A stretch of DNA of 43,697 nt from a virus, in IMG/VR virus record IMGVR_UViG_3300012961_000002, positions 1 through 43,697 of that record; one strand, written 5' to 3'. Both the position numbers and the translations under genes were made by a program. The notes below the pieces were generated by a model. That model saw only the letters and a list, made by a program, of their open reading frames with translations, was not told the origin of the DNA and did not search any database. Shown in pieces: positions 1-43,697 of this stretch (the first letter of the stretch is position 1; each line of letters opens with the position of its first letter).

Positions 1-123
1 ACTCTCAACGATAACGGGTACTTCCTTGTATCCCGCACCGTTCTGTACACCGCACCCGTAGATACCGCAGCGCCTAGCGCTGCGTCCCTGGACAGCCCTG
101 GGGTTGCGTGGACCATTCTGGGC
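1..123. repeat. terminal overlap; nt 1-123 are identical to nt 43575-43697 (circular closure or assembly overlap)
   Basis: Direct comparison of both window ends gives 123/123 identical. The repeat lies inside the major tail protein ORF. Confidence 0.95.
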
Positions 124-588
124 CACATCGGCGACGAGACCGCGCAGGGAAACGTGGCTTTCACCCGCGAGGGTGGGGACGTTACCACCAAGGGTTCCAT
201 TACCAAGAAGGCTATTCGCCAGGTAGTTCAGGCCGTAGCTACAGGGTTCGATGTCGACGTCACCCAGTTCACGCGCGAGGTTATCGCGCTGTACGTAGGA
301 ACCACGGGCGGATCGACCGCCGGGGTTTTCCAGGTTGAGGGCCAGTACGATGGTCTCGCAACGGAGACCGCGGCTCTGGTCGTGTGGGAGGACGGCACGA
401 AGCGTGTCGGCCTGTACGCGCCTCGCGTTTCGTGGACGGGCCGTGACAATATCACGACCGACTCGATCGAGGACGCAATCGCGGTCCCGCTTCACGCGGC
501 ATTCCTGGATTCCAACACCATCGTTGGTCCGAACGCGAAGCCGCTCCGTTACGACTGGATCTCGCCCACGCTCATGCCTCTGAGCTGA
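1..588 (+). CDS. major tail protein (3' part; the ORF starts at ATG 43572 and continues across the circular junction)
   Basis: Frame 1 is open from nt 1 to TGA 586-588. The same frame opens at ATG 43572 behind a GGAG. The gene sits between neck genes and the tail chaperone pair and is followed by a strong hairpin terminator. Confidence 0.7.
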   Translation, partial: TLNDNGYFLVSRTVLYTAPVDTAAPSAASLDSPGVAWTILGHIGDETAQGNVAFTREGGDVTTKGSITKKAIRQVVQAVATGFDVDVTQFTREVIALYVGTTGGSTAGVFQVEGQYDGLATETAALVVWEDGTKRVGLYAPRVSWTGRDNITTDSIEDAIAVPLHAAFLDSNTIVGPNAKPLRYDWISPTLMPLS

Positions 589-626
589 TCCAGATTCACT
601 GCCGGACATAGGGCCGGTTTTAAGCT

Positions 627-673
627 CCCCGGGGCCCTCAACTGAGTCATGGCAGTAGAGGGCCCCGGGGTTT
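627..673 (+). terminator. intrinsic terminator/attenuator after the major tail gene
   Basis: Perfect 13-bp inverted repeat ccccggggccctc (627-639) / gagggccccgggg (658-670), followed by ttt. Confidence 0.7.
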
Positions 674-697
674 CCATGATGCTAGGGAGTGAATTAC

Positions 698-1048
698 ATG
701 ACTGCAATTGCTGAACTGCGTAAGAAGGCCGCGGAGAAGTTCGAGGGTTTTGTTATTGAGTTCGAGACGGACACGGTTCGTCTGAAGAACTTGATTGCCC
801 TGGACGAGAAGGAGACGGCCAAGTTCAATTCTATTCAGAAGCTTCTGACCGATCTGGACGAGAACGACGAAGACACGGACGTGGAGAACTACCGCGCCCA
901 GCTTGTGGACTGCCTGGTTTCGGTGGCGGAGGACAAGCGCAAGGCTCGCAAGTTCCTCGGTCCTGAGTCCGTCGCTCTGCTGATGGTCATCCTGGAGGAG
1001 TACGGCGCATCGATTGCCGCAGCCACGAAAAGCGAAGGCGCTGAGTGA
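698..1048 (+). CDS. tail assembly chaperone (G-like, zero-frame product)
   Basis: ATG 698 lies 8 nt after GGGAG. The protein is acidic and sits between the major tail protein and the tape measure. It overlaps the next ORF, as in G/GT pairs. Confidence 0.7.
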   Translation: MTAIAELRKKAAEKFEGFVIEFETDTVRLKNLIALDEKETAKFNSIQKLLTDLDENDEDTDVENYRAQLVDCLVSVAEDKRKARKFLGPESVALLMVILEEYGASIAAATKSEGAE

Positions 1049-1424
1049 TCTCCTAGAAGATTACGAGGGGCCACTGACCGCGGATTTCCAGCGGGTCTAC
1101 GGACTTCGTCTGGAGTCCGCGGTTCAGGAAAGGTCGTTCGATGAACTTCTGGACCTGATTAAGTGGCTGCCTCCGGGCAGCGCCTTCCAAGCTTCCCGGG
1201 AAGGAAAGCCTGAGCTGTACGCGTGGACTCAAAACGAGGATCTGCTGCTGGCACTGGCCAACCTTCTTATGTTCAATACGCACACCACGGCCCAGGTCGC
1301 TTCCTCGAAGCCGCTTCGAGCCCCGAAGATTATTCCGTCTCCCCGTGGCGACACGAAGTCCAGCGGTGACAAACAGGACCTGAACGCTATCGCGCGCGGG
1401 TTCCTGAACGCCCAGAAGGGGTGA
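1014..1424 (+). CDS. tail assembly chaperone, frameshift extension (T-like; lies in the +1/-2 frame relative to 698..1048)
   Basis: The ORF overlaps the end of the chaperone ORF, has no SD or ATG of its own, and ends 4 nt before the tape measure start. The frame relation is 698 mod 3 = 2 versus 1014 mod 3 = 0. Confidence 0.6.
   Translation: MPQPRKAKALSDLLEDYEGPLTADFQRVYGLRLESAVQERSFDELLDLIKWLPPGSAFQASREGKPELYAWTQNEDLLLALANLLMFNTHTTAQVASSKPLRAPKIIPSPRGDTKSSGDKQDLNAIARGFLNAQKG
1028..1031 (+). other. candidate slip site (A-run in ACG AAA AGC) for the chaperone frameshift
   Basis: This is the only homopolymer run inside the permissive overlap 984-1046. tRNA-Lys can re-pair AAA to AAA one nt downstream. 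Confidence 0.35.
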
Positions 1425-1428
1425 ACCG

Positions 1429-3984
1429 ATGGCAATCGTAGGTGTAGCTTCTGTCCGTATCAAGCCGGACCTGACCGAGTTCCGCAAGGAACTTAACGCG
1501 GGACTCAAGGCCATCAAGGCTGAGGTCTCCGTAAATTTGAAGCTTGACACCACGAAGGCCAAGGAAACCCTGGACCGGTTCAAGGCCGCGGTGGACGGCA
1601 AGGATCTAAACGCCAACCTTGATTTGAACACGACCAAGGCGCGCGTTTCGGTGGCGAAGCTCAAGGCGGAACTCGACTTTAAGAGCGTCTTCGCGTCGCT
1701 TAACAAGGGTCTGAGTTCCGCTACTTCGATCATGCTGAACCTCGCCAAGGCGGGCGCCGCTTTCGCGGTTACTCAGTCCGCGGTTTCTACGCTTGGTCCC
1801 ACGCTAGTTAGTGCCGCGGGTGCGGCAGCCTTGATTCCTGCCGCACTGATCGGTGCCGTGGGAATTATGGCTGCCCTCAAGCTCGGAGCCGATGGGGCAA
1901 AGAAGGCGTTCGAGGGTTTGACCCCGACGCTGGACAAGCTCAAGTCTCAGGTTTCGCAGTCCCTTCAGTCCGGCCTAACGCCGGGTGTGAACTCTTTGAA
2001 GGCGGCACTTCCAGGGCTTCGTGTCGGTCTTCAGTCGATCGCTATGGCTGCGGGTCAGGCATTCTCTCGTGTGGCCGCGGTACTTAACCAGCCCGGGAAT
2101 ACCGGCAAGGTAAACGGCATCTTCGTTCAGATGTCCATCGTCATTCAGAACGTGGGCAAGGCCCTAGCTTCGGTTCTTCAGGCGTTCATCAACATTGGCG
2201 CTATCGGTGCTCCGATCCTGGCTCAGCTGACCTCCGGAATCGGAGCCGCAGCCCAGAAGTTCGCGGCTTGGACCTCGTCGGCACAGGGAGCCCAGACGAT
2301 CCGTGACACGATCACGGTCGCTATCCAGGCATTCAAGACACTAGGCCAGATCATCGGGCAGGTGGTGGGTATCGCCACGAACCTGTTCACGGGACTCAGT
2401 TCCGGGGCGGGTGGCCTGGCCGGTACATTCCTTCCCGCGCTCAAGTCGATTAACCAGGCTCTCGGATCCGAGGGCATGCAGAAGGCCCTAGGCGGCATCG
2501 GTAACGCCCTGGCGACCGTAGGACAGGCCGTCGGCCAGACGCTGGGTTCGGTACTACAGACCGTGCTCCCGCTGCTGTCACAGGCCCTCCAGGCCGCTGC
2601 TCCGGGTGTTACTGCCCTGGTTAAGGGGTTCGGGGAGCTTGTCAAGGGAATCGCTCCGGCTCTTCCGGCCGTAGGTCAGCTAGCCGCAGTTCTTGGGGCA
2701 GGTCTTGGGCAGGTGGCTACAGCCCTGGGCCCGGTCCTCGGACAGCTAGCCTCGGTCCTGGCCGGTACCCTGGCTGAGGCTATTCCGCCCCTGGTCCCGG
2801 TTATCGTCACCTTGGTTCAGGCGATGGGCCAGATCCTGTCAGCGGTTGCGCCGCTGATCGGACCTCTGGTCCAGCTTGCAGCCGCGGCACTACAGCCGGT
2901 CCTGGCCGTGATCACGGCTTTGATTCCTCCGTTCGTGACTCTGGCTAATTCGGTTCTGGCCGCTCTTAAGCCCTTGATTCCGCCGCTGTCACAGGCGTTC
3001 GCTTCTCTGGGCCAGGCCCTCGGGCCTCTGGCCGGAGCGCTAGGAAATGCGATTGTGCAGATCTTCCAGGCGCTTCTACCGATCGTCGGGCCTTTGGTCG
3101 AAGTCGTTGTCTCCCTGGTTCAGGCTTTCATCCCGCTGATCCCGGTGATTACCTCCATCATTAATGTGGCGACACCAATCATTGCTCTGGTGGCTCAGAT
3201 CGCCGCTGCGATGATTAACCTACAGCTAAAGGCTCTTAAGCCCCTGATCGACGTTTTCGGTTTGGGCGCGGAGCTTATCGGCGCGTCGATGTCCTCGATC
3301 AATAACATTATCGCCACGGTCGTAGGCGCGGTTACCGGGCTGTTTTCGGGTCTTGTGTCCCGTATCTCCGGGGCGTGGTCTTCGATCTCGTCCACTGTGT
3401 CGAACGCGGTTAACAACGTTCGAAGCGCGATTGTGTCCAGGTTCGAAGAGGCAGTCTCGTTCGTCGGCTCGATCCCGGGCCGAATCCTCGGGGCTCTTGG
3501 AGACTTTGGATTGATGCTGTTCCGCGCGGGCAGTTCGATTATCCAGGGACTGATCGACGGTATTAAGTCCAAGATCAGCGCTGTCACAGGCGCAATCGGA
3601 GGCGTGCTCTCCGCGGCTCGCAATCTGCTTCCGTTCTCGCCCGCTAAGGAAGGGCCTTTCTCCGGAAAGGGCTGGACTCTGTATTCGGGCCGATCGATCT
3701 CTGAGGCTCTGGCCCAGGGTATCAAGGAGCGCGGAGGCCTGGCTGTGACCGCCATGGAAAACACCATGGCAGCAGTTCAGGGCGTGACGGCTGATCCTCA
3801 GTTCGGAACCTCGGTTAATGCCGCGGTCACGAACTCGGTCGACGCTGCCGCGTCGTTCACAGGAGCCCCGGTTACGGTTGTTGTCCAGGGCGATGCTGAT
3901 GGACTGGCCCAGTTTGTAACGGCCCATGTCGAAGAGAACAACCGAGACACTCGACGTTTCGTTAAGGCACGGAAGGGGGCCTAA
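1429..3984 (+). CDS. tape measure protein
   Basis: 851-aa ORF directly after the chaperone pair. It is extremely Ala/Gly/Leu-rich with repetitive helical segments, and its size fits a long non-contractile tail. Confidence 0.85.
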   Translation: MAIVGVASVRIKPDLTEFRKELNAGLKAIKAEVSVNLKLDTTKAKETLDRFKAAVDGKDLNANLDLNTTKARVSVAKLKAELDFKSVFASLNKGLSSATSIMLNLAKAGAAFAVTQSAVSTLGPTLVSAAGAAALIPAALIGAVGIMAALKLGADGAKKAFEGLTPTLDKLKSQVSQSLQSGLTPGVNSLKAALPGLRVGLQSIAMAAGQAFSRVAAVLNQPGNTGKVNGIFVQMSIVIQNVGKALASVLQAFINIGAIGAPILAQLTSGIGAAAQKFAAWTSSAQGAQTIRDTITVAIQAFKTLGQIIGQVVGIATNLFTGLSSGAGGLAGTFLPALKSINQALGSEGMQKALGGIGNALATVGQAVGQTLGSVLQTVLPLLSQALQAAAPGVTALVKGFGELVKGIAPALPAVGQLAAVLGAGLGQVATALGPVLGQLASVLAGTLAEAIPPLVPVIVTLVQAMGQILSAVAPLIGPLVQLAAAALQPVLAVITALIPPFVTLANSVLAALKPLIPPLSQAFASLGQALGPLAGALGNAIVQIFQALLPIVGPLVEVVVSLVQAFIPLIPVITSIINVATPIIALVAQIAAAMINLQLKALKPLIDVFGLGAELIGASMSSINNIIATVVGAVTGLFSGLVSRISGAWSSISSTVSNAVNNVRSAIVSRFEEAVSFVGSIPGRILGALGDFGLMLFRAGSSIIQGLIDGIKSKISAVTGAIGGVLSAARNLLPFSPAKEGPFSGKGWTLYSGRSISEALAQGIKERGGLAVTAMENTMAAVQGVTADPQFGTSVNAAVTNSVDAAASFTGAPVTVVVQGDADGLAQFVTAHVEENNRDTRRFVKARKGA

Positions 3985-5414
3985 TGGCTCTGTCCATCAC
4001 GGCAACCTACAATGACGATTTCGGCCGCGTGCAGATTTCGTTTACTGGTGCCAACACGGACGCCGACTACGCCAAGGTCGAATGGTCTAAGGACCAAATC
4101 ACCTGGTCCACCATCCGGGGCGGGGACGTTGTTCCCGTCTCGGCTGGTGCTGGGCACATCGACCATTACGACGGGTACGTGTTCGGGGTAGTGAACTATT
4201 ACCGGGTCACGGCTATCGACTCGGCTTCGGTCACGTCTCTGACCGCGGGGGCGTTCACCACGGGCAACAACTCGACCCTGGCCCCGCCGCTCCCGGGCGG
4301 CGTGGCTGCCGGGAACATGATGGTGCTCAAGGTCTCGCACCGGAACACCGCAGCTACGGTTACCACGCCCACGGGCTGGACTCGTATCGCGAGCGGGTCT
4401 GGTCACTTCGAGCACTTCTACCGCGCTTACCAGGCCGGGGATGCGGCGCCCTCAGTCGCGTTCTCGGGCGGCTCGGCCGGGGACTCGTGTTCGGCCCAGG
4501 TACTGGGTTGGATCAACGCGGGAACCCCGCTCCACGTCCAGACTCAGGTCAACACCTCGGCACAGGATGTCGCGTACCCGGGCGGAACTTCGCCCACCAA
4601 GAACACGGTTTGGCTCCTGGACGCCTGGAAGCAGTCGGCCGGTACCTCGGGCGCTACGGCGCCCCCTTCGTTCACGGATCAGCAGGGTGCGGCTAACACT
4701 GCCGGTGCCAACGGCGAAACTCACCTGTCGTGGCGTACGGATCAGGCTACGAACTTGAACTCGTTCACGTCCGGAGTTTCGGTGTGGACTGGCGGCTCCG
4801 CCGCGGTGTCCAAGGCTCGACTGCTACGTGTCCCGGTTCGTGACTTTACGGACCAGGGAACCACGTCAATGACCCCTGTGCTGCCTGGCCCGAACTCGAA
4901 GCCGTACTGGCTGATGAACCCGGGTCGCCCAGGCCAGAACATCAGGGTAGAGATTACCGGTTTCACGGAGATCACTCAGGGCGGAAAGACCGGGGTATTC
5001 GAGATTGTTGGGCGCTCCGCGCCTGTCATCGTCTCGGATATCATGGAATCGCCCGCGTACGAATTCACGATCGATGCTCCGGATAAGCAGGCCGCTAAGG
5101 AACTCGCTGCGCGAATCGCGCTTGGGGATCCTATGTATCTTCTGGTCGCGGACCCGAACGCCGATATCGATACGTTCTACTTCACGGCCTTGTCCCTGAA
5201 GCGAACGCTGGATGCTCCTATGTCCTCGTGGTCGGTTACGGTTTCGGCACGCGAGGTTTCGCAGCCTGCTCCGGCGGTTTACGGATCCACGTACATCTGG
5301 AACGACGTTACCTCGAACTACGCTTCGTGGACCGCGGTTCTGGCCGATCCTCAGAATACGTCGTGGTCGAACCTGGTGGACAAGATCTCCTCGTCCGTGA
5401 TTATCGTTCCGTAA
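3984..5414 (+). CDS. minor tail protein
   Basis: 476-aa ORF whose ATG overlaps the tape measure stop (TAATG). First gene after the tape measure. Confidence 0.6.
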   Translation: MALSITATYNDDFGRVQISFTGANTDADYAKVEWSKDQITWSTIRGGDVVPVSAGAGHIDHYDGYVFGVVNYYRVTAIDSASVTSLTAGAFTTGNNSTLAPPLPGGVAAGNMMVLKVSHRNTAATVTTPTGWTRIASGSGHFEHFYRAYQAGDAAPSVAFSGGSAGDSCSAQVLGWINAGTPLHVQTQVNTSAQDVAYPGGTSPTKNTVWLLDAWKQSAGTSGATAPPSFTDQQGAANTAGANGETHLSWRTDQATNLNSFTSGVSVWTGGSAAVSKARLLRVPVRDFTDQGTTSMTPVLPGPNSKPYWLMNPGRPGQNIRVEITGFTEITQGGKTGVFEIVGRSAPVIVSDIMESPAYEFTIDAPDKQAAKELAARIALGDPMYLLVADPNADIDTFYFTALSLKRTLDAPMSSWSVTVSAREVSQPAPAVYGSTYIWNDVTSNYASWTAVLADPQNTSWSNLVDKISSSVIIVP

Positions 5415-5423
5415 GGAGTTGCT

Positions 5424-6551
5424 GTGCGCCCCGTAACTGATTCTTTCCTGAACACGGTTCGGGGCCCACACAAGGCGGTATTCCGTGCCAGGCTGGTCTA
5501 CCCCTGGGTTGTCGGGGTAGACCCCAGCACGGCCGGACTCCCTCTCCAGGTTATTTCTGGGGACGTGACCGTGGATGTAAATTCGGACATCAATGGCACG
5601 ATGGACTTGGTCCTGGCCGAGCCGTTCGAGAACGTCAACGCGTACGCGCACGAGATCTACCTTGAGCGCGGAGTTCAGTACGCGAACGGGACAACCGAAT
5701 ACGTAGGACTGGGGTACTTCCGCGTTAACTCGGTCGAAGATGTAGTGATTCGCTCCAAGAAGTTTAGCGGTTCTGCCATCCGAATCTCGGGTGAGGACCG
5801 AATGGCCAACCTCAGGGACGGCCGGGTTCCCAGCCCGCTTCAGTTCGGAAGTTCAGCCTCGGTCGCGTCTGTGCTCGACTTCCTGATCACGGATGTTATG
5901 CCAGGTGTGACCACGGTGTACGATTCCACGGGTTGGCCTGGTGGTTCAGCCGCCGCGACCCTGCTCGGGTCTGATCACTTCGTGGATCAGGACCGTCTGG
6001 CGTTCATTCAGGAATTGGTCCGCGCGTACGGTAAGATTTGCTACTTCGACTATGCAGGCCGATTCGTGGTGAAGACACCGCCCACCACCACGGGAACCCC
6101 GGTGTTCAACATCAACGCCGGGGCCAATGGTGTCCTGGTCCGTGCGGCTCGAACCATTTCCAGGGACGGCGTCTATAACGCCGTTGTAGCTACGGGTGAG
6201 CCGGTCGGAGATCAGGTTCCGGTCTACGGTATCGCCTTCGATAATGATCCGGCCTCGCCCACGTTTTACGGTGGCGTGTTCGGGAAGGTGCCCAAGTTCT
6301 TTTCCTCGTCGTTCCTGACCACGGACGCACAGTGCGGTTCCGCGGCTCAGAACCTTCTGGACGCTACGCACGGGTTCCCGTACTCGGTTGCCCTGGGCCT
6401 GGTTCCTAACCCCGCCCTGGAAGCGTGGGACATCATTTCGGTGACGTACAGCGAGGGGTACACCGAGGTTCACATCATCGACACGATCAAGTATTCGATG
6501 TCCGTGGATGACGAAATGGAAATCCGGACCCGTAAGCAGTATCTGTACTGA
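5424..6551 (+). CDS. minor tail protein
   Basis: 375-aa ORF with a GTG start behind AAGGAG, second gene after the tape measure. Confidence 0.6.
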   Translation: MRPVTDSFLNTVRGPHKAVFRARLVYPWVVGVDPSTAGLPLQVISGDVTVDVNSDINGTMDLVLAEPFENVNAYAHEIYLERGVQYANGTTEYVGLGYFRVNSVEDVVIRSKKFSGSAIRISGEDRMANLRDGRVPSPLQFGSSASVASVLDFLITDVMPGVTTVYDSTGWPGGSAAATLLGSDHFVDQDRLAFIQELVRAYGKICYFDYAGRFVVKTPPTTTGTPVFNINAGANGVLVRAARTISRDGVYNAVVATGEPVGDQVPVYGIAFDNDPASPTFYGGVFGKVPKFFSSSFLTTDAQCGSAAQNLLDATHGFPYSVALGLVPNPALEAWDIISVTYSEGYTEVHIIDTIKYSMSVDDEMEIRTRKQYLY

Positions 6552-6560
6552 GGAGTAGGA

Positions 6561-7322
6561 ATGGCAACCGCCGCTGAAATTGCAGACCTGATCACGGCCG
6601 GGGTAATGGGCCCCCAGGGTTCTGACGATTCAGGTTGGCATCTCGGGCTTATCCTTTCGTGGGACAGTTCTACGGGTTTGAACTCGGTCCGTATCAACAA
6701 TGCTACGTTGACGAACCTGAAGGCTTTGACCCCGTCCCTGGGAACCGAATACCATGCCGGGCAGACGGTACTCGTGGTTCGTAAGCAGACCCAGTACTTT
6801 ATCCTAGGTCCCGTTCAGACGCCGGGAGCCGTGGGTTCGACACCGCCTAAGCAGGCGGACGGGAACGGGGGCACGTTCAGCGGGACCACGGGTACGTGGC
6901 GGGACCTTGACGCCGGAGCCTCGGTGAGTCCCTCGTTCACGGTAACCCTGGGCCAGTTCCAGCGATGCCTGTTCATGTGGGGCGCGTCGCACATCCGGAT
7001 GTGGGGCACCGAGGTTGAGGGCTCGCTCGTGGTTTCAAGCCCCGGCGGTCAGAACCAGCTAGCTACACCTGGGTTCTTCCTGGGGCAGTCGTACATGACC
7101 GGAAACCAGATCAGCGTCTCGAACAATATCCGGGTGCCCGCGTTCAAGTCTTTTCTAACCCAGGTAGCGGGGGCTAATGCCGTAGCCGCGAATAACGCGC
7201 TGGTCCCGGGTGTTCAGACCGTTTCCATCAAGTACAAGCTGACCATTCCCGCGGGTGCGGCCGGAGCCGGGACTCCCACATCCACGGTGTCTGACCCGTG
7301 GCTTATGGCCATCCCTTTCTGA
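6561..7322 (+). CDS. minor tail protein
   Basis: 253-aa ORF in the tail tip block, with an ATG behind GAGGAG. Confidence 0.5.
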   Translation: MATAAEIADLITAGVMGPQGSDDSGWHLGLILSWDSSTGLNSVRINNATLTNLKALTPSLGTEYHAGQTVLVVRKQTQYFILGPVQTPGAVGSTPPKQADGNGGTFSGTTGTWRDLDAGASVSPSFTVTLGQFQRCLFMWGASHIRMWGTEVEGSLVVSSPGGQNQLATPGFFLGQSYMTGNQISVSNNIRVPAFKSFLTQVAGANAVAANNALVPGVQTVSIKYKLTIPAGAAGAGTPTSTVSDPWLMAIPF

Positions 7323-7334
7323 TCGGAGTCGTTC

Positions 7335-7910
7335 ATGTCAGGAACTACGCCCACGTACGGGTTCCCGTATCCGACCGCGTCGGATACTCCGGCCGGGCAC
7401 ACCCAGATGCAGTCTCTGGCCACAGCTATCGAGGCCAAGTTCATCACGAACGACGCAGCCCTGATCGCTACCACGTCCCCTATCGCCAGGGGCAAGGTCG
7501 GGGAGGTAACCGGCAACTCGAACGTCGGAGTCACGACCACGGAGACCGTGATCTTTTCGTGCACGTTCACCGCGGTTGCTGGACGCAGGTACAAGTTTAC
7601 TTCGGACTTCGTGTACTACCAGGCCTCGGGCGGAGCCCCGATGGCGGACACGATGTACCAGAAGATCCGTGTCATTGCCGGGTCCACGCCTACGGCTACA
7701 GGTGGAACCGTGGTTCGCGGTAAGACGCCCAACTGTGCGCGAGACGCGCTGTTCTTGGTCGAGGACGGAACCCTGGTCGGATCGTGGGTTGCCCCGTCCT
7801 CGGGCACGTACGCGGCCTCGTTCACGGCGCGGATGCTGTCCGCCACGGGCGGTATCTACGGCGACGCGGATTCGAACTGGTGCCTCCTGGTAGAGGACGT
7901 AGGACTGTAA
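7335..7910 (+). CDS. minor tail protein (possible receptor-binding protein)
   Basis: 191-aa ORF, last gene of the tail block. Confidence 0.45.
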   Translation: MSGTTPTYGFPYPTASDTPAGHTQMQSLATAIEAKFITNDAALIATTSPIARGKVGEVTGNSNVGVTTTETVIFSCTFTAVAGRRYKFTSDFVYYQASGGAPMADTMYQKIRVIAGSTPTATGGTVVRGKTPNCARDALFLVEDGTLVGSWVAPSSGTYAASFTARMLSATGGIYGDADSNWCLLVEDVGL

Positions 7911-7927
7911 CAGACTAGGAGTGCCTA

Positions 7928-8272
7928 ATGCCTGATTGGATTGGCGCTCTCGGTCAACTCGGACCTATCGGTATCGCGCTTATCATTCTGCTTATCATGT
8001 GGGTTCTTAATCGTCAGACCACTCGCGGCTATCGCGAGGAGATCGCACGAATCAACAAGATCCATGACGATGAGATGGAAGAGTTGCGCGTTAACCGGGC
8101 CCGTGAACTCAGGGAACTACGGGACGAGATTTCGGGTCTCAAGGAAGAGATTCGTAATCTGCGGGAAGAGATGAACGCTGAGCGTATCGCTCGTCGTGCC
8201 GCCGAAGAGGCGGCGCACCGTTTGGCAATGGAGAAGTTGGTACGGGGAGGTTCAGGTGCGGAAGAGGGCTAA
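7928..8272 (+). CDS. membrane protein with N-terminal TM helix and charged coiled coil (holin-like candidate)
   Basis: TM segment IGALGQLGPIGIALIILLIMWVL followed by an E/R-rich heptad-like region. Lies upstream of the endolysin. Confidence 0.4.
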   Translation: MPDWIGALGQLGPIGIALIILLIMWVLNRQTTRGYREEIARINKIHDDEMEELRVNRARELRELRDEISGLKEEIRNLREEMNAERIARRAAEEAAHRLAMEKLVRGGSGAEEG

Positions 8273-8879
8273 TCCAGATCTGGATCCCCAGTTGGTCAGG
8301 ACCAGTTCCTTGCTGGCTCGAATTACGTTCGGGATTCTGATCGTGGTTGTTCTGTACATCGGTATTGGTACTTGGTACAACCTTCGAGCCAAGGAGTCCG
8401 CCCAGCAGCAGGCCGGGCAGGGCCAGGACCTCGCTGCGGCACTTCAGGCCGAATGTGCCAAGGGTCTCGAATTCTACGACAAGCACCGAGAACTGTGCGC
8501 CAAGGCAGCCAACCTGGACTCCCAGCCTCAGCAGCCTGGTACCGGTCCCCGAGGTGACCAGGGTCTGCGCGGAGAGAAGGGCGATCCCGGGGCCTCAGGT
8601 AGCCCAGGACAGCCCGGACTTAAGGGCGACACAGGAGATACCGGAGCCCCGGGTTTGAACGGCCTGGACGGCTCTCAGGGCTCTCAGGGCTCTAAGGGCG
8701 AGCAGGGGGACACAGGTCCCGCAGGTGGGCCCGGGCAGCAAGGCCCCAAGGGTGAAGATGCGCCCCGGATCACGGACGTTCACCTGGACATGGCCTCGTG
8801 CACAGGGACCATCACCCTATCGGACGGCTCGACTTTCCCGATCTCTATGACCGGGTGCGGGCCCGGAGGAGGAATCTAA
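8259..8879 (+). CDS. membrane-anchored collagen-like (Gly-X-Y) repeat protein
   Basis: GTG 8259 lies 5 nt after GGGGAGG. Has an N-terminal TM helix (ITFGILIVVVLYIGIG) and 24 uninterrupted G-X-Y triplets. Confidence 0.6.
   Translation, partial: RKRANPDLDPQLVRTSSLLARITFGILIVVVLYIGIGTWYNLRAKESAQQQAGQGQDLAAALQAECAKGLEFYDKHRELCAKAANLDSQPQQPGTGPRGDQGLRGEKGDPGASGSPGQPGLKGDTGDTGAPGLNGLDGSQGSQGSKGEQGDTGPAGGPGQQGPKGEDAPRITDVHLDMASCTGTITLSDGSTFPISMTGCGPGGGI
8547..8762 (+). repeat. collagen-like G-X-Y triplet repeat (24 triplets) within CDS 8259..8879
   Basis: Translation reads GPR GDQ GLR GEK GDP GAS GSP GQP GLK GDT GDT GAP GLN GLD GSQ GSQ GSK GEQ GDT GPA GGP GQQ GPK GED. Confidence 0.9.
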
Positions 8880-9611
8880 ATGCCGTACCTCACCAACCTG
8901 GCCGATGTGGCTAGGGGCGCGGGTCTGATCGTGGTTGAACAGGCCGGGTGGAAGACCCGGGGCCACGGCGCTATGACCGATGTACAGACCGTGACGTGCC
9001 ACCACACCGCAGGGCCCGCGACCGGTGATGCGCCTTCGCTTCAGGTGGTCCAGAACGGGCGCTCAGACCTGGCCGGTCCTCTGGCTCATTTCGTGCTCTC
9101 ACGCTCGGGCGTGGTGTACGTGGTGGCCGCGGGACAGTGCTGGCACACCGGCGCCACCCTTCAGCCTTGGCAGTCGAACGCGCACTCGATCGGTATCGAG
9201 GCCGAAGCTACAGGCAAGGATCCGTGGCCCGAGGTTCAGCTTGACGCTTATGCGCGCCTGTGCGCAGCGTTGTGCCGCGCGTTCGGGCTCTCGGTGTCCC
9301 GAGTCCTGGGCCACAAGGAAGTGTGCGCCCCGGTCGGGCGCAAGCCCGATCCCAACTTCGATATGAACGAATTCCGTGGTCGAGTGGCCACGGTTCTTAA
9401 CCCCCCGGCAGATTGGCTGAAGATGGCAACCCAGGCAGAGGTAAAGGCAGCGTTCGTCGAGGCACTGGAGGAGTTCTTCTGGTACAGGTACCCGGACGGC
9501 CGTAACCTGGTCGACGACACGAAGCAGCAGACCGGGTCGCTTCTGGGTCTTCAGGCCCAGCTCGATGAACTGATCGCAGCAGTCAAGGCCTCCAAGAACA
9601 CCGACGTCTGA
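8880..9611 (+). CDS. endolysin, N-acetylmuramoyl-L-alanine amidase (PGRP/amidase_2-like)
   Basis: Motifs TCHHTAG ... AHSIGIE ... GHKEVCAPVGRKPDPNF are typical of zinc amidase_2 domains. Last gene of the rightward unit. Confidence 0.75.
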   Translation: MPYLTNLADVARGAGLIVVEQAGWKTRGHGAMTDVQTVTCHHTAGPATGDAPSLQVVQNGRSDLAGPLAHFVLSRSGVVYVVAAGQCWHTGATLQPWQSNAHSIGIEAEATGKDPWPEVQLDAYARLCAALCRAFGLSVSRVLGHKEVCAPVGRKPDPNFDMNEFRGRVATVLNPPADWLKMATQAEVKAAFVEALEEFFWYRYPDGRNLVDDTKQQTGSLLGLQAQLDELIAAVKASKNTDV

Positions 9612-9620
9612 CACGAAGAT

Positions 9621-9662
9621 AAGCCCCCGGGCCTTTCCCTTTTGGGATTGGTCCGGGGGCTT
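9621..9662. terminator. bidirectional hairpin terminator at the convergence of the two transcription units
   Basis: aagcccccgg (9621-9630) pairs with ccgggggctt (9653-9662). T-rich on the plus side and A-rich upstream. Confidence 0.7.
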
Positions 9663-9770
9663 TCTCCTATTACAGGGCCCAGGTGCCGTCTGCGCGGGCC
9701 CGAGCTATGCTCCGTTCGATTGCGGAACGAATCTCCAGGAACACAGGGTCGGGCTTGCGCACCGGCTTCC

Positions 9771-10271
9771 TCAGAAAGGGCTCTTCGAGTCCTCGACCGT
9801 CTTGGCGTAGAACTGGGTCACAGCAGCAGCGATGACCTTGGCGAGTTCGTACCGCTCGGCCATCGGCAAATCCTTGACGTACTCGCTCTGGATGTACCCA
9901 CCGGTACGAACCTTCAGGACGACCTTACGGTTTGCGTCGAGGACGTTCGAACCATCCGAGGTCCACGGGGTGGGGAACTTGGGCTCCTGGACCGGCTCGG
10001 GCTTCGGGCCAACCAGGTTCTTGACGTACGACATTTCTTCGATTCCTTCCAGATTGTCGGTAAAGAATCCGTAAGGGCCGAGGGGGCTACTCACGGTGTC
10101 GAGCTTGACATAGGTCATGCGGGTGTTGTATCGGCTATTGGCCCATCCGGACTTCCCTGCCGGGGCCCGGACCACGGTACCCTCTCGCCCTACATAGTAC
10201 GCGGTACTGGTATTTCGCACACGGACCCGGGTCCCCGGAGCTACCCAGTCATTAGACTTGTATCTTGCCAT
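9771..10271 (-). CDS. hypothetical protein (166 aa)
   Basis: ORF track entry. ATG is confirmed at 10269-10271. Last gene of the leftward unit. Confidence 0.6.
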   Translation of the reverse strand: MARYKSNDWVAPGTRVRVRNTSTAYYVGREGTVVRAPAGKSGWANSRYNTRMTYVKLDTVSSPLGPYGFFTDNLEGIEEMSYVKNLVGPKPEPVQEPKFPTPWTSDGSNVLDANRKVVLKVRTGGYIQSEYVKDLPMAERYELAKVIAAAVTQFYAKTVEDSKSPF

Positions 10272-10314
10272 ATCTTCCTTCCTGGGTGGGAGGCCCCCGA
10301 AGGGGCCGTCCCGG

Positions 10315-10491
10315 CTACTTCCAGCTATCGAACTTGTTGACGTGGTTCTTGTTCCACTTGTTCTGAACCTCGTCCCGGGTCTTCCCGGTCCCGATCCAGC
10401 CCCCGCACGAACACTTCCCCGTCATGGAACCGTCCCTGCCAGGCTTCCCGATCTTCAACTTGTGGCCCTTGAAGCTGGGCATTTGCGCCAT
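10315..10491 (-). CDS. small basic protein (58 aa; below the ORF-track cutoff)
   Basis: Hand translation MAQMPSFKGHKLKIGKPGRDGSMTGKCSCGGWIGTGKTRDEVQNKWNKNHVNKFDSWK. AGGAGA lies 5 nt upstream of the ATG, and third-codon-position GC (GC3) is high. Confidence 0.5.
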   Translation of the reverse strand: MAQMPSFKGHKLKIGKPGRDGSMTGKCSCGGWIGTGKTRDEVQNKWNKNHVNKFDSWK

Positions 10492-10501
10492 GTGATCTCC
10501 T

Positions 10502-10669
10502 CTACTTCTTCGGGGGTGCGAAGACGAATCCCCTGCCCTTACACCACGGGCACTTGATCGACTTCCGCCCGGTTCCCTCGACCATCTTCCCGGTCAGCTT
10601 ACCCTTGCCGTTGCAGGTCTTGCACTTCTTCATGACCCGCTCGAACTTCCCGAACCATCGACCCGCCAT
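10502..10669 (-). CDS. DnaJ-type zinc-finger miniprotein (55 aa)
   Basis: Two CxxCxGxG repeats (CKTCNGKG, CPWCKGRG). ATG 10669 follows GAGAGGAG. Confidence 0.6.
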   Translation of the reverse strand: MAGRWFGKFERVMKKCKTCNGKGKLTGKMVEGTGRKSIKCPWCKGRGFVFAPPKK

Positions 10670-10690
10670 CTCGGCTCCTCTCTGAGTGTG

Positions 10691-10720
10691 CCTAGAGCCT
10701 AGCACGAACCAGGCTCTAGG
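10691..10720 (-). promoter_or_regulatory. intergenic hairpin (10-bp perfect stem) overlapping a promoter-like TTGCGC-N18-TAGGCT
   Basis: cctagagcct / aggctctagg separated by a 10-nt loop. Confidence 0.35.
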
Positions 10721-10728
10721 CGCAACTC

Positions 10729-10914
10729 CTACTTGCCCATCCGGCGGATCGAGATCAGGTTCCCCGACGTGCGAGTCTTGATCTCGTTCATGGCAGCCGA
10801 ACGCTCGGTGCTGGTCGCGAACCACTTCGTGGTCCGTACCACACCACCGGCCAGGCGTACCGAGTACTTGAGACCATACTCGTGATCTTTGTCCCGCTTG
10901 CTCACTCCGGCCAT
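10729..10914 (-). CDS. small protein, member of a 3-copy paralog family (61 aa)
   Basis: ATG 10914 follows GGAAGGAAG. Motif EYGLKYSV...W...ER resembles those in 11811..11972 and 12769..12942. Confidence 0.55.
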   Translation of the reverse strand: MAGVSKRDKDHEYGLKYSVRLAGGVVRTTKWFATSTERSAAMNEIKTRTSGNLISIRRMGK

Positions 10915-10915
10915 G

Positions 10916-11113
10916 TTACTTCCTTCCGGCTCGTCGTCCACAGACAGGGCACTGGGCAGACTTTCTGCCCCGGGGGATTTTGAACATCACCACGTCTCGG
11001 TGATCGAAGCTCAGGCACCCCACCTCTACTTCGGTGGGGTACTTCTCCCACGCGGCGCGGGGATTGGGAACCTTCTTGCGAGGGTCTTTACCCCCCGTGA
11101 TCCGAGTGCCCAT
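10916..11113 (-). CDS. small basic protein with C-terminal CPVC (65 aa)
   Basis: ATG 11113 overlaps the upstream stop as ATGA. Confidence 0.5.
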   Translation of the reverse strand: MGTRITGGKDPRKKVPNPRAAWEKYPTEVEVGCLSFDHRDVVMFKIPRGRKSAQCPVCGRRAGRK

Positions 11114-11250
11114 CACTTGCGCCGCTTCAGCTCGGCCCTGACAGCCTGGATCTTGGCCATCGTGACACGGGTAGGCTGACGTCGGTTCTGGATCTCCAAG
11201 CCCCGGAGCAAACTCCGGAGGTTCTCGGTGGGCAGATCCTGGATCGTCAT
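11113..11250 (-). CDS. small protein (45 aa; below the ORF-track cutoff)
   Basis: Hand translation MTIQDLPTENLRSLLRGLEIQNRRQPTRVTMAKIQAVRAELKRRK. GGAGAGGAG lies upstream. Confidence 0.45.
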   Translation of the reverse strand: MTIQDLPTENLRSLLRGLEIQNRRQPTRVTMAKIQAVRAELKRRK

Positions 11251-11284
11251 TCTGGCTCCTCTCCTCGTTGGTAGAACCAGGATA

Positions 11285-11306
11285 GCACGGGCCCGAAGGC
11301 CCGCGC
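11285..11306 (-). terminator. GC-rich hairpin with UUCG tetraloop (minus-strand RNA)
   Basis: gcgcgggcc-ttcg-ggcccgtgc on the minus strand, directly after the stop of 11315..11644. Confidence 0.4.
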
Positions 11307-11314
11307 AACCCCTG

Positions 11315-11644
11315 CTATTCGTCCCATCGGGTGGTGTTCTTGTTCCTACCGGCTTGATCGTACAGCTCGAACTCGGAGCCGCTGATCTGCTTCATGTGCT
11401 TCCGGCAGGTGTACGGGCCCTTGCACTTGCCCCCGGTACAACGACCATCCCTCTTGTCTTGGATCTTTGATCCGACCTTGGTCTTTGCCGCCTTCGGAAC
11501 CTGGCGCTGGATCAACTTCGCGGTGCCAGGCTTGCGCTTGTTGATCCGCTTCACGTCCGCCTCAGCCTGGGCCTTGGAGCCTCGCCAAACTTCCCGCCCC
11601 CCGGTCCGGTATCCCCATTCCGTTTCCTTGCCGCCGCCGAACAT
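11315..11644 (-). CDS. basic protein (109 aa)
   Basis: Internal ATG 11644 follows AAGGTGGGGA and overlaps the upstream stop as ATGA. Confidence 0.55.
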   Translation of the reverse strand: MFGGGKETEWGYRTGGREVWRGSKAQAEADVKRINKRKPGTAKLIQRQVPKAAKTKVGSKIQDKRDGRCTGGKCKGPYTCRKHMKQISGSEFELYDQAGRNKNTTRWDE

Positions 11645-11811
11645 CAGATCCCCACCTTCTTGATGTACTTGTACTTCGTACCAACCTTCTTTTTCTCCGC
11701 CTGGTACACCCGTTCCTGGACCTCGGCGTTGATGCACTTGATCAGCACGCTGCCGCCCCCGATCAGGAAGCAGCGAACTCCGTGCGTGGGTTTGTTCTTG
11801 AAACGCACCAT
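11644..11811 (-). CDS. small basic protein (55 aa)
   Basis: ATG 11811 follows GAGGGTGGG, with ATGA overlaps at both ends. Confidence 0.5.
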   Translation of the reverse strand: MVRFKNKPTHGVRCFLIGGGSVLIKCINAEVQERVYQAEKKKVGTKYKYIKKVGI

Positions 11812-11972
11812 CACCGGCCCACCCTCTTCGCAGTCTTGACCTTGGGATCGCGGTTCAGTTCCGTGTGTAGGCGGTCCCGCTCGAACTCGTTTCTCCGCCA
11901 GAACGTAGCCACGGCACCGTTCACGTACTTGACCTTGACCCCGTACCGGGGCTTGTCCACGCTTGCCACCAT
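11811..11972 (-). CDS. small protein, paralog family member (53 aa; below the ORF-track cutoff)
   Basis: Hand translation MVASVDKPRYGVKVKYVNGAVATFWRRNEFERDRLHTELNRDPKVKTAKRVGR. AAGGGGG lies upstream. Confidence 0.5.
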   Translation of the reverse strand: MVASVDKPRYGVKVKYVNGAVATFWRRNEFERDRLHTELNRDPKVKTAKRVGR

Positions 11973-11978
11973 TCCCCC

Positions 11979-12155
11979 TTACCAGCGTTGCATTTTGGCT
12001 TTGATACCTTTGTCCCGGAGTTGGCGCCAAAGCGCCTGGGCCTGGCCCTTAGTTGGCCTGCGGGCCGACCGAGTCTTGCCCTCGTAATCCGTCCAAGTGA
12101 TGATGTACTGGCCGCCGTTCCGCTCTGGATCCTTGCTATTCGGGGTCTTAGCCAT
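11979..12155 (-). CDS. small basic protein (58 aa)
   Basis: ATG 12155 lies 5 nt after GGGAGG. Confidence 0.55.
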   Translation of the reverse strand: MAKTPNSKDPERNGGQYIITWTDYEGKTRSARRPTKGQAQALWRQLRDKGIKAKMQRW

Positions 12156-12175
12156 TCTCACCTCCCAGTATCTAG

Positions 12176-12204
12176 AGACTACACCCCGAGCCAGAGGCGG
12201 TAAA
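12176..12204 (-). promoter_or_regulatory. sigma-70-like promoter candidate TTTACC-N17-TAGTCT
   Basis: The -35 element is at 12199-12204 and the -10 at 12176-12181 (minus strand). The -35 is preceded by CAGGGG, as in the other copies. Confidence 0.4.
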
Positions 12205-12224
12205 CCCCTGACCCGGGGGGAGTT

Positions 12225-12368
12225 TCATCGGCCCTTGCGAACCTCGGCCCACGTGGTCGGGTCCGACTTCTTGAGCTTGTTCAGGAACGTGAGGGCCTCA
12301 CCAGCGCTCTTGCAAGCGTGGAGCTTGCGGAGGGCGTCTGCGGTCTTCTGTGCCTGAGTCTTTGCCAT
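12225..12368 (-). CDS. small protein (47 aa; below the ORF-track cutoff)
   Basis: Hand translation MAKTQAQKTADALRKLHACKSAGEALTFLNKLKKSDPTTWAEVRKGR. GGAGAGAGGA lies upstream. Confidence 0.45.
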   Translation of the reverse strand: MAKTQAQKTADALRKLHACKSAGEALTFLNKLKKSDPTTWAEVRKGR

Positions 12369-12405
12369 CTCGGTTCCTCTCTCCGCTGCTGATACAAGAA
12401 GATTA

Positions 12406-12439
12406 CCGGATGGGGCCCGGGATCGGTACCCCCATCCGG
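12406..12439 (-). terminator. hairpin terminator candidate
   Basis: ccggatgggg / ccccatccgg form a 10-bp perfect stem, followed on the minus strand by TAATCTTCTTGTAT. Confidence 0.45.
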
Positions 12440-12446
12440 GTGAACC

Positions 12447-12629
12447 TCAGTTCTTGACGATCGATTCGATCTCGATACGGTCCGCTTTCTCCGCGTTACC
12501 CCACACACGGACGGCAATGATCTTGGGGATGTCAGCAACGGTGGAATAACCCGGGATCACGGAGGTCTGGCACTGGTATCGCTGGGGCAGTTCGTCCAGG
12601 GTGTAAACGACCGTGTAGATCTTGTTCAT
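12447..12629 (-). CDS. hypothetical protein (60 aa)
   Basis: ORF track entry. The ATG follows GGAGGA. Confidence 0.6.
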   Translation of the reverse strand: MNKIYTVVYTLDELPQRYQCQTSVIPGYSTVADIPKIIAVRVWGNAEKADRIEIESIVKN

Positions 12630-12665
12630 TTCGTCCTCCGGGGCTTGTCCCTTGTTGATATAAGA

Positions 12666-12694
12666 AGACTATCCTGGGGGCATGCCAAAGTCAA
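12666..12694 (-). promoter_or_regulatory. sigma-70-like promoter candidate TTGACT-N17-TAGTCT
   Basis: The -35 element is at 12689-12694 and the -10 at 12666-12671 (minus strand). The -35 lies in the 3' arm of the 12-bp inverted repeat 12689-12700 / 12724-12735. Confidence 0.5.
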
Positions 12695-12735
12695 CCCCTG
12701 AGCCTGTGACTCACGCCACTTGACAGGGGTTGACT
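12689..12735 (-). terminator. 12-bp inverted repeat (terminator/operator candidate) overlapping the promoter -35
   Basis: agtcaacccctg ... caggggttgact with a 23-nt loop, 33 nt after the stop of 12769..12942. Confidence 0.4.
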
Positions 12736-12768
12736 AGGCACGGTAACTTAGTTCACGGTGGGAGAGGC

Positions 12769-12942
12769 TTATTCCTGGATGTCCTGCACCACAAGCACAT
12801 CGTGACGGCTGTGATACTGGTTGTGCCTCCGGTCCCGCAGGTCACGGTTCTGGCCGTACCAGAACTTACGCCATTTCCCGTCCGTGAATTTGACGTTGAT
12901 GCCGAACTTCGTAGCCCCACGCTTGGGACCGAACGTTCTCAC
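12769..12942 (-). CDS. small protein, paralog family member (57 aa)
   Basis: GTG 12942 overlaps the upstream stop as GTGA. Motif KFGINVKFTDGKWRKFW...RDLRDR. Confidence 0.55.
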   Translation of the reverse strand: MRTFGPKRGATKFGINVKFTDGKWRKFWYGQNRDLRDRRHNQYHSRHDVLVVQDIQE

Positions 12943-13394
12943 TTGGGGTCGACCTCCGCCCAGCACGCCGCATACCCGGCCAGATCGACCTTGTTGTCTT
13001 CGTTCGGGGCGTTCATTTCCCGGGCCATCTTGACCAGGATCATGAGCGCGGCCGTGTCACCGGGACCCAGCTTCACGTCCTCCCTGAGCTTGTCCTGAAG
13101 CCAGACGTTCCAGTAGTCCGCGATGCGCTGGAAGTTGTCTTCCGGCTCCCCGTACGAGGTGTTCCGGTCCGTGGACGTGATCCGCTTGGCCTCGTCCAGG
13201 ACCCGGGCTCGAACCGTGGCGGCGCGGATCAGGCGGAGGTTGTGAACCAGGGGTGTGGTGTACGAGGCCTCTCCCGTGTCCCAGTCCACATTCACCTGCG
13301 CATCGCCCAGAAGGCCCGTGACAACCCCTTTCCGCCCAATGGCGCGTGTGTCCCCGATGTACACAACCCGGTCACCGATCTTGAATTTGTTCAT
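12939..13394 (-). CDS. hypothetical protein (151 aa)
   Basis: ATG 13394 overlaps the upstream stop as ATGA. An N-terminal KOW/SH3-like segment (KIGDRVVY) is followed by a C-terminal segment YGEPEDNFQRIADYWNVWL. I recall similar segments in phage proteins but cannot name the family with confidence. Confidence 0.55.
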   Translation of the reverse strand: MNKFKIGDRVVYIGDTRAIGRKGVVTGLLGDAQVNVDWDTGEASYTTPLVHNLRLIRAATVRARVLDEAKRITSTDRNTSYGEPEDNFQRIADYWNVWLQDKLREDVKLGPGDTAALMILVKMAREMNAPNEDNKVDLAGYAACWAEVDPK

Positions 13395-13573
13395 TCCCTG
13401 TCCTCTCCGTAGACTGCCCACCAGGCGAAGTCTCGCACTTCGGCGGGTCCCATCACAGTGTATCCAGTCCAGGCCTGTCGGTCAACATCCCAGGTTCGAA
13501 CCGTGATATGGCCGTCAACGGCGGACCGGGTGAACTTGACCCGGTTCCCGCCATCGACGTATTCTCGGTGCAT
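13391..13573 (-). CDS. hypothetical protein (60 aa)
   Basis: Internal ATG 13573 lies just after the upstream stop. Confidence 0.5.
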   Translation of the reverse strand: MHREYVDGGNRVKFTRSAVDGHITVRTWDVDRQAWTGYTVMGPAEVRDFAWWAVYGEDRE

Positions 13574-13575
13574 GC

Positions 13576-13776
13576 TCACTTGGTGCGATCCAGGATGAAC
13601 AAGGCCAACTCTCGGGCTTCCGTGTCCGAGAGTTCGACCGGGTCCCCGTGCCTCTCGCCCTTGCGCCGGGTCTCGAACACGATGCCCGGAACCACAGGCC
13701 ACCCGCTCACGACGAGGGTGTCTCCGTCCCCGTCCGTGTATTCACGACGGAATTGCTTGGCCATCGTCGACATCAT
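13576..13776 (-). CDS. hypothetical protein (66 aa)
   Basis: ATG 13776 overlaps the polymerase stop as ATGA. Confidence 0.55.
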   Translation of the reverse strand: MMSTMAKQFRREYTDGDGDTLVVSGWPVVPGIVFETRRKGERHGDPVELSDTEARELALFILDRTK

Positions 13777-15584
13777 ACCTCCGCTCCGTAGAGTGAGCCC
13801 CAGGACCGGGCACCCACTTCTGCATCTGTGCCGATGAACACGGGGCCCATCGTCTCTGACATCAGCTCCGCGATCCTAGCACCTCCCCACTCAGCCTGTC
13901 CAGCCGGGAGACTGCTCAGGGTCTCGTCATGGATCGGGAGCCGCATGTACGGGGTGAACCCCGCCTTGTGCAACTTCACGATACCACGGGCCGTGACGTC
14001 GCGTCCAGTGCCCTGGATCTTGTAGTTCATAGCCGCGTACGCGCGGTCGCGGTCCACGTACATCACGCGGCCCGAAGGCGTAACGATGTACCCGTTCTCC
14101 CGGGCTTCGCGTGCGAGCTGATCCGAGAGCTTCTTGACGCCCGGGTACCTGAGGTCGAACGCCTCAACCACACGCTTAGCTTCCCGGAAACTCAGGCCGG
14201 TCTGCTCGGACACAGTCTTAGCTCCGCCGCCGTACACCCGGCCGAAGTTCACGACCTTGGCGTACTTGCGCTGAGGGTCCAACGCTGTGACCCAGTCCCC
14301 CCAGGCTGCCTGCGCAGTCATGAGGTGGAGGTCGGCCCCGTCCCTAAACGCCTGGATCATGGTTGCATCGCCACTGAGAGCGGCCAAGATCCGAAGCTCC
14401 TGGGCCTGGTAGTCCACGGACACGATCCGGTGCCCTGGGTCGGCGATGAAGCACCGGCGGATCATCCAGTCGCCCGAGGGCAGCGTCTGAGCCGGAATCC
14501 CCGTGATGGACATGCGGGCCGTCCTGGCCCTCAGAGGGTTGATAGAGGCATGGCACCGGCCATTGGCATCCATCCCGTCCAGGAACGACTCAACCCACGT
14601 GGTGCGCCATTTGCGCGCCTTCTTGGCCTCGATGATAAGGCGCGCCAGTTCGGCTTCAATTCCGGTTCCCTTGAGCTGTTCTTCAAGGAAGTGTTTATCG
14701 ACTTGGCGCTTACCACTAGGGGTTCGGCCCTTGATCCTAACGCCTAGAGCCTCGAATGCGTCGGCAACTTGATCCGTGCTGTTGACGTTTTCCAGCCCGT
14801 ACCCGGACACATGAGCTAGCGCCTGTTCCTCGCGTTCGATCAGCTCGCCACGAAGATTGAGCGTGTACTCCTCGTCCAGGAGGAAGCCCCCGCGTTCGTA
14901 ATACGAGAGGATCTCGGCTAGCTCATGCTCGAACGAGACCAGCGGGCGTGATACGACCGGCACCCGCGGTTCCAGGGCCTCCATGCCTCGGACGTTCAGG
15001 ATCGGGTCCATGCCCGCGTACAGGTTATACCCGTGGTGATCCAGGGGCACGGCCTTCCAGACCTTAGCCTTGGTCGTCTTCAGGGACTTGGCGATCTCGA
15101 CCATCGAACCCTTGACCCGGTCCGCGATCTCCGAGTCGATGTACGCGCGCGTGATGTCTTCCAACGACGTGCCCGTGCCACCCTCTTCCCTGCCCCTGGA
15201 GTCCACCAGGTGCGCATAGATCTTCAAGTCCTTAACCTTGGGCCAGAGCTCTTCCATCGGCACGCCAAGGCAGCGCTGGACTACCTGAAGGTCGAACGCT
15301 GCGTTCTGGATGATCAATACTCGGAGCGCCTTCAAGGCGCGGATGACCTCGAACGCCCCGAACAGCTCGACCGGGATCACGTACGCGGTGTCCCGGGTCC
15401 CGAATTGGGCAAGCCGGAGCTTGTAGTCCACGGAGTAGATGTCCAGGCCTGTGGTCTCGGTGTCGAACGCTAGCCCGCGCAGGTTAGCGCGGATGAAGTC
15501 CCGAAACGCCTCAAGGTCTTCGGGCCGTTCCACAACCCAGATCTTGACTGGCTCTCCGGCTACCCGCTCTTCGATCAGCTTCAT
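13773..15584 (-). CDS. DNA polymerase I (family A, with 3'-5' exonuclease domain)
   Basis: Exonuclease motif AFDTETTGL. Polymerase motif B RKYAKVVNFGRVYGGG and motif C LPIHDE. Confidence 0.9.
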   Translation of the reverse strand: MKLIEERVAGEPVKIWVVERPEDLEAFRDFIRANLRGLAFDTETTGLDIYSVDYKLRLAQFGTRDTAYVIPVELFGAFEVIRALKALRVLIIQNAAFDLQVVQRCLGVPMEELWPKVKDLKIYAHLVDSRGREEGGTGTSLEDITRAYIDSEIADRVKGSMVEIAKSLKTTKAKVWKAVPLDHHGYNLYAGMDPILNVRGMEALEPRVPVVSRPLVSFEHELAEILSYYERGGFLLDEEYTLNLRGELIEREEQALAHVSGYGLENVNSTDQVADAFEALGVRIKGRTPSGKRQVDKHFLEEQLKGTGIEAELARLIIEAKKARKWRTTWVESFLDGMDANGRCHASINPLRARTARMSITGIPAQTLPSGDWMIRRCFIADPGHRIVSVDYQAQELRILAALSGDATMIQAFRDGADLHLMTAQAAWGDWVTALDPQRKYAKVVNFGRVYGGGAKTVSEQTGLSFREAKRVVEAFDLRYPGVKKLSDQLAREARENGYIVTPSGRVMYVDRDRAYAAMNYKIQGTGRDVTARGIVKLHKAGFTPYMRLPIHDETLSSLPAGQAEWGGARIAELMSETMGPVFIGTDAEVGARSWGSLYGAEV

Positions 15585-15739
15585 CAGTCATCACCCAGAT
15601 CATCCGCAGCCTCAAAGATCCGGTTAGCCCAGCGTGTGAACTGGTCACGTCGCTCTGGCTTTCGAGTGCGCCGTGATTCTAGCGCGATATCCTGGGCCAA
15701 TTCGCGAAGCTCATCCACAACCCGCTGTGTCATGCTCAT
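15584..15739 (-). CDS. small protein (51 aa; below the ORF-track cutoff)
   Basis: Hand translation MSMTQRVVDELRELAQDIALESRRTRKPERRDQFTRWANRIFEAADDLGDD. GGAGGAACC lies before the ATG, and the stop overlaps the polymerase ATG. Confidence 0.5.
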   Translation of the reverse strand: MSMTQRVVDELRELAQDIALESRRTRKPERRDQFTRWANRIFEAADDLGDD

Positions 15740-15757
15740 GGTTCCTCCAGGGGGAAG

Positions 15758-15789
15758 GGCCCCGGACCCTCGTGTGAGAGCCCGGGGCC
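15758..15789 (-). terminator. hairpin (attenuator candidate) after the SSB gene
   Basis: ggccccgg (15758-15765) pairs with ccggggcc (15782-15789). Confidence 0.35.
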
Positions 15790-15795
15790 TGTGGA

Positions 15796-16266
15796 TCAGA
15801 ACGGAGGAGCGTCGTCGCCCGCGGGCTCCGCGTTGAACGACTTCTCCTGAGCCGGAGGCGCGGTTCGAGCGCCGACCTTCTCGGCCGGAACCGAGTACGA
15901 GGTACGTGCGCCCGGCTGGGTCTCCTCGGTCCGGGCCTCACGAATGATGCCCTCGACGTACCCCTTCGGGTTCTTGGCCCCGCGGCGGTGGTACACCCAC
16001 GTGCCCGGTTCCGGCTTGAGCCTGAGGATCCCGTTTCGGAACACCGCCGTGGTGTACTTGAACTCGTACGTCTGGCCATCGGTGCCCGTGTACATCAGCC
16101 GGGGAATGTCGTGGAGATCCGCAGGCTGCTGCGGAAGCGTGCCCTTCGGAATCGTGATCAGCTCCACGGATTCCACCCTGCCGACGAACTCGTCACCCTC
16201 GTTCGAGAGCGAGACGAAATTGAACTCGGGGCCTTCCGGCTCCGGAGCGTTATCCCATGCACCCAT
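15796..16266 (-). CDS. single-stranded DNA-binding protein (putative)
   Basis: Acidic C-terminal tip AGDDAPPF resembles the SSB DDDIPF tail, preceded by a Pro/Ala-rich linker. Lies in the replication module. Confidence 0.55.
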   Translation of the reverse strand: MGAWDNAPEPEGPEFNFVSLSNEGDEFVGRVESVELITIPKGTLPQQPADLHDIPRLMYTGTDGQTYEFKYTTAVFRNGILRLKPEPGTWVYHRRGAKNPKGYVEGIIREARTEETQPGARTSYSVPAEKVGARTAPPAQEKSFNAEPAGDDAPPF

Positions 16267-16279
16267 GTTCTACCTCTTT

Positions 16280-16537
16280 CTACTTGACGATTGTCCACTC
16301 GGGCGCTTCCGCGCCCTTGCCCGGCGGGTTGTGGAACTCGTACGCACCCTCAGCCTTGGTGCACGAATCCCCGTTGTACGGGCCTGGGCACGCCCACGCG
16401 TACCAGAGGTTCCCGTTGTCGCTCACCTTGGACCGGAACACCTTGGTCCCGTGTCGGCAGACCGGAGCCGGTTGCGGGAACCAGTCCGGGGGTTCGGTTG
16501 CGCCCTGGGGTCGACCCGCAGGGCTTACGCTTTTCCC
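16280..16537 (-). CDS. -1 frame extension of 16525..16791 (predicted transframe product about 170 aa); alternatively an independent 49-52 aa GTG-initiated ORF
   Basis: The -1 frame is open for 83 codons from the slippery site to TAG 16280-16282. It has no ATG and only two GTGs with weak SD. It ends 14 nt before the SSB start. Confidence 0.45.
   Translation of the reverse strand, partial: GKSVSPAGRPQGATEPPDWFPQPAPVCRHGTKVFRSKVSDNGNLWYAWACPGPYNGDSCTKAEGAYEFHNPPGKGAEAPEWTIVK
16502..16524 (-). promoter_or_regulatory. candidate frameshift-stimulating hairpin
   Basis: The minus strand reads GCCCTG-C-GGG-TCGA-CCC-CAGGGC and starts 6 nt after the slippery heptamer. Confidence 0.45.
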
Positions 16538-16791
16538 GCCGAAGCCTGCTTCTTGGCCTCATCGGCCTGGACCGCACGTGCAAGGTCATTCCACCGGAGG
16601 ATCAGGGTCCAGAGCGGAGTCTGTTCCTGGGCCGTATCGACCTTGAGCAGACTACCCAGCTCGGGGATCGTGCCCCGAACCTGGACCATGCTCGCGTCGT
16701 ACGAGCCGGACGGCTTGAGGCTGAAGGTCACGAACGGGCCCTGGGGCGTGTCCTGGATCTGGCCTTCAGTAGCGAACGGGTCACTCGCCAT
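16525..16791 (-). CDS. hypothetical protein (88 aa, zero-frame product)
   Basis: ATG 16791 follows GGAAGAGGAG. The ORF ends GCG GGA AAA GCG TAA. Confidence 0.6.
   Translation of the reverse strand: MASDPFATEGQIQDTPQGPFVTFSLKPSGSYDASMVQVRGTIPELGSLLKVDTAQEQTPLWTLILRWNDLARAVQADEAKKQASAGKA
16531..16537 (-). promoter_or_regulatory. -1 slippery heptamer G GGA AAA (X XXY YYZ register)
   Basis: Read directly from the minus strand. The register was checked against the zero-frame codons GGA AAA. Confidence 0.5.
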
Positions 16792-17044
16792 CGTGGTTCT
16801 CCTCTTCCGGTTCGAGGTTCTCAATCACCATCTTGTACTGCTCACCGGTCCCTGCCTGGACCAGTAAGAGCACGGACTTGGCCGTCGTGGGCGTGGCCAC
16901 ATCCGTGACCGTGAACACGTCCGTGTCGGCATCGCCGGTCACCAAGTTCAGGCCTGTGATGATGAGTCGCCCTGCTTCCTGGACCGGCGCCAGCGTCTCG
17001 TTGAACTGCCTCTCCAGATCTTCGTTCGAGATGAACTCAGACAT
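16781..17044 (-). CDS. hypothetical acidic protein (87 aa)
   Basis: ORF track entry. The ATG follows GGGAAGGAAGG. Confidence 0.6.
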   Translation of the reverse strand: MSEFISNEDLERQFNETLAPVQEAGRLIITGLNLVTGDADTDVFTVTDVATPTTAKSVLLLVQAGTGEQYKMVIENLEPEEENHDGE

Positions 17045-17561
17045 GGACCTTCCTTCCCTGGTTGATGTTGTTCATGCAGTCGGTCAGCGCTCGAACCGCG
17101 GCCTCGATCACGTCTCGGTCAACCGGTGCCGTGTTCCCGTACACGAACTCCGCGTAGATCAGCCTGGAATACACCGGCAGAACCCGAGCCAGATAGCGGC
17201 ACCCCTCGTCGAGATCGGGCAAGTTACCGGTGATCTTGGTCCGGCTATTGATCAGAGCCCCGGACTTGAGGAGGTATCGAACCTCGCCTACAGAGTATAG
17301 GCTGTTTCCGGTGGCGAATTCGAAGTCGGCCACCTCAGAGGCCACGAGAGCCCGAGCCTGATCAACGAGGTACTTTTTGCGCCGGTACTCGGGCATCGTG
17401 TCCAGGGCCGTGAACCGTTCATCGTCGAACAGCTTGAGCGCCAGATCTCGGGCAAGGTCATCGGCCTCTGCTACTGAGGGCCAGTCAGCATGTACCCGTT
17501 CCGCTGCTTCGCGGATCTCGGGGCCATACTTGGTGAACAACCGGACCTCCTCTGTCATCAT
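17037..17561 (-). CDS. hypothetical protein (174 aa)
   Basis: ATG 17561 overlaps the upstream stop as ATGA. Confidence 0.55.
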   Translation of the reverse strand: MMTEEVRLFTKYGPEIREAAERVHADWPSVAEADDLARDLALKLFDDERFTALDTMPEYRRKKYLVDQARALVASEVADFEFATGNSLYSVGEVRYLLKSGALINSRTKITGNLPDLDEGCRYLARVLPVYSRLIYAEFVYGNTAPVDRDVIEAAVRALTDCMNNINQGRKVHV

Positions 17562-17767
17562 TCTTCCAGCCGTTCCCACTCGGGGTAGCAGACCTCTACG
17601 TAGCCTCCGGGCCCCCGGGACCGCTTCGCGGCTCCCACCGTGGAGTACGGGCCCGCGTACCGGGTCTCCCAATGGAGCTTACCTTCTCGGTCCGTCCAAC
17701 GATACTCGGTTACGGCCCGGTACATCGGGTCATCGCCCTTAACATAGGCTCGGGTTGCGCTGCTCAT
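17558..17767 (-). CDS. hypothetical protein (69 aa)
   Basis: ORF track entry, translationally coupled to its neighbours. Confidence 0.55.
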   Translation of the reverse strand: MSSATRAYVKGDDPMYRAVTEYRWTDREGKLHWETRYAGPYSTVGAAKRSRGPGGYVEVCYPEWERLEE

Positions 17768-17961
17768 CCTTGCACCATCCGAGCCTTGCCAGTCGGGGAC
17801 ACGACCCGTACCATGTGCGGTTGGCTCTTCTTGATCGCCACCTTCATCGCTTCAGAGACCTTGCGCTTGAGCCGCTTTCGGTTGTTGTCGTTGGAACTGG
17901 ACTTCTGGCCCCATGTTTTGCCGATGGTGTACTTGTGCTTGATCCAGTGGACCGGTTCCAT
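17764..17961 (-). CDS. small basic protein (65 aa)
   Basis: ATG 17961 follows GGAGGA, with an ATGA overlap. Confidence 0.5.
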   Translation of the reverse strand: MEPVHWIKHKYTIGKTWGQKSSSNDNNRKRLKRKVSEAMKVAIKKSQPHMVRVVSPTGKARMVQG

Positions 17962-18164
17962 CACGATTCCTCCAAGTACCACGAGAATGCAAGCTCGGTT
18001 CCGTTGTCCAGGGTAGCGTTGTACTGGAGAATGTACTTCCCGGTTTCCGGCTCCTTGGTGACCACGAACCCCTCATAGGCAACCGGACCATCTCCGTCGT
18101 TGACATCGTTCGCGAACGCCTGCCCGATCTCGGAGATTCGTTCCAGTGCTTCCGGTTCCGTCAT
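17961..18164 (-). CDS. hypothetical acidic protein (67 aa)
   Basis: ATG 18164 follows AAGGGTGGA, with an ATGA overlap to the exonuclease stop. Confidence 0.55.
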   Translation of the reverse strand: MTEPEALERISEIGQAFANDVNDGDGPVAYEGFVVTKEPETGKYILQYNATLDNGTELAFSWYLEES

Positions 18165-18922
18165 CGGATGTCCACCCTTTCTTCTGCCTTTCCTACCGAA
18201 GACCAGGAACCGCAGTCCTGGCACTGGTACCGGGCGTACTTGGCCATCTTCGTGATCCGATACCCGCGACGCTGGATGTGCTCAGAACCGCACTTCGGAC
18301 ATCCGTCGTAGCCATCGAACAGGTTCCGGTTCGGAACCGTGTCGATCCACGGCAGAAGGTACTCGTACAGCTCGATCAGAAGATCTACGTCCTGCCGGTT
18401 GTACCGGCCCATCCGGGCCCAGGCCTTCGGGTCATCGGCCATGCACTTGATCCAGAGCGCGAATCCTTCGTGCTGGACCTTGCCCTTGCCAAGGAGGATC
18501 TGGGCAATGAATTCCAGCTTGTTGCTCGGGAAGCTGGCCACCTTCTTGACGGCGCGCATCAAGTCGATTTCCTTGGCCTCTGAGTACGGGGCCCGTCCCA
18601 GCTTGATGAACTCGGCGTTAGCTTTCCGGGTGTCGAAGTTCTTCCCGTTCCAGGAAACAAGACCGTCCGCTTCGTCGAGAAGCGAGTACAACTTATCGAG
18701 CATCAACACTCGGGACTGAGTAAGCTCAGTCTCTGAGGTCCCGGTTACGTGCTCGAACACCGTGGACGACTTGGGCTCATCCACCCAGCGTGCCGAGAAC
18801 GAGATCATGCCTCCGGGCTTGATGATCTGGGAAAGGCCGATGTTCTGGTTCCAGAGACCCCAGACGTACCCCGCGTGCGGACTTGTTTCGATATCCCACG
18901 CCAGAATTCGGGGAGCATTCAT
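18161..18922 (-). CDS. DEDD-type (RNase H-fold) 3'-5' exonuclease with C-terminal zinc ribbon
   Basis: Exo I motif ILAWDIETS and C-terminal CPKCGS...CQDCGS. ATG 18922 lies 8 nt after GGAAGG. Confidence 0.65.
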   Translation of the reverse strand: MNAPRILAWDIETSPHAGYVWGLWNQNIGLSQIIKPGGMISFSARWVDEPKSSTVFEHVTGTSETELTQSRVLMLDKLYSLLDEADGLVSWNGKNFDTRKANAEFIKLGRAPYSEAKEIDLMRAVKKVASFPSNKLEFIAQILLGKGKVQHEGFALWIKCMADDPKAWARMGRYNRQDVDLLIELYEYLLPWIDTVPNRNLFDGYDGCPKCGSEHIQRRGYRITKMAKYARYQCQDCGSWSSVGKAEERVDIR

Positions 18923-19089
18923 TCGAAGCGCCTTCCGTTGAGGTTGCAAAGCCGATCGGCAAGACCAGCGTGAGGACCGTCCACCCCCGATCGAAGCCGT
19001 TCAGCCGTGGTGCCGTCCCAATACGTATACGAGTCTCCGTACACCACGTCGTCCTCAATACGGGACTGACTCCACGATAGCCGGGCCAT
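18919..19089 (-). CDS. hypothetical protein (56 aa)
   Basis: Internal ATG 19089, with an ATGA overlap at the 3' end. Confidence 0.45.
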   Translation of the reverse strand: MARLSWSQSRIEDDVVYGDSYTYWDGTTAERLRSGVDGPHAGLADRLCNLNGRRFE

Positions 19090-19159
19090 GTCTTCGGCCT
19101 CTGAAATTGAGACATTCACTCGCGGTGCCCTTCCTGGGTTCGAGTGTACATGTAGGTAC

Positions 19160-19339
19160 TCACTCCACGTAGTAGACCCCGGTAACGTACCCCACGCAAC
19201 CGGCCATCTGACAGGCCAGGAGAGAGGCATCCAAGTACCCCTCTCCCAGCACCGTGACCCGGACCCAGATCGCGCAGTTCTCGCCCAGCTTCAGAAGCTC
19301 ATGGGTAGTCACCGCAACATCGAAGGTCCAGGGTTCCAT
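19160..19339 (-). CDS. hypothetical protein (59 aa)
   Basis: ATG 19339 overlaps the upstream stop. Confidence 0.45.
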   Translation of the reverse strand: MEPWTFDVAVTTHELLKLGENCAIWVRVTVLGEGYLDASLLACQMAGCVGYVTGVYYVE

Positions 19340-19587
19340 CACAGGTTCCGGAGTCGCTTCGCTCGGGCCTCCTTGATCCGGGCTTCCTGCCGTGCCTCCT
19401 TGACTCCGGCGACGATGCCCGCCACCAAGACGATCACGAAGACCAGAGCCGCCGGAATCCAGAGCGGGGACGTGATCCACCACCAGGACCAATCGATGTT
19501 GTGGGTCAACTTGAGGATCAAGAACACGATGAACGTGGATCCGGCCAGACCGATGCCGTTGTTGTTGTTCGAGCCGCTGTCACTCAT
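19339..19587 (-). CDS. membrane protein (2 predicted TM helices)
   Basis: Hydrophobic segments STFIVFLILKL and WIPAALVFVIVLVAGIVAG, followed by a basic C-terminal tail. Confidence 0.6.
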   Translation of the reverse strand: MSDSGSNNNNGIGLAGSTFIVFLILKLTHNIDWSWWWITSPLWIPAALVFVIVLVAGIVAGVKEARQEARIKEARAKRLRNL

Positions 19588-19598
19588 CTGAGTACCTT

Positions 19599-20006
19599 TC
19601 AGTTGCTCGTGCTGAGTTCGAAGTTCGGGATGATCGTCTCCGGGCGGAAGATGATCCGGGGCCGGAACATGTCGACCTTGACGCCGTTGAGCTGGGTCGA
19701 AACGTACGTGACGTTGTCGCTCAGGCCCAGGGTCGTGCGCTCAATGGTCCCGGCCTTGTCCACCTTGCAGATCACGTCCAGCTTTCGGCCATCGTTCTCG
19801 ATCGAGCAGAACCCCTCGACGCTGAACAGAACCTTGTCCGTGATCCCGTTGATGCCGACGATCCGGCGCGGGACCTCGAAGTTCTCGGCCGCCTTCGACA
19901 GGTTCTCGTTGGCCTGGTCCGCCGCCGAGGTACACGCGCTGACCGTGGTACCGACGAACAGAGCAGCCCCGATCAGAGCCACCAGGTGTGCGGGTTTGAA
20001 ACTCAT
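19599..20006 (-). CDS. lipoprotein (signal peptide with lipobox)
   Basis: N-terminus MSFKPAHLVALIGAALFVGTTVSAC carries a lipobox-like VSA-C. Confidence 0.6.
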   Translation of the reverse strand: MSFKPAHLVALIGAALFVGTTVSACTSAADQANENLSKAAENFEVPRRIVGINGITDKVLFSVEGFCSIENDGRKLDVICKVDKAGTIERTTLGLSDNVTYVSTQLNGVKVDMFRPRIIFRPETIIPNFELSTSN

Positions 20007-20242
20007 GCCGGGATCTCCGTTTCCTGGACTTCGGTGATGACACAGCCGTCATGGCTGTAACACTTGATGAGATCTTGCTCATCCTTGTACTGGGTGATCG
20101 GGTGCGGCCCGGTCATGTTCAGCCACTGGCCATCGTGGGTCCGACCGAAGATCTGCCCTTCCGAATCAACCTTGAAGTAGATCGGACGACCTCCGAAAAG
20201 GTCCGTGAATTCGTCGGTTGACTTGTAGAATTTGTCACTCAC
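20003..20242 (-). CDS. hypothetical protein (79 aa)
   Basis: ORF track entry, coupled to its neighbours. Confidence 0.55.
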   Translation of the reverse strand: MSDKFYKSTDEFTDLFGGRPIYFKVDSEGQIFGRTHDGQWLNMTGPHPITQYKDEQDLIKCYSHDGCVITEVQETEIPA

Positions 20243-20898
20243 TTCGACTTTCCCATCCTTTCCAGGATTTTATCTACGCCGTACTGATGTACGGTCGAGT
20301 TCACATCTTCGCCACGGTCCATCGGGATGATCCTCGTGTTCGGAATCTTACCGGCCAGAAACTCGCCGAACTCCGTGCCCGCGGTGTCGCCATCGCAGAG
20401 CGCGTACACGGTCTCGTACCCCATGAAAATCTCCGTGAAGTGATCTTTCCACGAGGTCACTCCGGGGGCACCTACGCACGGGATCCCGTACACGCTCGCG
20501 GTCAGGGCATCGATCTCGCCTTCGGCAATCGAGATCTCGTCATCGTTCTTGATCGCGTCCAGCGTGTTGTAGAGCCGATGCTTGGTGCCTGCTGCGTTCA
20601 GGTACTTCTCGTCGTCCCTGAAGCACTGGACCCCGGGGATGACCCGGTACTTGATCCCGATCACGGACCAGTTTCCCTCTACCGACTTCCGGATGTACGG
20701 GATCGCGAGTCGGCCCCGGAACATCTCATGCCCGACCTGGGGCTCACTCACGAAGCCAAGGCGGAAGTTCTCGATCAGGTCCAGGGGCAGTCCCCGATCC
20801 TCCTCCAAATACCGGGCGGCTACGCTTCCGGGGAGCGCGGCGTGGTACTTGGTCACCGCTTGCTGAAGCGAGGTCTTCAGCGTAGCGGACAGCTTCAC
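20239..20898 (-). CDS. DNA primase, catalytic/TOPRIM part
   Basis: TOPRIM motifs IAEGEIDALT and LCDGDTAG. The N-terminal segment YLEEDRGLPLDLIENFRLGF is typical of DnaG. GTG 20898 lies 4 nt after AAGGTGGGG. Confidence 0.75.
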   Translation of the reverse strand: MKLSATLKTSLQQAVTKYHAALPGSVAARYLEEDRGLPLDLIENFRLGFVSEPQVGHEMFRGRLAIPYIRKSVEGNWSVIGIKYRVIPGVQCFRDDEKYLNAAGTKHRLYNTLDAIKNDDEISIAEGEIDALTASVYGIPCVGAPGVTSWKDHFTEIFMGYETVYALCDGDTAGTEFGEFLAGKIPNTRIIPMDRGEDVNSTVHQYGVDKILERMGKSK

Positions 20899-21139
20899 GG
20901 TACCCCACCTTTCTTTCTCGCATCACGATCTTGATTGCGTCGCCCTTGAAGTCGCACGCTTGGCACTTGACCGAGTCCAGCTCCAAGGAGATCGCGGCGG
21001 ACGGCCGCGCCTCCGGGTGGTTCGGGTTCGGGCAGAGGCACCTAGTCCAGCCGGTCTCCTGGATCCTCGGAGGTGGATCCCAGCCGGGGAAAAAGTGGCA
21101 GAGTACCGCTACGATCACCGGCCTTGCTCCTCTCGACAT
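20744..21139 (-). CDS. DNA primase, zinc-finger part (start ATG 21139 or GTG 21118)
   Basis: CHC2-type zinc finger CPNPNHPE...CQACDFKGD. The last ~50 codons overlap the catalytic ORF in another frame and are Arg/Pro-rich. Confidence 0.6.
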   Translation of the reverse strand: MSRGARPVIVAVLCHFFPGWDPPPRIQETGWTRCLCPNPNHPEARPSAAISLELDSVKCQACDFKGDAIKIVMRERKVGYREAVRYAEDLASASGDQVPRRAPRKRSRPVFGGGSGTAPGPDRELPPWLRE

Positions 21140-21296
21140 GGTACCCGAACGACTGGTAGTTGAGTACCTGCCGCAACGACAGTGTAGCATACCTGACGAA
21201 CAGCCATCCAAGCTCGGGGTGCCACGACCACATTTCGTACACCAGGGTGGGAGCCCCCTCCACGTTGCCCGAGGGCTCCCGTACCGGATCGGTCAT
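21042..21296 (-). CDS. hypothetical protein (84 aa; 3' end overlaps the primase zinc-finger ORF)
   Basis: ATG 21296 overlaps the upstream stop as ATGA. The tail has low GC3 and may not all be translated as drawn. Confidence 0.4.
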   Translation of the reverse strand: MTDPVREPSGNVEGAPTLVYEMWSWHPELGWLFVRYATLSLRQVLNYQSFGYHVERSKAGDRSGTLPLFPRLGSTSEDPGDRLD

Positions 21297-21736
21297 TCGA
21301 ACCGATATCCCTTGATGTTCTTCTCCAAGATAACGGCCGCCGTTTTCGCGTTGATCATGGAGTACTCGGGGTTGTCCCACAAACCCTGCCTGGTGGCCAG
21401 GCTGCCGGTGGCAAGATGCCAGGATGTCTGGCTCCGGCTGTTGATCCGTTCCGTAGCTTCCACACGAGAGCCAATCGCGTGCGGGCTCCGGTACAGGACA
21501 TCGAAACCAAGAAGTCGGAAGTAGACGTAGCCATCATTGGCAGTCGGAAGTTTGAATACGGGGCGCGTGTCCCGTGTCTCGAAAGGCTCAGGCTTGGTGC
21601 CTTCACCCGAGAGGAAGACCCGGAACAGTTCGGCGGTCTCAATCAGGGTGTCACGGTGCACACGCTGATCCTTGTAGAATTCCATCGCCTTGTCCAGGGC
21701 CACGGACCGGTTGAACTTATCGCTGGTGTCGTTCAT
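21293..21736 (-). CDS. hypothetical protein (147 aa)
   Basis: ORF track entry. ATG is confirmed at 21734-21736. Confidence 0.6.
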   Translation of the reverse strand: MNDTSDKFNRSVALDKAMEFYKDQRVHRDTLIETAELFRVFLSGEGTKPEPFETRDTRPVFKLPTANDGYVYFRLLGFDVLYRSPHAIGSRVEATERINSRSQTSWHLATGSLATRQGLWDNPEYSMINAKTAAVILEKNIKGYRFE

Positions 21737-21903
21737 TTCTTTCCTTCCATCGTTCGGATCAATTCCAGGTTCTCTGCCTGGTAGCCGTGAACTTCACGCT
21801 GAGCTGACACCAGGCGACGCCGTAGCGCGTCACAGTCACACGCGCCCCAGGTGCGCCGGTACACGATCAGCGCACCCAGGACCAACCACGGGGCCAATCT
21901 CAC
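21733..21903 (-). CDS. small membrane-anchored protein (56 aa; below the ORF-track cutoff)
   Basis: Hand translation (GTG) RLAPWLVLGALIVYRRTWGACDCDALRRRLVSAQREVHGYQAENLELIRTMEGKK. GTGA and ATGA overlaps occur at the two ends. Confidence 0.4.
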   Translation of the reverse strand: MRLAPWLVLGALIVYRRTWGACDCDALRRRLVSAQREVHGYQAENLELIRTMEGKK

Positions 21904-22382
21904 CGGTTCGCCTTGCGGCTAGCCTTCTGGCGGGCGTTGAGACCGCGACGCTTGGCCTTGACGTTCTTGCGCACGGTGCCCGCGTAAACGTGCTTCCCGA
22001 GCTTGTTCAGGGCGAAGAGCACGGCCTTGGCGTAGGCCGAGGTCTCCACGACCGGCTCCAGTTCCGCGTCCTCCATGGCCTTGTCCACGTCGCGCATGAT
22101 CTTGGCCTGCTCCTCTTCCGAGAACAGCGGCTCCCGACCCGCGAGGTAACTGGCCAAGCCCGCGGACTCGGGCTGAAGTTCGATCACTTCGGCGATCTCC
22201 GGGTGAGCTTCCACCAGGACCAGGCGGGACTCCGCGACCCGGGACAGGTTGCCCGTGTTGTGCGACTGGACCTCCACGTCCGCCATGTCAGCCGTGTAGC
22301 CCACGGACTGCGGGGTCCAGGTCACCGTGTACAGAACCTTGCCTTTGCCGACCCGGACCACGTCGCCGATGTTGAAAGTCAT
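21900..22382 (-). CDS. hypothetical protein with basic C-terminal tail (160 aa)
   Basis: ATG 22382 follows AGGGAG. Confidence 0.55.
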   Translation of the reverse strand: MTFNIGDVVRVGKGKVLYTVTWTPQSVGYTADMADVEVQSHNTGNLSRVAESRLVLVEAHPEIAEVIELQPESAGLASYLAGREPLFSEEEQAKIMRDVDKAMEDAELEPVVETSAYAKAVLFALNKLGKHVYAGTVRKNVKAKRRGLNARQKASRKANR

Positions 22383-22428
22383 TGTCTTGCTCCCTGTGTC
22401 TTGGGGTTCGTCTTCGCTTGTGAGGACT

Positions 22429-22457
22429 ACACTACGGGTGACCCGGTCCCTTGTCAA
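22429..22457 (-). promoter_or_regulatory. sigma-70-like promoter candidate TTGACA-N17-TAGTGT
   Basis: The -35 element at 22452-22457 lies in the loop of the inverted repeat 22436-22469. The -10 is at 22429-22434 (minus strand). Confidence 0.5.
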
Positions 22458-22469
22458 TCCGGGTCACCC
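22436..22469 (-). terminator. 11-bp perfect inverted repeat (terminator/operator candidate)
   Basis: gggtgacccgg (22436-22446) pairs with ccgggtcaccc (22459-22469). Confidence 0.45.
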
Positions 22470-22476
22470 GATTGGC

Positions 22477-22671
22477 TCATCGCCGGGGGAGACCGACCTT
22501 GGTCATGTGCGAAACCCAGGCGTCGTACTTACGGGCGTACTCCGGGTCGATCGGCCAGGTCGGCGGGTGCATCACCGTGACACTCGGAGTGGATTCCTGG
22601 ATCTCGACCCATTCCACGGTCTTAACCTTCTCGCCCTGAGCGTTGTACAGGTCTTCGGTGAACTTCGCCAT
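22477..22671 (-). CDS. hypothetical protein (64 aa)
   Basis: ATG 22671 follows AAGGGAG. Confidence 0.55.
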   Translation of the reverse strand: MAKFTEDLYNAQGEKVKTVEWVEIQESTPSVTVMHPPTWPIDPEYARKYDAWVSHMTKVGLPRR

Positions 22672-22700
22672 GTCCGCTCCCTTGTCCGTGCTGATGTGGG

Positions 22701-23123
22701 CTACATTACACGAACCTGGATCGGTGTCAACACCTGATCCGCCGGTGGATGTTTCAGGTAGGTAACGGCCCGTTCCAGGGCCGCGACCGAGTCCCGAAGA
22801 TGCCCAAGCACGTCCCGGTTGCACGGGTTGCACAACAGGCCCCGGACTCGACCTGTCTTGTGGTCGTGGTCCACGGACAGGCGACGCCGCTTGCCGGTGG
22901 CACGCTGGCAGATGAAACACTTGCCACCTTGGTACCGGAACAGCGACCAGTACTGCTCGGCCGTGATCCCGTACGTCTTCAATATCCATTCGCCGTGCTT
23001 CTTGTCGGCCAGGGCTCGCTTACGTTCCCGTTGATGGGTCGCGCACCGTGGTCCCGGCCTCGTGGTCGGGCGCCGGGACCCGGGCGGGCAATCGATGCAC
23101 CCGCCCAGGACTCGGGCTGTCAC
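22701..23123 (-). CDS. recombination endonuclease VII
   Basis: Signature LSVDHDHKTGRVRGLLCNPCN, with an N-terminal Cys cluster. Confidence 0.8.
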   Translation of the reverse strand: MTARVLGGCIDCPPGSRRPTTRPGPRCATHQRERKRALADKKHGEWILKTYGITAEQYWSLFRYQGGKCFICQRATGKRRRLSVDHDHKTGRVRGLLCNPCNRDVLGHLRDSVAALERAVTYLKHPPADQVLTPIQVRVM

Positions 23124-23350
23124 TTCTTACGCTCGGTCAGTCGGCCGTCCACGTACTCGAATTCCCGGAGGTCGGTACGTCCTTCCCAAGCCAAGGTTCG
23201 AATGCCGTACAGAGCGAGCCAGTATCCGTTCGGATACCCCAGCTTCTCCTGAGTTCGGCACCAGTTCTCAAGTTCGTACTTACGAACGAAGGCTCCGATC
23301 GGCTCACCGGTGATCGCGGATGTGGCCAGGTACACATATTCGCCGCTCAT
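23120..23350 (-). CDS. hypothetical protein (76 aa)
   Basis: ORF track entry, coupled to its neighbours. Confidence 0.55.
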   Translation of the reverse strand: MSGEYVYLATSAITGEPIGAFVRKYELENWCRTQEKLGYPNGYWLALYGIRTLAWEGRTDLREFEYVDGRLTERKK

Positions 23351-23580
23351 TCGACGTCCTCCCAGACAAGCGCCGACTTCTGGATCTTGAACTCGGGGAT
23401 CGGTTCCAGCGCCTCGCCCCGAAGGTCACGGTACTCGTTCCGCCGCGCGTGAAGCCCCTGCTCCAGCCTCAGGGCATCCCGGGCACCCTTGCGCGTGTTG
23501 AACAACTTGGTCACGTTGTTCCAACCTCCGTACCGTTTATCGGTGCCCTCTTCGGTCACGCGGTACACTTCATCTTTCAT
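23347..23580 (-). CDS. hypothetical protein (77 aa)
   Basis: ORF track entry, coupled to its neighbours. Confidence 0.55.
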   Translation of the reverse strand: MKDEVYRVTEEGTDKRYGGWNNVTKLFNTRKGARDALRLEQGLHARRNEYRDLRGEALEPIPEFKIQKSALVWEDVE

Positions 23581-24005
23581 CAGTCCTCTTCCCCGGGCCG
23601 AACCACGATCAGTTCGAACCCTGTTCCGTAGTAGCCATTGCCGTCCGAACCCTGGAACTCGGCAACGTTGATCTTCTCCGCGTCCGCGAACACGAAGATC
23701 CGGTACACACCTTCGCCACGCTCATCGTCGTCGGTGTCCGGGCTGGAATAGATCTCGGCTCGGGTGATGATGTTGTCCACGGTCGCAACGTGGGCCAGGG
23801 GATAGCACCCCGCAGAGCAAGCGCACCCGCCGTCGTTCCCGGCCAGGTAAAGCTTGGTGCCATCGTCCAGCACAAGGAGCCCCTCGGGAACCGAGTAGCC
23901 CATCCGAGGATATTCGCCACCCTTCTCCGCGTGGACGATCTTCCTGCCTTCGAAGACCTTGGACAGATCCTCATCGCTGCTGTTGTGGTCGTAATCCCTG
24001 CTCAT
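23580..24005 (-). CDS. hypothetical acidic protein (141 aa)
   Basis: ORF track entry. The start overlaps the helicase stop. Confidence 0.6.
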   Translation of the reverse strand: MSRDYDHNSSDEDLSKVFEGRKIVHAEKGGEYPRMGYSVPEGLLVLDDGTKLYLAGNDGGCACSAGCYPLAHVATVDNIITRAEIYSSPDTDDDERGEGVYRIFVFADAEKINVAEFQGSDGNGYYGTGFELIVVRPGEED

Positions 24006-24889
24006 CAGTATTCCTCTTCTCGTCGTGGGTCTCGTGCGTACGGGTCCACGGTACCAGTCGATCCCGGGATTGCCAAGGGCATGCCCACGCTCTGATCCTT
24101 GAACGTCATGGTCCCGCCATCGAAGTCAAGCTCCCCGTACCACTCGCCTGAGGCATCGAACTTGGCGCCTCGAAGCTTGACCGGGGACACGCCTACGGTC
24201 CCGGGCCCGGACCGGAACAGCGTCAGGATCATCTGGGGCACACGCCCGATCTGACCCTTTACCCCGGACAGCGGGATCGGTTTGTTCTGATCGTTGTACG
24301 GACCGTTCACGTGGTGTAGTCCGATGACACAAGACTGGGTCTCTCGGGCCATTTCGTTGGCATAGTCCAGGAAGACCTCCAGGCCGCCGAACGGATTCTC
24401 CGCGTTGTCCTCAGTGCCGTTCCGGACGTTGGTGATGTTATCCACAACGGTAAGGGCCGGATACTCTCCGTACAATTCGTCGAATGCTTCCATGCTCCTT
24501 TCGATGTTCTTCAGTGTGGGCGCGGCCAGGAAGTTGAACCGGATCGGAATCTCGTTCAAGCCCTTGGCCTGCTCCACCGTGGACTCCAAAACAGGCTCGC
24601 CACGGGCGTACTTCTCGGTCTCGCCCATCGGTAGCCCGGTATGAATCGAGAACGAGCGCGACACCTGGGTGAAGGCGTCGGAGTCCGCCGACATGTACAG
24701 CGTCGGAACTCGGGACCTGACAGCCTGAGTCAAGGCCAGGGCCGACTTGCCCGTGCCCGGACCCGCGCAGATCAGGCACAGCTGTCCTCGCCTGAAGATG
24801 ATCCCGTACTCCTCGAAGGTCTGGAACACGGTCGGTAGCGGGTCCCCGGCCGCGCCCCGGATCCTTCGGGCCTGAACAATCGAGTACAT
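24005..24889 (-). CDS. DnaB-like / RecA-fold replicative helicase
   Basis: Walker A CAGPGTGKS and Walker B LTVVDNI. Size and context fit phage DnaB-like helicases. Confidence 0.7.
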   Translation of the reverse strand: MYSIVQARRIRGAAGDPLPTVFQTFEEYGIIFRRGQLCLICAGPGTGKSALALTQAVRSRVPTLYMSADSDAFTQVSRSFSIHTGLPMGETEKYARGEPVLESTVEQAKGLNEIPIRFNFLAAPTLKNIERSMEAFDELYGEYPALTVVDNITNVRNGTEDNAENPFGGLEVFLDYANEMARETQSCVIGLHHVNGPYNDQNKPIPLSGVKGQIGRVPQMILTLFRSGPGTVGVSPVKLRGAKFDASGEWYGELDFDGGTMTFKDQSVGMPLAIPGSTGTVDPYARDPRREEEY

Positions 24890-24890
24890 A

Positions 24891-25061
24891 TCACCCCTTC
24901 ACTGGAAAATCAGGGTACACGTTCTTGCCCACCCATTCCTCGATGTCCCTGGGGCTTTCCCCGAGCCGCATCAATGCGAGCATGGCTGAAAGAACACGCT
25001 CCGCGTAGTCGGTTTCCAGGGCGTACTTCAGCTCTTCCCACGGTGTGTAAAACCTCACCAC
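24891..25061 (-). CDS. hypothetical protein (56 aa)
   Basis: GTG 25061 follows GAAAGGGG. Confidence 0.45.
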   Translation of the reverse strand: MVRFYTPWEELKYALETDYAERVLSAMLALMRLGESPRDIEEWVGKNVYPDFPVKG

Positions 25062-25231
25062 TAGCCCCTTTCCAGAATTGCGTACTCGTGCGGATCCGTG
25101 GTCACGTAGACATCGATGCACGGGCCGTCACAATCGCAGCCTTCGATGATGACCTTGGCCTTCCCGTGCCCGTTCTCGATCACCTTGTTCAGCTTGTCGC
25201 GCAGTTCCTTAACCGTGATCTGCTCTTTCAT
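25061..25231 (-). CDS. small protein (56 aa; below the ORF-track cutoff)
   Basis: Hand translation MKEQITVKELRDKLNKVIENGHGKAKVIIEGCDCDGPCIDVYVTTDPHEYAILERG. GAGGATGG lies upstream. Confidence 0.5.
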   Translation of the reverse strand: MKEQITVKELRDKLNKVIENGHGKAKVIIEGCDCDGPCIDVYVTTDPHEYAILERG

Positions 25232-25240
25232 GATCCATCC

Positions 25241-25342
25241 TCAGTGTCTCGGGTGTCGATACTTCTGGCACCAAGTACAGTACCACCGGCCCTGCCGATC
25301 GATCAAGCCTCTGTAGCATATCGGGCACTTGGGCCTGCTCAT
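25241..25342 (-). CDS. zinc-ribbon miniprotein (33 aa)
   Basis: MSRPKCPICYRGLIDRQGRWYCTWCQKYRHPRH, with GGAGGA 4 nt upstream of the ATG. Confidence 0.4.
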   Translation of the reverse strand: MSRPKCPICYRGLIDRQGRWYCTWCQKYRHPRH

Positions 25343-25448
25343 ACGTCCTCCGTTGTCTGTTCGAGAATCTCCCACCAGGTCTTGCCGCAGTCTCGGCACT
25401 CGCGCAGCATCCTTCGGCCCGTGGTTCGGACCCCACGTTCCCCAGGCC

Positions 25449-26240
25449 TTAGACACGGTACTTGCAGCTTGCACTCACAGAGCAGAACATGCACTTCTTG
25501 GCCTCGGGCTTGGCGGGGAACGACCCCGCCTTGACGGCGGTGTCCATCCTCACGTAGTCCATCTCCAGTTCCGTCTTCACGACCTGGGTTAGTTGGTACG
25601 GGAACGTGGGCTTCCCGGTCCGGGTCATGAAGAAATCACCTCGGTTGACCACGGCTCCGACCGAGGCCTGAACCGCGAGGGCGTAGGTCGCCAACTGGTC
25701 CGGACCCCCGGGCGTCGTCCCCGTCTTGTTGTCCCGGACGATCAGGGCCCCGTCCGAGTCGTACCCGATCCAGTCGATGAACCCTCGGACCGGGATCCCA
25801 CCGATCTCGATCTCGAACGGGAACTCCACGAGCATCTTACCGGTGTCAGGGCCCGCGGTCAGGGTGATCGGGACCTCGTCGGGGTGCTTCTCGTACCACG
25901 CGATGTACCGAGCCACATGCTCACGGCCCAGCTTGAATCTCCGTGCGATGTCTTCGGCGCCCTTGTACGGGCCCGAGGCGAACCAGAACCGGGGGTTGGG
26001 GGTCTCGGCCAAGTAGTTGTTCGTCTCGCGCTGGTACGCGTTCTCGAACACCAGAACCGCGGCCTCAAGGGTCATGGTCCTGCCGGACAGCTCCCAGGCT
26101 TCGGCCGCCTCATGCACAGCTGAGCCCATCGGGAGCCAGGCCGCAGGTCGTTGCCAAACCATCTCTACCCGTTCCAGGTAGTACATGTACGGGCACCGAG
26201 TGTAGCTATTCAGCTGCGAGTACGAGCGTACGTCGTTCAT
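25449..26240 (-). CDS. Cas4-family PD-(D/E)XK exonuclease with Fe-S cysteine cluster
   Basis: N-terminal Cys (RCPYMY), nuclease core GFIDW...IVRDNKTG, and C-terminal CMFCSVSASC. ATG 26240 lies 6 nt after AGGAAGG. Confidence 0.7.
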   Translation of the reverse strand: MNDVRSYSQLNSYTRCPYMYYLERVEMVWQRPAAWLPMGSAVHEAAEAWELSGRTMTLEAAVLVFENAYQRETNNYLAETPNPRFWFASGPYKGAEDIARRFKLGREHVARYIAWYEKHPDEVPITLTAGPDTGKMLVEFPFEIEIGGIPVRGFIDWIGYDSDGALIVRDNKTGTTPGGPDQLATYALAVQASVGAVVNRGDFFMTRTGKPTFPYQLTQVVKTELEMDYVRMDTAVKAGSFPAKPEAKKCMFCSVSASCKYRV

Positions 26241-26649
26241 CCAAGGCCTTCCTGATCGCAGAGACGGCATCGAACCGGACACCGATCAAGTCGCCGATCT
26301 CCTCGTCAGTGATCCCAGCTCGGGGTTGCCGCCTGAAAATCTCGGCCCATTCTAGCAAGTAGGGACGACGCCCGGGGCGCTGCTTTCCCAGGACCCGGTC
26401 CACGATCACCGCGTCGTACCACTCGGCGTCGGGCACGAGGTCCGGAACAGGCCCGTACTCGGCCTCCAGACCGTCTGTGGCGGGCTTAACCCGGCTCGGA
26501 GGGTCCGGGTACCGGAAACGCGTCTTCGTCGTCCTACGACGATTCTGGGCCTGTTTACGGAGGCGCACCCGTTCGCACTCGCGGCATCGTCGCTGTTTGG
26601 TGATGCCCACGAGGTCCTTATCGTGGTTCTTCGGGCATAAGTTCGGCAC
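26206..26649 (-). CDS. putative DNA-binding protein (N-terminal Cys pairs, C-terminal HTH-like segment)
   Basis: CPKNH...CRECE, and ITDEEIGDLIGVRFDAVSAIRKAL. GTG start follows GAAGGAGG. Confidence 0.45.
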   Translation of the reverse strand: MPNLCPKNHDKDLVGITKQRRCRECERVRLRKQAQNRRRTTKTRFRYPDPPSRVKPATDGLEAEYGPVPDLVPDAEWYDAVIVDRVLGKQRPGRRPYLLEWAEIFRRQPRAGITDEEIGDLIGVRFDAVSAIRKALDERRTLVLAAE

Positions 26650-26685
26650 CCGGGGCCTCCTTCGTGTTCTCGGATGGTTCTTGGA

Positions 26686-26850
26686 TCATGCAACCATGAC
26701 GGCGAGGCACGAGAGCGCGACGCTGGTGGCGCCGCACAGTGCTGCGATCCGTATCTGGCTCTTCTTTCCGCTGTACGTCCAGGCCGTAGCCCAGTAGATC
26801 ATCGCCCAAGCCCAAACCCAGGATGCTACCACGAGCGATAACGAGACCAT
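26686..26850 (-). CDS. small membrane protein (54 aa)
   Basis: ATG 26850 follows AGGGAG. Two hydrophobic, Trp-rich segments. Confidence 0.5.
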   Translation of the reverse strand: MVSLSLVVASWVWAWAMIYWATAWTYSGKKSQIRIAALCGATSVALSCLAVMVA

Positions 26851-26860
26851 GTCTCCCTCT

Positions 26861-27508
26861 TTACAGGTCGAAGGCGACAAGCTCGCCATGGCGGTTGTAT
26901 CCGATCTGCTCGCAATCCACTGCACTAGCCCATTCAGGCCTCCGGTACCCCAGGTTGCCCTTTTCGGCCCAGGTGAGTTCGTCCGCGCCTTCCTCGGCGT
27001 TCAGGTTGTGCACCGGCCGGACACGTTCCATCATCAGGACCCCGTCCGGGAGCAAGTGGCACTCCGCGATCGGAACGTCACGCCATCGGATCAGGGATCG
27101 GTGCGCGTCCGCGCCGAACGTGGCTGCGATCTTGTCCTCGGGCACCCCGGTCTGCGCAGCGTATCGAGCGGCCTCGACCCGGTTCTTGTAGTTGTCCCCT
27201 GGGTACTTGGCCACCTTGAACACCCAGTCTTTGCCCACGTACGTGCGTCGAGTGCACCCGGAATACACAGGGTACCGAGACCGGAACGACTTCGGGCGCC
27301 GGACCTGGCCCCGTGAAGTGTTGGCCACCTCGACCTGAGCAGAGACGGCTGGGGCCAGCTTCGTTTCCTGGACACGGTACCGTTTGCGCCCGATACCGTC
27401 GGCCGGAACCAGGGTGTACAGGTATCGCCACCCGGTGTCATCCGTCCTGTACGCTTTGTACACCTTGGTCCCGGTCTTCCCGACCGTGACCAGCGTGCCG
27501 TCTTTCAT
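26861..27508 (-). CDS. hypothetical protein (215 aa; weak protein-kinase-like motif order)
   Basis: ATG 27508 follows AGAGGAG. Segments VFKVAK ... RVEAARYA ... LMMERV ... VDCEQIGYNRHGELVAFDL loosely follow the kinase K / E / hinge / D...D order. No search was possible. Confidence 0.5.
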   Translation of the reverse strand: MKDGTLVTVGKTGTKVYKAYRTDDTGWRYLYTLVPADGIGRKRYRVQETKLAPAVSAQVEVANTSRGQVRRPKSFRSRYPVYSGCTRRTYVGKDWVFKVAKYPGDNYKNRVEAARYAAQTGVPEDKIAATFGADAHRSLIRWRDVPIAECHLLPDGVLMMERVRPVHNLNAEEGADELTWAEKGNLGYRRPEWASAVDCEQIGYNRHGELVAFDL

Positions 27509-27518
27509 CTCGTCTCCT

Positions 27519-27959
27519 CTACTCTGCCGACCAATTGTCACGAAGCTTGCGCTTGGCCCGCTCCCAGGCGTTTCGTACACCCTTAGGCGTGGTGTTCAGA
27601 TGGCGAGCCAAGGGACCCGTGTAGTTTTTGCCGTCTGGGATCGGGGATCCGTCCACGATAGCTGACACTACACGTCGTTCCTGCTTTGTCAAGCCCGCGA
27701 TCTCTGTTACCTCGGTCACGAATTCGCGTGAGTCATCGACCGGGGTGACGGGCTCAGCTTCCAGCTCATCGAAGACATGATCGTCCCCATACGTGAGCAC
27801 TCGCTTACCGGAGGCGTCCCACATGTCATCGCGCATACGCCCTAGGATGTCGTCTGCGGTCGCGGAGCTGGGGTCCAAGCCCTTCTTGAGGCATGCCCCC
27901 TCCCACGGCGTACCGTGGATCTCGTGGGCCAGAACCCAGGCCACGCGCAGGTTGATCAT
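27519..27959 (-). CDS. sigma-70 region-4-like / LuxR-type HTH protein
   Basis: C-terminal LTKQERRVVSAIV...LARHLNTTPKGVRNAWERAKRKLR resembles the region 4.2 HTH. Confidence 0.45.
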   Translation of the reverse strand: MINLRVAWVLAHEIHGTPWEGACLKKGLDPSSATADDILGRMRDDMWDASGKRVLTYGDDHVFDELEAEPVTPVDDSREFVTEVTEIAGLTKQERRVVSAIVDGSPIPDGKNYTGPLARHLNTTPKGVRNAWERAKRKLRDNWSAE

Positions 27960-28174
27960 TCGATGTCCTTTCCATGGAGATCAGCACGCTGAGCCTCCCG
28001 AACGATGTGGTCCAGGAGGATCAGGAATGGAGCAGGCCACCCAGCCTGACCAGCGATATTCCTGAATTCCATGATCGAGTCAACGGAGATCCAGAGCCGG
28101 TACTTATTCTCGTCACGTATGGTTCGCACAGGCCAGGCAACCGGCCTGAGCGGTTCGGGCGCGGGCAGGGTCAT
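27956..28174 (-). CDS. hypothetical protein (72 aa)
   Basis: ATG 28174 follows GAGAGGA. Confidence 0.5.
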   Translation of the reverse strand: MTLPAPEPLRPVAWPVRTIRDENKYRLWISVDSIMEFRNIAGQAGWPAPFLILLDHIVREAQRADLHGKDIE

Positions 28175-28218
28175 CGGAAGTCCTCTCTCGTGTCTTACTT
28201 CCAGTCTAACACAGGTCG

Positions 28219-28740
28219 TCAAGCCGCAGTCCATCCGTTTTCGGGGGCGTAGAGGACCGGGTACCCGTACGTCTTGGAGCACATTTCCTGGTAGGTCAGA
28301 GGCCCGAACATCGGAGCCCCATGGATGACCTCATCAGCCCATCGCCACCGGTCCAGAATGTACGCCCGGCTCTTGAAGACTTGGGCCTCGTAGGTCCACA
28401 CCCCCATGAACTTGGACCACGGGTATTCTTCCCGCATCCGTTCGATCACTCTGCGTACGGTTCGGCCTGAGTACACGAAGTCATCGGCGATGATGTACTC
28501 CAGGCCCACGGAGCCTTCGATCCGATAACAAGAGTGTGTCGATTGGTCATCGGGCTTGCGCACGATGGCGAACTTAGAACCTACGGTCGGGGCCACCCGA
28601 GAAACGTACACGGTTCCCGAAAGCCCGGTCCCGACGATGGTGTCAAAACTCACATCGGCAGTCCCAGCCCGGAACTCGGAGAGTAGTTTCCGATTGCTGT
28701 ACGTGAGGGCCTTGCTAAAGTAGCTATCACCCGCGCTCAT
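28219..28740 (-). CDS. type I phosphoribosyltransferase-fold protein
   Basis: PRPP-binding signature EYIIADDFVYSGRTV, plus upstream FDTIVGTGLSGTV...FAIVRK. First gene of the leftward unit. Confidence 0.65.
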   Translation of the reverse strand: MSAGDSYFSKALTYSNRKLLSEFRAGTADVSFDTIVGTGLSGTVYVSRVAPTVGSKFAIVRKPDDQSTHSCYRIEGSVGLEYIIADDFVYSGRTVRRVIERMREEYPWSKFMGVWTYEAQVFKSRAYILDRWRWADEVIHGAPMFGPLTYQEMCSKTYGYPVLYAPENGWTAA

Positions 28741-28775
28741 CCCTTGATCCTCTCTGCGTAGGCGGTGTGAGGGCC

Positions 28776-28804
28776 ACTCTGCCAGGGCTCGAAGGCAGTG
28801 TCAA
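28776..28804 (-). promoter_or_regulatory. leftward early promoter candidate TTGACA-N17-CAGAGT
   Basis: The -35 element is at 28799-28804 and the -10 at 28776-28781 (minus strand), 35 nt upstream of the SD and ATG of 28219..28740. Confidence 0.4.
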
Positions 28805-28834
28805 GCCGTATCCCCCAAACGGGTGATGGCCAGA

Positions 28835-28877
28835 TACGCGACCTGGGAAAAGGGGCGATTACCCTCTATAAGTAGGG
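28835..28877. repeat. 43-bp direct repeat, copy 1 (DR1a)
   Basis: tacgCgacctgggaaaaggggcgattaccctctataagtaggg matches 29045-29087 with 1 mismatch. Confidence 0.9.
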
Positions 28878-28904
28878 GTAGGGGTTAAGGGATAGGGGAT
28901 AGGG
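28873..28904. repeat. G-tract iteron-like cluster (tagggg tagggg ttaaggg atagggg ataggg)
   Basis: Five TA(G)3-4 units spaced 6-8 nt apart, read directly from the sequence. Confidence 0.6.
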
Positions 28905-28906
28905 CA

Positions 28907-28921
28907 TAAGAACCTTAAACC
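28907..28921. repeat. 15-bp direct repeat, copy 1 (taagaaccttAaacc)
   Basis: Matches 28966-28980 with 1 mismatch. The two copies flank the palindromes. Confidence 0.8.
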
Positions 28922-28927
28922 TAAGAT

Positions 28928-28955
28928 CTAGAGAACCCCTTAAGGGGTTCTCTAG
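28928..28955. repeat. 28-bp perfect palindrome ctagagaaccccttaaggggttctctag
   Basis: Self-complementary over all 28 nt. Followed immediately by a 10-bp palindrome gttctagaac (28956-28965). Confidence 0.9.
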
Positions 28956-28965
28956 GTTCTAGAAC

Positions 28966-28980
28966 TAAGAACCTTGAACC
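28966..28980. repeat. 15-bp direct repeat, copy 2 (taagaaccttGaacc)
   Basis: See copy 1 at 28907-28921. Confidence 0.8.
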
Positions 28981-29044
28981 CTGGTTCCTGGATCTTATCC
29001 CCTGTACCTGAAGTTAGGGCCCCGTAACGTACAGTAGCTAAAAG

Positions 29045-29087
29045 TACGTGACCTGGGAAAAGGGGCGATTACCCTCTATAAGTAGGG
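29045..29087. repeat. 43-bp direct repeat, copy 2 (DR1b)
   Basis: See copy 1 at 28835-28877. The copies are spaced 210 bp apart. Confidence 0.9.
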
Positions 29088-29210
29088 ACAAGTTACACGA
29101 GTCCAGCGCACGTACACGTATAAGCGTGGACCTGAACATGATCCTTACACCAGATCCTCGGGTTGAGCCGTTGAGGTTCTGTTCCTCCTCTCCGGAGCCT
29201 CCGGCTCCCC

Positions 29211-29260
29211 GAGGGTCTTCAAACTTGGAAGAGGTCTGGCGAGTCGACACCAGAAACCGG
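29211..29260 (+). pseudogene. decayed tRNA copy (D-arm and anticodon-arm similarity to the Leu-CAG gene)
   Basis: The remnant ...caaacttggaagagg-tctgg-cgagtcgaca-ccagaa aligns with caactggcagaggcg-tctgg-ctcagac-ccagaa in the Leu gene. No T arm follows. Confidence 0.35.
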
Positions 29261-29349
29261 CCGTTGGGGTGATGACCTTTGACATCAAGGGGAGACATTG
29301 AGACCAGTCTCATGCCGCTGGTTTAGATCTTTCTGATGGTGTGACACAT

Positions 29350-29421
29350 TGGCCAGTAGCTCAACGGTAGAGCAAGGGACTGTTAATCCCTTAGATGTAG
29401 GTTCGAATCCTGCCCGGTCAG
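29350..29421 (+). tRNA. tRNA-Asn (GTT)
   Basis: Acceptor tggccag/ccggtca (one A:C), D stem gctc/gagc, anticodon stem aggga/tccct with loop ctGTTaa, T arm gtagg-ttcgaat-cctgc. Confidence 0.75.
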
Positions 29422-29494
29422 CTTGTTGATCCGACCTTGATCAAGTCGGGGAGACCCAGTCTAGGCGTCCTGGGATATCAAAGATTGCCAGTAA

Positions 29495-29566
29495 CGAAGA
29501 TTAACTCAGTTGGAAGAGTGCCGGTGTGAAGTACCGGATGCACAGGTTCGAATCCTGTATCTTCGG
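29495..29566 (+). tRNA. tRNA-Phe (GAA)
   Basis: Acceptor cgaagat/atcttcg, D stem actc/gagt, anticodon stem ccggt/accgg with loop gtGAAgt (G32, G37), T arm acagg-ttcgaat-cctgt. Confidence 0.75.
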
Positions 29567-29568
29567 CG

Positions 29569-29600
29569 TAGGTGAGAGATTCGGGTTCGAATCCCGGGCC
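29569..29600 (+). pseudogene. tRNA 3' fragment (variable region, T arm and a truncated acceptor)
   Basis: gtgagagat-tcggg-ttcgaat-cccgg-gcc. There is no room for a 5' half after tRNA-Phe. Confidence 0.4.
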
Positions 29601-29606
29601 ACTAGG

Positions 29607-29739
29607 TACCAGTGGGACTAGCTTAAGGGGTAAAGCGCTCACCGTTTAGCATGGATTGTGCCGCCCGGGAGGCTGGGCACCGGCTTCGAAACCCGGGATG
29701 GTAGGCATTGACCTAGGGGTTCGACTCCTCCACTCTCCG
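29607..29739 (+). pseudogene. degenerate tRNA-like segment (a good D arm, a long GC hairpin, two T-arm-like motifs, no complete cloverleaf)
   Basis: D arm ta-gctt-aaggggta-aagc. Hairpin tgccgcc...ggc-ggca. T-like motifs ccggc-ttcgaaa-cccgg and agggg-ttcgact-cctcc. I could not find matching acceptor or anticodon stems. Confidence 0.3.
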
Positions 29740-29836
29740 CAGGGTCCATCGCCACAGTTGATCCTCCCGTAGAGGCATCTGAGGTAGCTCCTGAGTCATC
29801 CAACGTGGTGCTCTGGCGGTGTTGACCCTTTACCTT

Positions 29837-29919
29837 GGATTGGTGTAGCTGGGATCTACGGCGCCGCTGCTAACGGCGTAGCCCTTAGGGGCTCGAAGGT
29901 TCGATTCCTTCCCTTTCCG
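29837..29919 (+). tRNA. tRNA-Ser (GCT), long variable arm
   Basis: Acceptor ggattgg/cctttcc (tandem U:U at 4:69 and 5:68), anticodon stem cgccg/cggcg with loop ctGCTaa, variable arm agccc-ttag-gggct, T arm gaagg-ttcgatt-ccttc. Confidence 0.6.
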
Positions 29920-29921
29920 CT

Positions 29922-29988
29922 GGAACTAGGCGGGTCTTAGGGCCCTGGATAGCCGACACTGACTCCGGTAAGAGCAGGGTCTAGTTCC
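29922..29988 (+). pseudogene. 67-nt tRNA-like element with a perfect 7-bp terminal helix but no canonical T loop
   Basis: ggaacta (29922-29928) pairs with tagttcc (29982-29988). The interior does not fold into D, anticodon and T arms. Confidence 0.3.
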
Positions 29989-29992
29989 TTAA

Positions 29993-30064
29993 CGCTCAGT
30001 GACCGAGAGACTAGGTGCCTGGTTGCAACCCAGGTTTACGCCGGTTTGAATCCGGCCTGAGTGT
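29993..30064 (+). tRNA. tRNA-Cys (GCA)
   Basis: Acceptor cgctcag/ctgagtg, anticodon stem cctgg/ccagg with loop ttGCAac, T arm gccgg-tttgaat-ccggc. Confidence 0.7.
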
Positions 30065-30068
30065 CCAA

Positions 30069-30137
30069 CCCGAGGCATCTGGGATGCGGCGCGGCTGTAA
30101 ACCGCTACCGAGTCAGGTTCGATTCCTGGTCGCGGGA
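30069..30137 (+). tRNA. tRNA-Tyr (GTA), atypical 69-nt form
   Basis: Acceptor cccgagg/tcgcggg (one mismatch). The D region is only 14 nt (catc-tgg-gatg hairpin). Anticodon stem cgcgg/ccgct with loop ctGTAaa, T arm tcagg-ttcgatt-cctgg. No long variable arm. Confidence 0.5.
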
Positions 30138-30208
30138 CTAGGCCCTGACGAGGGTCCCTAGGGCTAACGTGGCGCCTAGGCGGGATGAGCCCGACATAGC
30201 TCTCTTAT

Positions 30209-30282
30209 GCCCCTCTAGCCCAACTGGCAGAGGCGTCTGGCTCAGACCCAGAAGGTTCGGAGTTCGAATCTCCGGAGGGGTA
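30209..30282 (+). tRNA. tRNA-Leu (CAG), class-I-like (short variable region)
   Basis: Acceptor gcccctc/gaggggt, D stem gcc/ggc, anticodon stem tctgg/ccaga with loop ctCAGac, 5-nt variable region, T arm cggag-ttcgaat-ctccg, discriminator A. Confidence 0.6.
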
Positions 30283-30381
30283 CTTAACGTAGGATTGACG
30301 GCGACCAGATCCAGCCTCAGTGTCCGAATGGTCCGGATACTGCCTACGTGCGGATTGACCCACCGCTTAATCAGGGTCTCT

Positions 30382-30452
30382 GCCTTCCTCGTCTAATGGA
30401 AAGACTCGGGCGTCGTATCCCCGAAATGTCGGTTCGATTCCGTCGGTTGGCT
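30382..30452 (+). tRNA. tRNA-Thr (CGT)
   Basis: Acceptor gccttcc/ggttggc (tandem U:U), D stem gtct/agac, anticodon stem cgggc/ccccg (C:C at 31:39) with loop gtCGTat, T arm gtcgg-ttcgatt-ccgtc (one U:U). Confidence 0.5.
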
Positions 30453-30524
30453 CTAGGACCCGGTAAGCCCTGACTAAGAGCTGAGTTTGGGTCCAAGCGT
30501 CTAGCCCACGCTGAACGGGCCTCT

Positions 30525-30595
30525 GGTCCATTGGTGTAGCGGTAACACATGTGCCCCTCAAGCATATGTCCTCGGTTCGAATCCGGGATGGATCA
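30525..30595 (+). tRNA. tRNA-Glu (CTC) with C33
   Basis: Acceptor ggtccat/atggatc, D stem gtgt/acac, anticodon stem tgtgc/gcata with loop ccCTCaa (position 33 is C at 30556), T arm ctcgg-ttcgaat-ccggg. Confidence 0.65.
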
Positions 30596-30616
30596 CTTAA
30601 CCTGAGAGGAAGACCC

Positions 30617-31321
30617 GTGCGAGCCCTTCGACTCTTCCTAGCGCTGGTGCTTGGCCTCACGATGGTCATTCCCGGGGCTGAGATGGCCTCTGCGGGCACG
30701 GGAGGGTGGTGCCAGGGTCTCTACACCGGAGCACCGGTCCTGGACCTTCTGGGCGACTCTCAGACGGCAAGTGGCTCGGTCTCTGCCGAAGATCAGCGCT
30801 GGCCCTCAGTGCTGGGAGCTTCACTTCAGTCGGATGGCGCCCCGGGAACTCAGGTCTGGGTCGGTGGCGCCATCGCAGGATCGGCTACCGCCGACTACCT
30901 GCCCGGAGCGAAGTACTCGGATCATATCGAGTTCACGTCTCATCAGCCCAACCTGATCACCCTGGGATGGGGAACCAATGACTGGGCAGGCGGAGTCCCC
31001 GTCGAGACGTTCAGGGCGCAATACCAGACGATCATCGATCGAATCCGGGCTCTTAGCTCTGGCTCCACGGTCGTCATCATTCACATGCCTTGGGTGTACA
31101 ACGAGGAACTCACGAGTACCCGTGCTCCCCAGGCCGACTACCTGAACGTTGAAAAGGATCTCGCCCGTGATAACGGGCTCAAGTTCTTCGGATCGGAATT
31201 CTACTTCCCGGGAAATGATCCGTACAGTTTCAAGTCTCCCCCGGACCAGGTGCACATGACAGCGCTTGGACAGTGGGTGTTCTACTCAGCTTTCCGGAGC
31301 TTCTTGCTCGGGATGTGCTGA
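30617..31321 (+). CDS. secreted SGNH/GDSL-family hydrolase (esterase)
   Basis: GTG 30617 lies 4 nt after GAGAGGAAG. Signal-peptide-like RALRLFLALVLGLTMVIPGAEMASA. SGNH blocks LLGDSQT (I), GWGTNDW (III) and DQVH (V). The upstream part of ORF 30551.. lies inside tRNA-Glu and was discarded. Confidence 0.7.
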   Translation: MRALRLFLALVLGLTMVIPGAEMASAGTGGWCQGLYTGAPVLDLLGDSQTASGSVSAEDQRWPSVLGASLQSDGAPGTQVWVGGAIAGSATADYLPGAKYSDHIEFTSHQPNLITLGWGTNDWAGGVPVETFRAQYQTIIDRIRALSSGSTVVIIHMPWVYNEELTSTRAPQADYLNVEKDLARDNGLKFFGSEFYFPGNDPYSFKSPPDQVHMTALGQWVFYSAFRSFLLGMC

Positions 31322-31325
31322 TCGT

Positions 31326-31394
31326 TAGGGAACGCATGATGCGAGCCTGGTCTCCAAAACCGGGTGCCAGTGAGTTTGACTCTCACTTCCCTTG
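31326..31394 (+). tRNA. tRNA-Trp (CCA), atypical 69-nt form
   Basis: Acceptor tagggaa/ttccctt (U:U at 1:72). 14-nt D region (cgca-tga-tgcg hairpin). Anticodon stem ctggt/accgg with loop ctCCAaa, T arm gtgag-tttgact-ctcac. Confidence 0.5.
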
Positions 31395-31398
31395 CCAA

Positions 31399-31470
31399 TG
31401 GCGCTTAGTTCAGTGGAAGAACAACCGGCCTACACCCGGTATGTCGAGGGTTCGAATCCTTCAGTGCCAA
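31399..31470 (+). tRNA. tRNA-Val (TAC) with C33
   Basis: Acceptor tggcgct/agtgcca, D stem gttc/gaac, anticodon stem accgg/ccggt with loop ccTACac (position 33 is C at 31430), T arm gaggg-ttcgaat-ccttc. Confidence 0.7.
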
Positions 31471-31518
31471 CTTGGTCCCGTTGCAATGCGCCCCTAAGGG
31501 CGGTAACCAGGGACCTTT

Positions 31519-31592
31519 ACCCGATTAGCTCAGAGGAAAGAGCCCTTGGCTACGAACCAAGGCGGTCGCAGGTTCGAATCCTGTATCGGGTT
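31519..31592 (+). tRNA. tRNA-Arg (ACG)
   Basis: Acceptor acccgat/atcgggt, D stem gctc/gagc, anticodon stem cttgg/ccaag with loop ctACGaa, T arm gcagg-ttcgaat-cctgt. Confidence 0.8.
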
Positions 31593-31596
31593 CCAT

Positions 31597-31669
31597 ACCT
31601 TCGTAGTTCAGCGGACAGAACACCGGTTTCCTAAACCGGGTGCCGTAGGTTCGAATCCTACCGAGGGTG
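31597..31669 (+). tRNA. tRNA-Arg (CCT)
   Basis: Acceptor accttcg/cgagggt, D stem gttc/gaac, anticodon stem ccggt/accgg with loop ttCCTaa, T arm gtagg-ttcgaat-cctac. Confidence 0.8.
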
Positions 31670-31726
31670 CGTAGAGAACATAGTTGCCGGTAAAATCCAG
31701 AGCATGAACCGGACGTAGAAGTACAT

Positions 31727-31799
31727 GGGTCTATAGTTTCAACGGTAAAACCCCGGACTCTTAATCCGTGAGATCTAGGTTCGAATCCTAGTAGGCCTA
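31727..31799 (+). tRNA. tRNA-Lys (CTT)
   Basis: Acceptor gggtcta/taggcct, D stem gttt/aaac, anticodon stem ccgga/tccgt with loop ctCTTaa, T arm ctagg-ttcgaat-cctag. Confidence 0.75.
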
Positions 31800-31800
31800 C

Positions 31801-31873
31801 TGCGGGGTAGTGTAATCGGTAACATGACAGTCTCATAAGCTGTGCGATGCGGGTTCGAGTCCCGTCCCCGACA
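31801..31873 (+). tRNA. tRNA-Met (CAT) (or Ile2 if lysidine-modified)
   Basis: Acceptor tgcgggg/ccccgac (1:72 and 2:71 unpaired), D stem gtgt/acat, anticodon stem acagt/gctgt with loop ctCATaa, T arm gcggg-ttcgagt-cccgt. Confidence 0.6.
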
Positions 31874-31915
31874 CCTTTCCCCTGCACCGAGGGAGACGAA
31901 ACTATCGGGCACTAT

Positions 31916-31987
31916 ATGGTACGAGGAAGATGGTAATCCGCTCCGTTCGGGCCGGAGAGATACTGGGTTCGACTCCCAGGTGCCAGA
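31916..31987 (+). tRNA. tRNA-Pro (CGG)
   Basis: Acceptor atggtac/gtgccag (A:G at 1:72), D stem gga/tcc, anticodon stem ctccg/cggag with loop ttCGGgc, T arm ctggg-ttcgact-cccag. Confidence 0.6.
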
Positions 31988-32018
31988 CTAGGTCCCCCGT
32001 GATAAGCGGGGGCCGCAA

Positions 32019-32089
32019 TACCGGTTCGTCTAATGGCAAGATACCAGGCTCTGAACCTGGGGACTGAGGTTCGACCCCTTGACCGGTAG
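32019..32089 (+). tRNA. tRNA-Gln (CTG)
   Basis: Acceptor taccggt/accggta, D stem gtct/agat, anticodon stem ccagg/cctgg with loop ctCTGaa, T arm tgagg-ttcgacc-ccttg. Confidence 0.75.
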
Positions 32090-32091
32090 CT

Positions 32092-32162
32092 CTGTGATTA
32101 GTTCAATGGAAGAATATCCGCCTGTGACGCGGAAGACGTGGGATCGATACCCACATTACAGT
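32092..32162 (+). tRNA. tRNA-His (GTG), no encoded G-1
   Basis: Acceptor ctgtgat/attacag, D stem gttc/gaat, anticodon stem tccgc/gcgga with loop ctGTGac, T arm gtggg-atcgata-cccac (A at position 54). The nt at -1 is T. Confidence 0.65.
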
Positions 32163-32166
32163 CCAT

Positions 32167-32239
32167 GCTGTTCGCGTGTCCGGTTGACCGAAGTTCTCTG
32201 ATAAGGAACTTGTGCTAGGTTCAACTCCTAGGAGCAGTA
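32167..32239 (+). tRNA. tRNA-Ile (GAT)
   Basis: Acceptor gctgttc/gagcagt (two G:U), anticodon stem gttct/ggaac with loop ctGATaa, T arm ctagg-ttcaact-cctag. Confidence 0.65.
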
Positions 32240-32325
32240 CTGTCCCGAGTGATCCTCGGGCGAGTGGGCGCGAAATAGTCCCCCAGTTGGCTAGATCTGG
32301 GTTATCAAATGATTCTAGCTTCAAT

Positions 32326-32397
32326 GGTCCGTTAGCTCAACGGTAGAGCACCATTCTGTCAAGATGGACGGCGCGGGTTCGAATCCCGTACGGATCG
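32326..32397 (+). tRNA. tRNA-Asp (GTC)
   Basis: Acceptor ggtccgt/acggatc, D stem gctc/gagc, anticodon stem ccatt/gatgg with loop ctGTCaa, T arm gcggg-ttcgaat-cccgt. Confidence 0.8.
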
Positions 32398-32436
32398 CAA
32401 GCCTGGCCTAGGGGTAACTCCCTGGTTGGGCGCTTT

Positions 32437-32508
32437 GGGGTTGTAGCTCAAATGGTAGAGCACCGGCGTTGCATACCGGGTGAACGGGTTCGATTCCCGT
32501 CTTCTCCA
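32437..32508 (+). tRNA. tRNA-Ala (TGC)
   Basis: Acceptor ggggttg/cttctcc (G3:U70 present; tandem U:U at 5:68 and 6:67), D stem gctc/gagc, anticodon stem ccggc/accgg (C:A at 31:39) with loop gtTGCat, T arm acggg-ttcgatt-cccgt. Confidence 0.6.
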
Positions 32509-32546
32509 CAGGGGCTCACTGCTGCGCGCAAGCATAGTCCCACAAT

Positions 32547-32620
32547 GGGGTATTGATGTTTAACGGATAGCATGTCAGTCTTCCAAACTGAATGTGTGGG
32601 TTCGAATCCCGCATACCTCA
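32547..32620 (+). tRNA. tRNA-Gly (TCC)
   Basis: Acceptor ggggtat/atacctc, D stem atgt/gcat, anticodon stem tcagt/actga with loop ctTCCaa, T arm gtggg-ttcgaat-cccgc. Confidence 0.75.
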
Positions 32621-32629
32621 CTTCTAGTT

Positions 32630-32661
32630 CCCGCCCGTGCTCCGGTACTGGGCGGGCTTTT
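32630..32661 (+). terminator. intrinsic terminator closing the tRNA array
   Basis: cccgccc (32630-32636) pairs with gggcggg (32650-32656), followed by ctttta. Confidence 0.65.
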
Positions 32662-32676
32662 ACTTATGGAGGCCGC

Positions 32677-32808
32677 ATGTGCTGGTACGATGACCTCTGC
32701 TCATGCACTGATGGTGCGGACGAACTGATTCGCACTTCGGATGTCGAGGACTTCGAACTAGGCACAGCGTGTGATCTGAATGACACAGATTGTGAATCTT
32801 GTCAGTAG
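32677..32808 (+). CDS. very acidic Cys-rich miniprotein (43 aa)
   Basis: ATG lies 4 nt after GGAGG. Sequence MCWYDDLCSCTDGADELIRTSDVEDFELGTACDLNDTDCESCQ. GC3 is only about 50 percent, so coding status is uncertain. Confidence 0.4.
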   Translation: MCWYDDLCSCTDGADELIRTSDVEDFELGTACDLNDTDCESCQ

Positions 32809-32810
32809 GC

Positions 32811-32839
32811 TTGACACAGGGGCCTGGGGGTGGTACCCT
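32811..32839 (+). promoter_or_regulatory. rightward promoter candidate TTGACA-N17-TACCCT
   Basis: The -35 element is at 32811-32816 and the -10 at 32834-32839. TTGACA is followed by CAGGGG, the same element seen in the leftward promoters. Confidence 0.4.
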
Positions 32840-32941
32840 CCCCGGGTCTGTTCGCGCAGCCCGTGGTGTTCTCCCGACACGCTCGCTCCCAGAGCTTTAT
32901 GCCTGTGTGTCATCCCCGACTACGCTCTGTGAGAGGCAGCC

Positions 32942-33121
32942 ATGAACGAGGCTGAGGCCCTGGCCAAGCGGTTCCATGAGGCGTACGAACGCCTTGCCCC
33001 TGACTTCGGATACAAGACCCGCGAGGCTTCGGCCGTGCCGTGGTCCGAGGTACCGGAGCAGAACAAGCGGCTCATGATCGCCGTTGCTCGGGAGATTCTG
33101 AACGAGGGGCTTGCGGCTTGA
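32942..33121 (+). CDS. hypothetical protein (59 aa; below the ORF-track cutoff)
   Basis: ATG lies 6 nt after GAGAGG. Sequence MNEAEALAKRFHEAYERLAPDFGYKTREASAVPWSEVPEQNKRLMIAVAREILNEGLAA, with high GC3. Confidence 0.55.
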   Translation: MNEAEALAKRFHEAYERLAPDFGYKTREASAVPWSEVPEQNKRLMIAVAREILNEGLAA

Positions 33122-33134
33122 GCCGCACTATGTT

Positions 33135-33329
33135 ATGGTATTCGCCATGACGAACCTGTACCGCTTCCTCCTCATCTTCGCTTCCCTGATCGCCGGTGTC
33201 TTGAACGGGTCTCCGCTCGCGGCTCCGGTCCTGATCTTCATGGTCTACCTTCTGGCCGTGCTGGTCCGTCAGGCCCAGTTCGCTCAGGAGATCTACACCG
33301 CGCGCCGAATCAAGGAGCTGGCCCGATGA
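33135..33329 (+). CDS. small membrane protein (start 33135 or 33147)
   Basis: Two hydrophobic helices (FLLIFASLIAGVL, VLIFMVYLLAVLV). Confidence 0.5.
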   Translation: MVFAMTNLYRFLLIFASLIAGVLNGSPLAAPVLIFMVYLLAVLVRQAQFAQEIYTARRIKELAR

Positions 33330-33484
33330 GCATGGCGCATCGTCAGAAGACTTGCGCCGCGTGCGGGGCGCCCATCCTTGAATCGGACCGCGTATCCGTC
33401 GAGCCGCTGATCGATGGCCAGGTCCGGTACGTGGTTGTACACTGGAACCACCACACGTTCTCATGTCGAAAGGTGGCTCGGTGA
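33326..33484 (+). CDS. small protein with CxxC (52 aa; below the ORF-track cutoff)
   Basis: ATGA overlap at the start and AAGGAG 8 nt upstream. Sequence MSMAHRQKTCAACGAPILESDRVSVEPLIDGQVRYVVVHWNHHTFSCRKVAR. Confidence 0.5.
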   Translation: MSMAHRQKTCAACGAPILESDRVSVEPLIDGQVRYVVVHWNHHTFSCRKVAR

Positions 33485-33648
33485 TGTCGTTCCGATGGCA
33501 CGTCAATCTCCCGGGCCCTGTGGCTTACTCCAAGCCGATCAAGCGCCGAGGCAAGAGGCCCGGGCTGCTGACCTCGGTTCTGGTTTGGTTCATCGTCAAG
33601 CCGTTCGAGTTTATGTTTCGAGGCTTGGCCAAGTTGGCGCGCTCTTGA
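33484..33648 (+). CDS. small basic/hydrophobic protein (54 aa)
   Basis: ATG 33484 overlaps the upstream TGA. Contains LLTSVLVWFIVKPF. Confidence 0.45.
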   Translation: MSFRWHVNLPGPVAYSKPIKRRGKRPGLLTSVLVWFIVKPFEFMFRGLAKLARS

Positions 33649-33673
33649 CGAGCGGCTACGCGAGGAGGGCCCG

Positions 33674-33952
33674 ATGACCGACACCCCCGAGATGGAAGAC
33701 CGGTTCATGGGAGAGATCCTGACCGACTTCTACAAGCGTGTGACCGAGTTCGATGCCGTGGAGGAATTCGCCCTCGTTGTGATGGGCGATCAGGACGGCA
33801 CGTTCCGAGCTTCGGTAGTGGCCGGTGACACAATCCTGGCCAAGGGGTCCGGGTCCTCGTGGTTCGAAGCTGTGAGCCGCGCTACCGCGCGCGGCCTTGT
33901 CGCTATCGAGAAGCTCAAGGAACGCATCGAAGCGGCCCAGGAGTTTGAGTGA
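33674..33952 (+). CDS. hypothetical acidic protein (92 aa)
   Basis: ORF track entry. The ATG follows GAGGAGGG. Confidence 0.6.
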   Translation: MTDTPEMEDRFMGEILTDFYKRVTEFDAVEEFALVVMGDQDGTFRASVVAGDTILAKGSGSSWFEAVSRATARGLVAIEKLKERIEAAQEFE

Positions 33953-33961
33953 GGTGAGATC

Positions 33962-34195
33962 ATGGCCGTTGGAACCGGGGGGTCAACCCTACCGTTCGGG
34001 CCAGGGTCCGCGCTCTGGAAGTACTGGACCGCAGGTGCAGGCCTGGCCAAGTGGTCAGGGTCCGTGCACAAGTGGACCACGCTTCACAGGTTGCTGATCG
34101 AGGCCGGGGTTCCGGCACATATGGCCGACGGTCTCACCACGAACATCATTCAGGCTGTCATACCTGGATACCTTAAGACCAATCACAAGAAGTAA
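33962..34195 (+). CDS. hypothetical protein (77 aa)
   Basis: ORF track entry. The ATG follows GAGGTGAG. Confidence 0.55.
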   Translation: MAVGTGGSTLPFGPGSALWKYWTAGAGLAKWSGSVHKWTTLHRLLIEAGVPAHMADGLTTNIIQAVIPGYLKTNHKK

Positions 34196-34215
34196 GCCCC
34201 GGCCGTAGCCGGGGC
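34196..34215. terminator. bidirectional hairpin between convergent genes
   Basis: gccccggc-cgta-gccggggc, directly after the stop of 33962..34195 and 6 nt from the stop of 34222..34437. Confidence 0.6.
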
Positions 34216-34221
34216 CCTGAG

Positions 34222-34437
34222 TCAGAACTGCATGTAGCCGATGGTCTCACCGGTCTGCGGGTGCTTGACCGTGATGTTCAGGGAGTCGGGGATTCCGATC
34301 TCCCGGAAGAACGCCTTCCGGGCCTTGATCGCTGCCAGCTCTTCGGTGCTGGGCTTCCAGCCCTGGGCGTAGATCATAGAGGTGGCGAAGAGAGTCGGGA
34401 GTTCCGGAAGGGCCTTGACTGCCTCTTTGATGTTCAT
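34222..34437 (-). CDS. hypothetical protein (71 aa), the only reverse-oriented gene in the rightward arm
   Basis: ORF track entry. The ATG follows a weak GG-rich region. Flanked by a terminator and the glycosyltransferase start. Confidence 0.5.
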   Translation of the reverse strand: MNIKEAVKALPELPTLFATSMIYAQGWKPSTEELAAIKARKAFFREIGIPDSLNITVKHPQTGETIGYMQF

Positions 34438-34472
34438 AGGAGTAGCTTAGCACCCCGAGTTGAGGAGCGCAA

Positions 34473-35126
34473 GTGGATGTCTCCGTTTTGATCCCATGGC
34501 GCGGCGGAGACCCTCAGCGCGAACGCGTGTTCGAGTACGTCTTGATGATGTGGGAGAAGACCGGCGCCGATATCTGCGTCGGCGAAGACGACCCTGGTGG
34601 CCCGTTCAACTGCTCTCGTGCCCAGAACCGAGCCTTTCGGCTCGCCAAGCATGATCGACTGATGATGATCGGTGCCGACACGGTCCCCGATTTCGAACTC
34701 GTCCAAGTTGTATACAATCGACTGGATACCGTCGACTGGTTCCCGCTGTTCCACGAGACTGCGTACTACTCTCAGGAGTCAACGGCCCGGATCCTCTCCG
34801 GAGCGCCCCGAGCCGCTGAGCCCTTTGAGTACGTCCTGCCGTTCTGCACAGGGCCCGTTGCCTTGACCCGTGACGCGTACGTCGCCACGGGGGGCATGGA
34901 TGAGCGGTTCTCCGGTTGGGGCTACGAAGATGCTGCGTTCCGACAGACGCTAGCTGGCCTGTTCGGTGCCCCGCCTGCCGAGCCAAAGACCGCGCGCTGC
35001 CTCTGGCATGAGGTGGGTCATCGTATTGCCGTGTCACCCAACGAAGTGCTCATGAGGGACTATACGCCGCTGACGGAGCCCGTGTCAACCCGTGCCTATC
35101 TGGATCAGAGGGGGTCGTTCCTGTGA
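34473..35126 (+). CDS. glycosyltransferase (GT2 / galactosyltransferase-like)
   Basis: Starts VSVLIPWRG. C-terminal motif GGMDERFSGWGYEDAAF is typical of GT-A enzymes with a Glyco_transf_7C-like end. Confidence 0.65.
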   Translation: MDVSVLIPWRGGDPQRERVFEYVLMMWEKTGADICVGEDDPGGPFNCSRAQNRAFRLAKHDRLMMIGADTVPDFELVQVVYNRLDTVDWFPLFHETAYYSQESTARILSGAPRAAEPFEYVLPFCTGPVALTRDAYVATGGMDERFSGWGYEDAAFRQTLAGLFGAPPAEPKTARCLWHEVGHRIAVSPNEVLMRDYTPLTEPVSTRAYLDQRGSFL

Positions 35127-35377
35127 GCAAGCCGCGTGTTGCCAAGGTCCCCCAGCTCATGGGCCCACCCAAGTGGTGCGTCATCACGGACGCGTACGGG
35201 TTCAGCTTCCCGGCGCTTCGCATGGAGAAGTTCGATACGTGGCGCGAGGCTCTTGCCCATGTTGCGCAGAAGGCTCGAACCGGTGGCTGTACCGTGCTAG
35301 AGCGGATCGGGACCCCGGAACATGGTCCGGATTACTTCGGTTCTCCGGCGCGATACTGGCCGGGGGTCTACCGATGA
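35123..35377 (+). CDS. hypothetical protein (84 aa)
   Basis: ORF track entry, coupled to its neighbours. Confidence 0.5.
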   Translation: MSKPRVAKVPQLMGPPKWCVITDAYGFSFPALRMEKFDTWREALAHVAQKARTGGCTVLERIGTPEHGPDYFGSPARYWPGVYR

Positions 35378-35676
35378 GCTACAGCCGGAATAGGCCCGCC
35401 AACTCTACGTTCTCCGCCACGGTCTGGGCCCATGCTCTACGCCGATTCGGGCGCCGGTGCTACCTCTGTGGCGCCGTGGGCGTGGACCTCGAAAAGGACC
35501 ACATCCGACCTGTGACCGAGGGCGGATCGAACGAGGCTGACAATTGCGCCCCGATCTGCAAGCCGTGTCACAAGACCAAGTCTACCCGGGAGCGCGTCCG
35601 TGCGTACCGGAAGCGTCAGGCCAAGGGCAAGCGCCCCGCCGAGAAGCACCCAAGCGAGGGCCTGAAGCCCTCCTGA
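35374..35676 (+). CDS. HNH endonuclease
   Basis: ATG 35374 overlaps the upstream stop as ATGA. Motif CYLCG...DHIRPVTEGGSNEADNCAPICKPCH. Adjacent to the terminase genes. Confidence 0.8.
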   Translation: MSYSRNRPANSTFSATVWAHALRRFGRRCYLCGAVGVDLEKDHIRPVTEGGSNEADNCAPICKPCHKTKSTRERVRAYRKRQAKGKRPAEKHPSEGLKPS

Positions 35677-35691
35677 TAAGGAGGAGCCCCG

Positions 35692-36165
35692 ATGGCTGCC
35701 CCGAAGACTGGACCCGGCGCCAAGAAGCGCCCAGAGGACCGCCTAGGACACCGTACCCGCGCTGAGCAGGCGAAGATGGACGAGATCGTAGTCTCCGATG
35801 AGGAGATCGAGGCTCTGAAGTCCACGCTAACGAGCGATTTGGCTCCGGCCGAGTACTGGCACCCCGTAGCCCTCAAGGGCTGGCAGGGCTTCAATGAGAG
35901 TCCTCTACGTCGATTCTACGAGCAGACAGACTATGTCCAGGCCTGGGTTACGTGCGAACTGATCCACAGGTGCATCGGGGATCGTATGTCCGCGGGTCGC
36001 GCCATGCAGCTCCGGATGTACCTCAACGATCTTGGGTTCACCGAGGGCGCACGCCGCACCATGGACATCGCCATTAAGCGCGAGACTGAGAAGGCGGATC
36101 CGGCCAAGGTCGTAGCCAAGGAGCGCCTGGAAGCGCGACGCGCTAGCCGCACCCGGGGTGCTTGA
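35692..36165 (+). CDS. terminase small subunit (putative)
   Basis: 157-aa ORF immediately upstream of, and overlapping, the large subunit. Call rests on position only. Confidence 0.55.
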   Translation: MAAPKTGPGAKKRPEDRLGHRTRAEQAKMDEIVVSDEEIEALKSTLTSDLAPAEYWHPVALKGWQGFNESPLRRFYEQTDYVQAWVTCELIHRCIGDRMSAGRAMQLRMYLNDLGFTEGARRTMDIAIKRETEKADPAKVVAKERLEARRASRTRGA

Positions 36166-37796
36166 TGCCCGCGGTGAGGATCATGCCCCAGATCCCGGAC
36201 GAGAACCGAACGCTCGGGTGGCAAATCCTTGAGTGGATGGTCGATAATCTCGTTCACGGAGTCACGGGCGAACCGCTGGAACTCACGAACGAGGGCATCG
36301 ACTTTGTTCTGTGCGCGTACGCGATCGATGACGAGGGTCGTTGGCTATATGACCGTGGCGCGCTCCGACGTGCCCGAGGTACGGGTAAGTCCCCGTTGGC
36401 CGCCGCTCTAGCGTGTGCTGAGCTGTGTGGCCCGGTTCGCTTCGGCGGATGGGACGAGGACGGATTCCCGATCGGGGTTCCGGAGCCTGCACCTTGGGTC
36501 CAGATCATCGCTATTACGATGGAACAGACCAAGCCGATCATGGATATCGCCCGAGCTTCGTTCTCGGATGACGCCATTGAGAAGTATGGTCTGGCCATCG
36601 GTGTCGAAGCGATCGTCAAGTCTAACGCCGTAGATGGCGGAGGACCAGGGCGTCTTGCCGCCATCGCCAATAACCCGCGCGCACTTCGAGGGCCTCGCCC
36701 TACGGCTGTGTTCGCGGACGAGGTTTCTGAGTGGATCGCCTCCAACGGCGGCCACGAAGCCATGATTCGTATCAACTCGAACCTGGCCAAGAACCCGGGC
36801 GGTCGTGCCCGTCTGTTCGAGTTTTGTAACGCTTACGAGCCTGGGCTGGATTCACATGCCGAGCGAACGTTCGCGGCGTACGCGAAGCAGATGGAGACCT
36901 TCGGGTTCTCGCGGATTCTGTACGATGCTCTAGAGGCTGATCCGGCCCTTAAGCTCACCATTCTGGAAGAGCTTGAAGAGGCTATCAGGCAGGCCGCTGG
37001 TGATGCGCACTGGCTTGATGTCCGGCGCCTGATCAACCAGGCCCTGGACACGGGTACGTCTCCGACGACGTTCCGTCGTGAGCACCTGAACCAGATTCTG
37101 TCCGACGATGATTCACTCATCTCTATGCCGTTGTTCGATGAGCTAGGGCAGCGTGTCGCGCCTCTGGAAGAGGACGACGTTATCACGCTCGGGTTCGATG
37201 GGTCACTCTCGGGAGACGGTACGGCCATTGTGGCTTTCCGTCTTGAGGACCGCTCTTTCCACCTCCTGGAATACTGGGAGCCTCCGGAGAAGCAGGACCC
37301 GAACTCGCCCAAGTGGCGAATCGATGAAGAGATGGTTGATCAGAGTTTTAGGGCCTACATGGAACGTTTCAATGTTGTTGCCGCGGCGTGCGACGTCCAC
37401 CCGTTCGAATCCTGGGTTTACGCCTGGGAGAAGGATTACGGGCAGAAGCTTCAGGCTAAGGCCTCAACAGCCGGTCAGCTGATTCGCGATAACCGTACCG
37501 ATCAGCGCGGTTTGACGTTCTTGTGCGAGGCTCTAGTAAACGAGATCGAGTCTAAGAAGATCCACTTCCGAGCTACGTATTCGATGCGTATGCACTGGGC
37601 GAACGCGAAGCGTCGCCTGAACCGGTGGGGATATTCGTTCGGTAAGATCACTAAGTCGTCCACGAAGCGCGTCGATATTGTCGCTGCTTCACTCATGGCG
37701 TACGGCGCCGCATCCGCGTTGGCTAAGGACTTCAATACCAAGAAGCTGAAGCCTGCGCGCGTACACCGCCTCAAGGGGGGTAGTAACGAATGGTAG
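36162..37796 (+). CDS. terminase large subunit
   Basis: 544 aa. Walker A-like RARGTGKSPLAAA and an acidic Walker B-like VFADEVSEW. Followed by the portal gene. Confidence 0.8.
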   Translation: MMPAVRIMPQIPDENRTLGWQILEWMVDNLVHGVTGEPLELTNEGIDFVLCAYAIDDEGRWLYDRGALRRARGTGKSPLAAALACAELCGPVRFGGWDEDGFPIGVPEPAPWVQIIAITMEQTKPIMDIARASFSDDAIEKYGLAIGVEAIVKSNAVDGGGPGRLAAIANNPRALRGPRPTAVFADEVSEWIASNGGHEAMIRINSNLAKNPGGRARLFEFCNAYEPGLDSHAERTFAAYAKQMETFGFSRILYDALEADPALKLTILEELEEAIRQAAGDAHWLDVRRLINQALDTGTSPTTFRREHLNQILSDDDSLISMPLFDELGQRVAPLEEDDVITLGFDGSLSGDGTAIVAFRLEDRSFHLLEYWEPPEKQDPNSPKWRIDEEMVDQSFRAYMERFNVVAAACDVHPFESWVYAWEKDYGQKLQAKASTAGQLIRDNRTDQRGLTFLCEALVNEIESKKIHFRATYSMRMHWANAKRRLNRWGYSFGKITKSSTKRVDIVAASLMAYGAASALAKDFNTKKLKPARVHRLKGGSNEW

Positions 37797-39163
37797 ACCC
37801 CCGTACAGCTCTTGATGAGCTGATGAGGATTTACAGGGATCAGTCCCGCTATCTTGAGCGTGCGGACCGATACTTTCGCGCTGAGCCTAGCTCGGTGAAT
37901 ATCGGATCCACGATTCCCCCGGCCTTGGCCAGGTTCCGCACGGCATGGCCCGCGGTTCGTGTGGCTACAAACGCGTTCGCGGACCGTGTCAAGCTTGAGG
38001 ATCTGGTTTGGCCCGATGCCCAGGATCAGGTGGAGGACTTCCGCACCGCGCTCTCGGGAGAGCTGAACCGTGCCGTGCTGGAATCTCTGGCAACTGGCAC
38101 AGGGTATCTTCGTGTCGTGGACCTCGGGGCGGGAAGTGTGAACTTCCAGGCTATCCGCGGTCGCGATGGCGCGTTCTGGGAGGATCCGGACACCGCCGAG
38201 GTTCTGGCCGTGATGCGAATTCACAGGCCCCCGTGGTACGTGAATAAGGGTCCAATCGTGAATCCCCAGAGGGTCACGGTCTACACTCCAGGTACGTGGA
38301 CAGAGTTCGCTATCGAGCCTAACGCCCTGGCGCGCAAGGTCCCTTCGGATCCGTGGTACGAGGTTGATTCGGGGAATGTTCCGGGCCAGGGCCTGCTCAT
38401 GGTCCCCCTCCTGAACCGTTCCCGTGCGGGTGAGCCGTACGGGCGTGCTGAGGCACGAGACCTGTACGGGCTCCAGGACCAGGGTTCGCGGAACCTCACC
38501 GGGCTAGCCATTGCGGCCGATGCTCTGGCGGTTCCTCAGCGTGCGCTCATTGCCGCCCTGCCGGAGTCCATCTCGGATCTGAGTACGCTCGAAACGTACA
38601 TGACTTCCATCCTGGCCCTGTCCGGGGATGTGAAGCTGGACCAGTGGCAGGCTGCTCAGCTTCAGCCGTTTGTCGAGGCTGCAATGCTGTACGGTCGCAA
38701 GGCTTCGGAGATCTCGGGTATTCCGCTCAGCTACTGGGGTATCTCCTCAGAGGCCCAGGGCGCATCCGGTGATGCTATCCGCGAGAACGATGCTCGTCTG
38801 GAGATCAGGTCTCGCGAGATCTGTGACCAGTTCACGGGCCCGGTTCTTATGGTCGCCGCGGTTGTGGCGGCTCTCCTAGGCGTAGATCCCGGTCGCCAGG
38901 CTGCTAAGTGGGCTGACCCTTCGACTCCGACTCCGACGGCACAGGCTGATGCTGCTTTGAAGCTGTCCCAGATCGGTTCGATCAATGGGCAGGTGGTTAT
39001 CGACCGTGAGATGATCTGGAACATTCTCCGTGTTTCGCCTGAGGACCGTGAGCGTATCCGCGAGTTCGAGGCGTCGGAAGAGTTCAAGAAGCTCATGGCT
39101 GATCAGGCCGCTAAGGCTCCGCCTGTCCAGGCTGTGGTCCCTGCTCCGGTTGAGGGCCAGTGA
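37790..39163 (+). CDS. portal protein
   Basis: 457-aa ORF between the terminase and head-morphogenesis genes. Confidence 0.75.
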   Translation: MVDPRTALDELMRIYRDQSRYLERADRYFRAEPSSVNIGSTIPPALARFRTAWPAVRVATNAFADRVKLEDLVWPDAQDQVEDFRTALSGELNRAVLESLATGTGYLRVVDLGAGSVNFQAIRGRDGAFWEDPDTAEVLAVMRIHRPPWYVNKGPIVNPQRVTVYTPGTWTEFAIEPNALARKVPSDPWYEVDSGNVPGQGLLMVPLLNRSRAGEPYGRAEARDLYGLQDQGSRNLTGLAIAADALAVPQRALIAALPESISDLSTLETYMTSILALSGDVKLDQWQAAQLQPFVEAAMLYGRKASEISGIPLSYWGISSEAQGASGDAIRENDARLEIRSREICDQFTGPVLMVAAVVAALLGVDPGRQAAKWADPSTPTPTAQADAALKLSQIGSINGQVVIDREMIWNILRVSPEDRERIREFEASEEFKKLMADQAAKAPPVQAVVPAPVEGQ

Positions 39164-39882
39164 AGCCGGTACAGGCCCGTCACGTACGTAGTACCGCCGC
39201 TCAGACGCTCTCTAACGCCTTGGGCAAGGCTCTCCGTCCATTCGTGGGCAAGACCATGTCTAAGGCGTTGGTGAGCACCCTGAGCAGGCGCACCGCGCCG
39301 TACGTGCAGGGGGCCCGATCCACGATGAGCCGACTTGCTACGCAGCAGTACGTTACGGCCCTTGAAGGGGGCAAGCCCCTCAAGCCTAAGAAGCTGACCC
39401 GGTTCGACGAAAAGGTGTGGCTTCAGTCTCTGGAGAAGAAGATCCTCTCTGAGGGTCCGGACTCAGTAGAAGTCACGGTTACCGAGGACCACATCGCCGA
39501 AGTTCAGCGCGCAGGGGAACACTGGGCTCTGGACGCGGAACGCGGGACTCTGATCGATTACGCGATGCGCGATAAGCGCTTCGAGGGATGGGCCCGAGTA
39601 GATCCGGAACCGCCGACGTGCCCGTTTTGTATGGTCCTAATCTCGATGGGCCCGACACGAACCGATCCTCAGAAGGCGCATTTCCACGCCGGTGACACGT
39701 GCGAGGTTCAACTTGTCCGAAAGGGCGAGAAGGATTACCCAGGCGCCGATCAGGTGGCCGAGGCAAGGGCCAAGTACGAGAAGGCAGTCAAGGCCAACGA
39801 CGGCAAGACCGATCTGGCCGGACTCGTGAAGCAACTCAAGACCATTGACCCTGACGGGGCAGAGAGGGTAGAAACCCCATGA
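39160..39882 (+). CDS. MuF-like minor capsid / head morphogenesis protein
   Basis: Lies after the portal gene. Motif GWARVDPEPPTCPFCMVL...HFHAGDTC. Confidence 0.55.
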   Translation: MKPVQARHVRSTAAQTLSNALGKALRPFVGKTMSKALVSTLSRRTAPYVQGARSTMSRLATQQYVTALEGGKPLKPKKLTRFDEKVWLQSLEKKILSEGPDSVEVTVTEDHIAEVQRAGEHWALDAERGTLIDYAMRDKRFEGWARVDPEPPTCPFCMVLISMGPTRTDPQKAHFHAGDTCEVQLVRKGEKDYPGADQVAEARAKYEKAVKANDGKTDLAGLVKQLKTIDPDGAERVETP

Positions 39883-40391
39883 CTGATCGCGATATTTCCA
39901 GCCTTGACGAGGACACCCAGAAGTATATCCGGGACCTCCGCGATGAGGCTAAGACCCGGCGTCTGGAAGTGTCGGACCTGAACGCTAAGCTTCAGGAGCG
40001 TGACGCTCTGGTAGCCCAGGCGAACACGAAGCTCGATGAGCTTACCGCTAAGGCGACCCAGGGCCAGGAGATCGCAACTAAGTTCTCTGCCCTTCAGGAC
40101 GAGTATGCGCAGACTTCAGCTGCGCACGCCAATACCCAGCTCGAACTGGCCCGCATCAATGCTGCGCGTGCTGCGAAGCTGGATCTAGATTTCGCGGATC
40201 GCCTCAAGGGTGATACCCCGGATGCGCTCAAGGCTGACGCCGAGGCGTTTAAGCAGTCTCTCGGAAATGGTGGCGTTAGCCACGCTACGGGGGATCGCAC
40301 CAACACCAACGGCGCGGCCGCTCCACTGACGGAGCACGAGGGCCTGACTCAGGCAATCGCCCGCCACTTTGCTGAACTTGAAAGCGAGTGA
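39879..40391 (+). CDS. scaffolding protein
   Basis: 170-aa charged, coiled-coil-type sequence directly upstream of the major capsid gene. Confidence 0.65.
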   Translation: MTDRDISSLDEDTQKYIRDLRDEAKTRRLEVSDLNAKLQERDALVAQANTKLDELTAKATQGQEIATKFSALQDEYAQTSAAHANTQLELARINAARAAKLDLDFADRLKGDTPDALKADAEAFKQSLGNGGVSHATGDRTNTNGAAAPLTEHEGLTQAIARHFAELESE

Positions 40392-40397
40392 TTTAGC

Positions 40398-41306
40398 ATG
40401 GCTATGCTGACCTCGGGTAGTTTCGTCATTCCTCAGGCTGAGGCTGCCCCCCTGCTCACGCGTTCGCGTAAGGATTCGTTCGTCCTCCGAAACGCTACGC
40501 GGGTAACTGTAACCGGATCGGGTGCTACGGTCCCGGTCTTCACCACCGACATCGGTGGCGGATGGGTGAATGAGGGTACCTCGAAGCCCATCAACGATGC
40601 CGTGATCTCGAACAAGACGATGGCCGTTCGCAAGTGGGCCACGATTGTCCCGGTCACGGAGGAGTCGGTCACCGACCAGAACTCGATGAACCTTCTGGCC
40701 GAGATTGTGGCCAACGCTCAGGGTGGTTTCGGGCGTGCTGTTGACGCCCTGGCCATCACGGGTTCGGGTATCGGCGGGCAGTCGTACATCAACCAGACCA
40801 CGAAGTCGATCGAGATCGGTAACACGCCCGCCGCCCAGGGTGGCCTGTGGAAGGATCTGAACGAGGGTCTTCGTCTCCTGGTCAACGACACCAGCACGGG
40901 ATCCCCGCGCACGTGGACCGGTTCGACGTTCGACGCCGTGGTTGAGCCCAACTTCAACGAGGCCGTGGACCTGAACGGGCGCCCCCTGTTCACGGACACC
41001 ATGGTAGGCGAGACCGAGTCGATCCAGCGTTACGGTCGTCTGCTCGGCCGCCCGTCGGCTCTGCTCACGCAGGTGAAGCAGGGAACCACGGTTGGTTGGG
41101 CTGGAGACTGGAGCCGAGTGTTCTTCGGACTCATCGGTGACATCCGTGTCGACTACGACAACCGCGCCACGATCGTGCGTTCGGGAACCACGATTTCCGC
41201 TTTCCAGGACAACCTGGTTCTGGTCCGTATCGAGGCCCGTGTTGGTGTCCTCGTGGCGGACCCGGAGGACTTCGTGAAGTTCAACAACGCGGTCGCTGAC
41301 AGCTGA
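40398..41306 (+). CDS. major capsid protein
   Basis: 302-aa ORF after the scaffold gene. Size and position fit an HK97-fold capsid protein. Confidence 0.75.
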   Translation: MAMLTSGSFVIPQAEAAPLLTRSRKDSFVLRNATRVTVTGSGATVPVFTTDIGGGWVNEGTSKPINDAVISNKTMAVRKWATIVPVTEESVTDQNSMNLLAEIVANAQGGFGRAVDALAITGSGIGGQSYINQTTKSIEIGNTPAAQGGLWKDLNEGLRLLVNDTSTGSPRTWTGSTFDAVVEPNFNEAVDLNGRPLFTDTMVGETESIQRYGRLLGRPSALLTQVKQGTTVGWAGDWSRVFFGLIGDIRVDYDNRATIVRSGTTISAFQDNLVLVRIEARVGVLVADPEDFVKFNNAVADS

Positions 41307-41320
41307 TCGTAAGGAGTGAA

Positions 41321-42436
41321 ATGCGGATTCGTGCCCGAGGGGGATCACCTGTGATGACGGCGCCTACAGAGGTGGCCTTGCGGATGATCGCCTTGGGTGC
41401 GACTCCGGATTCGCTCCGCAGCAAGCACGTTAAGCCACGCCAGGACCTCGGTCGACCGGCCCGGGTCCTGGCGGTGGTTCATGGGTGGATGCCGTATCTT
41501 GCCGCTGGTTCTGAGCGCATGGTCCAACACATGTTGGACGCGCTCCCGCGCGAAGAGTTCGAGGTCCACATCCTTTCCCTGGGGTACGGAAACGACCCGG
41601 GGATCAATAACTTTTACATGTACGAGGGTACTCCGGTTACCGTGGGATACGAACCGCCGTTCGTTCCAGACATTATTGTCACGCACCACGGCCCGGGTTC
41701 CCGTGTAGTTCAGGCGCTTTGCCAGGACTTCCCGGACGCCCGTGTAGTGGCCGTGTACCACAACGAGCGGTACGATATCGAAGACATCAAGTCTTTGAAC
41801 GCTGAACTGGAAGTCTTTAATACCTGGTGGGTCGGTGGCTCGGTTCGCCGTGCCGGTGCCGCGGGTTTGAGCGGCCTGGAACAGGGCATCATCGTCGTTC
41901 ATCCGCCCCTGGAGCCGGACCGCCACCGAGTCGAAGAGACTGGGTCCGCGGTTACACTAGTCAATCTGCAAGAGAACAAGGGTGTGCGCGTGTTCCAGGA
42001 GCTTGCGCGCAGGATGCCCGATGTTCGATTCCTGGGCGTGGAAGGCACGCACGGGACCCAGGAACGGCCGAAGATCCCGAACGTCGAGTACATGCCCGTG
42101 ACGCAGGACATGCGCGACGTGTGGCGAAAGTCCAGGGTTGTTCTCATGCCGTCGGGGTACGAGTCTTATGGAATGGTTGCCGCCGAGGCACAGGTGAACG
42201 GTATTCCGGTCATCGCCAACCCCACCGCGGGCCTAGCCGAATGCCTGGGCAACGCTGGTATTTTCATTCCGCGGTCGAACATTGACGACTATGAGCGAGC
42301 TTTGAGGCTTCTCCTCGAAGATCGTAAGCACTATCAGGAGCGGTCCGAGATGGCCCGTCTTCGAGGGCAGGAACTTCAGTCTCAGACAGAGCGGGAACTG
42401 GCCCGATTCATTGATGAAATGAGGAGGCTGTCATGA
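41321..42436 (+). CDS. glycosyltransferase (GT-B, GT1/GT4-like) inside the head module
   Basis: C-terminal motif SGYESYGMVAAEAQVNGIPVIA (E-x7-E type). The ATG follows AAGGAG. The start is somewhat uncertain. Confidence 0.65.
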   Translation: MRIRARGGSPVMTAPTEVALRMIALGATPDSLRSKHVKPRQDLGRPARVLAVVHGWMPYLAAGSERMVQHMLDALPREEFEVHILSLGYGNDPGINNFYMYEGTPVTVGYEPPFVPDIIVTHHGPGSRVVQALCQDFPDARVVAVYHNERYDIEDIKSLNAELEVFNTWWVGGSVRRAGAAGLSGLEQGIIVVHPPLEPDRHRVEETGSAVTLVNLQENKGVRVFQELARRMPDVRFLGVEGTHGTQERPKIPNVEYMPVTQDMRDVWRKSRVVLMPSGYESYGMVAAEAQVNGIPVIANPTAGLAECLGNAGIFIPRSNIDDYERALRLLLEDRKHYQERSEMARLRGQELQSQTERELARFIDEMRRLS

Positions 42437-42864
42437 CCGTTGCTACTGCCACCGATGTTCAGATCCGTCTGGGCCGAGACCTGAATCCCGCCGAAGAGGC
42501 ACAGGTTACCGCGTACCTGGAAGATGCAGAGGCAGCGATTCTGTCCAAGCTTCCGGACGCGGTGACTAAGGCTGGTACCGACGCCACGTACGCCAAGAAC
42601 CTGAAGTCCGTGGAGATCTCGATCACGCTTCGCGCGGCCCGGCTCACGGACGCGGTTCAGGCCGCGTATCCGAATACCGAGGATTGGCAGACCCATCCCG
42701 GGTATAGTCGGGCCAATGTCACGGTTCTTGATTCTGAGTGGCGAAAGCTTGGGCTCCGTTGGTATTCCTCGTTCAACTTGGGGAACACCACGACTCTGCC
42801 CCCGGGCTGGTTCCCGGACATGAATCCGACCTGGGGCCCGTGGTGGGCAACCGGGGAGGACTGA
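42433..42864 (+). CDS. head-to-tail adaptor (putative)
   Basis: 143-aa ORF following the capsid module. Call rests on position only. Confidence 0.5.
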   Translation: MTVATATDVQIRLGRDLNPAEEAQVTAYLEDAEAAILSKLPDAVTKAGTDATYAKNLKSVEISITLRAARLTDAVQAAYPNTEDWQTHPGYSRANVTVLDSEWRKLGLRWYSSFNLGNTTTLPPGWFPDMNPTWGPWWATGED

Positions 42865-43148
42865 TGGAAAAGATCCGGCTGTTCAGGGGCCTGGAACGGA
42901 CCGTCTCGCACTCGGACGATGTCGAGGGAATCCTAGGCGACTTCGCCTTCGAGATTCTTGGTCGGGCCCGCGCCAACCTGGCTCGGCACCACAAGCACGG
43001 AACTCACAAGATTACTCAGGACAAGGGTCGCGTTGACCACTTCGTGAACTTGGAGGGGCCCGCGGCTCTGGCCGTAGAGAACGGGTGGCATAAGCGGGAC
43101 GGTACCTTCGTCCGCGGCCTGAATATCCTGAAGGGGGCCATCCTGTGA
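42864..43148 (+). CDS. head-tail joining protein (putative)
   Basis: ATG 42864 overlaps the upstream TGA. 94 aa. Confidence 0.45.
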   Translation: MEKIRLFRGLERTVSHSDDVEGILGDFAFEILGRARANLARHHKHGTHKITQDKGRVDHFVNLEGPAALAVENGWHKRDGTFVRGLNILKGAIL

Positions 43149-43567
43149 CGCTTATCGACCCGGTTCAGGTGGCCGTACAGGCACTCAAGGCCAAGGGTTG
43201 GGATGTTCATCCCGAGACTGAGGCAGAGGCCGCTAATATCTCCAAGAGTGCCATTGCTTCGGCGGGGTACGTTTGGGTCGAAGAACTTCCCTCAGGTCAG
43301 ACCCCGCACATCCGGTATTCGGATAGGCCCACTGTTCAGATCGTAGTATACTCGAACGTGGGAATTACGGAGGCTATGCGGCTGGGCCGTAAGATTTCCG
43401 TTGATCTGATGGATTCGGTCGGAACTGTGTTTCAGGCCGGGGGAATCCATAGGGTGCTCACCCTGATTCGCCCTAGTAGGCAGGATCTACCGGGGCTCCC
43501 TCCGGGCGTCGGACGAACCGTAGCCCAATACGAACTAGTCCTTTCGACCGAAGAGAAGTGGAGTTGA
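43145..43567 (+). CDS. tail terminator / neck protein (putative)
   Basis: 140-aa ORF immediately upstream of the major tail protein. Confidence 0.45.
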   Translation: MTLIDPVQVAVQALKAKGWDVHPETEAEAANISKSAIASAGYVWVEELPSGQTPHIRYSDRPTVQIVVYSNVGITEAMRLGRKISVDLMDSVGTVFQAGGIHRVLTLIRPSRQDLPGLPPGVGRTVAQYELVLSTEEKWS

Positions 43568-43571
43568 GATA

Positions 43572-43697
43572 ATGACTCTCAACGATAACGGGTACTTCCT
43601 TGTATCCCGCACCGTTCTGTACACCGCACCCGTAGATACCGCAGCGCCTAGCGCTGCGTCCCTGGACAGCCCTGGGGTTGCGTGGACCATTCTGGGC
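43572..43697 (+). CDS. major tail protein (5' part; continues at nt 124 after removing the duplicated 123 nt)
   Basis: ATG 43572 lies 8 nt after GGAG. Nt 43575-43697 equal nt 1-123. Confidence 0.7.
   Translation, partial: MTLNDNGYFLVSRTVLYTAPVDTAAPSAASLDSPGVAWTILG
43575..43697. repeat. terminal overlap, second copy
   Basis: Identical to nt 1-123. Confidence 0.95.

Follow-up and report, generated by a model that had tools for sequence, protein, structure and literature searches.

A predicted exported SGNH-family esterase gene embedded in a phage tRNA array and probably expressed within the tRNA transcription unit

The window, a stretch of actinobacterial phage DNA of 43,697 nucleotides, contains an array of about 22 tRNA genes, including non-canonical Trp-like and Tyr elements, with a protein-coding gene lodged inside it. 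The array and its surroundings have the following features:

28835..28877, plus strand: first copy of a 43-nt direct repeat found by repeat search, containing TATAAGT; candidate promoter or regulatory site
29045..29087, plus strand: second copy of the repeat, 98% identical to the first and partly conserved in the related loci L001 and L014
29153..29217, plus strand: long conserved leader hairpin of 22 pairs, 5' of the first tRNA
29350..30453, plus strand: seven canonical tRNAs (Asn, Phe, Ser, Ser, Cys, Leu, Thr; ARAGORN, Rfam)
about 30069-30138, plus strand: non-canonical tRNA-Tyr(GUA), hidden from standard finders, within the preceding block
30525..30595/6, plus strand: tRNA-Glu(CUC) without encoded CCA (ARAGORN; Rfam 56.8 bits)
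30597..30616, plus strand: 20-nt leader with Shine-Dalgarno sequence GAGAGGAAG (30604-30612)
30617..30694, plus strand: predicted signal peptide, residues 1-26, MRALRLFLALVLGLTMVIPGAEMASA (homologue alignment)
30695..31321, plus strand: predicted SGNH esterase domain of the mature protein, together with the stop codon (catalytic residues S48, G88, N121, D210, H213)
31326..31397, plus strand: non-canonical tRNA-Trp(CCA)-like element with G73 and encoded CCA (cloverleaf, covariation)
31399..32621, plus strand: twelve tRNAs, Val to Gly (ARAGORN, Rfam)
32630..32665, plus strand: terminator-like hairpin CCCGCCC...GGGCGGG followed by CTTTTACTT, directly 3' of the last tRNA

The gene runs on the plus strand from GTG 30617 to TGA 31319-31321 and encodes 234 amino acids. 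The ORF as called mechanically begins further upstream, at GTG 30551, a codon inside tRNA-Glu; the homologues begin (MRALRLFL...) at the position equivalent to 30617, and we placed the start there. The GAGG core of the Shine-Dalgarno sequence is 7 nt 5' of the GTG; a predicted pairing of this sequence with codons 8-10 was no better than in shuffled sequence (z = 0.61) and was dropped. Purifying selection on the gene (dN/dS 0.13-0.33 at dS 0.4-1.7) argues that it is real and not a chance ORF, and its GC and GC3 agree with the phage genome. It is the sole credible protein gene within the array, as the other plus-strand ORFs there overlap tRNAs. The first-pass annotation had described a single protein gene at these positions, with the GTG at 30617 and a 4-nt gap to 31326, and both its coordinates and its sequence features were confirmed.

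The product is predicted to be a small SGNH-family serine esterase. It matched the Pfam profiles PF13472 Lipase_GDSL_2 (E 5.3e-19, 69.8 bits against a cut-off of 32.9 bits) and PF00657 Lipase_GDSL (E 7e-9, 36.5 bits against 23.6), and the residues of Block I (G46-D47-S48 of the GDS motif, with the nucleophilic Ser), Block II (G88), Block III (GxND at 119-122; G119, N121 and D122) and Block V (DxxH; D210 and H213) are invariant among the 14 close homologues found. The AF2 model (pLDDT 76, pTM 0.75) has the three-layer alpha/beta/alpha SGNH fold, and in Foldseek its best matches were TesA and acetyl-xylan esterases at E of about 1e-7; TesA, Axe2, CE2 and others were matched at probability 1.00, and acetyl-mannan and sialate esterases were also among the matches. 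The earlier assignment to an SGNH esterase or deacetylase family is thus well borne out by profile, blocks and fold. A sequence search of the PDB gave weak, generic SGNH matches only, and NCBIfam yielded nothing beyond the TesA equivalog NF007819, matched at 30.4 bits against a cut-off of 270 bits; PADLOC found no match to a defence system. As the best matches are generic, substrate specificity is not readable from sequence or fold.

The N-terminus has an n-region with R2 and R5, a 13-residue hydrophobic core FLALVLGLTMVI (KD 2.79), and a c-region in which P19-G20 is followed by A24-S25-A26 ahead of G27. This n/h/c layout is common to all free-standing homologues, and the AF2 model shows a helix at residues 2-16 and a disordered stretch at 19-28. 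The signal-peptide-like segment noted in the first reading therefore stands as a conserved set of Sec-type features, which point to export of the esterase, with signal peptidase probably cutting after A26. The protein has conserved cysteines at C32 and at its last residue, C234; every signal-peptide form has exactly two Cys, at about position 32 and at the C-terminus, while the signal-peptide-less homologue of a prophage has one only. Confinement of the pair to the signal-peptide forms lends indirect support to export, and outside the cytoplasm C32 and C234, at the start and the very end of the mature domain, are probably joined by a disulfide.

The esterase gene is retained within the same syntenic tRNA array in five further metagenomic phage contigs. 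The order is Glu-gene-Trp*-Val in the window, L001, L012 and L013 (type A, Trp* being the non-canonical element) and Glu-Trp-gene-Val in L003 and L014 (type B), where the gene is preceded by a canonical tRNA-Trp. The embedded position is thus kept in six loci despite near-saturated synonymous divergence (dS>1). The leader is 20-23 nt long in the related array loci, with a GAGAGG motif conserved in the four type-A loci; the gap of 4 nt from the stop codon to the Trp-like element is likewise conserved in these four, and the type-B loci have a 3' spacer of 21-22 nt with a 4-bp hairpin closed by a UUCG loop.

Outside these arrays the family is sparse. Five cluster representatives were found at E<=1e-30 among 1.84 billion, and among 185,579 species genomes a homologue was present in Amycolatopsis plumensis only. 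This copy (L015) has 58% identity, lacks a signal peptide and lies between minor-tail genes of a prophage; we considered the prophage as a backbone relative, with the gene relocated from tail module to array, and rejected this since only the esterase and parts of the tape-measure protein match. In L002, the signal-peptide form is directly 3' of a tail-fibre-like ORF, and the homologues of L002, L004 and L008 stand in ordinary ORF contexts without tRNAs, so that tRNA embedding is not needed for esterase function. Searching the phage records with tblastn, we found only the esterase/tail spike of Arthrobacter phage Abidatro (24% identity), and a megablast search in which the array was compared with 50,697 phage records returned only a 55-nt match to tRNA-Gly, from which we conclude that the phage has no cultured close relative. 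Its closest terminase relatives infect Streptomyces, Arthrobacter and Curtobacterium. No integrase match was obtained among the ORFs of suitable size that were scanned, a set covering part of the small ORFs, and the phage on this basis looks lytic. Taken together, the sequences suggest a small and essentially phage-restricted esterase clade, occurring as a free-standing protein with a signal peptide in several actinophage backbones.

Several tRNA-tRNA spacers in the array are 0-1 nt long, which implies that the array is very probably polycistronic. The spacers around the esterase gene are also tight, 20-21 nt from tRNA-Glu and 4 nt to the Trp-like element, and they sustain the earlier remark that a promoter or terminator for the gene alone would not fit. 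Signals that could serve the array as a whole lie at its ends. The 43-nt repeat has two copies in the window, both upstream of the array (for a 24-mer, 0 are expected by chance), although its TATAAGT is not conserved in L001. The leader hairpin lies in a conserved sequence block and has compensatory changes in 5 of its 22 pairs among four loci. After tRNA-Gly, a GC hairpin with a T-run is present in 6/6 related loci, L013 differing in sequence and having the same shape; a plus-strand site of the terminator scan (32638-32654) overlaps this hairpin, which we interpret as the probable array terminator. We set aside most of the other terminator-like matches, which fall within tRNA genes and in five cases on the opposite strand. 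Given the tight spacers, the conserved synteny and the terminator-like hairpin after the last tRNA, the esterase gene very probably belongs to the tRNA transcription unit, and the proposal that it is expressed with the tRNAs and not with the lysis genes fits these data.

The element at 31326-31397 forms the 3' border of the gene in the window. Default ARAGORN does not call it, and in Rfam it reached 26.5 bits to tRNA-Sec against a gathering score of 47 bits; any match to RF00005 scores below 26.5 bits, as lower-scoring overlaps within the clan are suppressed. The window copy is called by the mitochondrial (-mt) mode of ARAGORN only, and for the orthologues in L001 and L013 the relaxed (-ps) mode reports tRNA-Trp(cca). 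The element adopts a cloverleaf fold with a 7-nt anticodon loop CUCCAAA, G73 and an encoded CCA; the D stem has 4 bp and a 3-nt loop, the anticodon stem has 7 bp, and there is no 8-9 linker. Among three distinct sequences, 92.8% of cells pair, compared with 35-46% with slid partners, and five pairs are changed on both sides. The tRNA-Trp placed at 31326 by the first reading is thus upheld as a cloverleaf with compensatory changes, though it is not a canonical one and is missed by default ARAGORN and Rfam. The window copy is the most degenerate of its family, with a U1.U72 mismatch and the T loop UUUGACU; this and its detection in -mt mode only suggest that it may be a poor substrate for RNase P. 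The most unexpected by-product of the analysis was that the 'missing' Tyr and Trp tRNAs of the array are conserved non-canonical cloverleaves skipped by standard finders.

In the mechanism that we propose, the esterase message would be carried by a polycistronic tRNA precursor, the gene having neither promoter nor terminator of its own, and would be translated from its own Shine-Dalgarno site. Maturation of the 3' end of the CCA-less tRNA-Glu would cut 20 nt before the start codon and make the 5' end of the message, and RNase P, acting at the 5' end of the Trp-like tRNA, would cut 4 nt after the stop codon. In this way esterase output would follow tRNA transcription and be limited by the tRNA-processing enzymes of the host. 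Co-transcription and the cleavage sites are read from the layout of the locus; on that footing, we consider it likely that the gene provides a functional exported phage esterase, expressed within one tRNA transcription unit and limited by the processing of the tRNAs. It is plausible that RNase P/Z releases a functional mRNA; that the precursor is translated before any processing is at least equally likely.

In Escherichia coli secG-leuU, the secG mRNA has a half-life of <30 s once RNase P has separated it, and in an rnpA mutant the co-transcript stays uncut and is stabilised to 17 min (PMC2241853). The analogy suggests that cleavage may destabilise the esterase message, and an mRNA with no more than 4 nt beyond its stop codon is expected to be unstable. 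Processing might then switch the gene off: translation would occur from nascent or unprocessed precursor only, the cut RNA, with a 5'-monophosphate and an unprotected 3' end, would decay quickly, and the embedding, in the role of a throttle or timer, would hold an exported and possibly harmful enzyme at a low level. The minimal 3' extension of all four type-A loci agrees with this, and the UUCG-loop hairpin in the type-B spacer suggests that 3'-end protection matters; on the other hand, the 3' end could be shielded by a hairpin that is predicted within the final ~35 nt of the coding sequence, and conservation of the tight spacing fits release and switch-off equally. We regard switching off as a real possibility, if one that we would not bet on. 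It is rather doubtful that the arrangement is a historical accident, in which the esterase gene, as mobile cargo in the variable region 5' of the terminase, a permissive region where tRNA genes and homing endonucleases also gather, has come to lie among tRNAs with no regulatory meaning. Homologues with 50-55% identity do occur upstream of terminase or in other contexts without tRNAs (L004, L008), a different backbone (L005) has the gene and small ORFs between two tRNA clusters, an HNH-motif ORF is inserted between tRNA-Pro and tRNA-Gln in L012, and Trp lies on different sides of the gene in the two lineages; in addition, mycobacteriophage arrays hold CDS of many kinds (PMC5966550). Neutral drift, however, should have varied more than the leader of 20-23 nt and the minimal 3' spacer kept across dS>1 in six loci.

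A promoter of the gene's own, hidden in the upstream tRNA sequence or read by a phage sigma-like factor, appears very unlikely. Our scan of the plus strand at 28000-34000 found no sigma-70-like site, with a consensus that captures actinobacterial promoters poorly, and such a scan cannot exclude non-standard promoters since the phage encodes a sigma-like protein. Yet only 20 nt, mostly Shine-Dalgarno sequence, separate tRNA-Glu from the start codon, such a promoter would, in each of the six loci, need to coincide in part with conserved tRNA sequence, and the repeated candidate promoter motif is found upstream of the whole array only.

Parts of the arrangement have precedents. The gene segB of phage T4 is a coding gene within the T4 tRNA cluster. 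CDS within the tRNA arrays of mycobacteriophages have been described, their products being mainly HNH/homing endonucleases, peptidyl-tRNA hydrolase, a beta-lactamase-domain protein and hypothetical proteins (Morgado & Vicente 2018, PMC5966550). As in those arrays, the esterase gene is a same-strand CDS between dense tRNA genes without obvious signals of its own, and the HNH-motif ORF of L012 is of the classical kind; the cargo here is instead a putative Sec-exported SGNH esterase, with unusually tight borders of 20 nt and 4 nt and the same position in six loci. As in secG-leuU, mRNA and tRNA would share one transcript and an RNase P cut would set the 3' end of the mRNA. The tufB operon is another bacterial mRNA-tRNA co-transcript separated by RNase P; in both of these the tRNA is on one side, whereas here tRNAs lie on both. 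The first-pass annotation compared the locus with organellar transcripts, for which the mitochondrial tRNA punctuation model was reportedly put forward by Ojala, Montoya and Attardi in 1981. The likeness is that the gene is butted by tRNAs on both sides, so that RNase P/Z sites would coincide with the mRNA ends. The analogy is nevertheless loose: unlike the mitochondrial genes, the esterase gene retains a 20-nt leader with a Shine-Dalgarno sequence, its stop codon is complete, it is the lone coding gene of an operon that otherwise holds tRNAs only, and bacterial-type translation can begin before the precursor is cut.

No current concept is changed; phage SGNH esterases, mRNA-tRNA co-transcripts and genes within the tRNA arrays of phages were known before, and the idea is less novel than the first reading implied. 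If the expression mode is true, the locus would be a clean phage case of protein synthesis set by tRNA-operon transcription and the kinetics of tRNA processing, and a compact module conserved across several phages that could be useful for studying the transcription and maturation of actinobacterial phage tRNA arrays.

For the role of the enzyme, our best guess, a speculative one, is removal of acyl or acetyl groups from a host cell-envelope polymer relevant to adsorption, that is, receptor modification. An envelope or receptor substrate is hinted at by the position of the signal-peptide-less 58% homologue among the tail genes of the Amycolatopsis prophage, and this homologue together with the viral structural neighbours gives the idea indirect support: the BFVD neighbours are mostly long (>370 aa), and those with names are mainly tail spike, tail fibre, minor tail and esterase/hydrolase proteins. 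SGNH esterase domains of virions, in tail spikes, fibres and minor tail proteins, have been reviewed (PMC5380687), and Klebsiella prophages have receptor-binding enzymes with virion-borne SGNH esterase domains (PMC13123978). The window esterase shares the fold and catalytic blocks with these enzymes, which are multidomain proteins of 400-1100 aa without signal peptide; it is itself a single-domain protein of 234 aa that bears a signal peptide and whose gene is not in the tail module. Virion association, taken as a tail protein or module membership and no signal peptide, accordingly applies to the L015 homologue and not to the window esterase. A fuller scenario, which we think improbable, is that the gene and its two flanking tRNAs are a selected module, in which a secreted receptor-destroying esterase is excised or time-limited by host RNase Z/P and is the soluble, Sec-exported counterpart of a tail enzyme of related phages; the infected cell would remove the phage receptor modification from its own surface, giving superinfection exclusion or preventing the trapping of progeny, and the Trp and Tyr tRNAs, whose D arms are reduced, would work as tRNAs, the Trp-like one serving as a processing signal as well. 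In any case, a rare phage-restricted SGNH clade that alternates between tail-module and secreted forms offers a handle on an actinobacterial envelope substrate or receptor.

A lysis accessory that Sec export would place at the wall in advance to aid the amidase endolysin, be it a LysB-like lipid esterase or an O-acetyl esterase of peptidoglycan, seems quite improbable to us. SGNH enzymes include peptidoglycan and polysaccharide O-acetyl esterases, the protein is predicted to be an exported hydrolase made during infection, and acetyl-xylan, acetyl-mannan and sialate esterases are among its structural matches. However, the gene lies about 21 kb from the endolysin gene (8880-9608, Amidase_2) in another transcription unit, its nearest non-metagenomic homologue is in a tail module and not in a lysis cassette, and amidases are not known to be blocked by MurNAc O-acetylation. 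The LysB-like role suggested earlier is unlikely in particular, as Pfam gave no cutinase match, the fold being SGNH with a GDS motif and not the cutinase/GxSxG fold of LysB, the gene is not beside the endolysin, and there is no sign of a mycolic-acid host, the hosts of the terminase relatives not being mycolata. The ORF at 9642-10337, which follows the endolysin gene, was tried as a LysB or lysis partner and rejected, having no family match and an implausible translation.

Two further enzymes resemble the esterase in part. NanS-p of Stx phages is likewise a phage esterase with SGNH blocks carried as cargo outside tail and lysis modules, but it is a large multidomain protein (DUF1737 and SASA) of Gram-negative temperate phages, its gene is not directly flanked by tRNAs (PMC10462455), and we detected no sequence relationship between the two. 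E. coli TesA/TAP (thioesterase I/lysophospholipase L1), the best structural match with a TM of about 0.6-0.8, is another small SGNH enzyme that consists of a single domain and has a signal peptide. Phage 933W has tRNA genes in the late region where its NanS-p gene lies. The window esterase differs from TesA in sequence, with 17% identity, and in its terminal Cys pair, which is specific to the phage clade.

The esterase gene embedded in the tRNA array is a real feature of this phage. Its ORF extends from a GTG at 30617 to a TGA at 31319–31321 and, as the first-pass annotation described, starts shortly after tRNA-Glu(CUC) behind GAGAGGAAG, with a spacing of 20–21 nt. A mechanical ORF call placed the start at 30551; we rejected it, as this position lies inside tRNA-Glu and the homologues begin at the codon equivalent to 30617. 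The earlier assignment to the SGNH family held when checked against Pfam (Lipase_GDSL_2, E 5.3e-19), and GDS, G88, GxND, and DxxH are invariant across 14 homologues. The AlphaFold model (pLDDT 76, pTM 0.75) matches SGNH structures (TesA/TAP and acetyl-xylan, acetyl-mannan, and sialate esterases). Pairwise comparisons of six orthologues gave dN/dS values of 0.13–0.33, with dS up to about 1.7, and the base composition of the gene matches that of the phage; because of these dN/dS values and the phage-like composition, the ORF is a real, selected, and long-resident gene. The N terminus, noted earlier as signal-peptide-like, has the classical Sec layout with R2/R5, a 13-residue hydrophobic core, P-G, and A-S-A before G27, and this layout is kept in all free-standing homologues, the sequence itself varying. 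Every signal-peptide form contains exactly two cysteines, C32 where the mature domain begins and C234 at or very close to the C terminus. In the single homologue devoid of a signal peptide, the C32 equivalent is missing, a pattern that fits a putative extracytoplasmic disulfide.

At 43.7 kb and 60% GC, the window appears to be a siphovirus-type actinobacteriophage genome, complete or nearly so, and the same esterase is also recorded on a contig of 43,715 nt. We found no close cultured relative of the phage, and the best terminase matches, to Streptomyces, Arthrobacter, and Curtobacterium phages, are below 40% identity. The gene blocks and the elements of the array region are as follows.

35.7 kb to the end, then 1–9.6 kb, + strand: terminase, portal, protease, capsid, tape measure, minor tail proteins, collagen-like fibre, and Amidase_2 endolysin
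10.5–28.7 kb, − strand: replication genes (DNA polymerase, primase, DnaB, exonuclease) and a sigma-like protein
28835–28877 and 29045–29087, + strand: 43-nt direct repeat with TATAAGT, the copies being 98% identical
29153–29217, + strand: long hairpin upstream of the first tRNA, 22 pairs, 5 with compensatory changes (four loci)
29.35–32.62 kb, + strand: tRNA array
30069–30138, + strand: non-canonical tRNA-Tyr(GUA), within the 141 nt separating tRNA-Cys from tRNA-Leu

Two glycosyltransferase-like ORFs lie on the + strand, one between the array and the terminase (34473–35123; Glyco_transf_7C, E 6e-7) and the other directly 3′ of the major capsid gene (41321–42433; phrog_26352; glycosyltransferase phrog_2170, E 9e-11), and may serve virion glycosylation, which is reported in some actinophages. 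Just 3′ of the array, a 72-aa ORF (33111–33326, +) with two strongly hydrophobic segments gave no family match and resembles a holin or membrane protein.

The esterase gene lies inside the same syntenic array in five other contigs, all metagenomic. Three of them (L001, L012, and L013) share the window's order, Glu-gene-Trp-Val, and the other two (L003 and L014) have the order Glu-Trp-gene-Val. In all six loci, the start codon follows the 3′ end of the upstream tRNA by 20–23 nt, a range that assumes the in-frame GTG two codons upstream as the start in L003 and L014. In these two loci, which form the more distant lineage, a canonical tRNA-Trp precedes the gene (L003 5899–5972, L014 1301–1374), and the 21- to 22-nt spacer before tRNA-Val forms a GCCC-UUCG-GGGC hairpin (L003 6706–6727, L014 2106–2126). 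As this tRNA-Trp has no sequence kinship to the Trp element of the window and sits on the other side of the gene, the arrays have obtained Trp in two independent ways, one on each side of the esterase. Outside these arrays, the gene in L005, a different 59-kb backbone, lies with a few small ORFs between two tRNA clusters, and no tRNAs were found near it in three other homologue loci (L004, L008, and L002). The L005 esterase is 50% identical, and at 5610–8469 this contig encodes RlaP, a T4 Rnl1-type RNA ligase, and a PNKP-like kinase/phosphatase, which look like a tRNA-repair set.

ARAGORN identified 20 tRNAs on the + strand of the window, confirmed by Rfam, and default ARAGORN and Rfam made no call between the esterase stop codon and tRNA-Val. 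The tRNA-Trp that the first-pass annotation placed at 31326 thus lacks a standard call, but the 72 nt at 31326–31397 give a cloverleaf whose anticodon loop reads CUCCAAA, with G73 as discriminator and the CCA encoded. The element is odd in having a 4-bp D stem with a 3-nt loop, a 7-bp anticodon stem, and no 8–9 linker. Across its orthologues in L001, L012, and L013, five pairs have changed on both sides, and pairing is 92.8% vs. 35–46% in slid controls. With relaxed thresholds ARAGORN called tRNA-Trp(cca) in L001 and L013; the window copy was called in mitochondrial mode only. The Tyr element shares this unusual architecture, with no 8–9 linker, a 4-bp D stem, a 3-nt loop UGG, and an extended anticodon stem, and its acceptor stem contains a conserved A·G mismatch. 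It is present in 6/6 related arrays, skipped by default ARAGORN and Rfam, and called in relaxed or mitochondrial modes. Counting these two elements, the array has a tRNA for every one of the 20 amino acids, which argues that they are probably functional non-canonical tRNAs and not debris.

Several array tRNAs are spaced by 0–1 nt and most, tRNA-Glu included, lack an encoded CCA, which points to a polycistronic precursor. Maturation of tRNA precursors by RNase P, a 3′ endonuclease, and CCA addition is established, and the array transcript would presumably follow this route. We found no sigma-70-like site on the + strand at 28.0–34.0 kb. The 43-nt repeat occurs at just two sites in the window, both upstream of the array, and may be a tandem promoter or regulator site; the TATAAGT is not kept in L001. 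The conserved hairpin at 29153–29217 is not coding, since its indel lengths are no multiples of 3; it matched no Rfam family. At the 3′ end, the last tRNA is directly followed by a GC-rich hairpin and a T-run in 6/6 loci. Given the tRNA spacing, the sigma-70 scan, the upstream elements, and the 3′ hairpin, the esterase is best regarded as a cistron within a discrete tRNA operon. Between the two repeats, the divergent intergenic region contains a perfect palindrome of 28 nt (28928–28955), CTAGAGAACCCCTTAAGGGGTTCTCTAG, which could be an operator or a bidirectional terminator. The sigma-factor-like protein at 17040–17672 (−; phrog_354, E 6e-21) could explain the missing sigma-70-type promoters before the array and the late genes.

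We strongly infer that the esterase is cotranscribed with the tRNAs. It is textbook knowledge that bacteria make mRNA–tRNA cotranscripts and process them with RNase P, and the first-pass annotation proposed that cleavage at the flanking tRNAs releases the esterase mRNA. A serious variant of that model is that the precursor would be the main template for esterase translation and processing would limit expression. We rate it so because in Escherichia coli secG-leuU the secG mRNA decays in <30 s after separation by RNase P and blocking RNase P stabilizes the cotranscript (PMC2241853), and with its 3′ end 4 nt beyond the stop codon, an esterase message would be vulnerable in a similar way.

Sequence and structure comparisons of the esterase gave no substrate assignment. 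The homologue in an Amycolatopsis plumensis prophage, 58% identical and without a signal peptide, lies between tape-measure/minor-tail genes on one side and a collagen-like fibre and lysin on the other, and in L002 a tail-fibre-like ORF precedes the homologue, a form with a signal peptide. Most of the viral structural neighbours exceed 370 aa, and where they carry a name it is mainly tail spike, tail fibre, minor tail, or esterase/hydrolase. These contexts and neighbours point, tentatively and at less than even odds, to an adsorption-relevant envelope polymer as the substrate, in which case the secreted form would act on the infected cell's own surface. The LysB-like role suggested earlier is unlikely, given the different fold, the distance of ~21 kb from the endolysin, and a likely host that is no mycolic-acid producer.

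Coding sequences within phage tRNA arrays are already documented (PMC5966550), and SGNH esterases of phages are often found as tail domains (PMC5380687, PMC13123978) and also as cargo, as in NanS-p (PMC10462455). New here are the cargo, a small SGNH enzyme of a rare phage clade with predicted export, the very tight and conserved tRNA flanking on both sides of the gene, and the non-canonical Trp and Tyr tRNAs. L012 provides a further array-embedded coding sequence: at the site of the window's 30-nt spacer separating tRNA-Pro from tRNA-Gln, it has an inserted 115-aa HNH-motif ORF (2075–2422, +; CxxC...DH...CxxCH). The esterase clade is small: exhaustive and indexed protein searches gave 14 close homologues, 5 cluster representatives among 1.84 billion reached E ≤ 1e-30, and A. 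plumensis was the one species carrying the clade among 185,579 genomes. Its sequence NZ_JBHSJY010000001 holds two identical-scoring copies at about 5.45 and 5.49 Mb, ~40 kb apart, which suggests duplicated or tandem prophages.
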